Source of the DNA: a virus
Reading direction: 5' to 3' (one strand)
DNA length: 64,000 nt
Virus record (IMG/VR): IMGVR_UViG_3300032401_000008
Span: 3,858 to 67,857 of that record
The notes under the pieces were generated by a model. That model had not been told where the DNA came from. It saw only the letters and a list, made by a program, of their open reading frames with translations, and made no database searches. Positions 1 to 64,000 of the stretch are shown here, one piece after another (positions within the stretch are counted from its first letter, which is position 1; the number at the start of each line of letters is the position of its first letter). The translations under genes were made by a program, and so were the position numbers.

Positions 1-220
1 TCATCGAAGTCAGACCAACTACACTAACCTCAAGATCCACTACTTCGTTGTTCTTTGTTACCTCTTCCGCAATCTTAAAAATCCACATAAGATACGGATC
101 TGCCTTACCCCAGCGGTCAGGTTTTCCCTCTTGCTGCTTAATGCCTGTAACAACTGCATCGTATACACCCGCATCAATCCAAGGAAATTCATCTGTAGTT
201 TTCGTAACCGGAATTGCCAT
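1..220 (-). CDS. partial ORF (runs off window), DUF669/ssDNA-binding-like protein
   Basis: Not in ORF track. ATG at 220 with AAGGAG SD; reads MAIPVTKTTDEFPWIDAGVYDAVVTGIKQQEGKPDRWGKADPYLMWIFKI, a pattern typical of phage OB-fold SSB/DUF669 proteins; lies in the replication block. Confidence 0.55.
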   Translation of the reverse strand, partial: MAIPVTKTTDEFPWIDAGVYDAVVTGIKQQEGKPDRWGKADPYLMWIFKIAEEVTKNNEVVDLEVSVVGLTSM

Positions 221-223
221 TTT

Positions 224-577
224 TTACTCTCCTTTTTCTTTATAGTAGTTACTAATTGCTTTTACAATTTTGTCTTTCTTATCTTGCTTTTGCTTTTTCT
301 TCTCTTCTAAATCTTCTTTTGTAACTAAAAATGTTCTTGGAGTATATTTTGTATTATTGTGATATTCAAACATTAGTTCCAAAACATGGTCTTTATTTTC
401 TTTTGAAACAGAGTTTAGACACCTAGAAAGACAAGAAAGAAGGTCTAAAACATTCTCAAATAGTACTATATCCTGAATCAGGAGAGCCCTAAAATGCTTC
501 AAGCTATCCTTTAGGTCGTCTGTTAAACTAGAATCATTTATTACGGTATCTAATCTCTCTAAGGTTGTTGGGTCCAT
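224..577 (-). CDS. hypothetical protein
   Basis: 117 aa ORF, AGGAG SD, tightly packed in operon. Confidence 0.6.
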   Translation of the reverse strand: MDPTTLERLDTVINDSSLTDDLKDSLKHFRALLIQDIVLFENVLDLLSCLSRCLNSVSKENKDHVLELMFEYHNNTKYTPRTFLVTKEDLEEKKKQKQDKKDKIVKAISNYYKEKGE

Positions 578-585
578 TTTTACTC

Positions 586-1176
586 CTATAACTTTCTGGT
601 AGCATCGTACTCAATTGCTATAACTTTTACTTGTCTAGATAAATTTGTAACAACTGACAACAAATCCTTCTTTTTGATAGAAACCATATTCATAAAACTT
701 TCAGCCTCGTGTGTCTTCTCTTGAATTTTGGATAGTCGTTCAAAATCTTTTTTTAATCTAATTCTAACCGTTGCTTCTTGTTGTTTTACCTTTAGGGCCT
801 GAACTTCATCTTCTAACAAAATTTCGCTCTTGTAATCTTCTATATAACTTAGCATATAATTCTGAATTCTTTGCCAACGTGATAAATTATCTACAGCCAG
901 CATTTCAATAGCCGAGGTACGCGATAATGCGCTTTGTGCAATAGCATATTTCTCAGATAGTATACCTAAATGCATAATGTCTGGATTTGTAGGTAAATCA
1001 ATGTAGTAAGAATCCATTTCTTCTTTTAACGTTGTGTAGTTTAACTCTGCTACTCGGGCTTGCTGTATTAAATTTTTTATAATACGTAATTTTTCTTCTT
1101 TGGCCAATTGGGCAGATTCCAACAAGGCTTTTACAGAAGAATCTTTACCTTCACTCTTTGTCAACGGTATCGCCAT
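586..1176 (-). CDS. coiled-coil protein, possible UvsY-like recombination mediator
   Basis: 196 aa, all-helical heptad character, between recA and the SSB-like gene; function inferred from context. Confidence 0.4.
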   Translation of the reverse strand: MAIPLTKSEGKDSSVKALLESAQLAKEEKLRIIKNLIQQARVAELNYTTLKEEMDSYYIDLPTNPDIMHLGILSEKYAIAQSALSRTSAIEMLAVDNLSRWQRIQNYMLSYIEDYKSEILLEDEVQALKVKQQEATVRIRLKKDFERLSKIQEKTHEAESFMNMVSIKKKDLLSVVTNLSRQVKVIAIEYDATRKL

Positions 1177-1453
1177 TTTTTTTCTTCATATCCTCTAGTA
1201 ATTTCTCTACTTTCATTTCTTTTTTGATACAATTCTTTACATTATTCCATAAACTTTTTACAACAGGATCTATAGACACCGTTTTCTTTATGTCTTCCAT
1301 AGTGGAATTATACACAGCTTCAAACAATTCTTCCGGACCAAGTATAGAAGAATCTTCATCTAAGCGCGAAAAAAATTCTATTGATACAATAGACCCATCA
1401 TCAAACTTTTTTGTTATTCCTAATTTGTAACCTTTTGTAATTAGCTTTTCCAT
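1151..1453 (-). CDS. hypothetical protein
   Basis: 100 aa ORF in operon directly after recA. Confidence 0.55.
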   Translation of the reverse strand: MEKLITKGYKLGITKKFDDGSIVSIEFFSRLDEDSSILGPEELFEAVYNSTMEDIKKTVSIDPVVKSLWNNVKNCIKKEMKVEKLLEDMKKKNGDTVDKE

Positions 1454-1465
1454 GGTGTTGCTTTT

Positions 1466-2488
1466 CTATACGACAGAATTTTTTTCCAAGTTAATATCAG
1501 CTAATAGACGATCAAAGAGTTCCTTGTTGTTTGAAAAGAGATCAAACCCTGCTTGTCTTCCTTGAAACTTTGTATCCCCGTAAGAATACCAAGCTCCTGC
1601 TTTTTGAATAACCTCTAAAGACTCAGCAATATCCAGAACTTCACCAACCTTATTTAGTCCTTTTCCAAAAACAATTTCTGTTTCAATTTTTTTGAATGGA
1701 GGAGCAAGCTTATTCTTGACTACCTTTATTGACACCTTATTTCCTACGGACTCTTCCCCTTCTTTTACAGATCCAATTCTCTTTATTTCCAAGCGTACAC
1801 TCGCATAAAACTTTAGTGCATTTCCTCCTGCTGTTACAGTAGGATCCCCATACCCGTAAGCATTAATCTTTTGTCTAACTTGGTTGATAAAAATAACACA
1901 AGTATTTGTTTGAGAAACAGAGGCTGCTAACTTTCTCATAGCTTGAGACATTAGTCGTGCTTGCAAACCCATGTGCGAATCACCCATCTCACCCTCTAGT
2001 TCGGCTTTTGGAACTAGTGCTGCAACTGAATCAATAACAGCAATACTAATTTTCTTGCTTTTTATTAGAAGATCAAGAAGCTCAAGGGCCTGTTCACCAC
2101 AATCAGGTTGCGAAACAAGCAAGTTTGCTGTATCAACACCAAGGTTTTTAGCGTAGGTAAGGTCCAAGGCGTGTTCGGCGTCAATAAATGCCGCACAACC
2201 TCCTACTTTTTGGCACTCCGCAATAGCATGCAGGGCTAGGGTTGTTTTACCACTAGACTCTGGGCCATATACCTCCACAATCCTACCACGAGGATAGCCC
2301 ATAATACCTAGCGCCCTATCCAAAAGATAACTTCCTGTAGTAAACACTTCTACTTGTACCGGTGTAGAATCTCCTAAACGTCTAATACAGCCTGCACCAT
2401 GTTGTTTTTCCGCCAAACGAATAAGGGAATCAATAGAATTCAGTTCTTCTTTTTCATTTTCAGATTCTTTTTTTAGTTTTAGTGCCAT
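1466..2488 (-). CDS. recA: RecA recombinase
   Basis: [71 protein letters not shown]. Confidence 0.98.
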
Positions 2489-2515
2489 AAATATAATCCT
2501 CCTGTTATCTAGGAG

Positions 2516-2529
2516 TATTATACACAGAA
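2516..2529 (-). promoter_or_regulatory. recurring TGTGTATAAT promoter-like motif upstream of recA
   Basis: TTCTGTGTATAATA on the minus strand; identical 14-mer at 5838-5851. Confidence 0.6.
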
Positions 2530-2552
2530 CGTAGCTGGGTTAGATATTAATT

Positions 2553-5072
2553 TTAGTCTTTAACAGACGCAAAAGTACCAAAAGTTTTTCCTACCTCAAA
2601 ATCAAGCTGCATTTTACACTTTAACTCTGTAAATTCTGTCTTCACAACTTCTTCCATTATTCTAATCATATCTGTTACTTTATCATCTTTAACCATAATA
2701 AAATTTGCGTCATGAACTGTAGCTACTGGATAACACTCTATACCTTCTTCTCTGGCGCGAATAATGCTCATTCGCATATAGTGGTTGTTCAAGTCTGTGC
2801 TTAACCCTTGAATAGGGGAGTTAACAGCCTGTCTTTCAGCCTCAGCAGCTACTCCTGGCTCATTGCTATCAATTTCTGGAAGTCTACGGTATCTACCGAG
2901 ATAACCTCTAACATATCCGTGTGATTTAACAAAATATTTTTGACTAGTAATCCACATTTTTGCTTTGGGGTATCTTGAAAAGAAAATATTTTTTATGTCT
3001 TCCGCTTGCTCGTAAGAAATATTATACTGAGAAGCAATTGCTGCTGCACCTCTTCCGAAAAGAATACCAAAGGTTGCTGCTTTCGCGGCTGTTCTTCTTG
3101 GGTCATCTTTTGTTATTTCCTCTATCGGAACACCAAAAACCTCAGAGGCTGTTCTCTTATGAATGTCTAACCCTGAATGAATATCTGCAATTAAATCTTC
3201 GTCACCAGAATAACTAGCCCAACATCTAAATTCTGCTTGTGCAAGGTCTGCCTTTACAAAAGTAAACCCTGGGTCGGAAATAAAACATTTCTTGAAATCT
3301 TTCGCGTCTCTAGGCAGATTTTGTAGATTGGGGTTGCGAGAGGCCAAACGGCCAGTTACGGTTCCGGTTTGCAAAAACTCCCCATGAACTCTTCCATCAA
3401 AAGCAGATTTTTCATAAGTAGAAATAAGATACGTGCTAAGGTATTTTACTAATTTTCTATAGTCTAAAAGTAACTGCGCTACACCTACGCCCGCCTTATC
3501 CAACTCCTCTAAAACAGACTCGTCTACACTTATTGCGCCCTTATCTGTAACCTTTATTGGTGCCCTTTTAGGGATTTCAAAGAGAAGTTCTCCAAGCTGT
3601 TTTGGAGAAGACATGTTAAACTTATAATCTTTTTCTTTTATAGCTTGTTCCGCATAAGTATCAAAATCTGCGTATCTTGACTTAAGTATCTTAGAATCTT
3701 CAAATTTACTTCTTATAGCTTCTTTTGCATGTTCTTTTCTATATTTTTCATACTCTAAAACTTCTGAATTCTCATAAACTTTGACTTCAAACTCTTCTTT
3801 CTTTTTAGTATATTCTTCTATTAGGTTTTTTAGTTGATCTCTATCACAAGCTATCCCTAGGTGTTCCATTTCTACAATAACAGATAAATATGGAATAACA
3901 TAATTATAATAGAGATTGCTTAGTTTTTGCTGCTCTAATCTTGGATAAAGAGTAGAGAATGCTTGCAAAGTAGCATCTGCATCTTTACCGTTGTAAGGTA
4001 ATAGAATTTTTTCAGGGATCAAATTGTAAGTAAATTTATCTTTTTCTAACTTATTATCTTTACAATACTTTTCTATAAATAGATCTATTTCTTTCCAGTA
4101 TTCACCCAACTTAGTAAACCTAAGAGTGAGAACATCCAACCCATGTTTGCTATTTTCATCTAGTAAATGATGAATTAGCATAGTATCTTCATAAGGAGGA
4201 TTTAATTCTAAATTATTAGCCTTGCAAATGTGCATCTCAAATTTTATATTTTGTGCTATCTTAATTATGTTTTTGTTTGCTAAAATATTATTTAGCCTTT
4301 TAAGGGTTTCTTTCGTATGCAACGCCCATGGAATAACTGTAGCTGTACCTGCTTTCCAAGAAAAGGCAATGGATAAGATCTTTGCTTCTAAATAGCGCAG
4401 GCTACTTGTCTCAAAGTCGAAGGAAAACTTTTTTACTCCTTCTAATTTTTCTAATATCTTATTAATATCTTCTTCGTTTTTTGCCGTAAAAACTTTTGTC
4501 TCTTCGGTATCTTGCCCCTTGCCGCTAAGTTCTTTAGCTAAAAGTTCAAACCCTTTTTTGATTGCAGGAATAACTCCTGGGTTTCTTAGTCCATAAGCAG
4601 GATGGTAAATTGGAAGAACTTTTACATTAAATTCTTCAGAAGTAAAAATATTATTGTTTATTGTTGCAATACCAGTCCTATTTAGAACTGCTTCAAGAGC
4701 TTTTGCACCAAGGGTTACAATAATCTCTGGTTTTACTTCTTTTATTTCTTCGATAAGGTACTGTTTACAAATCTTTATTTCTTTTTTAGAGGGTGGGGCA
4801 TTCTCGCCCGGTGTTCCACATTTTACTGCGTTTGTAATATAAATTTGCGAGCGATCCAACCCTGCTGCTCTAAGACAATCATCAATCAAATTACCAGAAG
4901 CTCCAACAAAAGGAACACCAACCTCGTCTTCTTTTTGTCCTGGGCTTTCCCCTACGATCATAACCCTAGCAGGAATCGGACCAACCCCAGGAAGACAAGG
5001 TGTTCTAACCCCGTTGTTATAACGCGGGCACTTTTCAGAACAGAATTGTTTCAACTCCATAAGGCACCACAC
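2553..5072 (-). CDS. polA: family A DNA polymerase with N-terminal family-4 uracil-DNA glycosylase domain and 3'-5' exonuclease (likely start 5060)
   Basis: UDG4 motifs C..KC, VGESPG, PFVGASG, ITNAVKC, YHPAY; Exo I DFET; polymerase motifs TGRLASRNPNLQN, DLAQAEFR, KAATFGILFG, VHD. Confidence 0.95.
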   Translation of the reverse strand: MWCLMELKQFCSEKCPRYNNGVRTPCLPGVGPIPARVMIVGESPGQKEDEVGVPFVGASGNLIDDCLRAAGLDRSQIYITNAVKCGTPGENAPPSKKEIKICKQYLIEEIKEVKPEIIVTLGAKALEAVLNRTGIATINNNIFTSEEFNVKVLPIYHPAYGLRNPGVIPAIKKGFELLAKELSGKGQDTEETKVFTAKNEEDINKILEKLEGVKKFSFDFETSSLRYLEAKILSIAFSWKAGTATVIPWALHTKETLKRLNNILANKNIIKIAQNIKFEMHICKANNLELNPPYEDTMLIHHLLDENSKHGLDVLTLRFTKLGEYWKEIDLFIEKYCKDNKLEKDKFTYNLIPEKILLPYNGKDADATLQAFSTLYPRLEQQKLSNLYYNYVIPYLSVIVEMEHLGIACDRDQLKNLIEEYTKKKEEFEVKVYENSEVLEYEKYRKEHAKEAIRSKFEDSKILKSRYADFDTYAEQAIKEKDYKFNMSSPKQLGELLFEIPKRAPIKVTDKGAISVDESVLEELDKAGVGVAQLLLDYRKLVKYLSTYLISTYEKSAFDGRVHGEFLQTGTVTGRLASRNPNLQNLPRDAKDFKKCFISDPGFTFVKADLAQAEFRCWASYSGDEDLIADIHSGLDIHKRTASEVFGVPIEEITKDDPRRTAAKAATFGILFGRGAAAIASQYNISYEQAEDIKNIFFSRYPKAKMWITSQKYFVKSHGYVRGYLGRYRRLPEIDSNEPGVAAEAERQAVNSPIQGLSTDLNNHYMRMSIIRAREEGIECYPVATVHDANFIMVKDDKVTDMIRIMEEVVKTEFTELKCKMQLDFEVGKTFGTFASVKD

Positions 5073-5115
5073 TCTTTAGAAAAGGTTTGTAAAGTATTGA
5101 AGAAATTGAAAAGAT

Positions 5116-6315
5116 TTAGGAAACTAACTTCCACTTCTTCTCGTCGTTTGCAAGAATTCCACTCTTCTTAAGCACACTTAGTTGAACAGAAATATGTGCT
5201 TCTAGCCGCTTTAGATCCTCTGGCGCGGTACCTCTAGCGCTAGCAACTACCATTGTAATGTCTTTACGGGTCATTTCCCCGCGTTCTTTTAGTGTATCAA
5301 GAACAAGGGTTCGAACAGACTTTTGGTTAGAACCGGACTCTTCTTTTACGCTTCCGTCTTCCATAATTTTCTCCTCTTCTCTTACTGTTTCTGATACAGC
5401 TTCAGTGATTATTTCAGGTACGGTTTCAAGCACTGGCTCTGGCTCTGGCTCTGGCTTACACACCGGGCTTGGCACAGGTTCTACAACAACGTCAGAAGTA
5501 CTTTCTTCTTCCAAAAAGAGAGAAGCAGCAATAACTAACTCGTTTTTCTCTTCTTCAGGAACAGCTGCCTCAACAACAAGTTCTGTAGCATCTTCTTCTT
5601 TTCGAATATCCTCTAAAATCTCAGCCTCTACTGGATCCTCTTCAGATCCAACATACGGACGTAACGGATAATTAAGTGGGACTTGTGTAACTCTATCTGT
5701 AGCCAATACCCTAAGAGAAACTTCATTTTTTATAGAAACAATTTCTACTAGTTTATCTAATCTGGTCACATAAACTTGTCCTACGGTAGTTTCTTTAGCG
5801 GGAATATAGTCATGCATTTTTTTATTCTCCTTTGCTCTATTATACACAGAATTTAATGGCTTCTTCGAGTAAAAAACAAAGTCGGAATCCAAAATCTTAG
5901 GTAGCGCACGGGATTCTCCTTCATTATCAACTTGGAGCGCCTCAAAAGAAGAGCTAATAACGTTTAGTTTTCCTTTATCAGAAAAAAGATAGCGAGCACG
6001 GTTGGTTAAGGAGTTGTTAGTTTTCAAGTTTAATAGATAAGTAAAATCATTTCCTAGGGGGCGAGGACCATACTTTCTAAAAGCAACCCAAACAGACGAT
6101 AAGACATCGAGATAAGCATCTTCTGGATCCCATCTTCCAAACTTATACAAAAATTGACGTTCAGATTTATAGGATGCTTTTTTTACATAATTAGAAATTA
6201 GTTTAATAAACTTTTCTTCCTTTTTAGAATCAAATATCCATTGGTACCCATGCCCATCAACAGCAATGGAGGACATATCATCAGCGAGGTTCTGTATTTC
6301 TTCCTTTTTCCACAT
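5116..6315 (-). CDS. sigma-70 region-2-like N-terminus, acidic/Pro linker and C-terminal winged HTH
   Basis: DPEDAYLDVLSSVWVAFRKY..DFTYLLNLKTNNSLTNRAR resembles sigma region 2; C-terminal VRTLVLDTLKERGEMTRKDI..ISVQLSVLKKSG..WKL resembles a wHTH. Confidence 0.5.
   Translation of the reverse strand: MWKKEEIQNLADDMSSIAVDGHGYQWIFDSKKEEKFIKLISNYVKKASYKSERQFLYKFGRWDPEDAYLDVLSSVWVAFRKYGPRPLGNDFTYLLNLKTNNSLTNRARYLFSDKGKLNVISSSFEALQVDNEGESRALPKILDSDFVFYSKKPLNSVYNRAKENKKMHDYIPAKETTVGQVYVTRLDKLVEIVSIKNEVSLRVLATDRVTQVPLNYPLRPYVGSEEDPVEAEILEDIRKEEDATELVVEAAVPEEEKNELVIAASLFLEEESTSDVVVEPVPSPVCKPEPEPEPVLETVPEIITEAVSETVREEEKIMEDGSVKEESGSNQKSVRTLVLDTLKERGEMTRKDITMVVASARGTAPEDLKRLEAHISVQLSVLKKSGILANDEKKWKLVS
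5838..5851 (-). promoter_or_regulatory. intragenic promoter-like motif with SD and in-frame ATG at 5817
   Basis: TTCTGTGTATAATA-GAGCA-AAGGAG-AATAAAAAA-ATG on the minus strand. Confidence 0.6.
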
Positions 6316-6763
6316 CGCCTGCCTCCTTTTTTAACTTATTGAATTTCGTAAAGAAATAGTCAATAAGTACGGCCTCTGATTTATTAAGTGCTTCTAAATA
6401 AGCTACTTCTATTCTTAATTTTTCAAACTTACATAAAAACGCCTTTTTTTCCTCCGTTGTTTTATTTTTCAGCAGAGAAGAAAACTTTTCAAAGTAGTCT
6501 GTCTTAACCTTTTCAGAAGAAAACAATTGTGGTAATTTTATTGTTTCATAATTTAAGCTTGGAACAAACTCAATCCCTATAGACTCTGCTAATTTTGCAT
6601 ATGTTCCAGCCTTTTTACAACCGAAACAGTAATAGCTTAGATCAGGATAAACAACAAAAGATCCCTCTGCTTCAGCATGAAAGGGGCATAAACCATTATA
6701 ATATCTACCTTTTTTAGAGATAGAAATTCCTAATTTCTTATATGCTAAAACTGGGTCTAACAT
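6281..6763 (-). CDS. stand-alone CHC2 zinc-finger (DnaG primase zinc-binding domain) protein
   Basis: CPFHAEAEGSFVVYPDLSYYCFGCKKAG; no TOPRIM domain within 160 aa. Confidence 0.8.
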   Translation of the reverse strand: MLDPVLAYKKLGISISKKGRYYNGLCPFHAEAEGSFVVYPDLSYYCFGCKKAGTYAKLAESIGIEFVPSLNYETIKLPQLFSSEKVKTDYFEKFSSLLKNKTTEEKKAFLCKFEKLRIEVAYLEALNKSEAVLIDYFFTKFNKLKKEAGDVEKGRNTEPR

Positions 6764-8163
6764 CAGTTTGTCTTAAGAACAGAAGCGTTTGGTAAAAACC
6801 TATCTAATTCTGGGCAACGATCTCCGACATAGGTAAGTTTCCAAATACAAACAAGTTCCAGCCTACCTGTTTTTCCAGTACGATTTTTATCGCTGTACAC
6901 AAAAAGACGATTTTGCATATAATCTTCCCACGTTTGCTTCAAACGCATAATGGTTTCGCAATGTGGGGCAATGTAGTTTGATGCTCCAATATTGTGTGTA
7001 CCCTCTTGATCTTCTTCGTCATTCTTTTTCTTTTTAGCTTCAGCCTTTGATTTTTCTCTGGACTCCTGCACTGCCGTAATAATAGCTACGTTATAAGCTC
7101 TAGCCATTTTGTGGAATTCTTCAAACAAATTATCAAACCTTGTTGACCTATCCCCAGGAGTATATTTACGCAAGGGTTCAACTAAATGTGCATAATCTAT
7201 AATAACTAAGTCGGGGTAATATCCATGGAGAGCTTTGTATGTTTCTATTTCTTTTCTTATAGTTATTGTTGTAGCACCCTCTGGAATATCTACTAACCAA
7301 ATATCATTTTCTGGGGATTTTTCTTTTAGCCTCTTCAGGTGATCTCTATAGGTGTTTTCTCCTTCTTTCTGCAACTTACCAAAAATAATATCATGTGAAT
7401 CTAACAAGGTCACACGACTATCAAAACAAGACCCAACTAAATCGAAGTCCATTTCTAATGTAAGATATAATACTCTCGTGCCTAATAAAGAGGAGGAAAT
7501 TGCAATGTTCATCATTGTTCTTGTTTTTCCACCACCTGTCTTAGAGTATATAAGTGTCAAAAAAGAACGTTTCATTCCTCCAAAAAAATTATCTAAAATC
7601 TTTATCCCATAGGGAACCAAACTAGATGTTTTTCCTCTTTTTGCATCTAAATAATTTTTAGCTCGTTTTTCAATACTTTCTTTTGAGTTAACATACCCGC
7701 GTCTTACATTAGACGACATGCTAGAAATACTTAGAATATCGTGTGTAATACCTTGTAATACCTTCTTATAACTATCTTTTCCTGACTCTAATTTTACCTG
7801 AATCTCTTCTCCAAAAGAGTATAATTTTCTTCCACACAAGAGATCTTCTGCTTTTGAGAACCAATAAGGCGCTTCGTCTGGATTAGCTTCTGGAAGACTT
7901 AAAAAAACTTCTATAAGTGCATATTTTTTATCTAGATCTTCGGTATCTTTTGCTATATCTTTTATAAAACCTTTTAGGGCATCCTCTGTTGGTGGAGTTT
8001 GATATTTTTTTATGTAAGAAATAAAAAGACTAGCCAAGGCAATGTTTTCTGGAACTTGAAATAATTCTATATCCAGTTCCAGTGCTTTTAGGTATGTAGG
8101 CTTAACACACAAAAGTGCTAATATCTTTTTTTCTGTATGGTCGTCGTGCAGTTCTGTATACAT
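6763..8163 (-). CDS. dnaB: DnaB-like replicative helicase
   Basis: Walker A SKTGGGKT, YLTLEM, VIIDYAHL, ITAVQ, KNRTG arginine finger. Confidence 0.9.
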   Translation of the reverse strand: MYTELHDDHTEKKILALLCVKPTYLKALELDIELFQVPENIALASLFISYIKKYQTPPTEDALKGFIKDIAKDTEDLDKKYALIEVFLSLPEANPDEAPYWFSKAEDLLCGRKLYSFGEEIQVKLESGKDSYKKVLQGITHDILSISSMSSNVRRGYVNSKESIEKRAKNYLDAKRGKTSSLVPYGIKILDNFFGGMKRSFLTLIYSKTGGGKTRTMMNIAISSSLLGTRVLYLTLEMDFDLVGSCFDSRVTLLDSHDIIFGKLQKEGENTYRDHLKRLKEKSPENDIWLVDIPEGATTITIRKEIETYKALHGYYPDLVIIDYAHLVEPLRKYTPGDRSTRFDNLFEEFHKMARAYNVAIITAVQESREKSKAEAKKKKNDEEDQEGTHNIGASNYIAPHCETIMRLKQTWEDYMQNRLFVYSDKNRTGKTGRLELVCIWKLTYVGDRCPELDRFLPNASVLKTN

Positions 8164-8853
8164 TTATCTTCGTCCGGATTTTCCACTAAAAGATATACTA
8201 AGAGAGGCTTCTAACCTATCTTGTATATATGCAGGAAATTTGCTTACACACCCTACAAGAGGAACATTAGAACTAATCAGTAGTGTTTTCTTCATGTCGT
8301 ACACATCGGAAAACAAATCATAAAACTGACTTGTAACAAAATTATCCAGGTTAAGATAAACTTTATCTATCTCATCTATTGCTAAAATATCTACTCTATT
8401 TAAAATGTAATCTAACTCTTCTTTTTTATCTTCGCGTCTAAGCGCATCCAGCTTAAGCTGAAGAAGCTGTGTAGCTCTACTAAAATAAGGAATATACCCA
8501 AGAGACAGGGCGTAAGTAATTCCCCAAACCATAAGACAAGATTTTGCTAACCCTGGGGGAGAGTGCAACCAAACAATCTTACCTTCATTATCTTTTAGGT
8601 TATAAATAAAATTAGTAAACAGTTCCAAGTAATACTTATTTTCTGATTTAAATTCTTCAGTAAGATCTTCCAGTTTAAACTTTGTATACACAAGAGGTAT
8701 ATTAGCCTCTAAAATTCTTTGCTCTTTTTCTATAATTTTTAAGCATTCACAATCAACAAATTGCTTGTTTATAAAAAGTGCCCCTAAACCCCCGCATTTT
8801 GCACAATTTTCTTTTATAGCAGACAGCCTTTCTCTATCCTTTCGGCTTAGCAT
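8164..8853 (-). CDS. DnaC/IstB-like AAA+ helicase loader
   Basis: N-terminal CAKC..CEC Zn motif, ANIP..Y, variant Walker A SPPGLAKS, Walker B LAIDEIDK, ISSN, IQDRL. Confidence 0.8.
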   Translation of the reverse strand: MLSRKDRERLSAIKENCAKCGGLGALFINKQFVDCECLKIIEKEQRILEANIPLVYTKFKLEDLTEEFKSENKYYLELFTNFIYNLKDNEGKIVWLHSPPGLAKSCLMVWGITYALSLGYIPYFSRATQLLQLKLDALRREDKKEELDYILNRVDILAIDEIDKVYLNLDNFVTSQFYDLFSDVYDMKKTLLISSNVPLVGCVSKFPAYIQDRLEASLSISFSGKSGRR

Positions 8854-9406
8854 TGTATTCCTCCATACGACGCTTTATATCTCTTAAAGTCATCCCTGGA
8901 GTAATCCCATATTTCTCTTGCTCCCTTTTAATTTTTTCATTTTCTCTTGCTAGTTGAATATCTAAATCATGAAAGTCCTTTGGCAGAATTTCTCTAGCAG
9001 ATGTTTTCATAATTGTTGAGTATAACTTAGCATTACAAATAGACCCAACGGAAGGCTTTGAAAGAGAATTAAAAATTACAAAAGCTTTTTCTATAAATGT
9101 TTTATAGTCTTCATTCTGTATTTTATTTGCTAAAATAAACGTTTCTATCTTCTCATACCAATGAAACAAATTTCCTTTTTGAATAAAAGGCTCTCCAAAT
9201 TTACTTTCATATAACTTACAGAAAAAGTGGTAAAAATCGAAAGGGACCCAACTCTTTATAGGTTTATCTTCAACCCAATTTTTAGTTCGTTTTATTTGTT
9301 CTTTCAATTGCTTATTTTGGTTTACTAACTTTCCAAGGTGTCTAATAATATGCTCTTCTACAGGATCTTCTGTAAGAGCAACACCTAAAATTAGCTTCTT
9401 AGGCAT
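8834..9406 (-). CDS. hypothetical protein, possible replication-initiation factor
   Basis: 190 aa, overlaps the DnaC-like loader start; function from context only. Confidence 0.4.
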   Translation of the reverse strand: MPKKLILGVALTEDPVEEHIIRHLGKLVNQNKQLKEQIKRTKNWVEDKPIKSWVPFDFYHFFCKLYESKFGEPFIQKGNLFHWYEKIETFILANKIQNEDYKTFIEKAFVIFNSLSKPSVGSICNAKLYSTIMKTSAREILPKDFHDLDIQLARENEKIKREQEKYGITPGMTLRDIKRRMEEYNAKPKG

Positions 9407-9414
9407 GCTAACTC

Positions 9415-10872
9415 CTAGCTATCTTTATTGTCAAAATAACTACCAGGTACAACTTTTCGTTTTACAATAAACTCTTTATGCTTAGTATATTGTTTTAACC
9501 TATCTATGCTATGGTCATAAAGGTACTTACCCTTATCAATAAAGTCGATAACAATACCATATTTTTTTCCTTCTGCCGCTGTAAGCGATCTCATTTTCTG
9601 CACTGTTGCGACCTGAGAAGAAAGGCCCTCTGCGTTGATCACAGCATCCAGTTTTGGAATATTTAGTCCCTCCTTGCCCACAGTACTAATTATACAAGGA
9701 AGGCGTCCCGCGTTAATCTCTTCATAGTACCATTTTCTGCGCTCTGTTCTGCAATCCCCCTCAATGTATACGCTTTCTGGAAGTAATTGTTGTAAAATAT
9801 CTCCGTGGTCTCGTCTACGCACAATAATATATACTCTCTTTTTCTTTTCCATTAAAGATTTTGCAGCTTCAGCAATAAATCTGTTCCTCAATTCGTTTGT
9901 AACTACACGAGACCAATAGATATCTTGATACTCAAAAGAATAAGTTACAGAAGGAAACCAATCTTCTGGTAAATCATAAATAAATACAAGTGGTTTGGCT
10001 AGCCTTCCTGATTTGATGAGAGAATTAAAATTTCCCTTAGCAATTATTGGGCCTATGCCAGATTCTACTTCTAGTTTAGTAGCCCCTGTAGGCTTAGGAG
10101 TACCGCTTAACCCTATTTTGTATCCTATATTCTTAAAAAGACTAATTATTTTATTGCTTTTATCAGAAAAGGCGTGGTGACACTCGTCCAAAAGCAAAAC
10201 TTTTGCTGACACAACAGATTCCAATATCTTTTCGTTTCTTTCCAACAATCTTTCTGATTTTTTCTTGTCTTTTTTAGGAATTAGGTGTTTTAAAGCTTCG
10301 TAGCTAGTAACAACAATGTCACTCTCCTCAAAACGTCCTTCGGAGAATAACCCAATCGGTCTTCCTAAGCGTAAAGAAATGTTTCGCTGCGTTTGCGTAA
10401 CAACTTCTTTCCCACCTTGCGAAGCACTGGTAACTACCCAAACCGGATATTGATTTATGGAATTTATAATTCCAGAAATTATTTCTGTCTTTCCGGAGCG
10501 AATTGGTGCATGAATAATTCCGTAGCGATTATCTATTGCCGCACGAATAGATTTTAATTGAAAATCATCTAGTTGTATTCCGATTAAATTAGCATTTCCG
10601 CAAGGTGGGTAATCTTTAAGAAACTTAATGTTTATGTGGTAATTTTTTTCTTCAAAAAATCTAGTTATTCTTCTTGATAAACCTGCTGGAGCAGTTTGAT
10701 CTTGGTAAAAAAGACACTTTTTACCATCCCAAGCATAATTTTTGTATGCCTGTGTAAACATGTAGTTTTTTACAGTATAAGTAAGCTCTTCTTTTAATTC
10801 TTCCTTCAAATCATTAGGTAATGAAGGAAAAACCTGTAATTTATGTGGCCCTATTATTACTGTAATTATCAT
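9415..10872 (-). CDS. superfamily 2 DExH helicase (UvsW/XPB-like)
   Basis: APIRSGKT, LLLDECHH, GLSGTP, EGLNIPKLD, QKMRSL. Confidence 0.9.
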   Translation of the reverse strand: MIITVIIGPHKLQVFPSLPNDLKEELKEELTYTVKNYMFTQAYKNYAWDGKKCLFYQDQTAPAGLSRRITRFFEEKNYHINIKFLKDYPPCGNANLIGIQLDDFQLKSIRAAIDNRYGIIHAPIRSGKTEIISGIINSINQYPVWVVTSASQGGKEVVTQTQRNISLRLGRPIGLFSEGRFEESDIVVTSYEALKHLIPKKDKKKSERLLERNEKILESVVSAKVLLLDECHHAFSDKSNKIISLFKNIGYKIGLSGTPKPTGATKLEVESGIGPIIAKGNFNSLIKSGRLAKPLVFIYDLPEDWFPSVTYSFEYQDIYWSRVVTNELRNRFIAEAAKSLMEKKKRVYIIVRRRDHGDILQQLLPESVYIEGDCRTERRKWYYEEINAGRLPCIISTVGKEGLNIPKLDAVINAEGLSSQVATVQKMRSLTAAEGKKYGIVIDFIDKGKYLYDHSIDRLKQYTKHKEFIVKRKVVPGSYFDNKDS

Positions 10873-10943
10873 GCTTAAACTTAAAGACTACCTAATTAAC
10901 ACCTACTCTCCTAGAGAGGTGCGGTTTTCCTGGCTCTTTTAGT

Positions 10944-10972
10944 AATATACAGGACGGTTAGCGGGTTGTCAA
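10944..10972 (-). promoter_or_regulatory. sigma70-type promoter for the helicase
   Basis: TTGACA-17 nt-TATATT on the minus strand. Confidence 0.55.
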
Positions 10973-11772
10973 GAAGAAAGTTCGCTTAACGCCTTCTTTT
11001 TTTCCTTCAGCAGCTTGAAAGCGCGTCTGTGCATGCTGTCAACATCCATTCTAGTGGCCTTGAAGGTAGTTCTATGCTTGTGAAAAACAAAGGATCCTAG
11101 GCTCAACATCACCTTAAAACCAGCAGTACGAAGCACAGAGCAGTAGTGGTCATCCTCTCCCAAACCCATTCCAAAGTCTTCGTCAAGAAAACCCAAATCA
11201 GAAAATGTTTTTCTTTGAAAAGCTGCACAAAAAAAGGCTAAAGGAATTTTGCCTACATCAATGTATTTATCTTTATTGCTTTCATACAGTTTTCTAGAAT
11301 AAGCTTCTACCCCATCTTGATAACGAGGCAAGTTCAAATTCCAACGTAAGTTCAAATTCGTAGCTTCTTGCCAAGAAATCCTTGAATTTGTTACAGGACC
11401 AACAACTCCAATTTTTTCTTCCGTAACAAAAGGTTTTATTAGGGCTTGGTCCCAACGATAACCAACTTCAGTATCATTATTCAATAAAATTACATAATCC
11501 CCCTCAGCTTCTTTTATTCCTTGATTTGTAGCCTTTACGAAGCCTAAATTCCTTAGATTCTTTACTAATTTAGTATGGACGTTTGGTTTTTTTGCCTGCC
11601 TTAAAATTAATTTAAATTGATCTACTGAAGAACCATTGTCTACCCAAACGATCTCGTAGGGAATAGTAGTGTACTTACGAATACTAGAAAAGCATCTTAC
11701 TGTAAGTTCAGATTGGTTATATACAGGTACTACAATACTAATAATAGGTTTAAATCCATCTTTATGAGGCAT
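10969..11772 (-). CDS. glycosyltransferase family 2
   Basis: ISIVVPVYN, VDNGS, NLGFVKATNQG, LLNNDT, GEDDHY, FVFHK. Confidence 0.92.
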   Translation of the reverse strand: MPHKDGFKPIISIVVPVYNQSELTVRCFSSIRKYTTIPYEIVWVDNGSSVDQFKLILRQAKKPNVHTKLVKNLRNLGFVKATNQGIKEAEGDYVILLNNDTEVGYRWDQALIKPFVTEEKIGVVGPVTNSRISWQEATNLNLRWNLNLPRYQDGVEAYSRKLYESNKDKYIDVGKIPLAFFCAAFQRKTFSDLGFLDEDFGMGLGEDDHYCSVLRTAGFKVMLSLGSFVFHKHRTTFKATRMDVDSMHRRAFKLLKEKKKALSELSS

Positions 11773-11789
11773 AAGCTAACTCCTAAAAA

Positions 11790-12539
11790 CTAAACATGCT
11801 TTTTTCCACAAGCACGATTAAGCTCTTTGTCTTTCCAAGCTCGTTTTTCTCGTGTATCTCGTCCGTAATGAACTACCAAATCTCCTAACGAGCTAGGGCT
11901 AAAATAACCTATTGTATATCCCTGCTTAGCTGCTGCACAACTTACAGCATAGTCTACTCCGTATTTTAGTCCCTTTGGGTGTCCTCCTAGAGATAAAAAA
12001 GTATCTTTTCTAGACAACCTACAAACCCCATTTATCATCCACTTATTAGGGTTAAAAGATATAAGAACTTTTCCTTTATTTTTTATTTCAACAATTTTTC
12101 CCATTGGGGGTTTATACAACTTAAGCCCAGATCTTGTTGCAAAGGTTCCACCATTCCAAGACATATCCCAACCCAAAAAGGCTATCTTTGGATCATCCAA
12201 ATATTCATAAATTTTTACTAAACGAGACCCAAATTGTTTTGGAACATCTACGTCATCATCTACTTTCAATATGTATTTTCCTCTGGCATATTCTGCTAAA
12301 ATATTAGTTGCTTCAACACCTAAGTTATCGTCTAAACAAACAACCTTATGTACTCTACAATCCGCCATCCCATATGAGTATACCCAATCACAACTACCAT
12401 CTATGGACCCGTTATCGCAAAGTAAAACCTCAAAAGGAATATCCCCAACAGAATCTACTATTTTTGGTATATAGTTACTTGACAGATCTATTCTGTTGTG
12501 GGTCAAAATAAGAACAGAAAGTGTTGGGCAAGTTAACAC
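11790..12539 (-). CDS. glycosyltransferase family 2
   Basis: LSVLILTHNR, CDNGSIDGS, KVDDD (DxD). Confidence 0.9.
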   Translation of the reverse strand: MLTCPTLSVLILTHNRIDLSSNYIPKIVDSVGDIPFEVLLCDNGSIDGSCDWVYSYGMADCRVHKVVCLDDNLGVEATNILAEYARGKYILKVDDDVDVPKQFGSRLVKIYEYLDDPKIAFLGWDMSWNGGTFATRSGLKLYKPPMGKIVEIKNKGKVLISFNPNKWMINGVCRLSRKDTFLSLGGHPKGLKYGVDYAVSCAAAKQGYTIGYFSPSSLGDLVVHYGRDTREKRAWKDKELNRACGKKHV

Positions 12540-13459
12540 AGGGTTTTTAAATAGGTTTCAAAGTTCTTTGAAATTACATCCCAAGAAAATCTTTCTTCTT
12601 TTGCTGTCTTTAATCCTCCTGCTTTTAGCTTTTTGCACAAAGCAGTATTGTTTAGTAGCGTAGAAATTCCATGTTTAATTCCTTCTACGGTCCTTTTTAC
12701 AACAAAGGCATTTACGCCATTAATCACATAGTCTCTACTACCGCCGTCATCCGCAGTTACAACGGGGCAACCACAAGCCATTGCTTCCAATTGGGTTAAA
12801 GAAAAGCCTTCTGCCTGGTTTGCGCAGCAATACAAGCTAGAATGATTATACAGAGTATACAAACCTTCTTGCGTAGTATTTGTTCCTTCCATCTTTAGAT
12901 ATTTTATATTCGGTAAACTATGAACGGCTTTTAGAATAAGCTCTGTTCCTTTCCAAGGACGAGCAGACCCGTAAAGTAAAACGTGGTATGCTTTAGGTAT
13001 TTTTTCATCACACTTAAAAAGACTAGGGTCTATTCCTCCAGGAAAAACAGGTATATCATACTTTACCTTTACGTATTTAAGAATGTACTCTTTTGTAAAA
13101 GTAGAGTTAGTAGCAAGGTGAAATCCTTGCCGTAAAGCAGCAAGAGGTATATCCGGGTTTTTATAAAGCCCTTCAGGAGCTAAAACCCAAAAAACTTTTG
13201 CTTTTGCTTGAACAGCTAAAACCTCCCTGTACTGCTCTGCTAAGTTGAAAATTACTACATCTGCTTTGGAATAACTACTCAGTTTACTTATTTTATGTGT
13301 TGGTATTTTATTATGCAGCCAAAGACACGGGGTGCCTTTTGGAGTAAAAATTCTAACTTCATGTCCATATTTTTGAAGTCTATTAGCTACTTCTATAATT
13401 CTACGAATCCCACCGACAACTAACAAATGGGGTTCTATAAAGTATATAATCACGAGCAT
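12533..13459 (-). CDS. glycosyltransferase family 4 (GT-B)
   Basis: GGIRRI..GHEV, EGFSLTQLEAMACGCPVV. Confidence 0.92.
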   Translation of the reverse strand: MLVIIYFIEPHLLVVGGIRRIIEVANRLQKYGHEVRIFTPKGTPCLWLHNKIPTHKISKLSSYSKADVVIFNLAEQYREVLAVQAKAKVFWVLAPEGLYKNPDIPLAALRQGFHLATNSTFTKEYILKYVKVKYDIPVFPGGIDPSLFKCDEKIPKAYHVLLYGSARPWKGTELILKAVHSLPNIKYLKMEGTNTTQEGLYTLYNHSSLYCCANQAEGFSLTQLEAMACGCPVVTADDGGSRDYVINGVNAFVVKRTVEGIKHGISTLLNNTALCKKLKAGGLKTAKEERFSWDVISKNFETYLKTLC

Positions 13460-14436
13460 ATCTCTTTCAAACGTTGTTCAAATAGTCTGGAAGACTTATC
13501 CCAAGTAAAAGATTTTGCTAAGTTGATACCTTCTGCTATTAGCCTACCGCGCAAGGAACTATCTTTTTGCAAAGTAAAAAGATGCTCTAAAATTTCTTTT
13601 TCGTTTCTAGCCATAAGACAATTTTTACCAGAAACAACGTAACCATCCAATCCCTTATTTGGCATATAAATTACAGGCACACCACACGCCATCGCCTCAA
13701 GAACGGTTAAACCAAAACCTTCATTAGATGATGTAGAAATCCAAACAGACAAAGAGGAGTACACATCAGGAAGAATTTTTTGTGGCGCATTTATTATTAA
13801 CGAAAAAGGGCACGTAAACTTATCTAATAAAGTATTATTCTTATCATACTTTGAAGAAATAAGAAGGGGAATAACCTCTCCGTGTGTTGCAGCATAAAAG
13901 CTATTAGCAACGTTTATAAAGGTGTGTGTATTTTTACTAGAGCTTCTATGATATAAACCACCTATATGAAAATAGAATTTTTTAGCTATTTTAGGTTTAA
14001 AAATATTGTCGATTCCTGGAGGAACTATAAATACGTTTCTTTTTTTTCTATGTATAGCAAGATCATATAACCATTTAGAAGTAGTAATAACACCATCAAA
14101 ATCTCTAGATAAATTCTCTTCCTCTTTATCTTTATCTTGAGTCCCATAACCCTGTAAAAATAGTACACGCTTTGTTTTTTTCGGTATGGGGTGTAGACCT
14201 CCATCAAGGAAATCTACTACAACATCAGTATCTTTTTCAATATATTCTGTATAAGAACTTCCAACACGAAGAATAGGAAATTCAGGCTTAGGAAATAACC
14301 AAAACGCCCCTGCGCCGGTTTTGTTTGCCAAAACGTTTACAGTATGTCCTAATCTTGTAAGATACTGCGCCAAACGAAGAATTACGCGAACACCCCCACA
14401 GACATTTAAATGAGGAGAAATAAAAGAGATTTTCAT
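13450..14436 (-). CDS. glycosyltransferase family 4 (GT-B)
   Basis: CGGVRVI..GHTV, EGFGLTVLEAMACGVPVI; paralogue of the adjacent GT4. Confidence 0.92.
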   Translation of the reverse strand: MKISFISPHLNVCGGVRVILRLAQYLTRLGHTVNVLANKTGAGAFWLFPKPEFPILRVGSSYTEYIEKDTDVVVDFLDGGLHPIPKKTKRVLFLQGYGTQDKDKEEENLSRDFDGVITTSKWLYDLAIHRKKRNVFIVPPGIDNIFKPKIAKKFYFHIGGLYHRSSSKNTHTFINVANSFYAATHGEVIPLLISSKYDKNNTLLDKFTCPFSLIINAPQKILPDVYSSLSVWISTSSNEGFGLTVLEAMACGVPVIYMPNKGLDGYVVSGKNCLMARNEKEILEHLFTLQKDSSLRGRLIAEGINLAKSFTWDKSSRLFEQRLKEICS

Positions 14437-15071
14437 TTTTTTCTTTCCGACCAGTACAATTTTTTAGCCTTATCTCTTTCTTTTGTAGTATTTAAACCAG
14501 ATTCTTTAACACTAACCTCACCGTGGTGAAAAACAAATGCACTCTTTACCCAAACAGATTTGTAACCAAGACGGTGCCCACGATCACAAAAATCAGATTC
14601 TTGCCCATATAGCTTATACCTAGAATCAAAACCTTTTAATTCTTCCCAAACCTTTTTTCTAAAGCATAAACAAAACCCACTCAGGGGATCCTTAGAAAAC
14701 TGTACGCCCTCTTCTAAGTTTGCTATCTCTAATGTTGGAATTGTTTTTTGTACACTATGACAATTGTTTGTGCTTGGCCCAGTAAACCCAACTTCTTTCT
14801 TTTCTAAAGGAAGCAACAATTTATCTAACCATTCAGGTTGTACTATTTTGGTATCGTTGTTTAAAAGACAAATATACTTGCCCTTGCTTGTAAAAATTAG
14901 CTTATTCCAAGCTTCTGTTAAAGTTAATCCAGAGGTATAGTTATCAAGATAAGTAATAAGGTATTCTTTATTTTTTGTTATAGAAATACTATCTAAACAT
15001 TCTTGCTCAAGTTTAGCAACATATTCGTTTACTTTATAACCAATAACTATTATGTTGGTTTTATCCTCCAA
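14433..15071 (-). CDS. glycosyltransferase family 2
   Basis: AWNKLI..LLNNDT, SGFCLCF, YGQESDF, FVFHHG. Confidence 0.88.
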   Translation of the reverse strand: MEDKTNIIVIGYKVNEYVAKLEQECLDSISITKNKEYLITYLDNYTSGLTLTEAWNKLIFTSKGKYICLLNNDTKIVQPEWLDKLLLPLEKKEVGFTGPSTNNCHSVQKTIPTLEIANLEEGVQFSKDPLSGFCLCFRKKVWEELKGFDSRYKLYGQESDFCDRGHRLGYKSVWVKSAFVFHHGEVSVKESGLNTTKERDKAKKLYWSERKK

Positions 15072-15081
15072 AAAAAATATC

Positions 15082-15636
15082 CTAAAATAGAGAACTGTCT
15101 AAACCCATGTCTTTTATGTATTTATCCAACGCCTGTATTTTATTTTTTGCTAAGTCTAACTTTTTGTTGTTAAGTCTTGCCTCTATAGCCATTCCAAATT
15201 GGCATAAAGCAAAAGCGTCTACCTCGTCTGTTGTTTTTAAAACTTCAGAACCTTTGCCATAAGCACGGTAAACATACTCTCTCATTAAATCTTTAGGTGC
15301 AATTCCTTTTCCAATTATAAACTTTTTCAAAACAGTAGGTGGCACAATAAAAAATTTATACTCTTCTTCGAATAATTTTACTTTTAAAACTCCACCCAAC
15401 TCACCTAAATCAAATACTCTGCCTCGCGCACCAAAGGCATACCCCTCATAAAAAATATAATTTGGCTTATGCTCCACTAAAATAGAAGTTACCTTATTTC
15501 TAATTTCTATAAGTCTAGCTTCTCCTCTCTTTGTGCTTTTAATGGCAAAAGATTCAAGATAGTCTGACTCTTCGTTGTTGGTAATACATACCCCAGTAGA
15601 AGAAAGCGACGGGTCTATACCACAAAACTTAAGCAT
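15082..15636 (-). CDS. ruvC: RuvC-like Holliday junction resolvase
   Basis: GIDPSLSSTG, FYEGY, LGELGG, KKFIIGKGIAPK, DEVDA. Confidence 0.88.
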   Translation of the reverse strand: MLKFCGIDPSLSSTGVCITNNEESDYLESFAIKSTKRGEARLIEIRNKVTSILVEHKPNYIFYEGYAFGARGRVFDLGELGGVLKVKLFEEEYKFFIVPPTVLKKFIIGKGIAPKDLMREYVYRAYGKGSEVLKTTDEVDAFALCQFGMAIEARLNNKKLDLAKNKIQALDKYIKDMGLDSSLF

Positions 15637-15648
15637 CGCTTCTTTTCC

Positions 15649-16239
15649 TTAACTGGTTGTATTTGATTTAATTAGTGCATAGTGATCATCAAAAGTCAAC
15701 GGAGGAAAACTACAAGCATCTTCAATTAGATCATGAAACACATCAGGATCTTCAATTGCATAAAATTCAGAATCCAACAAAAACCTGAGTAAAGACATTA
15801 TAACGCTTTTGCTTATATCTCCGGTCTTATCTTTATTGTTGTAAAAACTTTTTGCTGTACTATCATTAATGCCTAAATTGAGATCTGAAATAGATAGGTC
15901 AAAGTCCAAACTAGCACTTGGTAGAATTACTCTAACCGGATTATCTAATCCTATCTTGTCCTTTATAGAAACAAAACGATAACACACCTTTTGAACGTTT
16001 AACGCAGTATGCGTGCTAATCAAAAGCCTAAAACCCGTAGGTCTGTTCTTGTGAACAAGCAAAGAACCCCGGCATTCTTCAACGTAGGCTTCTGTTTCTA
16101 TTGTATGGAAAATAGGTAATGCATTATACTGATCTACTCCGTCCCAAGTAACAGTTTCTCCAAAAACCATAAAATTAAGCATGTCCAAAATGTAACGTTT
16201 AGTTGCAGTAACAACCTGATCTTGCATATTATTCCCCAC
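15649..16239 (-). CDS. hypothetical protein
   Basis: 196 aa ORF within operon. Confidence 0.55.
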   Translation of the reverse strand: MGNNMQDQVVTATKRYILDMLNFMVFGETVTWDGVDQYNALPIFHTIETEAYVEECRGSLLVHKNRPTGFRLLISTHTALNVQKVCYRFVSIKDKIGLDNPVRVILPSASLDFDLSISDLNLGINDSTAKSFYNNKDKTGDISKSVIMSLLRFLLDSEFYAIEDPDVFHDLIEDACSFPPLTFDDHYALIKSNTTS

Positions 16240-16660
16240 TATCCCGCAAAGATTTTACAACATCCTTTACATTTTTCGACCAAAGCTCTTCTAGGTGCTT
16301 GCTAGCAGCATCCACCATATTATACAAAGAGTCAATATGCTCAACAACAGCTTTAAGGTCTCTATTCTTCAGGTCATTAGGGTTTTTTGATTTATATTTC
16401 ATATACCCATAAATTGCAGATTTTATATCTGGATAAAAAAACTTTGCTCCCCATACTGTCTTTTTTTCTTTAGTTACGCGGTCTTCTACCTCTTTCTTTA
16501 TTTCTATATTTATGCTGTGTGCAGAACAAACAAGTCTGGTGTTTGAATCCAGGTCCCCTAAAAAGTATACAGTTTTTCCCTTCCTCTTCTTCCTCTTTTT
16601 TCCTTCTTCTTCGTTTTCCTCTTCGTTTTCCTCTTCGTTTTCGTTTTCGTTTTCGTTCAC
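16229..16660 (-). CDS. hypothetical protein with acidic then basic N-terminal tail
   Basis: GTG start after AGAGGTG SD; NENENEEENEEENEEEGKKRKKRK. Confidence 0.55.
   Translation of the reverse strand: MNENENENEEENEEENEEEGKKRKKRKGKTVYFLGDLDSNTRLVCSAHSINIEIKKEVEDRVTKEKKTVWGAKFFYPDIKSAIYGYMKYKSKNPNDLKNRDLKAVVEHIDSLYNMVDAASKHLEELWSKNVKDVVKSLRDSGE
16610..16657 (-). repeat. microsatellite (GAAAAC)n / (GAAAACGAAGAG)2
   Basis: ttcgttttcctcttcgttttcctcttcgttttcgttttcgttttcgtt on the + strand. Confidence 0.8.
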
Positions 16661-16670
16661 GACAACACCT

Positions 16671-17096
16671 CTATTTATCTACTAAGTGTAGATTAAGTTT
16701 TTTCCCCATGATTGCTTTTACTTCATCCCCAGAGGGTTGAGCAATTCTGGATGTCTGCATTTTCCACTGACGAATACTTTCCTTGTATGAATCATACATT
16801 TGTTTGTTTTCTGACATAGGGTCAAGTTCAACGAATTCTGACCCCACTACATCACCAAGATGCTCTAAGGCAATTGGCATAAGAAACAGTTCCTTTTGAC
16901 TAGACTCTGTTGGAAAAATAGGGGTAAGGACAGCTCTAGAACTTTTTTCACTTACAGGAATTACTCGTAACGCCCTAGGTTCTTCAATCTTCACGCACAA
17001 AGATGTAGAGTGCTGATTTGGCAAAAAGCGTGGCTCAATCAAACCCACAATGTTAGTCCCGTCTGCAATAGTTACAATAACAAAATGCTTTTCCAT
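16671..17096 (-). CDS. hypothetical protein (possibly Sm-like fold)
   Basis: AGGAG SD; VIVTIADGTNIVGLI..VKIEEP pattern. Confidence 0.5.
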   Translation of the reverse strand: MEKHFVIVTIADGTNIVGLIEPRFLPNQHSTSLCVKIEEPRALRVIPVSEKSSRAVLTPIFPTESSQKELFLMPIALEHLGDVVGSEFVELDPMSENKQMYDSYKESIRQWKMQTSRIAQPSGDEVKAIMGKKLNLHLVDK

Positions 17097-17121
17097 TTTT
17101 TCTCCTAAAAGTTAAAGATTT

Positions 17122-18126
17122 TTAAGAAGAAATCTCGTCGAAAGCCTTTTTCCACAAAAGACAATTCTTGTCTATGTCAAAGTTTTCTTTAACATAATTA
17201 TACGCATTTTCTCCTAAACGAATTCTTTCCTCTTCATGGTCTAATAAAAATCTAACTGACTTGTACCATTCATCAACAGAGTCAACAAGAATACCTGTTT
17301 CTCCATTCTTTATTGTTTCTTTGTATGGACCAAAATTAGACGCAATTGTTGGAATCTTTAGTGCTGAGTATTCCAAAAACTTTAGATTACTTTTACATCT
17401 ATTAAATTTGTTTGGTGCTATTGGTGCAAGACCAATATCAATATCTAGCAAAGGGAAAACGGTAAAAAAGGATTCAAAATGTACAAGATTTACTTTTTGC
17501 GCCCCTGGAAAATCCATACTCCATAATTTTATATATGCGTCCCCATCTTGAACTAGTCTGTGAAGGCTCTTCCTTATTAGAGCAAGATCCTTTTCGTGTG
17601 TGTTAGATCCTTGCCAACAAACAACAGGCTTCTTTGATTGTCTTGGGCGAGGCTGATTTAGAACCTTAAAATCTATTGAGTTTGGAAGAATATATATATT
17701 TTTATTATAGTCATAGTAAACATCAGCTAAATATTCCTGAGTTACAAAAATAGCATCAACATTAGACAAAAACGCTCTAATGTACCCTTGAACAGTTTCA
17801 TTACTAAAAACCTTATGCGCCGGGTTCCATTTAGGAACATCAAACAAATTATCATCTATTTCGTAAATTAGTTTGGTTCCATTTTGCTTCATCTTCATCA
17901 TAGGTGAAAATACTTCAGGTCTATACTGCCGTTGAAAAACAGCAATATCATACTTGAAGTCTACATATTTTTTGTCAAAAATTCCTGTATTTTCATAGAT
18001 GTATTCGCCTGTAGTGTTACCACCAGTCATAGCATGAAGAGGGGCAAGCCCTCGGTAAAAAGAACAAGCAGACCTGTCTCCCTGAAAAAACACTATTCGT
18101 TTCTTACCCTCAAAATTTTCAGCCAT
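17122..18126 (-). CDS. glycosyltransferase (GT-B, GT4-like phage type)
   Basis: FQRQ, YEIDDNL, WQGSNTHEKDL, DIGLAP..FNRCKSNLKFLEYSAL. Confidence 0.9.
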   Translation of the reverse strand: MAENFEGKKRIVFFQGDRSACSFYRGLAPLHAMTGGNTTGEYIYENTGIFDKKYVDFKYDIAVFQRQYRPEVFSPMMKMKQNGTKLIYEIDDNLFDVPKWNPAHKVFSNETVQGYIRAFLSNVDAIFVTQEYLADVYYDYNKNIYILPNSIDFKVLNQPRPRQSKKPVVCWQGSNTHEKDLALIRKSLHRLVQDGDAYIKLWSMDFPGAQKVNLVHFESFFTVFPLLDIDIGLAPIAPNKFNRCKSNLKFLEYSALKIPTIASNFGPYKETIKNGETGILVDSVDEWYKSVRFLLDHEEERIRLGENAYNYVKENFDIDKNCLLWKKAFDEISS

Positions 18127-19132
18127 TCCGTGCCTCTTCCAGCGTTTTAAATGGGCCGGTTTTATTTTCTTCTTTTACAGCCTGTAAAAATACTTCTTCC
18201 AACTGATCTGCTGTTAGCTTGTTACACACCATTTTAGGGCAACGCCACTGCATATGCTCAGAAGTTTTCAAATTGAGATATCCAGGCAAAAATCTATTAA
18301 GTGTCCCAATAGGTCTATTGCATGGATGGTCTGCACAACCCCCGCTAAAACTAACATTAAAATTATTGCTATATCCAAAAAAGTTTTTATCCGTAGCGTT
18401 AAAGGTAACAACTGCCTGAATTCCTAGTGCGTTAGTACAATGTGCAAATAGGCTCTCTATCATTATACACGTCTTAGCATGAGGCAGAACACTAATTGTG
18501 TCCCTAATCGGCATTCCAAGAGCACTTATAACGCCTTCTTCCTTGATTGGTTCATCCTTGGCAGACCCAATTTGAACAAACTCAAACTTATCCTTGTACT
18601 TTTTTACTATGGGTAAAATGGTTTCGAACGGCAAATTTTTCATAGGCAAAACACCTGTAAGGTGTAAAAATACAACAGGTTTTGAGAATTGTTCCATAAA
18701 AGCCTTAGCCGCACATTTTTCCCACTCTGTTATGCTATAGTCTAAAGGCTTACCATCATAAACACAGTTATATAAATTACAAATTGCTTCTGGCAAGGTT
18801 TTTGCAGTTTGAAACGGGGAGTCTAAATAAGCATCATAAGGAAAATGATGTTTGAAAAATCTAATTTTTTCCTTTTTTGAAACAAACTCATCAAACAAAA
18901 GCTTAGTATCGTTATTAGAGTTAAACTGCGGATCATAAGTTATAAGCATGTCAATGTAAGGATTATGTGCCAACATATAGGGGTGTGTAGCTAAAACTAT
19001 AAGCCGATCTCTTGGGTAAGTATTTTTCATAGATCTAATCATAGGGGTTGCTGCTAGAACATCACCAGCCCCACCCTGCACTACAAGAACAATTGATTGA
19101 TCGTAATTTTTAACTCGCTCCTCGCCAATCAT
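18119..19132 (-). CDS. GT9-like (heptosyltransferase-type) glycosyltransferase
   Basis: GGAGDVLAATPMIRSMK, HNPYID, FVQIGS, IESLFAHCTNALG, C-terminal C..HPC...C...C. Confidence 0.8.
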   Translation of the reverse strand: MIGEERVKNYDQSIVLVVQGGAGDVLAATPMIRSMKNTYPRDRLIVLATHPYMLAHNPYIDMLITYDPQFNSNNDTKLLFDEFVSKKEKIRFFKHHFPYDAYLDSPFQTAKTLPEAICNLYNCVYDGKPLDYSITEWEKCAAKAFMEQFSKPVVFLHLTGVLPMKNLPFETILPIVKKYKDKFEFVQIGSAKDEPIKEEGVISALGMPIRDTISVLPHAKTCIMIESLFAHCTNALGIQAVVTFNATDKNFFGYSNNFNVSFSGGCADHPCNRPIGTLNRFLPGYLNLKTSEHMQWRCPKMVCNKLTADQLEEVFLQAVKEENKTGPFKTLEEARNG

Positions 19133-19145
19133 ACTTTTCTCCTAA

Positions 19146-19685
19146 TCACAGAACATTCCTCGAAAGTAGATAATCCACTACGGAACTTTTTAGTCTATTT
19201 ACTTCACCTGTTTTTACAGAAACAGTTAGGTCTACTAATGATCCAAAACTATCTACATCATTTTCACTTATATGCTGTGCTTCTTTTCCCCCAATACAAA
19301 AGTCTTCTCTTACTAATCTAATAAGAATTCCTTTATTGTTTTTTACAAACTCAGCTTCATTTTTGTATCTAACATCAGAAATAACAACTCGATGGTGATT
19401 ATATATCTTTCGTTCAATCTGATCAACCCAAATATTGGGGTACACTCCTCTGAGAGCCTCTCCTGTTTTTTGAAGAAGTTCTCTAGGTGTTTTTCCATAG
19501 TGTTTATCTAACGTACTTTTTCCTTCTGGAGTATTTAGTTGGCTCGAGGATAAACAATACAGATTCAAACAAAATTGTTTTAAAGCTGTAGCAAAGGCAA
19601 ATTTTTCAAACCTAAAATTTTCTACTAAATAATCTGCAACAGTATCTTTTCCTACTTGTGCTTTTCCTGCTAGGCCAATAATCAT
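19146..19685 (-). CDS. deoxynucleoside monophosphate kinase
   Basis: IIGLAGKAQVGKDT, FATALK, TPRELLQ, ISDVRYKNE, HISE. Confidence 0.92.
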   Translation of the reverse strand: MIIGLAGKAQVGKDTVADYLVENFRFEKFAFATALKQFCLNLYCLSSSQLNTPEGKSTLDKHYGKTPRELLQKTGEALRGVYPNIWVDQIERKIYNHHRVVISDVRYKNEAEFVKNNKGILIRLVREDFCIGGKEAQHISENDVDSFGSLVDLTVSVKTGEVNRLKSSVVDYLLSRNVL

Positions 19686-20249
19686 TTAAATCCTCTTTTT
19701 TGTTGTTTTATAAGGGGTTAGGTTATTTCCAAAAAGATCCTTAAACCTATTTATAAAAAGAAACTTTGCTTCATCACAAGAAGGATAAGGAGATACAACA
19801 ATTCCCCTAGCATCAGTAAAATCTATAACGGATTCCCAATCATAATAAGAATCAAACAAATTTATCATTTCTGCTTTTCTAAGAAGCAGGTCTGCTTCCA
19901 GCACAGGTTCAGGGATGGGGTATTCTAAATCAAATTTTTTTGCTATTACTTTCAACGCATTTTCTTCTAGTTCTACATACTGCGGTAAAAGCTTCTTTAT
20001 AGGAGCAGCGAGATCTGAAAGATAAGCTTCAGCAGCGTCGTGTAAAAGAGCCCATTTTTGATATTTCTTTTCAACCATGTTAGATAGCAGCACACAGTGC
20101 TGTGCAACACTGTAAAACTCAGAACAGTTACCAAAAAATCTGCACTGCTTTGACAGTGAGTTAGCTATTGCTAGTATGTCCACATCCTCAACAGTCAAGC
20201 TACAAGCATCAAATAAAAACCCAGAAGAAGACATTAGTCTAGCTTGCAT
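19686..20249 (-). CDS. HD-domain phosphohydrolase (YfbR-like 5'-deoxynucleotidase)
   Basis: CRFFG, YSVAQH, LLHDAAEAYLSD, EAD. Confidence 0.88.
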   Translation of the reverse strand: MQARLMSSSGFLFDACSLTVEDVDILAIANSLSKQCRFFGNCSEFYSVAQHCVLLSNMVEKKYQKWALLHDAAEAYLSDLAAPIKKLLPQYVELEENALKVIAKKFDLEYPIPEPVLEADLLLRKAEMINLFDSYYDWESVIDFTDARGIVVSPYPSCDEAKFLFINRFKDLFGNNLTPYKTTKKRI

Positions 20250-20800
20250 TAAATACCTCTTAGGATTAGAGGAAAATTACACCTAACGAAATTATACACA
20301 GGATCTAAGAAAATAGAGCATTAAACTTAATTAAAAAACTCAAGACAGATCTCGGTCTTTGATATTATAATAATTATTTCTATTGTTTTACAAAGATAAA
20401 GTAAATAACGTTTATTTTATACTAACTTATGTCTATCTATGACCTGTGAGATACTGCGTATCTCCCAAGCATGCTGCTTACTTCCTGTAGCTTCCTTTCC
20501 TTCGGAAACTCTTCTTTCGGAAGCAAGCAATGCGAATCGAAGTTTTTAACGGTAGTATACACAGAATTTTTACATTCGTGACATAATTTTTAAAAATTAA
20601 TTTTTTCATCTTTTCTTTTTAGTTTCAACTACGTATAAGAATAATACACAAAAAGTAGATAAAAAGTAAGAAACTAACTAAAAATAAGCGGTAAAGAGGT
20701 CACTAAGTTCTAACTTTGTTCCTAAAAGATCTTTAGTTGGATCTCCGTTTATAATGCACCGCGTCATATCCTGAATTAAATTTTTTCAAATCAGGCAAAG
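20250..20800. promoter_or_regulatory. divergent AT-rich control region with hairpins (possible origin)
   Basis: Longest non-coding stretch; coding strand switches here; TGTGTATA motifs at 20291(-), 20554(-), 20802(+); inverted repeats at 20448-20533. Confidence 0.55.
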
Positions 20801-20826
20801 GTGTGTATAATCTCAAGAGAGATAAC

Positions 20827-21006
20827 ATGAGAAAACCACCCAAAAAAATATACCTGGTGTACGACTTTATGGACGTGGCGTTCTTCTACACAAGAAGACA
20901 CGCGGAGCAGTGCATCAGAATGTGGGAAGCAGAAAACAAAAAATGTAAAGATAACCATAAGATACACGGACCAATAGAGTACATTCTTAATAAAAAAGGA
21001 GAATAA
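20827..21006 (+). CDS. hypothetical protein
   Basis: ATG 20827 (MRKPPKK) after GAGAGA and the TGTGTATAAT motif. Confidence 0.5.
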   Translation: MRKPPKKIYLVYDFMDVAFFYTRRHAEQCIRMWEAENKKCKDNHKIHGPIEYILNKKGE

Positions 21007-21007
21007 A

Positions 21008-21538
21008 ATGCCACGAGGGCGTCCCAAGGGTTCTAAAAGCGGAATGCAAACAAAGGCAGTGCCAACTCAGTATGATCCAGCAGGAGAACTAGTAGAGAAG
21101 ATTGCCCTAGACTTGATTAGGCAATACCATACACATCTTGTAAACGCTAAGATTGCTTATCTGTATATCAACAAGGATATTACTGTTCGTGGTAAAAAGG
21201 CTGTAGCTACAGCCGAGAAGTGTGGTCCAAAAACAAAAGCACTAAGCGGTTATGACTTTATTGTCACAATTGTTTATGAAAAATGGAACCAACTAGAAGA
21301 TAAGCAAAAGTACGCTATTTTAGATCATGAACTATGCCATTGTTGGGTTGAGGATAACGATCAAACAGGTGAGACACGCTTTAGAATTCTTCCTCATGAC
21401 TTTGAGGACTTTGGTGACGTTCTTAAAAGGCACGGGCTGTATTCAGAGCCTGCAAAGGCTATTGGAAAGGTAGTTTCAACAGCAACAGAAACTACAAGCG
21501 TTGTAACAGATACTGAGCCAAAAACAACAACAAAGTAG
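21008..21538 (+). CDS. phage putative metallopeptidase (HExxH) with N-terminal AT-hook
   Basis: MPRGRPKGSK; ILDHELCHC; PHDFEDFGDVLKRHG. Confidence 0.75.
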   Translation: MPRGRPKGSKSGMQTKAVPTQYDPAGELVEKIALDLIRQYHTHLVNAKIAYLYINKDITVRGKKAVATAEKCGPKTKALSGYDFIVTIVYEKWNQLEDKQKYAILDHELCHCWVEDNDQTGETRFRILPHDFEDFGDVLKRHGLYSEPAKAIGKVVSTATETTSVVTDTEPKTTTK

Positions 21539-21546
21539 GGGTCTGG

Positions 21547-21762
21547 ATGCTACAATCACTACTTGGAACTCTAGTACAGGTATGTATAACTGAAAACATA
21601 ATACTTGAAGGAACATTAACAGACATCAAAGATGACTTACTAATTATAGTTAATAAAAACGAAATAAAATTAGTTAAAAATTTCTTATATATTTCTCCTG
21701 TATACCCGTCAAGTGCCTACACCTCTGCTCTTTGCTTTTCTACAAATCTTCCCAACAGTTAA
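21547..21762 (+). CDS. small Sm-like protein
   Basis: LLGTLVQV....ILEGTLTDIKDDLLII pattern. Confidence 0.45.
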   Translation: MLQSLLGTLVQVCITENIILEGTLTDIKDDLLIIVNKNEIKLVKNFLYISPVYPSSAYTSALCFSTNLPNS

Positions 21763-21795
21763 ATTTACAAATACAAAATAGTATAAAATAGGTGT

Positions 21796-22704
21796 ATGCC
21801 ACTATGGTCAAAACCATATCTTATTCGTAGAAGTACGAATATTCTAACTTTTGGTGTTAGACAAAACTGGGATGCCCTCAATATAATGGGGGAAGCCTGT
21901 TATCTTCTTAAAAGAAAAGCTAGAGCAAACTCTACCTTTCACTTTGAAGATAGACGAGTAAGTACAATAACAAAAGTAGCTTCTGCTTATGACACTGATC
22001 CAGATACAGGATATTGGCGTTATAAAATTTGGGGAGAAAATACTGATCCAATAACGGAGTACCCAGATATAGGCGTCCTTACAGCAACTGTGCAGGGAAG
22101 CGGTGGAATTTCCTCTGTTTGGGAAGCAAGCGTTGATAAGTACTCATTTATTCCTGATAGAGATGAATATGCCTTTGACATTTACAGAAATCAACTAGAT
22201 TCTGCTGGAAATAAAGTTGAAAATGCTGTTTACATGATTTTTAATACTCCTCCGTTTTATCCAACATACATAACCACTTTAGTTTATGGAATAATTAGCC
22301 CAGCAACAAACTTTGATATGCTACAGCCAGACGTAGACAACGATCCTGGATATTATGGATCCCTGTTCTCTTATGAACAATGGCTAAACCCTACTGCTGT
22401 TATACGTTCAAGGGTTGCACCAAATAAGTTTCTGTTGGCTTTCCCAGGAACGCTGTCAGACCTAACTGTGCAAGAAGGTGGTTTTGTAAAAGAAGAAAAA
22501 GCCACTTATTGGACGACCCCACCAAATTACTCGCCTACAGTCAGAGAGTGGGATGTTGTGGTAAGAGCAGCTACAGGTGAGCGTTTTCAGGTAGTTGATT
22601 ACACTCCGATTTACATTGAAGATATTGTTGTCTCTCAACATTTTGACTTAGTAGAAGTTGACCCAAGATCATCTATTTATAACTTTAGTGTGCAAGTAGA
22701 TTAA
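21796..22704 (+). CDS. putative neck/head-closure protein
   Basis: C-terminal WTTPP.YSPTVREWDVVVRAATGERFQV..SQHFDL; upstream of tail terminator and sheath. Confidence 0.55.
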   Translation: MPLWSKPYLIRRSTNILTFGVRQNWDALNIMGEACYLLKRKARANSTFHFEDRRVSTITKVASAYDTDPDTGYWRYKIWGENTDPITEYPDIGVLTATVQGSGGISSVWEASVDKYSFIPDRDEYAFDIYRNQLDSAGNKVENAVYMIFNTPPFYPTYITTLVYGIISPATNFDMLQPDVDNDPGYYGSLFSYEQWLNPTAVIRSRVAPNKFLLAFPGTLSDLTVQEGGFVKEEKATYWTTPPNYSPTVREWDVVVRAATGERFQVVDYTPIYIEDIVVSQHFDLVEVDPRSSIYNFSVQVD

Positions 22705-22707
22705 ACT

Positions 22708-23325
22708 ATGGCTATACAAACCTTTTATAGAGGTATTCGTTTTTCTAAAGAGTATATTATAAAATATATTAAATCTATCTTTATAGCCGCTGAAAGAGGT
22801 CAACTAGTTCTAACTGATGGTACTGTACAAATAGAATTTTCAAATACACCTTTTGTAAATAGCCTTTTTTCTTGGGATGAACAACACCTCCCAGCCGTTC
22901 TAATTGGGGACGGTAACGTAATCTCTAAACCAATTTCTATAGCTAAAGATTTTGCTCTTTCTGTTGAGAGTGAAATAGAGGCAGATGATCAATGGGATCA
23001 CTATAGTGGTAATTTCTATATAGACTTTACTATATCTGTTAGAGCAAGAAGTATGCCAGAAAGAGATAATTTAGTAGACATTGTTACTTTATATTTATCT
23101 CACCCTATGGCAAAAGATTTTCTTGAACAACATGGAATACAGATAAACAAACATCCTACGGTTGGTGGGCATAGTCAGCTGCGCTTACCTGGTATAGATT
23201 TTCCATTGTATACTTCTTCAATCACTTTTGGAATTATTTCTACTTGGGATTATAGGGAAGAAATTAGTGGGGCGCGATTAAGAGATATCTGTGTAGACAT
23301 CATTGCTCAAATTTCTTTAGATTAG
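22708..23325 (+). CDS. putative tail terminator/completion protein
   Basis: LPAVLI..FTISVRARSMPERDNLVDIV; directly before the sheath gene. Confidence 0.6.
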   Translation: MAIQTFYRGIRFSKEYIIKYIKSIFIAAERGQLVLTDGTVQIEFSNTPFVNSLFSWDEQHLPAVLIGDGNVISKPISIAKDFALSVESEIEADDQWDHYSGNFYIDFTISVRARSMPERDNLVDIVTLYLSHPMAKDFLEQHGIQINKHPTVGGHSQLRLPGIDFPLYTSSITFGIISTWDYREEISGARLRDICVDIIAQISLD

Positions 23326-23394
23326 CACCAATAGTTAAAGAAGCAAAAGAAAAATAAAGTATTATTGTCTGTAACTAGGCAGGAGAATTTTACA

Positions 23395-24753
23395 ATGGCT
23401 GAAAGAATTCCTGGATTAATTATACGAATCGTCAATGATACCGGCATTATAGCTCCCCCATTATACGAGCGATATCCGACAATCGTAGGAACAGGAGATC
23501 CTTATTGTAGTATTCAAAACTACAAAATGACAAAGGGTGCTGGAACTACGGACACAATACCAACAGTAACTACCGTAAATGAGATAGTTTCTATTGGGGA
23601 CCTTCCTGGTGTTGCTAAGTATGTAGACGGCGTTGATTACCAATTAGCTACTGGGGATGTTTCCTGGCTTCCGGCGGGATCCGCCCCAACTAATGGTAAT
23701 AACTATTATATTACTTATACAGAAACCAGAGCGGCTTCTGCTTATGAGCCTATCCTGTACTTTGATGAAAACTTAATTTATAGTGATCACGGAAATAAAC
23801 TTCGTACAAATGGTGCTGTAAACGATGTTTCCGTTAGTGGTTCTTTAGTTCTAAACGCTGGCGGGCGTGGGGTTATTATTTGTCAATTAGACCCAAGTAC
23901 TTGGGTAGACCCAGACGTTCCAACTAATTCAGAGTTAGAAACTGCTTACATTGCTGCTAGAGAGAAGCTAAATAAAATAACAGGATATAAACTATTTTTA
24001 ATCCCTATGGATGTAGGAACACTAAATACAACTACGGCGGCAGACATTCTTTTCAACCACGCTGTTATAGTATCACAACCAGAACGAGCACAGGAACGGA
24101 CTGTTATTGCTCCTCTAGCAGATGGAACAACTTACCAACAGTTTGCTGCCTATGCTCAAGGGTACGCGAATGAACGCATGGTTGTTCCTGCAACCCCCGG
24201 TGGAGAATGCACAGTGGCTGGGGTTTCCGGAACGTTCAACACTAAGTTCCATTGTGCAGCATTAGCTGGAAAACTTTGTTCTGTTGGTATTGGTAACACA
24301 ATTTCTAATGAGGTTATTCCAAACGTGTATATGACCGATACCTTTACACCAGATGAGTTAGATTATTTAGTAAAGCGCGGTGTATCTCCAGCAAACATAA
24401 GCGGAACCTCTACCAGAAACATTTTAGCTATTACAACTGATACCACTAGTGCTCTAACTGAAGATCTTGGTGTGCAAGATGTAAAGGATTATGTAAAGAA
24501 ATACTGGAGAGATGGCCTATATCCTGTATTCCAAAACAAGAAAATTACAACTAAACTAATCCGCTCTATAGTATTTTCTTCCGAAAATATTCTTGAATAT
24601 CTTATCTCGCAAGAGATTATAGAAGATTTTAAAGCTGTTTCAGCTGCGCAGGATCCTGTGGAACCAAGAAAAGTAAATATCAGCGGAAAAGTAAAGCCAG
24701 CGTTTTGTCTACAATGGATCGATGTAGTGTTTACGTTTGTTCTTAATTTCTAG
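23395..24753 (+). CDS. contractile tail sheath protein
   Basis: AGGAG SD then MAERIPGLII (phage sheath N-terminus); CAALAG, ELDYLVKRGV, C-terminal VKPAFCLQWIDVVF. Confidence 0.85.
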   Translation: MAERIPGLIIRIVNDTGIIAPPLYERYPTIVGTGDPYCSIQNYKMTKGAGTTDTIPTVTTVNEIVSIGDLPGVAKYVDGVDYQLATGDVSWLPAGSAPTNGNNYYITYTETRAASAYEPILYFDENLIYSDHGNKLRTNGAVNDVSVSGSLVLNAGGRGVIICQLDPSTWVDPDVPTNSELETAYIAAREKLNKITGYKLFLIPMDVGTLNTTTAADILFNHAVIVSQPERAQERTVIAPLADGTTYQQFAAYAQGYANERMVVPATPGGECTVAGVSGTFNTKFHCAALAGKLCSVGIGNTISNEVIPNVYMTDTFTPDELDYLVKRGVSPANISGTSTRNILAITTDTTSALTEDLGVQDVKDYVKKYWRDGLYPVFQNKKITTKLIRSIVFSSENILEYLISQEIIEDFKAVSAAQDPVEPRKVNISGKVKPAFCLQWIDVVFTFVLNF

Positions 24754-24763
24754 GAGTTAGCAC

Positions 24764-25225
24764 ATGGCCTACCCACAAACTGCAGTTCCTGAAACCCAAG
24801 CATCGGTTTTTTATGCATACACTATAACTATCAACAATGAAGAAATAGGTACACTAGAAAAGTTTTCTTCAAAATCAACCCGTAACGTCGAAAGAATACG
24901 TGAAGTTCTTTTTTCTCGTGGTCCGGAAACTAAAGAGATAGTTTGGGGCGGTACAGATACTTCAGTTGATATTGAAAAGGTTGAATTGTATCAAAAGTCT
25001 CTCCTTGAACTTGTTGGAAGAGAAATACATACATTAGAAGACTTTACCTTTCCAGTGAACATTGTAGAAATAATGCAGCTTCCTGCTGGACTAGGCGGAG
25101 GAACCAGGGTTCTAACCTTCGTAGATGCAGTGTGTTCAAACTGGGGCAAATCACAATCTACTGGCCAAGCTCGCGTAGTAGAGAGCATGACTTTTGAAGT
25201 ACGTACTGTTCGTGGTTTTAGATAG
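24764..25225 (+). CDS. tail tube protein
   Basis: 153 aa beta-rich ORF after sheath; VVESMTFEV C-terminus. Confidence 0.8.
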   Translation: MAYPQTAVPETQASVFYAYTITINNEEIGTLEKFSSKSTRNVERIREVLFSRGPETKEIVWGGTDTSVDIEKVELYQKSLLELVGREIHTLEDFTFPVNIVEIMQLPAGLGGGTRVLTFVDAVCSNWGKSQSTGQARVVESMTFEVRTVRGFR

Positions 25226-25261
25226 TAGTAACTAACTTTCGAAACGAAAAAGAAGGCGAGT

Positions 25262-25747
25262 ATGACCGACATTCCAGAACCGGCTGTAAAAGAAACTCCA
25301 CACTATTTATCGGACGTAACTACCTTAGAAGATTTGTTTACTCTTGGGTATGTAGAGTCAAAACCTATTCTTGTATTTGATAATCAAGAAAAAAATATAA
25401 GGATAGAAGTTATCTTTAGAACACTTCTTCCATATGAAATTAGGGACATTTTTGAATTTGCTAGCAATTTTAACTCGTTATTTGCACAACAAATAGCAGA
25501 AAAGTTAGAAACCTTAGCTAGAGCAGTAAAAACAATAAACAATAGACCTCTTTTTCTTGGTAGTGATGACAGGAAAGTATTTAAAGATAAACACGGAAGA
25601 GAACCAACTGCTCTGGATGAGGCTAAAGTTATTCTATCTGAAAAGATAAAATCACCTTTAGTAATCGATGCTTTATGGAAAGAGTACGAAAAGTTTAAGA
25701 CTGACGTTGCTAAAATTTTTGAAGAAGATCTTAAAAAAAAATTTTAG
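25262..25747 (+). CDS. tail assembly chaperone (gpG-like)
   Basis: Between tube and tape measure; ends in an A9 slippery run. Confidence 0.75.
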   Translation: MTDIPEPAVKETPHYLSDVTTLEDLFTLGYVESKPILVFDNQEKNIRIEVIFRTLLPYEIRDIFEFASNFNSLFAQQIAEKLETLARAVKTINNRPLFLGSDDRKVFKDKHGREPTALDEAKVILSEKIKSPLVIDALWKEYEKFKTDVAKIFEEDLKKKF

Positions 25748-26208
25748 AGTCTAGTCTTCTTCAATTAGACTTACAGATAATTACACACTTCAAAGTTCTC
25801 CCAACAGACCCAAAATTTCGCGAATTAAACATATTACAGAAATTGGTACTATTATATAGTATTAGTAAAGACAAGGATGATCATATGTCTTTGGCTAATA
25901 ACCTATTGGATCATCTTAAGTTTTATATAAACCCACATATGTACAAAGCTGAAAAAGAAATAGATAATAAAGAATACAGACAAGTAAACGCAGTATTTGC
26001 TGAACAGTCTAGAATAGGAAGAGCAACAGGAAAGCTTTCGTCTCCAAAAATAGTAAAAGACGCTTTAGAAAAAATAAGAGCAGAAAAAAGCAAAGAGCTG
26101 CAGAAGGAAAAAAGGAAAAGAATAGTAATAACAACGACTGATAGTGGAGATCTTAAAGAAGAAGTAATAGAAGACTTCTACGCAGAAGACGAGGAAGTTC
26201 TTGGCTGA
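25741..26208 (+). CDS. tail assembly chaperone gpT part, reached by -1 frameshift
   Basis: -1 frame is open from 25741 (ILESSLLQLDLQIITHFKVLPTDPKFREL...) into track ORF 25843..26208. Confidence 0.7.
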   Translation: MLESSLLQLDLQIITHFKVLPTDPKFRELNILQKLVLLYSISKDKDDHMSLANNLLDHLKFYINPHMYKAEKEIDNKEYRQVNAVFAEQSRIGRATGKLSSPKIVKDALEKIRAEKSKELQKEKRKRIVITTTDSGDLKEEVIEDFYAEDEEVLG

Positions 26209-28129
26209 TTTTACCGTAGACAGCGCTGCTTTTGATAACTGGGCAAGTACTCTTCAAAATTCAGTAGAGTACACGTCTCAAGCAAAGACAAACTTAGCAG
26301 AAATGCAAAGTGCTGCTAGCGCCCTATCAAAAGAATTTGCATCTTTGAGTGTTGGTGGCGATCTTATGAATCAGCTAAAAGAATTACAAAACGCCTTTTC
26401 TACTATATCTGGAGATATATCTAACTTTTCTAGTGCTTTGTCTAATATGTCTCTAGGTTCTACTCTTGCTAAAGAACTACAGCAGATAAAAACCACACTT
26501 GAAACAATTCAAAAACATAATACTAAAGGTGCTGAGGATAAAAAAAAGCAGGAAGAATCACAAAAGAAACTAGAAAAGATTCTAAAAGAACAATTAAAAC
26601 AAACAGCTTCTTGGATACTAGGTCTAGCAGGCGTTCAATTTAGCCTTGTAGGTATTTTAAAATTATTTTTAGAAATTGCTAATGAAAACAAAAAGATAAC
26701 CGCCTATTCTAAACAGATATCTGCTCAAATGGGTGGCCCATTCGTGGCAAACGCTAAAGCGTCTAAAAGCACAATATTTGAAATGCGCGATGCTTTTGCT
26801 ATGAATTTTGATGAGATAGGAAAAAATCTAAATGCTTTAGCACAAACTGGTATGGAGATGGACACACTAAGAAAATCAGCAGTAGAATTACATGCAAATC
26901 AGGTAGCAGGAGGAACAAGCGCACAACAACAAGCAGAAAGCATAAACAGAATGATGACTGAATTCAATATGGCAGGAGACAGAGCTAGGGATTATAATAC
27001 TGTATTACAAAAAACAGGTAAAACTATAGACGGGTTATCTATAAGTCAAGTAGCTGATGACTGGAGTCAAATGGGGGATTCTGTTCGCGGATTCAATACC
27101 GACCTCTTAGGAACAGTATCTTTATATAATGTCTTAGTAAGAAAAGGTGGTGCATTAGGGCTTGGGGAAGTGCCACAAGAATTTAAAAGAGATCTAGCAA
27201 AAACCGCAGCGCGTTTTGGCCAAAACATGGAAGATGGTTGGAAAGTATTTCTTGGAGAAGGTGAAACAGCTATAGATAAGCTGTTTGATTTTGAAAAACA
27301 AGAACCAGGAGAAAAATTAGCTAGAGCAATAGAAGGAGCACAAAAATTAGCTGGACAGTCTGGTGTAAGCATGAATGAAGCTATGTTTAAAATGAGGAAA
27401 ATTTTTGCTGCTATGGGGATGGACGAAAGCACTGTAGCAAGAAGCCTAGCTAGTGCAACCGTAAGTGGGGAGATTAACGCTGATAAATTGAGAGCAGAGT
27501 TAAAAAAAGCACAAGACGAAGCTAAAAAAGAACTAGAGGATACAAAAAAATCCAGAGCCGCAATGATAAATCTTGGTTCAACCATAGCAAGGGGAATAAA
27601 AAGCTACGAAGAACTACTTAATCAATGGGTAAAAAATTCTTTACGCCCATTGGTTACAGAAATAGTACAGGCTATAAATAAATTAGTAGAGGCTTTAACT
27701 GCAAAGGAGATGAAAGAACTAGGTAAAGCTCCAGGACAAATAAAGGAGGGTATGGCTCATCGGACTAATGTAAAACAAAGGGAAGCGGCTTGGGAAGCAA
27801 CTTCACAATATAGACACTCTGGTGAGCACCGTTTTGAAGCACCTACTGCAAATTTCTTGAAGGCTATGGAGGAGTCCCCCAAATTTGCTGAACTCGAAAA
27901 AGCTTTACCAAAGGCATTAGATCCATCGAGTAAACAAAATGTAGTTATGGGTCTTTTCGTTGAGGCAGTTCGCGCAGTAGGAGATCAAAACATACATACT
28001 ATAGAAGACCTTGATTTTGTAAAAACAGAGCTTGAGAGGCTACTAAAAGATGATAGAGCGAGAAGAGCAATTCAGAAGGCTGTTGCACATATTTCTACAG
28101 AATATAATAATAACACTGCTGCCTTATGA
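26201..28129 (+). CDS. tail tape measure protein
   Basis: 642 aa Ala/Ser/Gln-rich helical protein after the chaperones; TTG start. Confidence 0.8.
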   Translation: MADFTVDSAAFDNWASTLQNSVEYTSQAKTNLAEMQSAASALSKEFASLSVGGDLMNQLKELQNAFSTISGDISNFSSALSNMSLGSTLAKELQQIKTTLETIQKHNTKGAEDKKKQEESQKKLEKILKEQLKQTASWILGLAGVQFSLVGILKLFLEIANENKKITAYSKQISAQMGGPFVANAKASKSTIFEMRDAFAMNFDEIGKNLNALAQTGMEMDTLRKSAVELHANQVAGGTSAQQQAESINRMMTEFNMAGDRARDYNTVLQKTGKTIDGLSISQVADDWSQMGDSVRGFNTDLLGTVSLYNVLVRKGGALGLGEVPQEFKRDLAKTAARFGQNMEDGWKVFLGEGETAIDKLFDFEKQEPGEKLARAIEGAQKLAGQSGVSMNEAMFKMRKIFAAMGMDESTVARSLASATVSGEINADKLRAELKKAQDEAKKELEDTKKSRAAMINLGSTIARGIKSYEELLNQWVKNSLRPLVTEIVQAINKLVEALTAKEMKELGKAPGQIKEGMAHRTNVKQREAAWEATSQYRHSGEHRFEAPTANFLKAMEESPKFAELEKALPKALDPSSKQNVVMGLFVEAVRAVGDQNIHTIEDLDFVKTELERLLKDDRARRAIQKAVAHISTEYNNNTAAL

Positions 28130-28136
28130 GGCATAA

Positions 28137-28808
28137 ATGTCAACAATAGGTGATTTAGCAAGAGGTGCTCTTGAGTTACTTACTCCAGAAAGTAACTTAG
28201 ATAGGCTTACATTTAAAAAATATAAGGGAGAAACTATAGCTGCTGCTCTAGAAGAAGGCAATTTTGATGTGGAGCCAGAAGTAAGTATAGCCTTAAAAGT
28301 AAACCCACAATCTATAGACAGAAAAAAAGCAAAAATTACACAAAAAGTTCAAACAAACGCACCAGGAAGGTTTATAGTTTTTGACTGGGGTACAGATTTA
28401 GAAACAATAAGCATAAGCGGATGTACTGGAAATCTTCTTCCCACGGTAGTTCAATCTGGAACTAATCCACTAGATTTCCTTGGTGTAGATAATAAAGATT
28501 TTAATAACCTTCTTTATGGAAAAATGACATATTTTGAACTACTAAATATGTCACCTAAATATAAGACTTTCAAAAAACTTGAAAACCTATTCAAAAACTT
28601 TGACGCGGATAGAGATGTGCTTATATTAGAACTAGGGGAAGAAATTATGCGAATTTTCTTTACTGATTTTTCTTTTTCTATTGCGGCGGATTCTCCTTGG
28701 AATTGGAAATATAACATAACAGTAATAAACTTAGCAGATTTAAGAGATCAAGAAAAAAGAGAAGATACTGATTTTCCCAAAAACGGACTTATAGATCTAG
28801 GGGCATAA
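28137..28808 (+). CDS. tube-initiator/baseplate protein
   Basis: LKVNPQSI..DWGTDLETISISGCTG..FSFSIAADSPWNWKYNI. Confidence 0.65.
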   Translation: MSTIGDLARGALELLTPESNLDRLTFKKYKGETIAAALEEGNFDVEPEVSIALKVNPQSIDRKKAKITQKVQTNAPGRFIVFDWGTDLETISISGCTGNLLPTVVQSGTNPLDFLGVDNKDFNNLLYGKMTYFELLNMSPKYKTFKKLENLFKNFDADRDVLILELGEEIMRIFFTDFSFSIAADSPWNWKYNITVINLADLRDQEKREDTDFPKNGLIDLGA

Positions 28809-30811
28809 TGGCAGACCCTATTTTTGAAACAATATTTCAAACTCTTTATAGGTACCGTATAGAGTGTGGTCCTAACAAGAGTGCTTATCAATATGTTCCA
28901 AAAGCATATAATATTTCTGTTTTTGATGTCCCATATATAGTCCCAGACCAAACTATTAAACCAAAAACAATAATCACTATAGATTTTAATCATACTTATG
29001 CTATTGGTGGTGAACGGTTAGTCTCAGAAACAACGTTAAGAAATACTACAAAAGAATTACTAAATTTCTTCTATTATTATTTTGAATATGAGCTTTCTTA
29101 TAACAAATCTTGGACTACGGGAAACACTTTATTTAAAGATGCATTATCTAGGTCTAAAAAATTAGAAGACTTAGATTCTATGTCTGAATTTATAAACTAT
29201 ATTATGAATTTTTTTCTAACTAGCATTTCTGTGCAAAGAAAAATATGTGAAGTAGGTACTGCTTCTTTTACGCTAAAAGACAACTGGAATGTCAAAACTA
29301 GTGAAAAAATAAGATTATTTTTTAACAAAACTGTTGGTATTTTAAATCAGCTTCTTGTACCTATGTTACCTGTCATGATTTGGTCACAAGGAAGAATTTA
29401 TAAAGATTGGATATTCCCTCTGTTTGATGGTTTTATAACCTCAGTAACAGACGCAAACAGTGAGGGGTTTATATCAATTACTGTGAATTGTCGAGATGGT
29501 CTAGAGGTTGCCAGATTTAGTCATGAAATGGTAAATCCAGCAATAGTACAATACGGTGAACGCGAAGGAAAAACACAAAACCAACTAAATATGTTTCAAA
29601 TGCCTTTTTATAACATAGATCATTTCAAAATTGTTCAGGCAATGTTTCTGGGCGGGTCTATAGTTTGGGATAGTGAAAAAGGTAAAACCAGAGATGTTAT
29701 TGTTGGTAAGAAAAAATCTGGATTCCAATCATTTGATGGAATAGGCAATTATGAACTAATAGCAGATTTTTATGAAGACGAGTCCTATACAGATAGGGTT
29801 CTAGACAAAACCCCAGTTACCTTAGCAGAAGATAGGGCTATAAAAAAAGATGAATTTTGTATTTATACTGCTTTAGCAAAAACATCGCACAAAAGACCTA
29901 GAAATGTAGTTACTTGGGGAGCACAAATAACCCCTTATAGAGTTTTTAGCTTTACTGGAATAGACGTATTTCAATCAAATTTTGATTCTCGTTTATCTAT
30001 ATTGCAAGATGTAGCAAGGCTTGTTTACTATCAACTCTACGTAGATTCTTGGGGAAACATACAATACCACCCATATAGACTAGCTACTAATTTTATAAAG
30101 TATGATTTACTCTATTTTATTGATGGAGAAAAAATAGAGCATGAAAATATTTTTCCTGGAGCACAAATAATTGGGCCAGAAGAATCCTTTAGCTCAAGCG
30201 CTATGTATAATATAGAAGAGCTTATTACTCATTTACGTTTAGTTGGTGTAGAAAATACTACGCAAATTACTCCTGAATTAGGAAGTCTAATTGGCGGCGC
30301 TACAGCAACTACTTTAGAAAGCAGATTTGGATACAGGCGTGCAGAACTTACTTGTCCCCTAATAAACGATCCTATTTGGGTAGAAGACGATTCAGGGGAA
30401 ATTATGCGTTTTCCGGATTTCGCTGCACGGGAATTACTTATGTTTATGAACGCAGAATTATATAGTAGATCTGACACAATTGTTTTTAGACCTGAATTAG
30501 AATTAGCTATGCCTATTTGTATTATGCCTGGAAGAGAAATATTTTATGTGCAGTCTATAACACATACTATAGAAATAGGTGGTACAGCCAGAACAGAAAT
30601 AAGTAGTAACTTTGGGAGAGACTTTTTATCACAACCTCCAGATGTTCATAATTTGATGATACAGGCAGACCAATATTTCAAAGGAAACAAACCTTTAGAT
30701 CTTTCTTCACCAATAAGGAAGATTGCAGGGACATTTATTAATACAATTACAACAAAATACGAAGCATTTCAAAAAGAGGTAATTAACATATTTGATTTTA
30801 AAAAGGTCTAA
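28808..30811 (+). CDS. baseplate hub protein
   Basis: GTASFTL, FDGFITSV, LYVDSWGNI, RPELELAMP, YVQSITHTI. Confidence 0.7.
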   Translation: MADPIFETIFQTLYRYRIECGPNKSAYQYVPKAYNISVFDVPYIVPDQTIKPKTIITIDFNHTYAIGGERLVSETTLRNTTKELLNFFYYYFEYELSYNKSWTTGNTLFKDALSRSKKLEDLDSMSEFINYIMNFFLTSISVQRKICEVGTASFTLKDNWNVKTSEKIRLFFNKTVGILNQLLVPMLPVMIWSQGRIYKDWIFPLFDGFITSVTDANSEGFISITVNCRDGLEVARFSHEMVNPAIVQYGEREGKTQNQLNMFQMPFYNIDHFKIVQAMFLGGSIVWDSEKGKTRDVIVGKKKSGFQSFDGIGNYELIADFYEDESYTDRVLDKTPVTLAEDRAIKKDEFCIYTALAKTSHKRPRNVVTWGAQITPYRVFSFTGIDVFQSNFDSRLSILQDVARLVYYQLYVDSWGNIQYHPYRLATNFIKYDLLYFIDGEKIEHENIFPGAQIIGPEESFSSSAMYNIEELITHLRLVGVENTTQITPELGSLIGGATATTLESRFGYRRAELTCPLINDPIWVEDDSGEIMRFPDFAARELLMFMNAELYSRSDTIVFRPELELAMPICIMPGREIFYVQSITHTIEIGGTARTEISSNFGRDFLSQPPDVHNLMIQADQYFKGNKPLDLSSPIRKIAGTFINTITTKYEAFQKEVINIFDFKKV

Positions 30812-30874
30812 TTAAAATGTATGATAATACACAAAGTTAAAAAACCACGTATAGCGAAACCCAGTAGGTAATTT

Positions 30875-32011
30875 ATGCCCTATTCTACTCAAAAACTTAC
30901 ATTAGCTCCTGCTAAAGTAACTTCTACAAATATAAATGACAGATTAGTAAACGTAGCTTGGATTGGAAGATCTGCTGGCGTAAATAATGTATTAGTTTTA
31001 GGAAGCCATGGAAATCTATCTTTTCCAAAAGTAGGAGATGTGGGATTAGTAGCTAGATTTGAAAACTGGGCTTACTATTTAGGTAATATAGAATATGGCT
31101 ATGCAAAAAAGGTAGCAGGAGAGATAAAAGACGAAAGAACAGGAGAAACTATTCTTACAAAATTGGTAAAAGATGGAGAAGTTTTTATAACTAATATGCT
31201 AAAACAAACCTTCCTGTCTTTTCCAAATTCTGGAGATATGGGTCTTCTAAATGGCCTAAGCGAAGGAATAAAATATCTAAGTAAATATAGGTTGTTAAAA
31301 ACAGCTGCATTAACTTTACAGTTTGCAGGTAACGGAGTTATGGCAGCCTTGGGTTCTGTAATAAGAGATCTTCCTGGGCAAGGACCAACAGTGAGTCTGG
31401 GAGATAGCCTAACACCTGCGGTAGAAGCCTATATAGAAGTAAAAGAAAACGGTGTTAAATTAGGAAGAGCCCATTTGGGATATGTAAAAGATACTACTCT
31501 TGGAATTGACGAAATAAGTTCTTTTGGTTCTAGGCTACGAGGTATTCTAGAGGTAACTGCTGGTCCTGCTCCTCTAGCTTCACTAAAGATAGATGAAGTA
31601 AGCAATATTGAACTTACCTCTATGACTGGAAAACTAAAGCAATCCGCGCCACTAGGTATAGAACTAACCGCTGCGTCTGGGTCTATAAAACAAACAGCTC
31701 TTTCTAGTATAGAGCACTCTGTACTCGCGGGTAACTTTATGGCAGACGGGGTACAAATTAAACTAGGAGGGGCGTCCGCAAATCAGTCCGTAATAAAAGG
31801 AACCACGTATACTACAGCAGAAAGTGCCTTTATGGACGCCCTAACTGTGTTCTCTTCTGCTCTTCTAACGTTTGTTTCTGGGCTAAATCCAGCTACTTTA
31901 ACAGCACAAGCGGTTCCCATGGTAGCAGCTACCACCACTCTGAAAACAGCAATTAGTAATTTTAAAGTAGCCCTGACATCTGCACTATCTGCAAAAACGT
32001 TCACGGTCTAG
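30875..32011 (+). CDS. baseplate central spike (gpV/gp5-like)
   Basis: N-terminal OB-fold FPKVGDVGLV, beta-repeat shaft, IKLGG..VIKG, ALSAKTFTV end. Confidence 0.7.
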   Translation: MPYSTQKLTLAPAKVTSTNINDRLVNVAWIGRSAGVNNVLVLGSHGNLSFPKVGDVGLVARFENWAYYLGNIEYGYAKKVAGEIKDERTGETILTKLVKDGEVFITNMLKQTFLSFPNSGDMGLLNGLSEGIKYLSKYRLLKTAALTLQFAGNGVMAALGSVIRDLPGQGPTVSLGDSLTPAVEAYIEVKENGVKLGRAHLGYVKDTTLGIDEISSFGSRLRGILEVTAGPAPLASLKIDEVSNIELTSMTGKLKQSAPLGIELTAASGSIKQTALSSIEHSVLAGNFMADGVQIKLGGASANQSVIKGTTYTTAESAFMDALTVFSSALLTFVSGLNPATLTAQAVPMVAATTTLKTAISNFKVALTSALSAKTFTV

Positions 32012-32051
32012 AGTTAAAGCACTTTTAGGTTTTTAGGGTAGACTGTTTTTC

Positions 32052-32558
32052 ATGGCTTATACAGATAACTCTGACGAATCTATTGCTTGTCTTTGTGCTT
32101 TTATCGCAACCTTTGGTGAAAACCAAAAAAAGCAATTAAAAGCACTAGTTGAAAATTTAAATGCTCTTATAGATGTTGCAGAATTGGCAGTTAAGATAAT
32201 TAGTCAACTAGTCGCGGTAGAAGACCAGCTACGTTTGGCTGGGTTAAAAATACTAGAACAGTTGTTATCTACAGCTGTTGACACAGTTAAAAAACCTGTT
32301 GCGTTTCTTTTTGCAGCAACAAAAAACTTTGCGGATTGCCCTCCTGTTGCTAATGTATCGGCAGTAACAAAAACTGTCCAGGATTTTTTATTTTCTGACG
32401 TAGAGGATTTGCAATTTCAAATTAGGCTATATCAAGAAGCACTAAATAAAAAGAACTATGATTTAGCTCTGTTACGGCAGGCAAGAGACATACTAAATGA
32501 CCTGGTAGAAGCAATAGATTCTTGCGACCTAAAAAAAATAAAAAGTAACGTGATATAA
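32052..32558 (+). CDS. hypothetical helical virion-associated protein
   Basis: 168 aa between spike and baseplate J. Confidence 0.5.
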   Translation: MAYTDNSDESIACLCAFIATFGENQKKQLKALVENLNALIDVAELAVKIISQLVAVEDQLRLAGLKILEQLLSTAVDTVKKPVAFLFAATKNFADCPPVANVSAVTKTVQDFLFSDVEDLQFQIRLYQEALNKKNYDLALLRQARDILNDLVEAIDSCDLKKIKSNVI

Positions 32559-32586
32559 AACGTGTGTATAATAGAAGAGAGAGCCT

Positions 32587-34002
32587 ATGGCCGAAATAAA
32601 AACTATACAAACAATTCTGGCTGAACTTAGAACATTTCTAAGATCTTTTAATAGAAGCTTAGACACTGGGGATAACAGCCTATCAAAAGACCTACTGCTT
32701 ACACCCTATTCGTTAGCCGGAAAAGTAATTTTGGATCAAGTAGGTACCTTTAAAGACCTACATATTTTAGACTCGCTTTCCGGAACAGACTTAGATAATG
32801 AAGCATCAAACTATAAATTAGAAAGAAATACAGGTATAACTTCTACAGTTACACTTACATTTTATACAACGACAAGACCTATAGCAAACCTAACAATACC
32901 TGCCGCAACGCAAGTACAAACAGCAGGAACTACCTTATCTACACCAATTTCTTTTTCTACAAACGGTGACACCACTTTTTTGTTATCTGATGTAGACAGT
33001 TATTACTCTTACGATAGATCCAGGTATGAGTTTTCTGCGGCTGCTACATGTATTACAACAGGAACACTTGGAAATGTGGGTATTGGGTATATAGCAAAAC
33101 TAACTTCTTCTGTAACGGAAATTAGTGGTGTTACAAACTTAGTATCAGCTATAGGTGGTGCGGATCAAGAAATAGATGATGACCTTAGAGAACGTATTCG
33201 TCAAATAGCTACGGGAAGAGATCTAAACATAGTTCGCGGGCTAAACGCAGAACTAAAAAGTTTAGGTTTTCTAGACGCCTATGCTGTGCGCTCCGAGGAG
33301 AGCGAAGCAGAAAGGGCTACCGGAGCAGAAGTTTATGTTATAGATAACTCTATAGCAACCTATGTAGAAACGTTTACATATGATCCATCTAAATCTAGAT
33401 ATTACTTTTCTTTTAGGCCAATTTTAGATGTGTCTTATGTAATTACTTCAGGAGGAGTATTATCCATTGCTAATTATTCAGTAAATAAAGATTCAACCTC
33501 CCCACTTCGTAGAAGTGTTCAAGCGTTGGATTATATTGAGATATATGGAACAGCTGGGTTAGTCGCTGGAGAAACTTTTACTGTAACTTATTCATACTCT
33601 AATCAAATATATGCTTCCCAACAAACATTAGATTTGTCTGAAAATAAAATTCTAACTTCTGACTTGCTAATAAAAAAAGCATATCCTATGTATTTATACA
33701 TAAATGCTACCCTAACTCTTTTACAAAACGCAGATGCTCCTACGACAAGAAACAGAGTTAGAAATGCTTTATCTCAATATGTATCTACAGAGTACAGACT
33801 AAATACAGATATTCAGAAAAGCGATTTGGTTAATATTCTACAAGAAGGTTATGGTGATTATCCAGTAACAACTGTTGATGCTGTAATTATTAATAATTAT
33901 TATGTAAAAGATGAAAATGGTGTTGCATCTTTACCGATAAACGAAACTATAAGTATTAGCAAAAAACAACATGTTGTTCTTGCTAGTGCTGTGCTAATTT
34001 AG
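32587..34002 (+). CDS. baseplate J-like wedge protein
   Basis: GTDLDNEASNYKLER, GTLGNVG, VTNLVSAIGGADQEIDDDLRERI. Confidence 0.88.
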   Translation: MAEIKTIQTILAELRTFLRSFNRSLDTGDNSLSKDLLLTPYSLAGKVILDQVGTFKDLHILDSLSGTDLDNEASNYKLERNTGITSTVTLTFYTTTRPIANLTIPAATQVQTAGTTLSTPISFSTNGDTTFLLSDVDSYYSYDRSRYEFSAAATCITTGTLGNVGIGYIAKLTSSVTEISGVTNLVSAIGGADQEIDDDLRERIRQIATGRDLNIVRGLNAELKSLGFLDAYAVRSEESEAERATGAEVYVIDNSIATYVETFTYDPSKSRYYFSFRPILDVSYVITSGGVLSIANYSVNKDSTSPLRRSVQALDYIEIYGTAGLVAGETFTVTYSYSNQIYASQQTLDLSENKILTSDLLIKKAYPMYLYINATLTLLQNADAPTTRNRVRNALSQYVSTEYRLNTDIQKSDLVNILQEGYGDYPVTTVDAVIINNYYVKDENGVASLPINETISISKKQHVVLASAVLI

Positions 34003-34010
34003 GCGAAACA

Positions 34011-36641
34011 ATGGCGACAAGAACAAGCGTACAAAGTGGCCCCTGGTCAGATGCTGCTACATGGGGAGCAGCTGCTCCAGGGGTTGGGGATTTAGCTGTT
34101 ATTACTGGTGGTCACAGCGTATGGATTGACGGAGACATTACTGTCGGAGACGGATCAGCCAGCACTGCAACCCCAGCAATTAAAGTATACGGGGACTTAT
34201 TATGGCGTAACCAAGTTGGGGATGCTGCTGCAAACTGGACATTGACCCTGAATGGTTGGTTATATTTTAGTAGCGATACAACTGATCCACTTCAAAGTTC
34301 AGGTAGGTGGTTTATTGGTTCAAGTGGTGTCCATACTGTAGGTCCTACTACTGTTTCAGTTGGGCCAATCCCAAATACTAGAACAGCTACTGTGTATTTT
34401 AATCTTGCTGCTAACTATCATGATATTTATATTCTTAAAGCAAATGCAACACACGCAGGGCAACCCGCCTTTTATTTCTATGGTACACAAAAAGGTTTTG
34501 ATGTTGCACCAAGTACAAGCGGAACAGTAGATTCTGCCTCTGATAAAATTTCGTTTGTTGATAGTACCCTTACTGGTGCTGACGATTTATGGCGTGGGGC
34601 GTGGTTGGAAATTACCGGAGGCACAAATCTGGGTGAGTGTAGAGAAATTACGGCATACAATTCTGTTACAGACACACTTTCCTGGTCCCAATACGAACCA
34701 ATGCCTGTTGCGTGTGACAATACTACAACATACACATTAGTACATAACTATCAGCGCGCTTATCTGACAAATCATATCTCTGTATCTGGTGCGGGCAAAG
34801 CAATGACCGTTGACAGGCCCGTTAACTGGACAATTGGTCAACGAGTCGCAATTAGTGCAGGTGCTAATCAATCCGCCGCTCAGGTCGGTTACCGTGGTGA
34901 AGTTGCCACGATCGATGGTAAAGTTGACGAAAAAACCTATACTGTCAACTGTTCTTGGTTACATGATGTAGGCAACTTTGTTACCGTTATGGATAGAAAT
35001 ATTGTTTTCAATTCTACTGTTCCTGCTGGTGCGGGCGCGGCAAGAGGATTTAGGTTTAACTTAGCTGCTGGGGTGGCTACAACAATACCAACGTTTGTCT
35101 TTTCCTGGTGTCAATTTAGAAACTGCGGGTATAGTGGTGCGTTAATTTACACACAACAAATACCAAACTTTCCAACTATACAAAATTGTTCTGTAGAAGG
35201 ACAACTTTATAACGGGAATGCCAGCGTTACTGGTCCTGTAGTTTTTCTTGGTGGTATTAGTAGTTGTATGCCTGCAACAGCTTATCAACTGGATAATATT
35301 CATTGTGCTATGGTTCGTGGTATTTTGAATATGCAGAATGACTGGCAATCTGTAGTCAGCGGAGATACGGTTGAAAAACAAAAAGCTGCTTTATTTAGAG
35401 ACCTAACAATTACAAGTACAGATGGCGGTGCAGGGTATCTAGGAGCTTGTTATAATAGTTTTATCTATCCTCCTACATTTAAAAATACATGGTATTCAGG
35501 AATCACTCCTATAGCTACTACTGGTGGTGGTGGGTGTTTTACTGGAAGTATAAATATTGAAACATTACGTGTATTATGTATAACTAGCGGTAGTGGTATT
35601 GTTCTTGTTGGAGATAGTTTTAGTGTATCCCAGCCAAGTGCAGGTAGAGTAATAAAAATAAATAATGTCAATATGGTAGGAATCAATAGTACTTATTTTG
35701 CTATTCAACTGGCGGGAGTTGGTTGCAAAGCAACTAATATTTATATACAAAACTGCCGTATGCGTAACTGGGGAGCAGGCATATATTTATATGTGGCAGG
35801 ATTAGCGGATATATATCTTACCAACAATATGTATGATGAGATAAAAAGTACTACATACGGGGCTTTGTTTTTCGGAAGCGAGGAGATGTGTTGTAATGTA
35901 TATGAGGCAAATAGCAAATATGGTACTGTAGTACCGAATGTTTCAAAGAATGTAGGTATGATTAATACATATAATACTCGAACACAAGGAAGATATGTGT
36001 CTAATAACTGTACGTATGTAAATCCTTCTTCCCTTCTTTTAGGACCGGCACAAACAAATGCTGTGTTCAATATCCTTTCTTACACTCTTGTCAACCCACA
36101 AGGCACTTGGAATTATCTTATAGCTCCTATGGAACATTTTTGTGTAGAAGTAGCTAATGCAACCGTAAATGGTACTCCTAATAAGTTTTTGGCCGTTGGT
36201 CAGGGTGGTATGATTATCACTAAAGAGGCGCACCCGATCGACCCACGAGTAAATACCAATATACAACTTAAAGTAGTTCCAGGTAGTAGTGTTGGTCAAT
36301 GTGCGGTCAATAATCGTGCGCCTATTACTTATTATAAGGCTGCTGGGCAAACAATTACTGCTAGCGTATATGTTTTGAAAACTGTTTCACAGGTAACTGG
36401 TAAACGGCCACAATTGCATATGTTTATTGATGGCGCAGATCACGTATGTGAAATGTCAGATGTTACCGACACATGGGAGCAACTTACCCTAACACGTACT
36501 ATAACGAATAATGATGTTGCCAAAATTTGGTTTACTTGTTGTAATAATCCTCGTTATGTGGATAGTCATGCAAGTAGTTTTGCGGGTGAACCATTAATCA
36601 ATAGTGTAACTGTTTATTTTGATGAGTTAGATATTTCTTAG
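34011..36641 (+). CDS. large fibre/adhesin: G8-like N-terminus, beta-helix and C-terminal CBM-like domain
   Basis: SGPWSDAATW..PGVGD.AVITGGHSV; beta-helix repeats; ends TWEQLTLT..VYFDELDIS. Confidence 0.6.
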   Translation: MATRTSVQSGPWSDAATWGAAAPGVGDLAVITGGHSVWIDGDITVGDGSASTATPAIKVYGDLLWRNQVGDAAANWTLTLNGWLYFSSDTTDPLQSSGRWFIGSSGVHTVGPTTVSVGPIPNTRTATVYFNLAANYHDIYILKANATHAGQPAFYFYGTQKGFDVAPSTSGTVDSASDKISFVDSTLTGADDLWRGAWLEITGGTNLGECREITAYNSVTDTLSWSQYEPMPVACDNTTTYTLVHNYQRAYLTNHISVSGAGKAMTVDRPVNWTIGQRVAISAGANQSAAQVGYRGEVATIDGKVDEKTYTVNCSWLHDVGNFVTVMDRNIVFNSTVPAGAGAARGFRFNLAAGVATTIPTFVFSWCQFRNCGYSGALIYTQQIPNFPTIQNCSVEGQLYNGNASVTGPVVFLGGISSCMPATAYQLDNIHCAMVRGILNMQNDWQSVVSGDTVEKQKAALFRDLTITSTDGGAGYLGACYNSFIYPPTFKNTWYSGITPIATTGGGGCFTGSINIETLRVLCITSGSGIVLVGDSFSVSQPSAGRVIKINNVNMVGINSTYFAIQLAGVGCKATNIYIQNCRMRNWGAGIYLYVAGLADIYLTNNMYDEIKSTTYGALFFGSEEMCCNVYEANSKYGTVVPNVSKNVGMINTYNTRTQGRYVSNNCTYVNPSSLLLGPAQTNAVFNILSYTLVNPQGTWNYLIAPMEHFCVEVANATVNGTPNKFLAVGQGGMIITKEAHPIDPRVNTNIQLKVVPGSSVGQCAVNNRAPITYYKAAGQTITASVYVLKTVSQVTGKRPQLHMFIDGADHVCEMSDVTDTWEQLTLTRTITNNDVAKIWFTCCNNPRYVDSHASSFAGEPLINSVTVYFDELDIS

Positions 36642-36649
36642 GTAAATTC

Positions 36650-36916
36650 ATGGCAACTTTAACCTTTTTGTGGGGAACAGAACCCCAAGTTACCACAGGA
36701 ACCAAAGTTTTCCTATGTGGCACTGAACCGCAATACCGTCTTGGAGATTCTCCTATCCCGCCTGGTCCCACTACCAATTATATTTTTGAAATACTTATAG
36801 ATAATGCTGTTGTTTACTCATGTACTAATAACATGGCACAGGACGATGTTACAATAAACACAGAGGACTATTTAGGACTACATACTCTTACGTTTAGAAT
36901 CAGAGGTATCTCGTGA
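36650..36916 (+). CDS. small adaptor protein carrying middle strands of a jelly-roll (CBM-like) domain
   Basis: FL(W/C)GTEPQ twice, Pro linker, then FEILIDNAVVYS..DVTINTEDYLGLHTLTFRI. Confidence 0.55.
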   Translation: MATLTFLWGTEPQVTTGTKVFLCGTEPQYRLGDSPIPPGPTTNYIFEILIDNAVVYSCTNNMAQDDVTINTEDYLGLHTLTFRIRGIS

Positions 36917-37497
36917 AAATAATTTGGGTGGCAACAACTGGGGATGATACTACGGGAAACGGAGCACGAGAAACTCCTTACAAAACTATAGAAAAGGCAT
37001 TAACTGTCTTTGATAGTGGAGATCAAATACGTTTACTTTCAGGAACTTATATTACAACAGACTCCGTAGTAATTCAAGGAAAAGATGGATCTATTTTTGC
37101 AGAAGACCCGCAGGGTGCATACATACAACCAGAAAAAACAACGTTACATCAGGCAGGAATAGCTATTTTAGAGGCAGACAGATTTACTCTTCAAGGGATA
37201 AACGTAATTCAAGCAGCAGACAGTACAAATAACTTAATAGGTATCTTTGCAAGTAATATTGACAATTTTTTGTGTTATACCTGTTCTGTAAGTAACTTTG
37301 AGTCCCCTTCTGGAGACGGGTATGGTATTTTTGCCACAGGGTCTTTAGGTCGTGTAGAAGATTGTCATGTGTCAAATTTAATTTTTGGTGGAAATGTTTA
37401 CGGAATTAGAGTAATTGGACTAGATGTTATTGACTGTGAAGTAGAAAATTTATCTGGTGGACAAAATTGTTATTCTATATACGCAAGCCATGCTTAA
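36913..37497 (+). CDS. pectin-lyase-like beta-helix, N-terminal half (DUF1565-type start)
   Basis: IWVATTGDDTTGNGARETPYKTIEKAL..GDQIRLLSGTY; ends mid-coil at YSIYASHA. Confidence 0.7.
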   Translation: MKIIWVATTGDDTTGNGARETPYKTIEKALTVFDSGDQIRLLSGTYITTDSVVIQGKDGSIFAEDPQGAYIQPEKTTLHQAGIAILEADRFTLQGINVIQAADSTNNLIGIFASNIDNFLCYTCSVSNFESPSGDGYGIFATGSLGRVEDCHVSNLIFGGNVYGIRVIGLDVIDCEVENLSGGQNCYSIYASHA

Positions 37498-38107
37498 AAT
37501 TTATTCTATAATTTCTGAAGGCTCTGGGACTTCACCAAAAGAAATTTCTTTAAATTCCAATATATTACTGTACACAGATTCTTCTGGGGAAAATTTTGAC
37601 TGGGAAGTTTTATCTCAACCTGAAAACTCAAACGCTGTATTAGTAAACCCAACAAGTTATAAAACCAGGTTTGGCCCTTTAGACACTTATGGAGTATATG
37701 TAATACAATTATGGGTAGATAGAAACTTATCAACACAAAAAATGAATACTATTGCGCTATCTGTTCCAGAAGCGAAGTCTATTGTTACTCCAGCTGAACC
37801 AAAAACAGAGTATCATGGAAAAGTAAAAAATGGTGGTTTTGAAATAGCTGGGGATAGCCTCGGTTTAGCTGCTTTTTGGAACATTGTGGATACCGCAGGG
37901 ATTTTAGTTGTACCTTACGCAGGAACTACAAGAGGAAGAATCAAACCCGTAAATTTTACACCAACAGAAGAATATTCTATGTGTCTTGGTGATGATTTAG
38001 GAAACGTTTCTTCTTTTGTGGCGGGGGATGAATTTTCTATATCACAAGAAATAGATTTTACAAATACAAAACAACTAATTTTGAAATTCAAATATACTAA
38101 AAGTTAA
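37490..38107 (+). CDS. PKD/Ig-like domain plus N-terminal half of a CBM-like jelly roll
   Basis: FDWEVLSQPENS..DTYGVYVIQLWV; VKNGGFE..W..SISQEIDFTNTKQLILKFKY then stop; ATG 37490 coupled to the upstream stop. Confidence 0.65.
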   Translation: MLKIYSIISEGSGTSPKEISLNSNILLYTDSSGENFDWEVLSQPENSNAVLVNPTSYKTRFGPLDTYGVYVIQLWVDRNLSTQKMNTIALSVPEAKSIVTPAEPKTEYHGKVKNGGFEIAGDSLGLAAFWNIVDTAGILVVPYAGTTRGRIKPVNFTPTEEYSMCLGDDLGNVSSFVAGDEFSISQEIDFTNTKQLILKFKYTKS

Positions 38108-38140
38108 CTACAAGTACAACTAAAGCAGTAGAATTAAAAA

Positions 38141-39802
38141 ATGCCATTACCCGCTGCATATATAGATAATGTTCGCTTAGTAAGCAGTAAAACTATTTCC
38201 GTTCGTGGGAATATTGTATATGATTGCTACGGAGAAAATATTACTGGGATAAAGATAGATTCTTGTGAAGATGTAATTGTAAAAAATAATAAATGTGTAA
38301 GGCTACGTTCTAATGGCGGAATTGGTAGAGGATACCATATTTCTAACTGTGAAGAAACAAATTTAATTTACAACGTATCAAGTAGGGTTGATGTAGGTTT
38401 TGACTTTAGTTCACTAACAGAACTAATTATTTACAACTTAACGTCAAATAACACAGATATTTGTATTAGAACAGATAGTGATTGTACTATACGCAATTTA
38501 GCTCTGTCTTCAAGCAAAGAATGGAAATTATATAAAAATAACTTAGGTATATTTACGTTAGGAAGTTCCTCTGCAGATGTTGACTACTTAATTTATTCCG
38601 GAATAGGAACTCTATACTCTGGGTCTGCCACTTTTGGTTCAACAGTAAGTGAAAAAAGAATTTTATATATTGACGAAGAAAATGATGATCTAACTCCTGA
38701 TTATATTTCAGTTTTAGTAAATACAGGAACAGCAAACACAGTCTACTCTACTTACGTAGATACGGGTGGTGTAAGATCTCCTGTCACTGTAGAACAAACT
38801 GCAAAAATAAAATATTTTTATAGTTTGTTAGATAATGATTTTTGGGACGTAGAAAACGAAGAGTCTGCAGAAGTTTCTTTCATAAAGTCTATACAAAGTC
38901 GTGCTTTTGCATCAGCAGAAACAGAATTTAATGTCTCAAAAAATGATTATTACATAAAAACAATGACCTCTTCAAACGGGTTTGCTTCCTTATTTCCCGC
39001 TAATATGCGCTATCAAAATGCAAGCAAATTCAATAAAAGAGTAGCAGATTTATTTTACGCAACACAAGGACCTGGTGTAGTAGCCTCTATGCAAACAGGA
39101 ATAGGCGGGTATAACGTATATCCGTCGTTCTTTAGAAGAATAGAAGATGCTACTTTTGGGTGGATTTTAGCACAATCAGCAGTAGATGTAGATAACTGGT
39201 TATTAGGGTACGATGGAATACGCTATGGTATTTATGTTGACGTTTTAGGTACATCAACGTTATCTACAGCAACAAGCGGAGAATGTTATAATAATGTTAT
39301 GGATTGTGTAGCCGATATAGCTCCAGTAAAATGGTTCCTCCATAATGAACCACAACCAACAGGTTACAAATTATTTACAGATATGTGGAACGGTTTTGAA
39401 AATTGTACTTTATCAAATATGCAGTACAATGATGATTTTGCTATATCCCCTACACAAGAAGATCAAGATGGAAATATAACAACGCCGCTTATATCTACTA
39501 TAGGAGTAGTTGTTACAGGAACTAGCGTTTCTGGAGATAATGTAGAAATTTCATTATTAGATCGTATTTGGAGTGAAAATATTAGAAGAAAGCTGTATTA
39601 TAGACAAGGTACAAGTTCTTCTAATCTAACAGCCTGGGAAGAGATAAGAGAAACAATAGGTGGACACTTTTTAATAACAAACCCTTATATACAATTTAAA
39701 ATAACTATAGAAAATTTACCTAGAAAAAATGATTACGAGTTTATAGGTTTATGTTTTAGGGAGTATTCTATAGCAAGGGACTTTACTTTGCCGCAATCGT
39801 AG
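38141..39802 (+). CDS. baseplate wedge (gpI-like) protein with N-terminal CBM end-strand and C-terminal half of a beta-helix
   Basis: AYIDNVRLV; beta-helix coils ending in cap YIDEENDDLTPDYISVLVNTG; helical wedge-like middle; YIQFKITI. Confidence 0.55.
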   Translation: MPLPAAYIDNVRLVSSKTISVRGNIVYDCYGENITGIKIDSCEDVIVKNNKCVRLRSNGGIGRGYHISNCEETNLIYNVSSRVDVGFDFSSLTELIIYNLTSNNTDICIRTDSDCTIRNLALSSSKEWKLYKNNLGIFTLGSSSADVDYLIYSGIGTLYSGSATFGSTVSEKRILYIDEENDDLTPDYISVLVNTGTANTVYSTYVDTGGVRSPVTVEQTAKIKYFYSLLDNDFWDVENEESAEVSFIKSIQSRAFASAETEFNVSKNDYYIKTMTSSNGFASLFPANMRYQNASKFNKRVADLFYATQGPGVVASMQTGIGGYNVYPSFFRRIEDATFGWILAQSAVDVDNWLLGYDGIRYGIYVDVLGTSTLSTATSGECYNNVMDCVADIAPVKWFLHNEPQPTGYKLFTDMWNGFENCTLSNMQYNDDFAISPTQEDQDGNITTPLISTIGVVVTGTSVSGDNVEISLLDRIWSENIRRKLYYRQGTSSSNLTAWEEIRETIGGHFLITNPYIQFKITIENLPRKNDYEFIGLCFREYSIARDFTLPQS

Positions 39803-39810
39803 GAGCTATA

Positions 39811-42558
39811 ATGGAACGTTCAAAATACTTTAATTATACTAGACCAACCGCAACACAGTTAAATCATACAGAAGATTCCAGGTCTAGGTCTATTTTGCGA
39901 AGAATAGACAGCGCATGTCAAATGGGAATAGTTTCTGGATTTAGGGTTTTCGTAAACTCGCTAGATCCTACTCTTATAGACATTGGTGCAGGAACTGGAT
40001 ATACAGGCGGAAAATACGCCTCCTTAGACATTGGTGATGATGGTTCTGGAGAGCGCATTTCTACAATTACTTCAGGTACAACAGTAGTTGGGCAGGCTTT
40101 AGCAGATTATACATCTGGGGTAAAAAACTATATTTCTTTAATCTATACGGAAACAGAAGTGGATCCGCTAACAGAAATTTTTTATCCTTTTACTGCTCAT
40201 GACACTGTTGTTTCAGAAGATTTTACGGTATCTTCTTTGTCAGAAACAGACTGGAATTTACTTACTGTAGACCAAAAAAGAAATAGAATTTTGGTGGCTA
40301 TAGTTACCGCACAGGGTGCAGGAAATGCATTAACTTCTGCGGACATTCAACAAGTAGTTCAACCACTAAATCATCCTACCCCGTCTGCAACATCAAATGT
40401 TACTGGGGTTACTTTTGTTGGTATAGCCAAAACTACGCTTATGGGGTCTGCAACACTGCGGTTTGAATCGGCATCAAAAAAATTATTCTGGACTGCGCCT
40501 GGAGATACGGAAGGCGCTGGTGTTACTTTTACTTCTTCTAGTACTGCTGTTCTATATTCCAATGATACTACATATTGGATACAAGTCTCTGTAGTCTATG
40601 CTAGTTTACCTGCTGCAGACGCTACAGATACTATAAATATTTCATCTCTTTATGGAAAAACAATCCCTAGGTTTAGTGCGGACGATACACTACACAGAGA
40701 CCTGTTAGGGTCTGGAACACCCACAGCAACAAACCCGCATGGGATGACACTAAATGACATAGAGGGAGGAACATTTGACCATGCAGATTTGTACCATAAA
40801 AATGGAATATCAATAGAGGCAGATAGTACCCAATTACTTTGTTCTATAAATTTGATAAATGATTATATTGAAGTAAACAATATTGGCGGGTTCAGAAATA
40901 GTTTTCTAGTTGACGGGCTTTCATATGAAACACTAACGGGATATGCCGCAGGTACTGATGGGATATTAGCTTTTTCATCCACGACACCATCCGCAGATTA
41001 TTTGATATATGTAGATTCTGCTGGAGCGCCCCAAAAAGTAAGGATAGCAAGTTATGTACCAGCAGGTGCAGGAGATTTAAATGTTTTATGGTCTGCAAAT
41101 ATTTCAATTTTAGATATTCACAACACTCTTGCCGGGAGCGGAATTATTTCCTGGGACGGAACAAATTTAACTTATCAAGCACCATTAGACGGTACACCCG
41201 GATCACAAGTTTTAGTTTTACCCATAGGCACTCCGTCTGGAATATATAAATTATATTCTGATACTACTAGTGAATACATTATAGTTTCTATTAGTGGTAG
41301 TCTTGGTGGTGCAAATAGTTCTACGTTTACTACAGATAAAAATGAAACTACATATGCAGATGAAAACATACTAAAACTAGCCACAGTAACTTGGAACGCT
41401 ACAGGAGAACTTCTAGGAAATCTTCGGGATATACGCCAATTTAGAACAGCGGATGTACGTGATGATTTACTAGAAGAACATGATGCTACTGGAAAACATA
41501 CACGAGTTATACCAAATACACTAAAGGTTGGGGTTGCCAGTGGGCCTGCTGTATATGCGGTTGCCGATGGAAGTTTGGGTGTTTGGGCACGCGCTAAAGA
41601 TCAAGCCGGATATTTTACTGCCTCTGGATCAACCAACGTTACTGTACACGGCGTATCCGCAACGGCTAGAAATACGTCACAAGCAGCTAAGGCAATAGCA
41701 GTAAAAGCGGAGGCGGAAAGCGGAACTGGTGTGTGGGCCTCTGGTGTTGTTGGCGCTTATTGCATTGGAAGTGCTGGTAATGGCGTATGTGCTTCTGGAA
41801 TTCCAGCTGTTTATGGTGCGGCCAATGCGGCGGGGTTTTTTGGATCTATTGGTGTTCTGGGTGTGGCGAATGATATAGCTGTATGGGGTCAAGGAAGCGC
41901 TATAGGTGTTCTAGGTATAGCAGACGAAATAGGCGGAGGCTTTAACGCAACCGTTTCCGGTGTTGGTGTAAGTGCTTATGCTAATCAAGGTATAGGAGCA
42001 GATATTGGTGCTGCGAATGGAACTGGAATATATGTTAGTGTTCTAACTGGTAGAGGCGGCGCTTTTACAGTAGACAAGGGCGTGTATGGTCTAGAGGTGA
42101 AAAATTCTAACTCTTCTGCTGTAGATATATACGGAGCCAGTTTTTTAGCGATAAACGCATCAAATCATGCAGATGCTAGCGCTATAGGAGTATATGGCTC
42201 GGGATCAGCAGCAGGTGCGCTAGGAACAGGCATCGGAGTAATTGGCATCGGCGAGATCGGTGTTTCTGCTAATGGTGTAAGTGTTGGTGTTCTTGGTGGA
42301 CAATACATTGGACCAACTGTTCTTGTCGGCGTAGCTGGGTATGGTAGTTCGACTGGAGGTGCGTTTGGTGGTAAAACTGCAGTACAAGCACTTGGTAACA
42401 CCGTAGCTATCGATGGCCAGGCCCCACAGTTTTTAAGGTGGTCTTCCGCTTGGGTTGTGCCAAACGCATTAGATACAGGTAGTGCCATACCTATTAGCGT
42501 GTTTATTGGTGGGGGTTGGACAACTATGTGTATTCCTATTTATAATATAGCCCCATAG
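39811..42558 (+). CDS. tail fibre protein
   Basis: Baseplate-anchor N-terminus (GIVSGFRV..IDIGAGTGY), TNPHGMT motif, internal duplicated domain, Gly-rich G(V/I)xG C-terminal repeats. Confidence 0.7.
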   Translation: MERSKYFNYTRPTATQLNHTEDSRSRSILRRIDSACQMGIVSGFRVFVNSLDPTLIDIGAGTGYTGGKYASLDIGDDGSGERISTITSGTTVVGQALADYTSGVKNYISLIYTETEVDPLTEIFYPFTAHDTVVSEDFTVSSLSETDWNLLTVDQKRNRILVAIVTAQGAGNALTSADIQQVVQPLNHPTPSATSNVTGVTFVGIAKTTLMGSATLRFESASKKLFWTAPGDTEGAGVTFTSSSTAVLYSNDTTYWIQVSVVYASLPAADATDTINISSLYGKTIPRFSADDTLHRDLLGSGTPTATNPHGMTLNDIEGGTFDHADLYHKNGISIEADSTQLLCSINLINDYIEVNNIGGFRNSFLVDGLSYETLTGYAAGTDGILAFSSTTPSADYLIYVDSAGAPQKVRIASYVPAGAGDLNVLWSANISILDIHNTLAGSGIISWDGTNLTYQAPLDGTPGSQVLVLPIGTPSGIYKLYSDTTSEYIIVSISGSLGGANSSTFTTDKNETTYADENILKLATVTWNATGELLGNLRDIRQFRTADVRDDLLEEHDATGKHTRVIPNTLKVGVASGPAVYAVADGSLGVWARAKDQAGYFTASGSTNVTVHGVSATARNTSQAAKAIAVKAEAESGTGVWASGVVGAYCIGSAGNGVCASGIPAVYGAANAAGFFGSIGVLGVANDIAVWGQGSAIGVLGIADEIGGGFNATVSGVGVSAYANQGIGADIGAANGTGIYVSVLTGRGGAFTVDKGVYGLEVKNSNSSAVDIYGASFLAINASNHADASAIGVYGSGSAAGALGTGIGVIGIGEIGVSANGVSVGVLGGQYIGPTVLVGVAGYGSSTGGAFGGKTAVQALGNTVAIDGQAPQFLRWSSAWVVPNALDTGSAIPISVFIGGGWTTMCIPIYNIAP

Positions 42559-42566
42559 GTTAAAAA

Positions 42567-42800
42567 ATGTCTAATATTGATCTAGAAGAAAAAGAAAAAG
42601 AAATAGTAGAATTACACAACAAAATTTTAGACTACATAACAGCTCTTTGTAAAGACAAAAACTATTCCGCACAAGATCTATACATTGCTTTAGCCTACAC
42701 AAAGTATAAAATTTCTAAATGCTTAGGCCCAAAACTAACTAAAGTTTTGGATGAGTCTTTCATAATTGATCTAGGAGAAACGAAAGGGGAACCATGTTAG
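42567..42800 (+). CDS. hypothetical protein
   Basis: 77 aa ORF at end of operon. Confidence 0.5.
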   Translation: MSNIDLEEKEKEIVELHNKILDYITALCKDKNYSAQDLYIALAYTKYKISKCLGPKLTKVLDESFIIDLGETKGEPC

Positions 42801-43024
42801 ACGAGCTACCAACCGCTGAAGACATAGAAATTGAAGAAAGAATAAAAGAGCTAACTAGTGAAGAAGGAAACTTAAGAATTCTTATAGCAAAGTTTCTATG
42901 CACAATACTAAATTCTGGTATTGGTGAAGAAACAAATAAACTTTTAGAAGAAAATAGGAATAATAAAGAGTTTATTTCACTAGCAAAAACAATGCTTGAG
43001 TTGCACAATTATACTAGGTATTAA
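42794..43024 (+). CDS. hypothetical protein
   Basis: 76 aa ORF, AGGGG SD. Confidence 0.5.
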   Translation: MLDELPTAEDIEIEERIKELTSEEGNLRILIAKFLCTILNSGIGEETNKLLEENRNNKEFISLAKTMLELHNYTRY

Positions 43025-43668
43025 TTTTTCAAAGCCCACTGATTTTGTTTATCCACTAACCATTGATTCGCTTCTTCTTCTGTTAGATCTCCGCTTGCTA
43101 CCAACTCTGCCACTATTTGAGACAACTCTGCATATAACCGATCAAGTCTTTGCTGATGTAATCTATCAAATTCTTCTTTGGTCATGGCTTTTTTAACTTT
43201 GGAGGTTTTTGCCTTTTTACCTTGAATATTTTGGAAAGCCTGGTCTACCTCTTGCTCCATTTGGGGAACTTCTTCCGCAGGAACAAGCTCATCTCTAAAT
43301 TGCTGAAATTGTGCATCTAGTTCTGCTTTTAAAGCATCCAATTCTTCAGGAGTAGTAATATTTTTTACGTCAAGCTCCCTAAGCCAATCACCTAGGTTTA
43401 CAGCCGTTTGCTCAGGCCGAACTTCCGTATATTGAGCCTTTTTAGCTTTTCCATCCTCTACTTTGTAAACCTCCTCAGTCTTTGCCGGAAGTTCTTCTTT
43501 TACAGTACTCAATCTAGGAGTTTCATCTTTATGAGGAAATGCCTTTTTCTTTTCTTCCTTTGCTTCAGCAAAGGACAAAGGTTCTGAATACTTATCAGAA
43601 ATTACAGCGGGTTGGTCCCAAACAGCTAAATACTTAGCAACCAACTTTAAACGATCTACAGTTTTCAT
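43021..43668 (-). CDS. charged helical protein, candidate internal virion protein
   Basis: AGGAG SD; N-terminal MKTVDRLKLVAKYLA; Lys/Ala linkers. Confidence 0.5.
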   Translation of the reverse strand: MKTVDRLKLVAKYLAVWDQPAVISDKYSEPLSFAEAKEEKKKAFPHKDETPRLSTVKEELPAKTEEVYKVEDGKAKKAQYTEVRPEQTAVNLGDWLRELDVKNITTPEELDALKAELDAQFQQFRDELVPAEEVPQMEQEVDQAFQNIQGKKAKTSKVKKAMTKEEFDRLHQQRLDRLYAELSQIVAELVASGDLTEEEANQWLVDKQNQWALKN

Positions 43669-43678
43669 CTATTTTCTC

Positions 43679-44086
43679 CTAATTATTTTGGTTCGTATCG
43701 GTAACATTTTGTTGTGGTTCTTTTTTTAGAATCGATTCTGTAAGAGACTTAGTAACGCCTTCTATATCTTGTTGTTCAAAACCTAATTGATTTAGTAAAT
43801 CAGAAACTTGTTTTACAGAGTTTTCATCAAACCCATTTTTTACAATTTTATCAAGGTCTAAACTTCCGATATACTTGTTATAGGTATACTCCTCCAAAGG
43901 AGTATTTGTTAAATTTAAAGTAACCATGCTTTCCAGATCTTCCTCTTTAGATTCTTTTTCTTTTTTATTCTTTTTATCTCGTTCTTTTTTTCCTGATACT
44001 GGAGTTCTTTCCGCTGCATCAGGATTAGTATCTGTTGGTTCTAGGGGCCATTGATCGAAAGGCCCAGCACCCTTACACGTATTCAT
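43679..44086 (-). CDS. hypothetical protein
   Basis: 135 aa ORF, GGAG SD. Confidence 0.5.
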   Translation of the reverse strand: MNTCKGAGPFDQWPLEPTDTNPDAAERTPVSGKKERDKKNKKEKESKEEDLESMVTLNLTNTPLEEYTYNKYIGSLDLDKIVKNGFDENSVKQVSDLLNQLGFEQQDIEGVTKSLTESILKKEPQQNVTDTNQNN

Positions 44087-44117
44087 AGGAAACTCCAGAT
44101 TTTATGTCCTAAGATTT

Positions 44118-44975
44118 TTATTTTATTAAATCTACCAATGCTAATAAATCATCAAATAGAATTTCTACACTTCCAATAAAGGGAATTTCACTTCCCCCTT
44201 TAATTAATTTGCGAAGGTCTTCTGGAATTATTTTATTTAGAAGATCCATTGCTTCTTGTTCTGAAGTAGAGCTAATCCCTAAAATTAAATTTTCTTTGAT
44301 AGTTTCTTCCTCTTTCCATTGAGCAAAAGAAACATGAACAATATCATTTGGTTGTGCTGTATCCCCATCTACGTGTACTTTTATATCAACAAGATTACTT
44401 GACGAAAGAAGAGATCTGATTAGATCTTCCGTACTGCCTTCTTCTTCAGCTAGGATCTTTTGAGCACTCTCATACGCTTTGGTCATCGCATTCCACCTAT
44501 ACTGTTTTTTGGCTTGTTTACAAGCAGCATTTTCCATTTTTAGCAATCTTGTATAGTAGTCAGGTAGTTCTTTCAAATGTGCCCAAGCAATTTTTGCTGT
44601 AGCAAAAATGTCGTCGTCTGTAACGTTAGTCTCTTCACCTACGAAACCATGTTCTAACTCTACCTCGAAACCCATTTGAAGGTCTCTTGGAGTAAACTCT
44701 ACAGAAGACCAATCTATGCCAAGCTCTTCTCCAAGGTCTTTTACTTCTTCCTCGGTTAGGATATATTCTTTGGAAATAAGATAAACATTTCCAATTTTTT
44801 TCAAATTAGAATCAATAAAAGATATAATTTTTTCTAAGTTAGAATATCTCTTATTAATAGTATTCATGTCTAATTCAACCAGGGTAGAGTTTCTATTGTG
44901 GATAATGTTTACAGCAGACTCATCTAAGCCTAAATCATCCAAACAAGAATAAATTTTGTCTAACGTATCAATCAT
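44118..44975 (-). CDS. multidomain protein containing DUF5661-like domain
   Basis: MGFEVELEHG..TDDDIFATAKIAWAHLKELPDYYTRLLKME. Confidence 0.7.
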   Translation of the reverse strand: MIDTLDKIYSCLDDLGLDESAVNIIHNRNSTLVELDMNTINKRYSNLEKIISFIDSNLKKIGNVYLISKEYILTEEEVKDLGEELGIDWSSVEFTPRDLQMGFEVELEHGFVGEETNVTDDDIFATAKIAWAHLKELPDYYTRLLKMENAACKQAKKQYRWNAMTKAYESAQKILAEEEGSTEDLIRSLLSSSNLVDIKVHVDGDTAQPNDIVHVSFAQWKEEETIKENLILGISSTSEQEAMDLLNKIIPEDLRKLIKGGSEIPFIGSVEILFDDLLALVDLIK

Positions 44976-45993
44976 GAGAGTGTGCTGGAATGCTATCCCA
45001 AAATCCCGTTGGGACTTTTCCTTTTGTAAGTTTTTCTATCTTATTGGCTAACTCTAAAGAAGGTCTTCTAACAGACGAGCAAAGCCTGTCTAAAGAATTT
45101 GGTGTAATACCTAACTCGCTAGCAAACTCTGTTCTATTTGTACTAGTCTCTTTCAAGTACTTTGAAAGTAGATTTTCACCTGCCATTACTTTTGAAAGTT
45201 TTTCTATAACTAATTTTAGCCTATTCACAACGTGCCCCTTAATTGATTTAGCAGTATCAATCATTTCTTCTATAGTAACATTATTTTCGTCAAAAACTAA
45301 AATTTCGTCCCCGATAGAACCTGCCCGTTCAAAGTACAAAGCTTTGTAACCAGCTGCTTCTACTTCTTGCCCTATTTCATCTAAGGATAAAATAAGAGCA
45401 GAATTTTCTTCCGCCCAGGCATTTGCTTCGTCTATATAAGGCTTTACTTTGTTTAGTACTTCTACTATTTGTTCTTCTGATAGTTCTTCCGGACTAAAAT
45501 TATTCTCTAAAACAATCTGTACATCATCGAGATCCGGTATACCTTCCTTTTGTTCTAAATCATACAAAATAGCATCTTTGCTTGCTGCAGGTGGTGGAAT
45601 AAACTCTTCAATAGAGTCTATTAACATTGCTTTTGCTTTATTAACAGCACCAGTATCAAAATCTGCCCTGGTTACTAAATATGCTTGATCTTTTATATAA
45701 AAATAAAAAGGGGGAATAAATTCTCCAACTAAAATAGAATTCCCTTCTTCTCCCTCAACCTGATTTTGATTTTCTGCTGATAGATCATACACTTCTGTCT
45801 TATCTATATTTACAGATACTCTATACACATATTTACCATAAGCATTGGCGGTTTCAAAATTTTCGCTAACGTAAACCCCGTATCCAATATCCCCACCGTG
45901 CTTAAGATCAGGCTGGTTTGCTTCTAGTTTTTCAATATCAGGCGTATCTGAACCATGATAGGCAGTAAAACTTGCTTTTCTTTTCAGTACCAT
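44968..45993 (-). CDS. ADP-ribosyltransferase-fold (polyvalent-type) domain fused to XRE/Cro HTH
   Basis: AYHGS..GYGVYVSEN..A.AYG..VY; GYKAL..DEILVFD; C-terminal EFASELGITPNSLDRL..RRPSLELANKIEKLTKGKV. Confidence 0.65.
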   Translation of the reverse strand: MVLKRKASFTAYHGSDTPDIEKLEANQPDLKHGGDIGYGVYVSENFETANAYGKYVYRVSVNIDKTEVYDLSAENQNQVEGEEGNSILVGEFIPPFYFYIKDQAYLVTRADFDTGAVNKAKAMLIDSIEEFIPPPAASKDAILYDLEQKEGIPDLDDVQIVLENNFSPEELSEEQIVEVLNKVKPYIDEANAWAEENSALILSLDEIGQEVEAAGYKALYFERAGSIGDEILVFDENNVTIEEMIDTAKSIKGHVVNRLKLVIEKLSKVMAGENLLSKYLKETSTNRTEFASELGITPNSLDRLCSSVRRPSLELANKIEKLTKGKVPTGFWDSIPAHSHD

Positions 45994-45994
45994 G

Positions 45995-46732
45995 CTATTG
46001 GCCTATTGGTTTTACGGAATCGCTAGACAAACTAACTAAATTTCCGGTTAGATCCTCTACAGTAACCTGCACAACCATTTTACGAGGATCTGAATCTGGC
46101 CTATAAGTAGAAATCTTTTTTATTTTATTTATAAGCTCAGATCCTTTAAACTTTCTGTTGAAATCTACATAAAAAGTAACACGTTGATTGCTGTTTAAAG
46201 CACAAACAGTTTTTCCAGTAATGATAGTATAGTTTGATGCAAGTTGAGAAGGGGTAATTAACATAGTTTCTAAAAACGCTGTTTCAAAAACACTTTTGTA
46301 TATTTTTGTAATTGCGTATTGATATGTAACCCCGTTTGTTAGTCCAGTATCAACAAATTTCCAGGTAACGGCTTTTCCAGAAATTCTTGTATAGTTTTCG
46401 TCCGTTCCAGCAGACCTTCTCCAAATAGCAAAACCAGTAAGAGATGGGTCGTACCTATTTACCTCATCTAGTTGATTTTGCCGCATATTTCTTATTATTA
46501 AGTTTACTAGGGTTTCTATATGTGTGTATCTTACTCCCTTTTTATTCATTAACCCTTTGATTTTTGTTTGTTCGTTTACTAAAGCCCTAAGTAGTTGTGT
46601 TGTAAGCTTTTCATGTCCTTCACAGAGGACTATATCCCCTGTAGGTGACAACTTCAAAGTTGCTTTTCTAGTATCAGATAGACTAGAAGAGGTTGTTATT
46701 TTAAAATCTTCTTGGTAGGGAGTATCGGCCAT
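45995..46732 (-). CDS. gp25-like baseplate wedge protein with inserted fibronectin-III domain
   Basis: LKLSPTGDIVLCEGHEKLTTQLLRAL and ELINKIKKI..DPRKMVVQVTVEDLTG flank GFAIWRR..FVDTGLTNGVTYQYAIT; likely start MADTP at 46732. Confidence 0.65.
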   Translation of the reverse strand: MADTPYQEDFKITTSSSLSDTRKATLKLSPTGDIVLCEGHEKLTTQLLRALVNEQTKIKGLMNKKGVRYTHIETLVNLIIRNMRQNQLDEVNRYDPSLTGFAIWRRSAGTDENYTRISGKAVTWKFVDTGLTNGVTYQYAITKIYKSVFETAFLETMLITPSQLASNYTIITGKTVCALNSNQRVTFYVDFNRKFKGSELINKIKKISTYRPDSDPRKMVVQVTVEDLTGNLVSLSSDSVKPIGQ

Positions 46733-46815
46733 GCAAGTAGTATAGTTGAAAAAAAATTCAAACATTTAAGTATCAAATGTAGTAAAGGCGTGTATATTAG
46801 GAATAGAAACCCTTT

Positions 46816-47133
46816 TTGGAGCTTGCTATGTTACGAATAGTTTATTTCGTTTGTATTTTTAGTATTTTGTTAGACATGTCAACAACATACGTAGCATTGA
46901 ATTTTTACCCGCACATTTTCACAGAAGGAAATGATTATATTTCGTGTATTTATCAAGGCTGCGGTGTAGATTTTTTTGTCTCTTTTTTTCTTATTTTTAG
47001 AATTCTGATTACTCTATTAGTAAAAAATTTGGCTGCAATAGACGAAGTAAAATTGTTTTTGCTTACCTTGTGGGCTATGCCTGGGTTACTTTGTGGTACG
47101 CTGAACTTTGTAAAATTATTTTCAATAGGGTAA
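46816..47133 (+). CDS. small membrane protein (DUF5658-like)
   Basis: Three hydrophobic segments; LLDMSTTY..EGND motif. Confidence 0.55.
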   Translation: MELAMLRIVYFVCIFSILLDMSTTYVALNFYPHIFTEGNDYISCIYQGCGVDFFVSFFLIFRILITLLVKNLAAIDEVKLFLLTLWAMPGLLCGTLNFVKLFSIG

Positions 47134-47230
47134 CAATAATTAATCCTAAAACGAAGTTGTAGTATATCATTTAGAAAATTGCACAATTCTGTCTTTTGAC
47201 AGAAAAGGTTTCAGACAAAAGAGCTAAACA

Positions 47231-47494
47231 ATGTATTTTTGGACATATACAAGCAAAAACGACGAAGATGACGATTGTGGAAGCTGCTCAAAAGGTTGTT
47301 GTTCCAGTAAAAATAATTCAAAAAAAGATTGTAAGTGTTCTGGATCTTGCGGAGATGCTTGTAAGTGTAATAAGCCTATAAAAAATAATGATGGAAGAGA
47401 CACTTGTTTTGTATGTGGAAATGACACCTACATAGCGGGCGGGGGCCAGTATAGGCTTTGTAAAAATAAAAGTTGCAAATGGTACAATAATTAG
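47231..47494 (+). CDS. Cys-rich metal-binding protein
   Basis: 13 Cys in 87 aa; CKCSGSCGDACKC and CFVC..CKNKSC. Confidence 0.55.
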   Translation: MYFWTYTSKNDEDDDCGSCSKGCCSSKNNSKKDCKCSGSCGDACKCNKPIKNNDGRDTCFVCGNDTYIAGGGQYRLCKNKSCKWYNN

Positions 47495-47507
47495 GAAAAG
47501 CTATGTC
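47467..47507 (+). repeat. 41-bp direct repeat, copy 1
   Basis: taaaagttgcaaatggtacaataattaggaaaagctatgtc; one mismatch to 51523-51563. Confidence 0.9.
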
Positions 47508-47964
47508 AGTAAAAACATATAACTGGGATTTAGCTGCAAATGATTCATTTAGAAGTATAGAGACCTTGTTATATAACATAAATACTATTCTTCAAGATAC
47601 AATAGCCGAAAATAGTGTACTAGTAGCCAGTGTTGTTAATCAAGCTACTGGAACTTATAACTACTACATTGACATGTCTGGTTACAGACGCTTAGGTGTT
47701 CAGCTGTATTTACCTACTTTTACAGATGGGTCTACTATAAAAGTCTATGGCACTATGCAAAATGATGGGACTGTAGCAGCCTCCTGTGCTTATGCCGACA
47801 TAACGGTCCCGGCATTCGGGGAAAGCAGTTTTACTGATACGGCATTTTTACTGGATGACCTAGGTACTTGTGGTCTATTTCATTATATTAATATACGGGT
47901 AGTTATTGGTGCTGGTGGCGGCGGTGTTGATGCCTACACAATCTGGGCCAAGAAAACAAATTGA
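47503..47964 (+). CDS. virion decoration/fibre-like protein, paralogue 1
   Basis: MSxKxxNWD start; YYIDMSGY..STIKVYGT..SC.Y.DIT..GTCG domain shared with 51559 and 52148. Confidence 0.6.
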   Translation: MSVKTYNWDLAANDSFRSIETLLYNINTILQDTIAENSVLVASVVNQATGTYNYYIDMSGYRRLGVQLYLPTFTDGSTIKVYGTMQNDGTVAASCAYADITVPAFGESSFTDTAFLLDDLGTCGLFHYINIRVVIGAGGGGVDAYTIWAKKTN

Positions 47965-48056
47965 GTATACATATTTTAAAAAAGAACAACCTTACTATAA
48001 GAAAGGAAGCAAGTTTGCCTTGGCGTGCATGCTAAGGTTTACTTACTGAAGTCCCC

Positions 48057-48572
48057 ATGAAAAAATTAATATTGTTTCTTGCCTTCTTTGTTGGGTGTTT
48101 TTCGTTTATTCAAGCAGACACAGGAAGGGCGGCTAATCTTCCCATTAGAAGCACATCCATTACAGATGGAAATTCTAAAGCTATTCGTTCAACCGCTCTT
48201 GGAGATCTACTAACCATAGGGTATCCTTTGCTGCTTTCTGTTAATGCTTCTAACTGTGTAGCGGCAACTGCGATCAGCACACAGTTTACACTACCAACTA
48301 CCCCAAGTAAAGTATTTAGAATCTGTGGCGGCGGCGGTCTTTCGTCCTACGCTTTTATTTCTTGTGGGACGAACCCAACGGCTACAACAACCGCAGCTAG
48401 CGGGTTTGTACTGCCTCCTTTAGCAGACGGACAATGCCTGCCCGCCATGGAAATACAGGCGGCAAAATGTGCAGTGATAGGAGGATCTTCTGTTGGAGGA
48501 GCCTCCGCAGCTGGTGGGGCGGTATGCTTTCTTCAGCTGGTTAACCCCACTGGACTTCCTGTAGGGTCGTGA
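48057..48572 (+). CDS. signal-peptide-bearing Cys-containing beta protein
   Basis: MKKLILFLAFFVGCFSFIQA Sec-type signal. Confidence 0.6.
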   Translation: MKKLILFLAFFVGCFSFIQADTGRAANLPIRSTSITDGNSKAIRSTALGDLLTIGYPLLLSVNASNCVAATAISTQFTLPTTPSKVFRICGGGGLSSYAFISCGTNPTATTTAASGFVLPPLADGQCLPAMEIQAAKCAVIGGSSVGGASAAGGAVCFLQLVNPTGLPVGS

Positions 48573-51496
48573 ATATGATGCGTACTGCAATAGTCTGTTT
48601 GCTTTTGCTTGTAGGACTAGCTGCAAAAGCAAATGACGATGAAGAAGGATATTCCCCAAACCTGCTGGTTATGTCCTATGATTTTACATACAACGGTAGA
48701 TACACTACCTATAGTGGGATACCTTCTGGTTGTTGGACATTCGAAACTTCTGTTGGGGCGACCCTGCCCGCTGAATGCGCCGGGACTACTGTGCTTACCG
48801 TCGCAGGTAATCCTAGCAAAGTAACCGATGCGACCTATCCTACCGGAATTGGAGCCACTTCTCCGCAAGGCTACGCCTATCGCCTGGACGGAACCGGAGA
48901 CTATCTCTCAGTTTCTAATGGCGCGGGCGGATCAATATACAACCCAGCAGGAGCATTCAGCATCTTTGTTGTAATAACACCGACTACAGGATTTACTACC
49001 GGGGATACAATTGTGTCCAAAGGCACGCCTACTGCCAACCAGCGCGGATGGCGCTTATATGCTAGCACGGCTACTACGGCTGCGTTTGCTGTCACTGATG
49101 ATGGAACTTCTGGTGTTGGGCACATGACAACACTTACTAGATCTACAGCTTTTGCAGTCGGACGCCAGGCGTGTATTGTAGCCAGTTATTCTGGTGGAGT
49201 AGATGGTGCAATATCTGGCTTTTTGCTGGTTGACTCACTAGCGGCTACAACTAGTGCTGTCATGGATGGGCCTGTCTACGCTAATTCTGGGCCACTAACT
49301 CTAGGTGCGGATGGCGATACTACCGGGGATGCACCAATGGAGATACACCATTTCGAGTACCTAGGGGGTGCAGCTCTAACTCAGGCCGAAGCACTTTATA
49401 AGTGTAGATACTGGTACGGGACTACTGCCGTTAAAGGATCAGCATTGGCTATCACCTATTCAGTACCCGCAGCTTTTCCTTATGCTCCTCCTGATTCAGG
49501 GACTGAGCCTTGGCTGCTTACCCCCGCACCTAACTGCGCACGGGTTGGATCACCTGAAACTGGTAGAGGGGGCCTCTACGGTAGCTCGTCAATAACAAAC
49601 AACCTGTACAGGGCGCAGATCTGCAAGACCGTCTCTGGAGGTCACCCCTCTACAGGCGGTTGGGCAGTTCCAACTGAGGCTCCTGGGGATGGGTCTGCTG
49701 ATGTGGTCTGTAGTACTACGAGATATGCTGAGGGCTATGAATCCCTGCGAATGGACCTAGTGGGTACAACCAGCGTGGCGCAGCAATGTTCGATTTGTTA
49801 CACCTCTGCATCCGTAATTGCGGCCAAAACATATTTTAGTGCTCAAGTTTTACCCTCTGCTAACTCGACCCCAGTATTGACCCTAGAAGAATACGATACG
49901 GCGGCTTGTGGCACCTTGCTGGCGACAAATACTGCGACCTTGGTACTGGACACACCTGGCTGGGATTCCTATGGTGGGGCTATTGCGGCGGCGTCTTGGA
50001 ACGCCTCCACCTCTAGTTATCGGATTTGCATGACTGAAACTTGTAATGGGGGCTGCACAACATATTGGGACGCTCCACAACTGCGGGCCTCAGGTACCCC
50101 GTCTGGGACCAGCGCTATCCCAACAGACGGGTTCTGCGGCGGGAATGCAGATTCGACAGCAGCTTGTGGACCCAGCAACTACGCTTTCGTAAACCCAATC
50201 CCTCCAGTTGGAAAATTTGAGATCGAACAGGTTCGGTCGTCACCGTCAGACGGTACCGATACAGTATATACTTTGGTGGTCCCAAAAACTGGGGGGTCCT
50301 TTAATAACAGAATACAATGGGTGTTCTCTACCTTCACCCTGTATGATTCTTTGGGCGTAGCCCATTCTGTATCTCCAGGGGTCTCATATAGTTATGCGAG
50401 CAACCATGAATTCAAAGCTGTAGCCTGGAGAGATACAAACCTTATAGTGTCTACATCGGTTGACGACTATGAAGACGGAACTGTATTCTCTGGAGGAGCA
50501 ACCGATGCTATGTCTGCAACTGGCTATATTGGAGGTACTGCCGCTAATTATAATGTCTGGACTAGATACCTGAAGATCCGCAAGAAGGTTACCGGAACTA
50601 CTCTTAGTGGAGATCCCAACTGGTATCCTGACACCAACTATTGGTCGGTGGTTCAACTGGCAGACACACAGATTGTGGCAGAGTCCTGGCCTGCGGAACT
50701 AGCTCCTCAAGTTGAGTGGATCATAAACCACGCTACAGAACAGAAAACAGGAATGGTCATGCACCTAGGTGACGTAGTTAACACCGAGAATATAGTAGCT
50801 CAATGGACTGTCAGTGACACAGAGTTTTCCAAGTTTGATGCAGCCTCTTTAGCCTGGATGGTAACTCCTGGCAACCACGATTACGTAACCCCTTGGTCCT
50901 CTGATCCTTCAGCGGTGCCAACAACTTTTCTATCGTACTTCGGTCCAACGCGGTTCGAGCTAAAACCATACTGGGGTGGGCGCAGCCTCAACGAATTAAA
51001 TACTTGGACAACAATTAGTCTAGGGGGAGTTACTTATATATTCCTTATGCTTGAGTTAGACACTCCCGCAGCTGCTATCACATGGGCAGAGTCTATTATC
51101 ACTGCTCACCTCGGTGTGCCTGTGATTGTTGGGACTCACCAGTATCTTCTCGACAACACACAGGCACGAAGCACAGTACCTGTTATTCGTACTGGCGGGG
51201 TTGGTGGAGACACATTATGGGCTATGCTAAAAACCCACGATGAAGTTAGAATGGTTTTGTGTGGTCACTATGTTAATGCTAGTGGTGATGGGCACTTAAC
51301 TTCACTCAATGATGCAGGACACGATGTTCACCAGATAATTTCCAACTACCAAGAGCGTTACCACGGAAGTAATCAGCTTGTTCGGTTGTATAGAATATAT
51401 CCAGCCCTCAATATGATGCAAGTTAGAACTTATTCGGTTAGGACAGGCATGTGGGGCTTAGGATCACTAGAACGTTGGGATACCACTTGGCGATAG
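48569..51496 (+). CDS. signal peptide, LamG/ConA-like and CBM-like domains, calcineurin-like metallophosphoesterase
   Basis: LDGTGDYL..FSIFV; YWDAPQLR; LADTQ, HLGDVVN, PGNHD, GTHQY, CGHY. Confidence 0.75.
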   Translation: MNMMRTAIVCLLLLVGLAAKANDDEEGYSPNLLVMSYDFTYNGRYTTYSGIPSGCWTFETSVGATLPAECAGTTVLTVAGNPSKVTDATYPTGIGATSPQGYAYRLDGTGDYLSVSNGAGGSIYNPAGAFSIFVVITPTTGFTTGDTIVSKGTPTANQRGWRLYASTATTAAFAVTDDGTSGVGHMTTLTRSTAFAVGRQACIVASYSGGVDGAISGFLLVDSLAATTSAVMDGPVYANSGPLTLGADGDTTGDAPMEIHHFEYLGGAALTQAEALYKCRYWYGTTAVKGSALAITYSVPAAFPYAPPDSGTEPWLLTPAPNCARVGSPETGRGGLYGSSSITNNLYRAQICKTVSGGHPSTGGWAVPTEAPGDGSADVVCSTTRYAEGYESLRMDLVGTTSVAQQCSICYTSASVIAAKTYFSAQVLPSANSTPVLTLEEYDTAACGTLLATNTATLVLDTPGWDSYGGAIAAASWNASTSSYRICMTETCNGGCTTYWDAPQLRASGTPSGTSAIPTDGFCGGNADSTAACGPSNYAFVNPIPPVGKFEIEQVRSSPSDGTDTVYTLVVPKTGGSFNNRIQWVFSTFTLYDSLGVAHSVSPGVSYSYASNHEFKAVAWRDTNLIVSTSVDDYEDGTVFSGGATDAMSATGYIGGTAANYNVWTRYLKIRKKVTGTTLSGDPNWYPDTNYWSVVQLADTQIVAESWPAELAPQVEWIINHATEQKTGMVMHLGDVVNTENIVAQWTVSDTEFSKFDAASLAWMVTPGNHDYVTPWSSDPSAVPTTFLSYFGPTRFELKPYWGGRSLNELNTWTTISLGGVTYIFLMLELDTPAAAITWAESIITAHLGVPVIVGTHQYLLDNTQARSTVPVIRTGGVGGDTLWAMLKTHDEVRMVLCGHYVNASGDGHLTSLNDAGHDVHQIISNYQERYHGSNQLVRLYRIYPALNMMQVRTYSVRTGMWGLGSLERWDTTWR

Positions 51497-51522
51497 CCTA
51501 AAAAGTTTTCCAGTTTATTAAC

Positions 51523-51563
51523 TAAAAGTTGCAAATGGTACAATAATTAGGAAAATCTATGTC
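51523..51563 (+). repeat. 41-bp direct repeat, copy 2
   Basis: taaaagttgcaaatggtacaataattaggaaaatctatgtc. Confidence 0.9.
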
Positions 51564-52041
51564 GCTAAAAAAGTTTAACTGGGATGAAGATGAAAGTCTT
51601 TCTATTGATATAACACAATTAGGGGGGAATACTATTGCAACAGGATCAGGAGAAGTTACCGCAGGAACAATAAGAGTTGCAGTAGCATCGGAGAATAGCT
51701 CACTAGTATCAGAAACTGATCAAACAGCAGGCACTTACCATTATTATATAGATATGTCTGGTTATAATAAGTTAAGTTTACAATTATATCTACCTACGTT
51801 TACAGCAGGATCTACAATAAAAGTGTATGGAACTAATCAAAGTAACGAGGCAGCTGACTCATGTGTTTACGGCGATATAACCTCCTCGGTATTTGGTATA
51901 AATAGTGTCATATCAACATCTTTCCTTGTAGATGACGTTGGTACTTGTGGAATGTTTCGCTTTATACGAGTAACAGTAGCAATAGGTGCGGGCGGAAGTG
52001 GAATTGATGATTATACTATTTGGAGCAAGAAGTCTAACTAA
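51559..52041 (+). CDS. virion decoration/fibre-like protein, paralogue 2
   Basis: YYIDMSGYNKLSLQLYLPTFTAGSTIKVYGT, close to the 47503 product. Confidence 0.6.
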   Translation: MSLKKFNWDEDESLSIDITQLGGNTIATGSGEVTAGTIRVAVASENSSLVSETDQTAGTYHYYIDMSGYNKLSLQLYLPTFTAGSTIKVYGTNQSNEAADSCVYGDITSSVFGINSVISTSFLVDDVGTCGMFRFIRVTVAIGAGGSGIDDYTIWSKKSN

Positions 52042-52147
52042 CAAAGAGCTTACACAATGGCTTCTATAGTAAGTCAGAGAACAGTTCAAATTGTTAAAGG
52101 AATCCTTTCAAGAAGGCTTTTTGAAACGTAGAGATTAAGGAGATATA

Positions 52148-53407
52148 ATGTCAATTGCTAAATTTAGTTGGGACGCTTCTGGCGCTACAGGTACAGCGAT
52201 TATACAAGGTGAGTATACACCTCCAGCGGGTGATACGCAAATAACTAATATACAAACAGATATAACCGGAAGATTAATTGTAGCTGGTGGCAGCGATGCT
52301 AATATCGTAGAGATTGGCGGTAACGCAATTGGTTCTGACGCAGGAGCCAGTACTGCGGGTACCTTGCGAACCGTAACTGCAAGCGATTCACCCGAGGTGA
52401 CAGCACTGCAAATTATTGACGACTGGGATGAGGGTGACAGAGCCAAAGTCAACGTGATAGTTGGGCAGGCTGGAATAACCGCAGGTGTGGGCGCCGTAGC
52501 AGCTAACACCCCTCGCGTGACTCATGCCTCGGATGATCCTGTTACGACCTCTGTGCAGATTATGGACGACTGGGACGAATCAGACCGCGCCAAAGTAAAT
52601 CTTATTGCTGCTCAAGCAGGTATCACTGGTGGAAACGGCGCCGTAGCAGCTAACACCCCTCGCGTGACTCATGCCTCGGATGACCCCGTAACCACCGCTG
52701 TGCAGATTATGGATGATTGGGATGAATCGGACCGCTGCAAAGTCAACATCAATCTAAACGCAGGTGTGGCAGTATCGGTGAACTCAGGAGCTACTGATGC
52801 AGGGACTATCCGTGTTACTCTAGCAACAGACGGGCCTATTGGCTCTTGCACAAATACCGATGATTCAGCTATCGGAACTAAGGGTCTATCTATCGTCGCC
52901 AAAGCCAAGACCGCTCAGAGAGCAGCCGTAGCTGATGTTGACGCAGTACAAATAGTTTCTAATGAGTATGGTGAGTTAGTTGTCTCTGGTCATACTTGGG
53001 CTACTAGGTCTATTCGCTGTGAAGAAATTGACCCGCTCGATCAAAAGTATGTTGGTGAAACTATTGCAGTAGTAACAAATGCTACAGGCGCACCAACTAC
53101 TTATAACTACTATGTTGATATGGGTGGATATACAAGTATTGGTTTCCAATGGGTATTATCTTTTAGCGCGGGAAGTACAATAAAAGTATATGGTTCACTA
53201 CAAGATGATGGAACAGCTCCCGCTAGCTGCTCGTATAGCGATTTAACTACTGCCCTTTGGGGTGTAGCTTCAATAACCGCTAGCGGAACTAACTTTGATA
53301 CTACGGGAACACTCGGTTTATGTAAATATGTGAAAATAGAAGTAATTATTGGTGTTGCGGGATCGGGGGCAGACGATTATACAATTTATTGTAAAAGAGC
53401 TTGGTAA
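52148..53407 (+). CDS. fibre-like protein, paralogue 3, with 49-aa tandem repeats
   Basis: TAAGGAG SD; repeats VTHASDDPVTT.VQIMDDWDESDR.KVN; same C-terminal domain as paralogues 1 and 2. Confidence 0.65.
   Translation: MSIAKFSWDASGATGTAIIQGEYTPPAGDTQITNIQTDITGRLIVAGGSDANIVEIGGNAIGSDAGASTAGTLRTVTASDSPEVTALQIIDDWDEGDRAKVNVIVGQAGITAGVGAVAANTPRVTHASDDPVTTSVQIMDDWDESDRAKVNLIAAQAGITGGNGAVAANTPRVTHASDDPVTTAVQIMDDWDESDRCKVNINLNAGVAVSVNSGATDAGTIRVTLATDGPIGSCTNTDDSAIGTKGLSIVAKAKTAQRAAVADVDAVQIVSNEYGELVVSGHTWATRSIRCEEIDPLDQKYVGETIAVVTNATGAPTTYNYYVDMGGYTSIGFQWVLSFSAGSTIKVYGSLQDDGTAPASCSYSDLTTALWGVASITASGTNFDTTGTLGLCKYVKIEVIIGVAGSGADDYTIYCKRAW
52370..52750 (+). repeat. 147-bp-period intragenic tandem repeat (~2.5 copies)
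   Basis: ggcgccgtagcagctaacacccctcgcgtgactcatgcctcggatga at 52490 and 52637. Confidence 0.85.
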
Positions 53408-53432
53408 ATACTTTTATATTTAGGAGCTAACC

Positions 53433-54209
53433 ATGGCAGATCTAATTGCAAGTCAACTAGTTAACTTAGACAATAGGGTATCCCTGGGACTTTCTGGAAC
53501 AATTGAATCAACGAATTATGTACTAGAAGTTATAGAAAATCACTTTCATACTGCACAACAGTGCTACGGTGCTTCTAGTAATAACTTCTCACGAGGGTCT
53601 ACAGCAGCCTTTACTATCAACGCTGGAAGCGGAGCCTATGCCGAAGAAATCCAGCTTCACGACGGTACAGTAATAGAATCAGGAAGCACTACTAAGTATT
53701 TTGATATGAATACAATATATGCCTATAGCGTTGCTACAGCAAATAGACTTATATTTCTTCAGTTTATGTACGGTACACAAAATACAGGCGTTACATGCAC
53801 CTTTACAAATGCTACAGAAAAAGTTAACAAGGTTGCCCACGGGCTAACAAATGATACCAAAATAATGTTCTCCAACACGGGAGGAGCATTACCTACTGGG
53901 TTTGTTAACTATATTGTATACTATGTGGTCAATAAAAATAACGATGATTTCCAAGTATCTCTGACAATTGGCGGTGCGGCTGTCACCATTTCTGATGATG
54001 GATCCGGAACAAATAAATATCACACGCTCAATCAAACTATACTCACAGAAACGTATATAGGTTTCGCTTCTACTTCTGCCGATTCGTACCCATTTGTTCT
54101 AAGCGCACTGAGGACTACATGTAACAATAGAGTATGGGTACGCGCTAAGGCAGAGGGTGGAACTAACAGTATCACATGTTTGTTTGGATTGCACACATAC
54201 GGTGCGTAA
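53433..54209 (+). CDS. virion structural protein (fibre/decoration)
   Basis: IENHFH; HGLTNDTKIMF..GALPTG..YYVVNK..DFQVSLTIGG beta-barrel insert. Confidence 0.55.
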   Translation: MADLIASQLVNLDNRVSLGLSGTIESTNYVLEVIENHFHTAQQCYGASSNNFSRGSTAAFTINAGSGAYAEEIQLHDGTVIESGSTTKYFDMNTIYAYSVATANRLIFLQFMYGTQNTGVTCTFTNATEKVNKVAHGLTNDTKIMFSNTGGALPTGFVNYIVYYVVNKNNDDFQVSLTIGGAAVTISDDGSGTNKYHTLNQTILTETYIGFASTSADSYPFVLSALRTTCNNRVWVRAKAEGGTNSITCLFGLHTYGA

Positions 54210-54297
54210 TGCGTATTTTAAATTAGGCTATTTTAGGAGACACATAGATGCATAGCTTTGTATTGTTTAGTATGCCTGCCTCAAATGAGGTATAACC

Positions 54298-56304
54298 GTG
54301 GCCCTAATCGATACCTTAAGATCGAGTGGTGCGCTGGTACTTTACCTTGACCTACGCTCAGGTAATACCTATGACTACAGTGGAAATGCTGCTACTGTTA
54401 CGCTGACAAGTCCTATTTGGAATAGCCGGAACGGATTGAGTTTTGCTGGTAGTACGTCAAAAATAGTAGTCACCGATAAAGCTAGTCTTAGATTAACGAC
54501 TGGGTCTATCGTAGCGCTTAGCATGTTTAAAATAGTCTCTGGCTCACCACAAATAGTAGATAAATCATCTGCTGGTGGAATCAATTATAGGTTTTATTTT
54601 GACACAGCAAATATATATTTACAAGATAATACTGTAAGCAGATCCATCGCCTATTCGTCTATAGCTGGAAAGAAATCCTTGGCAGTCAACTTCGGTGACG
54701 GAACAGCACCAGAGTTTTTCGTTAACGGAGTCAGTATAGGATCGGCAGTAGGAAATAACACAGTTTCAACTACTGTAGATAACGTAACTATAGGTAACGC
54801 CTACGATAGTTCTAACCATTTACGTAATAATCTAAGTGCTGTTGTTATTATCAACCGTAAACTAACAGCAGCAGAACACGCTCAAATATTTGGTGAACTA
54901 CAGGCCATGAAGTGGCCCACTAAAACCATTTCTAGAATAAAGCCTGTCAAAAACATAGGGCTACCCGAAGCTAACTTACTTAGCGCGTTTGAGTTACAGC
55001 AGAATGGTGCTACAGTATATGATAACGGTTCGGTAATGAATAATGCTACAAACATAGGTCCACCTTGGTTCAGTAAAGACCGCATGGGTAAAACGGCTGA
55101 ATTTTATACTCCAATTAACAACGGATCCATTCAGAATGCTGATAACGCCGCATATACATTTGAATTCCCGGTAAGTATGTCGGCCTGGTATAGACCCAAA
55201 ACCGTTGGATCCCCCACCCAAGCCCAAATAGTAGGCAGAGGTTATAGGTCTGTGGAAGGTTCTACTTCACCACTCAACCAAGGTCTCTATGTGGCGAGTG
55301 ACCAAAAAGCATATTTCAAAATGAATTCAAGCAATCTAAATCTGGGCTGTGCTGCCGCTGATATCTTTCGGGTTGGCGTCTGGACACACGTAGCAGCTAC
55401 TTATGACGGTGTAAACGCTACACTTTATATCAATGGTCAGCAATCAGCTCAAACACCGTACTCCACGGCTTGGGTAGAGACAAACAGGCGAATAGTTATA
55501 GGCGGTGAAATCTCTGCTGCCGGTGAATGCCCTGGGCACATAGCAGACTGTAAATACTATCAGCGAGCGCTGAGTGCTGCTGAGATACTACAGGAGTATA
55601 AACGTGGAGCACCGGCAGGCTTTACGGTCGGAGCCGCTAAGCAACAGTCACTAGCAGCTACGGGTAATATCCTTTCCAACTTCTGGACAAACAGAACTTC
55701 AACCGGTGTTACTGGAGTAGAAGTATCGGGTGCGAAAATAATTACCTATGCTCAGGCTAGCGCTGCAAGCATACTTAGGTTAGTCTCTTATACAACGTCC
55801 AATAGATTAAGTTCAACTTATGGCACTTCTTGGCCTGGTCAAATAACTCGCGGACAAGCTTGTTTTGGTACCTGGCAGTGGTACATAAATAAAACGTCCG
55901 ACACGTCAACCGTGCGGCTAGTGCCTATGCTAAACTCTTCTTCTGAATGGGATAGTGGTGGGGGTGTAAACGGTTACCTGTTAGAAATAGATGCAAACGA
56001 AGCTATCGGAGTATACAGAGTAACCACAGCGGCCAAAGCAAGCACAATTATGGTATCGGCCAATGGCTATATTACGCGCAACGTCTGGCACAAGATCAAA
56101 CTAACACGCGCCGTCAAGGGTACTTTTACTCTATACGTTGATGATGTACTTGTTCCCGCTAGCGCAGGAGCTAATCCGGGTTCGGACACCACTTATCTTA
56201 CGGGAGTTGACATAACCCAGGTTAGCTTAACAGACGGGGACAAATTTGCTTTGTCATGCAATACAGGGGCATGTAATTTCCTTCATAGTTACGGGGTGAT
56301 ATAG
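54298..56304 (+). CDS. multi-LamG/ConA-like lectin-domain protein
   Basis: GTAPEFFVNG..VTIGN; WTHVAATYDGVNATLYING..IADCKYYQRALSAAEI; WHKIKLTR..FTLYVD. Confidence 0.75.
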   Translation: MALIDTLRSSGALVLYLDLRSGNTYDYSGNAATVTLTSPIWNSRNGLSFAGSTSKIVVTDKASLRLTTGSIVALSMFKIVSGSPQIVDKSSAGGINYRFYFDTANIYLQDNTVSRSIAYSSIAGKKSLAVNFGDGTAPEFFVNGVSIGSAVGNNTVSTTVDNVTIGNAYDSSNHLRNNLSAVVIINRKLTAAEHAQIFGELQAMKWPTKTISRIKPVKNIGLPEANLLSAFELQQNGATVYDNGSVMNNATNIGPPWFSKDRMGKTAEFYTPINNGSIQNADNAAYTFEFPVSMSAWYRPKTVGSPTQAQIVGRGYRSVEGSTSPLNQGLYVASDQKAYFKMNSSNLNLGCAAADIFRVGVWTHVAATYDGVNATLYINGQQSAQTPYSTAWVETNRRIVIGGEISAAGECPGHIADCKYYQRALSAAEILQEYKRGAPAGFTVGAAKQQSLAATGNILSNFWTNRTSTGVTGVEVSGAKIITYAQASAASILRLVSYTTSNRLSSTYGTSWPGQITRGQACFGTWQWYINKTSDTSTVRLVPMLNSSSEWDSGGGVNGYLLEIDANEAIGVYRVTTAAKASTIMVSANGYITRNVWHKIKLTRAVKGTFTLYVDDVLVPASAGANPGSDTTYLTGVDITQVSLTDGDKFALSCNTGACNFLHSYGVI

Positions 56305-57606
56305 ATGTCTCTCCTAAATAAATACAGTACGCCCGCAGAAAGGCAACGCAAGTGCTCGTTCGCTGAGCGCTTTGACGGACCAGCAGAAGTAGCTAGGAAT
56401 GGCGGAGTTCCTACCGGATCTGTTACATGGGTTAATAACGGTCTACAGCTTAATACAACAACATCCTATGTTGAGTATTCAACCCGTTCTGCAAACGCGA
56501 ATCAGCCCTGGACAGTATATGGGGGAGTCGTTGAATTTACTCCTACCTTTGCTCCTGATGATGGCCTTTCTCATTACTTGGTCTCAACTTCAGCTAACTC
56601 ATACGGGGTCTATAAGCACTCTGCCAGCTCACTTCGGGTTCTAGTCGGCGGAACACAGGTTATTAGTGCGGCGATTGCTGAGTATTCCGCTTACTGGAAA
56701 ATAAACGAAGTAAACCGATTAGCCTGGGCTTGCATAAATGCGTCTAGCTATCTATACCTAAACGGCACACTAATCAAATTCTCTAACACCGCATGGACTG
56801 CGGCAGCAATTACATCCTTCACTATCGGAGCCAGCGCAAACTCCTTTGTTGGCATTATTCATTCGGTAAAGATTTTTACTTCTGCGTCAACAGCTCAAAA
56901 CCTTACAACCAGAGACTTAGAAGTCCTAAGTGCAGGTACTACTTACACTTATTGGCAATCTGCTACTTGTATTATGGACGGTATGGCTGCAAATTACGAC
57001 ATAGCAAACTATAGACACCTGGATCTATCTGGCAATGGTAATCACGTTTTGCTTGGAAACGGGGCAGGCACAGGTACGCCGACAAAGCTATCGACACAGG
57101 GTTATAACTTTGTCTCTGCTAGTTCCCAGTATATGTCTGTACCTTTAGCCGCATGGCCTGGAACTGCCGGGACCCTGTTGCTTGATGTGAGCGTGAGCAC
57201 GAACGCTGCAGCCCATAGCCTATTTGGAACAGATCATACTAGTGGCGGGAACTTCGAAGTATTTTCTAGTGTCTCAGGGGCAAATGACCGGATTATTATG
57301 GGTAACGGTACCGGACAAACCGCGTGCAACTTGGGAGCAGACTTTAGGTGGAATAAAATTATAGTAGGCACAACATGGCTAACTAGTAGTACCGTCAAGG
57401 GCTACACACAGGGGGCATTTGTAGCCTCTAGCAATATCGGGGCTACAACACCTTACACACCTACTACCTCCTGGTGGCTTGGAAGGTATGATTCTTCCTA
57501 TCTCACGGGCACCCTGCGTAGCTTCCTATCTTTCTCTCGTGAACTAAGTTCTATTCAAATCGCTGACGCAACATTACAAATGCAAAAGTGGAGAAATAAA
57601 ATTTAA
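56305..57606 (+). CDS. LamG/ConA-like lectin-domain protein
   Basis: YLYLNG..FTIGA..FVGIIHSVKIF; DLSGNGNH; SRELSSIQI. Confidence 0.7.
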   Translation: MSLLNKYSTPAERQRKCSFAERFDGPAEVARNGGVPTGSVTWVNNGLQLNTTTSYVEYSTRSANANQPWTVYGGVVEFTPTFAPDDGLSHYLVSTSANSYGVYKHSASSLRVLVGGTQVISAAIAEYSAYWKINEVNRLAWACINASSYLYLNGTLIKFSNTAWTAAAITSFTIGASANSFVGIIHSVKIFTSASTAQNLTTRDLEVLSAGTTYTYWQSATCIMDGMAANYDIANYRHLDLSGNGNHVLLGNGAGTGTPTKLSTQGYNFVSASSQYMSVPLAAWPGTAGTLLLDVSVSTNAAAHSLFGTDHTSGGNFEVFSSVSGANDRIIMGNGTGQTACNLGADFRWNKIIVGTTWLTSSTVKGYTQGAFVASSNIGATTPYTPTTSWWLGRYDSSYLTGTLRSFLSFSRELSSIQIADATLQMQKWRNKI

Positions 57607-57691
57607 TTTTTTAGCTAACAACCCCTCTAAAATTAATCCCCTCCAAAACCCAAAATCTTGTGTATATTACCTTTAGAACTCAGGAGCACGC

Positions 57692-58600
57692 ATGGCAAAA
57701 ACTTTAGTTTTTGGTGATATTATTGTAGATAAGTACACTTATTGTAAAACAAAAAGAACGTCAAGAGAAGCCCCTATTTCCATTTTTGAAAAAGAAAAAC
57801 AGGAACTTAAACTAGGTGGAGCAGCAAACGTTGCTGCTAATATAAAATCTTTAGGTGGAAACCCTGTTTTATTTGGAATTATCGTAGATGATGAATATGG
57901 AAAATTTGTAATAGACACATTAAACAAATTAGAAATACCCTTTATAGGTATTATTCTTAATAAAAATGAAAATATTCAAACTATAGTAAAAGAAAGATTT
58001 TGTAACGAAAATAAGCACTTATTTAGGGTTGACTCAGGAATACCTTTTGATCCCAGTTTTTTTTCATTAGAAGATATTACAAAATGCTTAACAAAATTTG
58101 AAACAGCACTACAAAACGTATCATCTTTAGTTGTATCTGATTACGGATATAAAACAATCGAGTTAGTTTCTATTCCAATAATAAATAAACTGTATGCTAA
58201 ATACAATATTCCAGTTTTCGTGGATTCCCGATATCAAATTAATAAGTTTAATTCTGTACACACCCTTCTTCCAAGTGTAGAAGATTTAAGTTTAGACTCA
58301 GGTGACAACGTAGTAAATTTTTGTAAAAAACTAATACTAGAATCCAACAGTAATTATTTACTACTAAAAGCAGGAAAAAACGGGTTACTTTTATTTACAA
58401 AAGAAAAAGAAATTTATAAGTCTACAAGTAAGTCCAACGTTGTGGTGGACTCGTGCGGTGCTGGGGATTCAGTACTTGCCGCTTGGGTTGTAGCTACACT
58501 AGAAAATAAATCCAACGAAGAAAAGTTAACTTTTGCTCAAGAAGCTGGAGATGAAAAAGTAAAATTTTGGGGAACGCATGCTGTAAAATTGGGAGAGTAA
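57692..58600 (+). CDS. PfkB-family sugar kinase, RfaE/HldA-like (heptose-7-phosphate kinase domain)
   Basis: VFGDIIVDKY..RTSREAP, LGGAANVAANIKSLG, TIVKER, FRVD, VSDYG, DSCGAGDSV. Confidence 0.85.
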   Translation: MAKTLVFGDIIVDKYTYCKTKRTSREAPISIFEKEKQELKLGGAANVAANIKSLGGNPVLFGIIVDDEYGKFVIDTLNKLEIPFIGIILNKNENIQTIVKERFCNENKHLFRVDSGIPFDPSFFSLEDITKCLTKFETALQNVSSLVVSDYGYKTIELVSIPIINKLYAKYNIPVFVDSRYQINKFNSVHTLLPSVEDLSLDSGDNVVNFCKKLILESNSNYLLLKAGKNGLLLFTKEKEIYKSTSKSNVVVDSCGAGDSVLAAWVVATLENKSNEEKLTFAQEAGDEKVKFWGTHAVKLGE

Positions 58601-58601
58601 A

Positions 58602-58931
58602 GTGTATTATATTGCTTTAGTTACCGAAGAAGAAGGAAGATATTGTATAGATTTTCCGTCTTGTCCTGGCTGCTGCACTTTCATAGAAGGAGACGGAGAT
58701 CTTCAAGAAACAGCCTCAGAAGCGTTAGAAGGTTGGCTTGAGGCCAGTATAGCAGCTAGCTACGTAATATCTTTAGGCTACAATAATTACTATGTAGAAG
58801 AAGGAATATACGAACTTCCTTCAAAAGGTTGTTCTGCGCTTATCCCTATTGCAATTTCTTCGGACGTTGCTGCAAAAGTAGTCGTGTATAAAATTACAAA
58901 AGATAATTTAAATATAGCAAAGGATTTTTAA
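58602..58931 (+). CDS. HicB-like antitoxin domain protein (orphan)
   Basis: YIALVTEEEGRYCIDFPSCPGCCT....ASEALEGWLE. Confidence 0.65.
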   Translation: MYYIALVTEEEGRYCIDFPSCPGCCTFIEGDGDLQETASEALEGWLEASIAASYVISLGYNNYYVEEGIYELPSKGCSALIPIAISSDVAAKVVVYKITKDNLNIAKDF

Positions 58932-58933
58932 TA

Positions 58934-61258
58934 ATGCTTAATCCGCTAGCAGAAAAAATTTTAAAGTCTAAATACTTACAAGAAAAAGATACCTGTGCAA
59001 ATGACATTTTTACTCGTGTAGCAAAAGTTGCTGCTATTGTGGATGTTATAGAAGCGCATTTAGTTCCACCAAGTTTGTTTGAAGAGTACCAAGAGCTTGC
59101 ACAACGAGTATATGATCGTAGAAAACTTAAGGCAAAAAAGAATAAAAATATAAAAGATTTCAAAGGCATTTGGGAAAAAGAAGCTAAAAAATACTATAAT
59201 TTAATTTCTTCTTTAGATTTTATGGCAGCTTCCCCAATACTTCTAAACGCAGGAAAATTAGACAAAAAAGGGATGTTGGCAAGCTGTTTCTTCCTTAGAG
59301 TACAAGATTCTATGGAAGCAATTCTTGACAGAGCAAAAGACGTTGGGTTGATTTCTAAGCTAGGCGGCGGTGTTGGTCTTGACGTTTCCGACCTGAGACC
59401 AAAAGGCTCTACCGTAAAAGGAACAAACGGAAAAAGCAGCGGTCCTGTCTCTTTCCTAAAAGTTTATAACGAAATAGGAAATCAAGTAGAACAAGGTGGT
59501 CTTAGGCGCGCTGCTATGCTTGCCTGCATGTGCTGTGACCATCCAGATATTTTAGACTTCATCATGGCAAAGAAGGAAGAAGGAGTATTCAAAAATTTTA
59601 ATTTTTCTGTTCTTCTTTCTGATCGCTTTATGACACAACTTAAAGACAGTCCTAGTTCTATCTGGATTTGTAATTTTGAAGGCACAGGATATATTATTTC
59701 AAAAAATAGAGAGATCGTTCCTACTTCTGACTATAAAAGCACAGAAAATTACTATTCTATACAAGATATTTGGAATCTTATTATAGAACACGCTCATGCA
59801 AACGGAGAACCTGGAATTTTATTTGATGATACAATTCAAAGAGCAGATCCTTTCAAGGGAAAATACGGAAAACTTTGTGTAAATCCCTGCTCAGAACTAA
59901 CCTTATTGGATGGTGAATCGTGCATTTTAGGCTCTATAAATTTATCAAACATGGTTGAAGAAAAAGAAAATCCTCGTTGTCATATTGAGTATGATAAATT
60001 AGATAAAACTATAGAGCTTGGTGTACGTTTTCTTGACAATATGGTAGATTTAAATTATTATCCGCTTAAAAGTATAGAAGAAACTACATTAAAATTTAGA
60101 AAACTTGGCCTTGGAACAATGGGTTTACATGATTTATTACTAAAACTTGGTTACGCCTACGGAGAAGAATCTAGCGATTTTATTAATGGCCTATACGCAT
60201 ATATACAAGATAAGGCTAGGAAAGCGTCAGAAGAACTAGGAAAGGCTCGTGGTATACCTGCTTCTCTAAAACAAGCGTCAATTGATAGGAGAAATTCAGC
60301 TATAACAACAATTCCCCCAACAGGAACAACAAGCATTATATGTGGGTGCTCTTCTGGTATAGAGCCTGTGTTTCGTTGGGCACATGAACGAAATGACAGT
60401 TACGGAACTCATGAAGTAAAGCATTTTATGCTGGAGAGATTTAAAGTATTACCAGATTATGCTAAAACCGCTGATGAAATTTCAGCAAAAGATCATCTTA
60501 GTGTTTTAGCTGCTGCGCAACGCCATACCGACTCAAGCATATCAAAAACAGTAAACCTTCCAAATTCAGCAACAGTTGAAGACGTTAGTAATACTTACAA
60601 AGAAGCATATTATTACGGTTGTAAATGTGTTACTGTATATAGATCTGGAAGTAGGAAAGAAGAAGTATTAAAAAGTAAAGAAGTTATTACTGAAGAAGTA
60701 AAAGAGTACGCTACTGAAAACAGCAACACTGAACACGATCAACCTTTAACCGAAATTACAATTAGAAAGCGGCCACCTATATTATTTGGTGCAACTTATG
60801 AATTAAACACGCCGGGAGGAAAAGCCTTTATAACTATAAATGAAGACAATAAAGGTATTAGAGAATGTTTTATAACTGTATCCAAAGCAGGATCTGAAAT
60901 AGCAAGCCATGTTGCAGCAATTGGTAGACTTATATCAAATTCATTACAATATAATGTTCCAATTGAAACATTAATAGAACACCTAAAAGGACAAAAATCT
61001 ACTCCCGTTTGGGTAAACGGACAATTAATTTGTTCTGTTGAGGATGCTATAGGAAAGGCATTAGAAGATTATAAATGGCGTTATGTAGGCTTTAGTGAAC
61101 TTATAGAAAAAGAAGCCCGCCCTCTTGGAAAGCCCGGAGAAGAAAAAAACGCAGAAAAAGAGTCTGGAGATACCTGTCCAGAGTGTGGAAATAATCTTAG
61201 ACAGGAATCTGGTTGTTCAACGTGCTACGAATGTGGTTTTTCAAAGTGTGGTGGTTAA
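58934..61258 (+). CDS. nrdJ: class II (B12-dependent) ribonucleotide reductase with TSCPD and Zn-ribbon domains
   Basis: SPILLNAG..SCF, GGGVG, QGGLRRAA, NPCSE, CILGSINL, PPTGTTS, SISKTVN, CPECG..CYECGFSKC. Confidence 0.93.
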   Translation: MLNPLAEKILKSKYLQEKDTCANDIFTRVAKVAAIVDVIEAHLVPPSLFEEYQELAQRVYDRRKLKAKKNKNIKDFKGIWEKEAKKYYNLISSLDFMAASPILLNAGKLDKKGMLASCFFLRVQDSMEAILDRAKDVGLISKLGGGVGLDVSDLRPKGSTVKGTNGKSSGPVSFLKVYNEIGNQVEQGGLRRAAMLACMCCDHPDILDFIMAKKEEGVFKNFNFSVLLSDRFMTQLKDSPSSIWICNFEGTGYIISKNREIVPTSDYKSTENYYSIQDIWNLIIEHAHANGEPGILFDDTIQRADPFKGKYGKLCVNPCSELTLLDGESCILGSINLSNMVEEKENPRCHIEYDKLDKTIELGVRFLDNMVDLNYYPLKSIEETTLKFRKLGLGTMGLHDLLLKLGYAYGEESSDFINGLYAYIQDKARKASEELGKARGIPASLKQASIDRRNSAITTIPPTGTTSIICGCSSGIEPVFRWAHERNDSYGTHEVKHFMLERFKVLPDYAKTADEISAKDHLSVLAAAQRHTDSSISKTVNLPNSATVEDVSNTYKEAYYYGCKCVTVYRSGSRKEEVLKSKEVITEEVKEYATENSNTEHDQPLTEITIRKRPPILFGATYELNTPGGKAFITINEDNKGIRECFITVSKAGSEIASHVAAIGRLISNSLQYNVPIETLIEHLKGQKSTPVWVNGQLICSVEDAIGKALEDYKWRYVGFSELIEKEARPLGKPGEEKNAEKESGDTCPECGNNLRQESGCSTCYECGFSKCGG

Positions 61259-61262
61259 TTCC

Positions 61263-62153
61263 ATGTTTACAAAACCCATGTTAGCAAGTTCAGTTGAAGA
61301 TCCTGCTAAACTAAACTACCCGCTTATTGCTAGTCCTAAGCTGGACGGTATAAGGTTTATCAAGCTCAACGGTCAAGGGCTTACTAGAAAACTCAAGCCT
61401 ATTAGAAACAACTACGTTCGTAAGACCCTGGAAGAACTATGCCCAAACGGTATAGACGGGGAGCTTATGGCTGGTGACACTTTTAATGCTTGTACTAGCG
61501 CTGTAATGTCAGAAGAAGGCGAACCTAGTTTTACTTTATGGGTTTTTGATTTAGTTTTAAGTAGCTTGTCTAAACCATACAGTGTAAGGCTCAAGGATTT
61601 AATTAACACCGTGAACGCTCTTGATGCCCCTTTCGTCAAGGCTGTTCCAACAAAAATTATCAATAATTATACAGAATTATTAGTTTTTGAAAAGGAATGT
61701 TTAGCAAGGGGTTTTGAAGGTATTATGCTACGGGATCCAAACGGACCTTATAAATGCGGACGAGCAACCAAACGTGAAGGATGGTTGTTAAAACTTAAAC
61801 GGTTTGAGGATAGTGAAGCTATCGTTATTGGATTTGAAGAACAGATGCACAATCAAAATGAAGCACAAGTAAATGAATTGGGATATACAAAGCGTAGTTT
61901 ATCTAAGGTAGGTATGGTACAAGCGGGTACACTAGGTGCGTTCATAGCAAGAGACGAAAAGCGTTTTCCAGGAGTAGAATTAAGGATTGGAACAGGTAAA
62001 GGTCTAACGGCAGCTTTGCGTCAAGAAATTTGGGATAACAAAGAATCGTATGTAGGTAAAATAATTACTTATAGGTTCCAAGAAATAGGAACTCAGAATG
62101 CTCCACGGTTGCCAATTTGGAAAGGCTTTCGTCATCCTGACGATGCAGAGTAA
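61263..62153 (+). CDS. ATP-dependent DNA ligase
   Basis: KPMLA, SPKLDGIR, DGEL, EGIMLR, LLKLK, PRLP; start moved to ATG 61263, after the RNR stop. Confidence 0.92.
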   Translation: MFTKPMLASSVEDPAKLNYPLIASPKLDGIRFIKLNGQGLTRKLKPIRNNYVRKTLEELCPNGIDGELMAGDTFNACTSAVMSEEGEPSFTLWVFDLVLSSLSKPYSVRLKDLINTVNALDAPFVKAVPTKIINNYTELLVFEKECLARGFEGIMLRDPNGPYKCGRATKREGWLLKLKRFEDSEAIVIGFEEQMHNQNEAQVNELGYTKRSLSKVGMVQAGTLGAFIARDEKRFPGVELRIGTGKGLTAALRQEIWDNKESYVGKIITYRFQEIGTQNAPRLPIWKGFRHPDDAE

Positions 62154-62163
62154 TATTTAACGT

Positions 62164-62475
62164 TTGGAGTTCGACATGGCTAATTACGGAATATCTTGTA
62201 GATGTCCTCTTAGGAGAGAAGAACTTCCCCTCCTCCCTTGTGATTGTTCACAATGTTCCTGGGCCATAAAAGATACTTTTTACAAAAATTGTTTTTGGGT
62301 TTTAGCTGAACAGCTCTTAGATAATCCTCAACAATTAAGCATTGAAGATATTGCTAAGTTAGAAGGAATAACCCCTGATGAGGTTAACACTATTATAGAA
62401 AAAGCGATACATAAAATGCGAAAAACGACAAGGCTTTGGGAAGATTATTCCCTACAGGATTGTGCCGATGTGTAA
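62164..62475 (+). CDS. Cys-rich protein with sigma-70 region-4-like HTH
   Basis: LSIEDIAKLEGITPDEVNTIIEKAIHKMRK; CRCP..CDCSQC..NCFW; likely ATG at 62176. Confidence 0.65.
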   Translation: MEFDMANYGISCRCPLRREELPLLPCDCSQCSWAIKDTFYKNCFWVLAEQLLDNPQQLSIEDIAKLEGITPDEVNTIIEKAIHKMRKTTRLWEDYSLQDCADV

Positions 62476-62941
62476 TATAGACCCAATAGAAGCACATATT
62501 CAACTTGAAACGGCTCTTCTTCAGGCTGAAAATGAAAAGCTAAAGACTTGGGTAAAAGAGAGTAAAACACAACCAACCTGTTGCGTTTGTGGTGCCCCTA
62601 TTTCTAATGTAAGTGTACAGCGCATGTTAAGAACTTTTTTGTGGCACAGTAGGGAATGCTTTAGGCATAAACCTAAAAAAATAATTGCTTTAGAAAGAGC
62701 TTTTGGGTGTGACATTGTAGAGGTATTGAAAATTACTACAAGACGATATCAAAATATACAGGCTCAATGCAGTGCGTTAGACATATCAATTCCGTATCTA
62801 TATATGATAATTCGTAAATATTGTGGATCTGACTATATTGGCTTTTTTGTAAAAAACTCTATTGGAAAAAGAAAAGAAACTTATCAAAAAAAATGTAATT
62901 CAAATAAACTTACGTATCCTCCCAAACCAATTAAAAATTAA
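62462..62941 (+). CDS. Zn-finger plus HTH putative regulator
   Basis: CCVCG..HSREC; NIQAQCSALDISIPYLYMIIRKY. Confidence 0.5.
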   Translation: MPMCNIDPIEAHIQLETALLQAENEKLKTWVKESKTQPTCCVCGAPISNVSVQRMLRTFLWHSRECFRHKPKKIIALERAFGCDIVEVLKITTRRYQNIQAQCSALDISIPYLYMIIRKYCGSDYIGFFVKNSIGKRKETYQKKCNSNKLTYPPKPIKN

Positions 62942-63040
62942 ACGTATTTTATACACACTTGTTAAATAACTTCTATTTATTATGTGTTATTCTTTTGTCA
63001 AAATGCACCAATTTATCCTATTTGTAGGAAGGAAAAGATA

Positions 63041-63793
63041 ATGGACCCCAAAAGAGCTAAAAGACTCCAAGCCGTTAGCCATAAAGTAAATCACCACCAG
63101 AATCTCGCTACAAAAGAAGCACTTGCAGCAGTGCGTTCAAAACTACGAGAACGCGGGTATAGAGCTGATATGCAATTTGCGGTTACGGCGCATCAATCAA
63201 CTGGGCGTGTAAATGCTGAACTTAGGTTCGAGCCTGAACTCGGCCACCCAGATGAGCATGATCTCGTAGCCTTAGTAGCTCAGGAAATGCCTGACTATGA
63301 AATAGAGTGGGAAACCATTAACGTAGACCCGAGCATGGGCGTTATCTACCTGAATCTAGAACCTTCGGTAGAGATGGTTCCTATAAAAAGCATGAGTGAT
63401 ATTCCAAGCGAGTTCGTCTCGATTGGAACTGCCTTGTATAAACGAGCCAGCACACCCTCCAGTGATTCTTATGAAATCTGGTCTCTAAAAAAGACTGATA
63501 ATGGTCTTGCTCTATTCAATACAAAAGAAACCGTTGTCACTGCAGAAGATGAATCACAGGGTTACAAATCTGGTGACGTTGTAAACACTCCTTATGGTCC
63601 AGGTAAAGTAGTTCGTTTTGATGACCTAGGAAACGCTTTCGTACAGATTGGGAAAACTGTTCGCCTAGTAGCAGAAAAAGACATGGGCGAGTATTCCATT
63701 TCAAAAGAAAAGCAAAAACTGGCCGACTTTTATGCTCAAATTTACGGGCCGGAATACGCAGCACTTCTAGTAAAAGAGTACGGCGAGAAATAA
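63041..63793 (+). CDS. hypothetical protein with C-terminal SH3-like beta barrel, candidate virion protein
   Basis: AGGAAGG SD then MDPKRAKRLQAV; YKSGDVVNTPYGPGKVV. Confidence 0.55.
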   Translation: MDPKRAKRLQAVSHKVNHHQNLATKEALAAVRSKLRERGYRADMQFAVTAHQSTGRVNAELRFEPELGHPDEHDLVALVAQEMPDYEIEWETINVDPSMGVIYLNLEPSVEMVPIKSMSDIPSEFVSIGTALYKRASTPSSDSYEIWSLKKTDNGLALFNTKETVVTAEDESQGYKSGDVVNTPYGPGKVVRFDDLGNAFVQIGKTVRLVAEKDMGEYSISKEKQKLADFYAQIYGPEYAALLVKEYGEK

Positions 63794-63829
63794 TTAGTTC
63801 TCCTACTCCTTCTGCTAGGGAGACAGTTC

Positions 63830-64000
63830 ATGCCTAAAGGTTCTTTTCAAAAAGCTGCTCCCGAGCGTCCCCCAAAGGAATGGTGGGATCGAATGGAAAA
63901 AAAGGTTCGTGAAGGAAACCCTGATTATTCTGATGAGCAGGTAAGAAAAACTGTTGGCAGCATTTGGTATCATGAAATGTCTACAGGCAAAAAAAGAGAA
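63830..64000 (+). CDS. partial ORF (runs off window)
   Basis: GGGAG SD; MPKGSFQKAAPERPPKEWWDRMEKKVREGNPDYSDEQVRKTVGSIWYH. Confidence 0.55.
   Translation, partial: MPKGSFQKAAPERPPKEWWDRMEKKVREGNPDYSDEQVRKTVGSIWYHEMSTGKKRE

What the first reader, a model, noticed from the sequence alone, without database searches (positions are those of the whole stretch)
36650..38760. Two protein folds split and shuffled across four adjacent baseplate genes: candidate assembly by inter-chain fold complementation
Seen: gene C (37490-38107) ends mid-domain, VKNGGFE..W..SISQEIDFTNTKQLILKFKYTKS*. Gene A (36650-36916), which lies UPSTREAM of C, ends NYIFEILIDNAVVYS..DVTINTEDYLGLHTLTFRIRGIS*. Gene D (38141) starts MPLPAAYIDNVRLV. 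Read in the order C+A+D, these give a complete galactose-binding-like jelly roll, from the NGxFE start to the canonical YIDNVRL last strand. Separately, gene B (36913-37497) is a DUF1565-type beta-helix that stops mid-coil (..YSIYASHA*). Gene D resumes beta-helix coils right after its first strand (KTISVRGNIVYDC..) and supplies the C-cap. The A/B and B/C junctions show tidy translational coupling (GTGA overlap at 36913-36916; ATG 37490 overlapping the previous end), which argues against decay or misassembly. Inference: the wedge protein D nucleates a four-chain complex in which folds are completed in trans. A, with its FL(W/C)GTEPQ x2 N-terminus, may clip the 876-aa adhesin (34011) onto the baseplate, giving a modular plug-in attachment system for receptor-binding modules. 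A less likely alternative is RNA-, DNA- or protein-level re-joining.
Basis: partly seen in the sequence, partly recalled or inferred. Interest (0 to 1): 0.88.

Follow-up and report, generated by a model that had tools for sequence, protein, structure and literature searches.

The report
Three-protein shared fold in phage baseplate
Four small neighbouring tail genes of an uncultured phage are real and conserved, and modelling suggests that three of their products each supply strands to one shared beta-sandwich that fastens them together.

Summary
Genes A (36650-36916), B (36913-37497), C (37490-38107) and D (38141-39802) read as quoted, with a 4-nt A/B overlap and an 8-nt B/C overlap. They are not decay or misassembly. 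The order A-B-C-D recurs in distant metagenomic phages at 35-60% protein identity. Contigs from other runs cross all three junctions without indels.

The jelly-roll claim gains in-silico support:
- AlphaFold2 folds C residues 1-95 at block-mean pLDDT 88-97 but leaves 96-205 at 29-39.
- D's first 15 residues dangle below pLDDT 50.
- In a four-chain model, A 42-88 pairs strand to strand with C 176-205 and touches D 3-13. The ipSAE is 0.89 against a best control of 0.58.
- The A domain occurs only in genomes that have C.

The beta-helix claim is not supported. B is a complete module. It stands alone in 12 relatives and is joined through Pro/Gly linkers to unrelated domains in others. It is fused to D once, through a 15-residue linker.

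Verdict: a probable heteromeric beta-sandwich joint. It is a new variant of strand donation, and it is untested at the bench.

The parts
32587..34002 (+). Baseplate J (T4 gp6-like) wedge gene; conserved anchor of the locus
   Evidence: Pfam Baseplate_J 1.2e-14 and phrog_6 2.1e-25. tblastn gives 47-59% identity in L001-L006.
34011..36641 (+). 876-aa adhesin-type protein with a beta-rich C-terminal domain ending ..VTVYFDELDIS
   Evidence: ORF. Weak homologues (22-45% over parts) lie in the same position in L004, L005, L011, L013, L014 and L020, and elsewhere in G001 and G004. No Pfam or PHROG family.
36650..36769 (+). A, residues 1-40: N-terminal tag with a twice-repeated short motif (FLWGTEPQ / FLCGTEPQ) followed by a Pro/Gly linker
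   Evidence: Equivalent twice-repeated Gly/aromatic/Pro tags head the A proteins of relatives. They also head the larger tag-Ig-B proteins P0041 and P0042 and the tag-Ig-A protein of L033.
36770..36916 (+). A, residues 41-88: conserved beta segment (..FEILIDNAVVYS..DVTIN..HTLTFRIRG) predicted to supply strands to the shared sandwich
   Evidence: Invariant E47 L49 V55 S57 G76 F82 R83 I84 R85 in 7 sequences. Interface residues 42-88 in the complex model.
36913..37497 (+). B: self-contained ~195-aa right-handed beta-helix module (DUF1565-type start)
   Evidence: Pfam PF07602 at 22.7 bits. It aligns at 46-62% identity with 11 free-standing relatives that end at the same place, and a twelfth (L007) was seen. 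The same module is fused to varied domains in P0001-P0007.
37490..37774 (+). C, residues 1-95: Ig/PKD-like domain that folds on its own
   Evidence: AlphaFold2 block-mean pLDDT 88-97. Profile hits to KIAA0319 PKD domains at 3.5e-4.
37775..38107 (+). C, residues 96-205: conserved half beta-sandwich (VKNGGFE .. TRGRI .. CLGDD .. FSISQEIDF .. LILKFKYTKS) that does not fold alone
   Evidence: Block-mean pLDDT 29-39 alone, with the same 12-row alignment. It holds 18 invariant residues, all between N114 and D189. Interface residues 112, 133, 156-157, 164, 166-167, 176-191 and 193-205.
38141..38185 (+). D, residues 1-15: N-terminal arm (LPAAYIDNVRL), predicted donor strand
   Evidence: pLDDT below 50 in the monomer model. 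Residues 3-13 lie in the interface with A. The arm is a conserved native N-terminus in 16 of the 18 database hits that reach it.
38186..39802 (+). D, residues 16-553: beta-helix-like region (18-180), helical middle and C-terminal beta domain; a conserved peripheral tail or baseplate protein of unknown identity
   Evidence: AlphaFold2 model. No clear structural neighbour and no PDB sequence relative. 32 database relatives.

Best explanation
A, B, C and D are four real, tightly packed, probably co-translated structural genes at the edge of a contractile-tail baseplate. C carries a normal Ig/PKD domain followed by about 95 conserved residues that form only part of a beta-sandwich. The small protein A supplies the missing strands from its conserved C-terminal 47 residues. 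The first ~13 residues of D lie against this as a donated arm. The result is one beta-sandwich built from three different polypeptides. It acts as a joint that fixes C and A onto D. A's N-terminal tag, a twice-repeated short motif followed by a Pro/Gly linker, is free to hold another part, most likely the adhesin encoded just upstream. B is not part of this fold. It is a complete beta-helix module that other relatives use as the conserved N-terminal part of tail fibres with exchangeable distal domains. Status of each step: the genes and their conservation are shown. The incompleteness of C, the A-C strand pairing and the role of the D arm are predicted. The tag-adhesin link and the function as a joint are inferred.
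For: 1) Conservation. The order A-B-C-D, or B-C-D, recurs with separate ORFs in L003, L004, L005, L006, L007, L013, L015, L020 and L030 at 35-62% identity. The frame combinations differ between loci. C's stop lies between an 8-nt overlap and a 10-nt gap from D's start in all 11 related loci that have C.
2) C alone. AlphaFold2 with 12 rows gives block-mean pLDDT 88-97 for residues 1-95 and 29-39 for 96-205. The ESM Atlas model of the same protein is also poor, with pTM 0.43 and mean pLDDT 0.63. Yet all 18 invariant residues of the family lie between N114 and D189.
3) D alone. With 29 rows, residues 1-15 fall below pLDDT 50 while 21-170 score block means of 75-93.
4) Complex of C, D 1-210, B and A, with A as the scored partner. 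ipSAE was 0.90, 0.89 and 0.75, median 0.89. Controls gave 0.06 and 0.00 with A replaced, and 0.58 with D replaced. The mark was reached by 58 of 80 solved complexes and 2 of 110 mismatched pairs. The runs agree in at least 73% of contacts, and partner pLDDT is at least 58. The antiparallel pairs C182-187/A84-78 and C196-202/A69-62 have an expected error of 0.4-0.6 A. D 3-13 is in the interface and B is not.
5) No solved relative exists for A or D by sequence, so the pass is unlikely to come from memory of a like complex.
6) Co-occurrence. The A domain was found in 7 related places: L004, L005, L006, L007, L013, L020 and L033. All are genomes with C. It was found in 0 of 12 C-less loci and in neither C-less record G002 nor G003. 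C-bearing rows are not one clade on the D tree: 4 changes, 2 of them forced by well-supported branches.
7) In L006, C runs on after its usual end directly into a Pro/Gly linker. So the usual end of C is a chain boundary tolerated by the fold, not a truncation.
Against: - Everything that bears on the fold is prediction.
- The tool's calibration used pairs of single chains with its own alignments, so it holds only roughly for four chains with my alignments.
- With D replaced, the score is still 0.58. D's arm is therefore the least secure part.
- The mean pLDDT of the other chains was 82, 83 and 90 with A, against 81, 83 and 77 in the controls. That gives no clear sign that C gains order when A is present.
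- D's arm is also conserved in phages that lack both A and C, so it must have another or additional partner.
- In L003's genome, the A domain is encoded about 19.6 kb from B-C-D.
- No sequence method ties the pieces to a jelly-roll family. There was no Pfam CBM match at E <= 1. hhalign of the C and A families against the adhesin's C-terminal domain gave probability 0.3%. ESM Atlas feature scores of 0.75-0.81 are below its 0.9 bar.
- The alignments are shallow: 7-29 rows.
- Homo-oligomeric completion of C was not tested.
Confidence: 0.55

Rival explanations
1. Ordinary separate subunits. Each protein folds on its own or as a homo-oligomer, for example a strand-swapped C trimer, and they merely sit side by side. 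On this view the predicted A-C-D sandwich is a modelling artefact that pairs beta edges of hard-to-model segments.
For: Low pLDDT for C 96-205 could reflect a shallow 12-row alignment and an uncommon fold. The pLDDT of the other chains hardly differs between real and control runs. No sequence similarity to any jelly-roll family was found. D's arm is kept in phages without A and C.
Against: The same 12 rows fold C 1-95 at block-mean pLDDT 88-97. Replacing A with unrelated proteins drops the score to 0.06 and 0.00. Only 2 of 110 mismatched pairs reached the mark. The interface falls exactly on the most conserved segments of A and C. The A domain is found only where C is found.
Confidence: 0.25
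2. Two-chain complementation only. A completes C's half-sandwich. D's arm binds something else, such as B or the J wedge, as it must in phages that lack A and C.
For: The score stays at 0.58 when D is replaced. All of the lowest-error pairs are C-A pairs. The arm is conserved in 13 C-less rows. B and D are adjacent in every C-less locus and are fused in P0014.
Against: The score rises by 0.31 with D present, and D 3-13 is listed in the confident interface. C's stop and D's start are coupled in all 11 related loci with C. Proline at arm position 8 occurs in 0 of 10 C-bearing rows and 10 of 13 C-less rows. Only 2 independent contrasts exist, so this cannot be tested statistically.
Confidence: 0.15
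3. Broken or recoded genes. B-C or C-D was one gene, now split by a frameshift, a nonsense mutation, an assembly error or programmed recoding.
For: C and D share a frame in the window. B's relatives are often fused to downstream domains. One B-D fusion exists.
Against: Three in-frame stops separate C from D. The frame combinations of B, C and D differ among relatives while the ORF limits are kept. Twelve relatives have free-standing B ORFs of 196-208 aa. Contigs from other runs show no indel at the junctions. None of the 8 longer B relatives carries a C-like domain.
Confidence: 0.03

Closest known systems
Beta-sheet augmentation ('handshake') of contractile sheaths and the gp25-like wedge protein
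   Same: Terminal arms of neighbouring chains become integral strands of a domain of another chain, so one small beta domain is built from three chains. This was read in passages of PMC10811340. A related tripartite donor-strand exchange was read in passages of PMC13266070.
   Different: In the sheath, the three chains are copies of one protein and each donates a single arm. Here three different gene products are predicted to contribute. One of them (A) gives several strands, and the acceptor (C) lacks a large part of its fold.
Donor-strand complementation in chaperone-usher pili (recalled, not checked here)
   Same: An incomplete Ig-like fold is completed by the N-terminal extension of the next subunit, much as D's N-terminal arm is predicted to add a strand.
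   Different: In pili one strand completes an otherwise whole fold, in a homopolymeric chain of subunits. Here about half of a sandwich comes from a second protein and a further strand from a third.
(gp6)2-gp7 core bundle and trifurcation unit of the T4 baseplate (recalled, not checked here)
   Same: An inter-chain structural unit made by different baseplate gene products next to the gp6/J protein.
   Different: No sequence or fold relation was found. The J homologue here lies upstream and was not modelled with these proteins.
Modular tail fibres or spikes with a conserved N-terminal anchor and exchangeable distal domains; branched receptor-binding complexes of CBA120- and G7C-type phages (recalled)
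   Same: B is a conserved N-terminal module followed by unrelated distal domains in P0001-P0007, P0042 and the B-X genes of L001 and L002. A's tag next to an adhesin gene suggests plug-in docking.
   Different: Here the modules are separate genes. The predicted docking device is a shared fold rather than a peptide bound to a complete domain.

Membership tests
Galactose-binding-like / CBM jelly roll (for the composite C + A + D domain) | Significant profile match to a CBM or galactose-binding-like family | tested here: not met
   No such Pfam family at E <= 1 for A, C or D. hhalign of the C and A families against the adhesin's C-terminal beta domain gave probability 0.3%.
Galactose-binding-like / CBM jelly roll (for the composite C + A + D domain) | Two-sheet jelly-roll topology in a 3D model of the assembled domain | not testable with these tools
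   The complex tool returns contacts but no model. Only leads exist: ESM Atlas feature hits of 0.75-0.81 to DUF4627, DUF642, CBM_4_9 and GalBD_like clusters, below the 0.9 bar.
Right-handed beta-helix, DUF1565 type (B) | Pfam PF07602 above its gathering score | tested here: met
   22.7 bits against a cut-off of 20.3, but only profile positions 2-39. NosD scored 14.7, below its cut-off of 23.6. There are weak profile hits to phage tail spike chains 8fqc_P1 and 9rkv_M.
PKD/Ig-like domain (C residues 1-95) | Pfam PKD family above its gathering score, or an Ig-like fold | tested here: inconclusive
   K319L-like_PKD scored 15.6 bits against a cut-off of 27. A profile hit to the KIAA0319 PKD domain scored 3.5e-4. 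AlphaFold2 gives a seven-strand beta domain at block-mean pLDDT 88-97.
Strand donation / fold complementation between chains | The acceptor domain is incomplete and the donor segments are unstructured when alone | tested here: met
   In silico only. C 96-205 has block-mean pLDDT 29-39 and D 1-15 is below 50.
Strand donation / fold complementation between chains | Inter-chain beta pairing that beats controls | tested here: met
   ipSAE 0.89 against a best control of 0.58. The mark was reached by 58 of 80 solved complexes and 2 of 110 mismatched pairs. Antiparallel C-A strand pairs were listed. This is a prediction, not a structure.
Strand donation / fold complementation between chains | Experimental structure or binding | not testable with these tools
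   No solved relative of A or D.
Baseplate J (gene 32587-34002) | Pfam PF04865 above its gathering score | tested here: met
   54.7 bits against a cut-off of 21.1.

The most novel reading that the evidence does not exclude
A single jelly-roll-type domain is obligatorily assembled from three different gene products. Their gene order (A, then C, then D, with B between A and C) is permuted relative to the strand order (C, A, D). The domain works as a three-key lock: C cannot fold, and A with its adhesin-holding tag cannot be mounted, unless all three meet on D. This would be a heteromeric split domain used as a plug-in socket for receptor-binding modules. It has been lost together with A at least twice in the family.
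Probability: 0.35. Interest if true: 0.8.

Novelty: new variant of a known kind. Interest (0 to 1): 0.62.

Why it matters
If confirmed, this would be a clear natural case of one small beta domain divided among three different proteins. That bears on two questions: how folds can be split and still assemble, and how phages couple exchangeable host-recognition parts to a conserved baseplate. It also carries a practical warning. Single-chain structure prediction and domain annotation will miss or misread such proteins, because C's second half, A and D's arm all look like "nothing" when taken alone. The family is small and known only from metagenomes. The claim is directly testable by co-expressing three short constructs.

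Tried and rejected
- Readthrough of C into D was rejected: three in-frame stops lie in the spacer.
- A B/C frameshift was rejected: the frame combinations differ among relatives.
- The phage record collection gave no DNA or protein match for the region or for D.
- A single-protein scan of viral contigs with D found nothing.
- Scanning viral contigs with the C alignment returned only four contigs already held.
- The genome-contig scan returned only a contig of the same length as G001.
- Searches for longer proteins holding C 100-205 or A 40-88 found none. This is weak evidence, as the tool itself says.
- hhalign of the C and A families against the adhesin's C-terminal domain gave probability 0.3%.
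- Foldseek of the D model gave no clear neighbour. In the PDB there was one hit at E <= 1e-3 with TM 0.15-0.21. In BFVD there were 7 hits at E <= 1e-3, all with TM below 0.3.
- I wanted to fold the natural B-D fusion P0014. MAFFT could not align free B rows and D rows to it correctly in any subset tried. A8 was not used, and the second fold went to D alone.
- The link between proline in D's arm and loss of C could not be tested: only 2 independent contrasts exist.
- A strain variant in run X4 changed 14 codons in C (6 synonymous, 8 not) and 7 in D (6 synonymous, 1 not), with no stops or indels. That is too few for a selection test.
- Run X1 laid nothing, which the tool says is no proof of absence.
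- Not tested: B with D, B with C, C with itself, and A's tag with the adhesin.
- Two literature searches for this kind of split fold in phage tails found nothing on point. Two others gave the sheath examples cited.
- Supplementary files of papers were not consulted.
Full report
WHAT IS THERE. The window is 64 kb of a 67,857-bp virus record. It carries a contractile-tail module. A tail sheath gene was identified by phrog_2839 and a Baseplate J gene at 32587-34002 by Pfam at 1.2e-14. Downstream, all on the + strand, lie:
- an 876-aa adhesin-type gene (34011-36641);
- A (36650-36916, 88 aa);
- B (36913-37497, 194 aa);
- C (37490-38107, 205 aa);
- D (38141-39802, 553 aa);
- a 915-aa fibre-like gene.

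A's TGA overlaps B's GTG. C's ATG lies 8 nt inside B. C and D share a frame but are separated by TAA, TAG and TAA within 33 nt.

THE GENES ARE REAL AND SEPARATE. A scan with D against 1.84 billion representatives gave 32 relatives. Profile scans of IMG/VR and JGI metagenomes gave 6 + 26 loci. Five of these are the same contigs found twice, leaving 27 distinct loci. tblastn, ORF maps and local HMM searches show three layouts upstream of D.
- Layout 1 is A-B-C-D as in the window. It occurs in L004, L005, L007, L013 and L020. Variants are J-A-B-C(long)-D in L006, J-B-C-D in L003, and cut versions in L015, L030, L009 and L024.
- Layout 2 has one or two free B genes directly before D, with no C. 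It occurs in L010, L016, L017, L019, L022, L023, L032, L011 and L014.
- Layout 3 has B fused to large variable C-terminal domains before D. It occurs in L001, L002 and L012.

C is present in 11 of the 27 loci. In all 11, its stop lies between an 8-nt overlap and a 10-nt gap from D's start. In 10 of 11 it ends at the same column as the window's C. B, C and D occupy different frame combinations in different loci, so a conserved frameshift or readthrough is not credible. Contigs from runs X2, X3 and X4 cross the A/B, B/C and C/D junctions without indels. X3 and X4 are not flagged as possible sources of this DNA. Decay and misassembly are therefore excluded.

B IS A WHOLE MODULE, NOT A HELIX CUT MID-COIL. 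Eight longer proteins match B. Seven of them cover 94-98% of it at 47-61% identity. In all seven the similarity ends where B ends. It is followed by Pro/Gly-rich linkers and unrelated domains: LamG-like domains, a chitobiase-type Ig domain and others. Twelve relatives have free-standing B ORFs of 196-208 aa with the same end. One protein, P0014 (758 aa), is a natural B-D fusion. B matches at 46% identity over residues 1-190 and D at 47% over 206-739. Between them lie 15 Ser/Pro-rich residues and then D's arm. So even here the two helices are not one continuous coil. In the complex model, A made no confident contact with B. B and D are clearly partners in some sense. A B module was found upstream of D in 21 of 27 loci. 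Five of the other six are cut too short to tell, and one (L028) has room and none. Fold completion between B and D has no support. I could not test B-D binding.

THE C + A + D SANDWICH. C's N-terminal 95 residues form an Ig/PKD-like domain. Its last ~95 residues are the best conserved part of the family: all 18 invariant residues lie between N114 and D189. They are shorter than a usual jelly roll. Four results bear on the shared fold.
- With a 12-row alignment, AlphaFold2 gives block-mean pLDDT 88-97 for residues 1-95 and 29-39 for 96-205. The ESM Atlas model of the same protein is similarly poor.
- With 29 rows, D folds as a beta-helix-like region from 18 to 180 with block means of 75-93 over 21-170, while residues 1-15 stay below 50.
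- A has a variable N-terminal tag and a conserved C-terminal segment.
- The one complex job held C, D 1-210, B and A, each as an alignment, with A as the scored partner. It gave ipSAE 0.90, 0.89 and 0.75, median 0.89. Controls gave 0.06 and 0.00 with A replaced and 0.58 with D replaced.

The mark for that job was reached by 58 of 80 solved complexes and 2 of 110 mismatched pairs. The runs share at least 73% of contacts, and partner pLDDT is at least 58. The confident interface is A 42-88 with C 112, 133, 156-157, 164, 166-167, 176-191 and 193-205, and with D 3-13. The lowest-error pairs describe two antiparallel ladders:
- C FSISQE (182-187) against A HTLTFRI (78-84);
- C LILKFKY (196-202) against A MAQDDVTI (62-69).

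Neither A nor D has a solved relative by sequence, so memory of a known complex is an unlikely source.

INDEPENDENT GENOMIC SUPPORT. The A domain (profile positions 37-87) occurs only where C occurs. In relatives it was found in 7 places: L004, L005, L006, L007, L013, L020 and L033. It was found in none of 12 C-less loci and in neither C-less record G002 nor G003. In L003's complete 183,765-bp genome, A is not next to B. It is encoded about 19.6 kb away as a 184-aa tag-Ig-A protein, 272 nt downstream of an adhesin gene. On a tree of D, C-bearing rows are not one group: 4 changes, at least 2 of them forced. The A/C pairing has therefore survived or been lost together more than once. The number of independent contrasts is too small for a test. 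In L006, C continues past its usual end straight into a Pro/Gly linker and 240 more residues.

CAVEATS.
- All fold evidence is prediction from shallow alignments.
- The complex tool's calibration fits pairs of single chains, not four chains.
- The D-replaced control still scored 0.58, so the A-C pairing is firmer than the role of D's arm.
- The pLDDT of the other chains was about the same with A (82, 83, 90) as in the controls (81, 83, 77).
- D's arm is also kept in phages without A and C, mostly with proline at position 8. That residue is proline in 10 of 13 C-less rows and 0 of 10 C-bearing rows. The arm must therefore have another partner in those phages.
- Nothing ties the pieces to a named jelly-roll family. 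The ESM Atlas hits to galactose-binding-like clusters score 0.75-0.81, which the tool rates as leads only.

THE TAG AND THE ADHESIN. A's first ~40 residues hold a twice-repeated short motif and a Pro/Gly linker. Relatives have equivalent repeats, such as GEWGDGLPL twice in L005 and DG(A/V)FP twice in L004, L006 and L020. The same kind of tag heads the tag-Ig-B protein P0041 of L011, the tag-Ig-B-X protein P0042 of L014, and the tag-Ig-A protein of L033. Besides the window's own A, there are nine distinct tag-bearing genes in relatives. Seven follow an adhesin-type gene directly (L004, L005, L007, L011, L013, L014, L020). L033's follows at 272 nt. L006 is the exception: its adhesin lies 44 kb away. 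That the tag holds the adhesin is an inference from synteny alone.

COMPARISON WITH WHAT IS KNOWN, AND VERDICT. Donated arms that become strands of another chain's domain are standard in contractile tails. The sheath handshake is one case (passages of PMC10811340) and tripartite donor-strand exchange is another (passages of PMC13266070). Heteromeric shared units are known from the T4 wedge (recalled). What is unusual here is that three different small gene products are predicted to share one sandwich. One of them gives several strands, and the gene order is permuted relative to the strand order. I rate this a new variant of a known kind, with moderate to high interest. The probability is about 0.55 for the three-chain version.

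Noticed in passing
L003 9992-12121 and 12131-12577; L004 9995-12127 and 12137-12583; L005 9992-12115 and 12124-12573: In these relatives D is about 150 aa longer (707-710 aa). It is followed by a 148-149-aa gene whose C-terminus resembles the end of that extension (..RDSS.PGD.L......GRT.). The window's D is the short form (553 aa) and has no such gene after it.
   Followed up: no
window 48000-58000: G+C is 0.43-0.50 here, against 0.33-0.41 in the rest of the window. The 975-aa ORF at 48569-51496 has no PHROG match.
   Followed up: no
L039 (genome contigs) = same length as G001/L003 record, 183765 bp: A contig of the same length as the phage contig with direct terminal repeats is filed in a genome collection as a scaffold of a Candidatus Paceibacterota metagenome-assembled genome. 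This may be a binning artefact or a hint about the host. No host can be inferred from it.
   Followed up: no
L006 8653-9990: Here C is 451 aa. The usual C is followed by a Pro/Gly linker and 240 further residues ending ..YDWIKVDDIKPTVTLRVQG. A and D are still present in this locus.
   Followed up: partly
window 39811-42558: The 915-aa protein after D is conserved in all six IMG/VR relatives at 40-49% identity. Its C-terminal third is rich in Gly/Ala/Val repeats (GVxA-type), which suggests a fibre.
   Followed up: no
L016 3352-4956: A 534-aa protein carries about 340 residues of Ig-like repeats in front of a B module. B can therefore sit at the C-terminal end of a protein as well as at the N-terminal end.
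   Followed up: no
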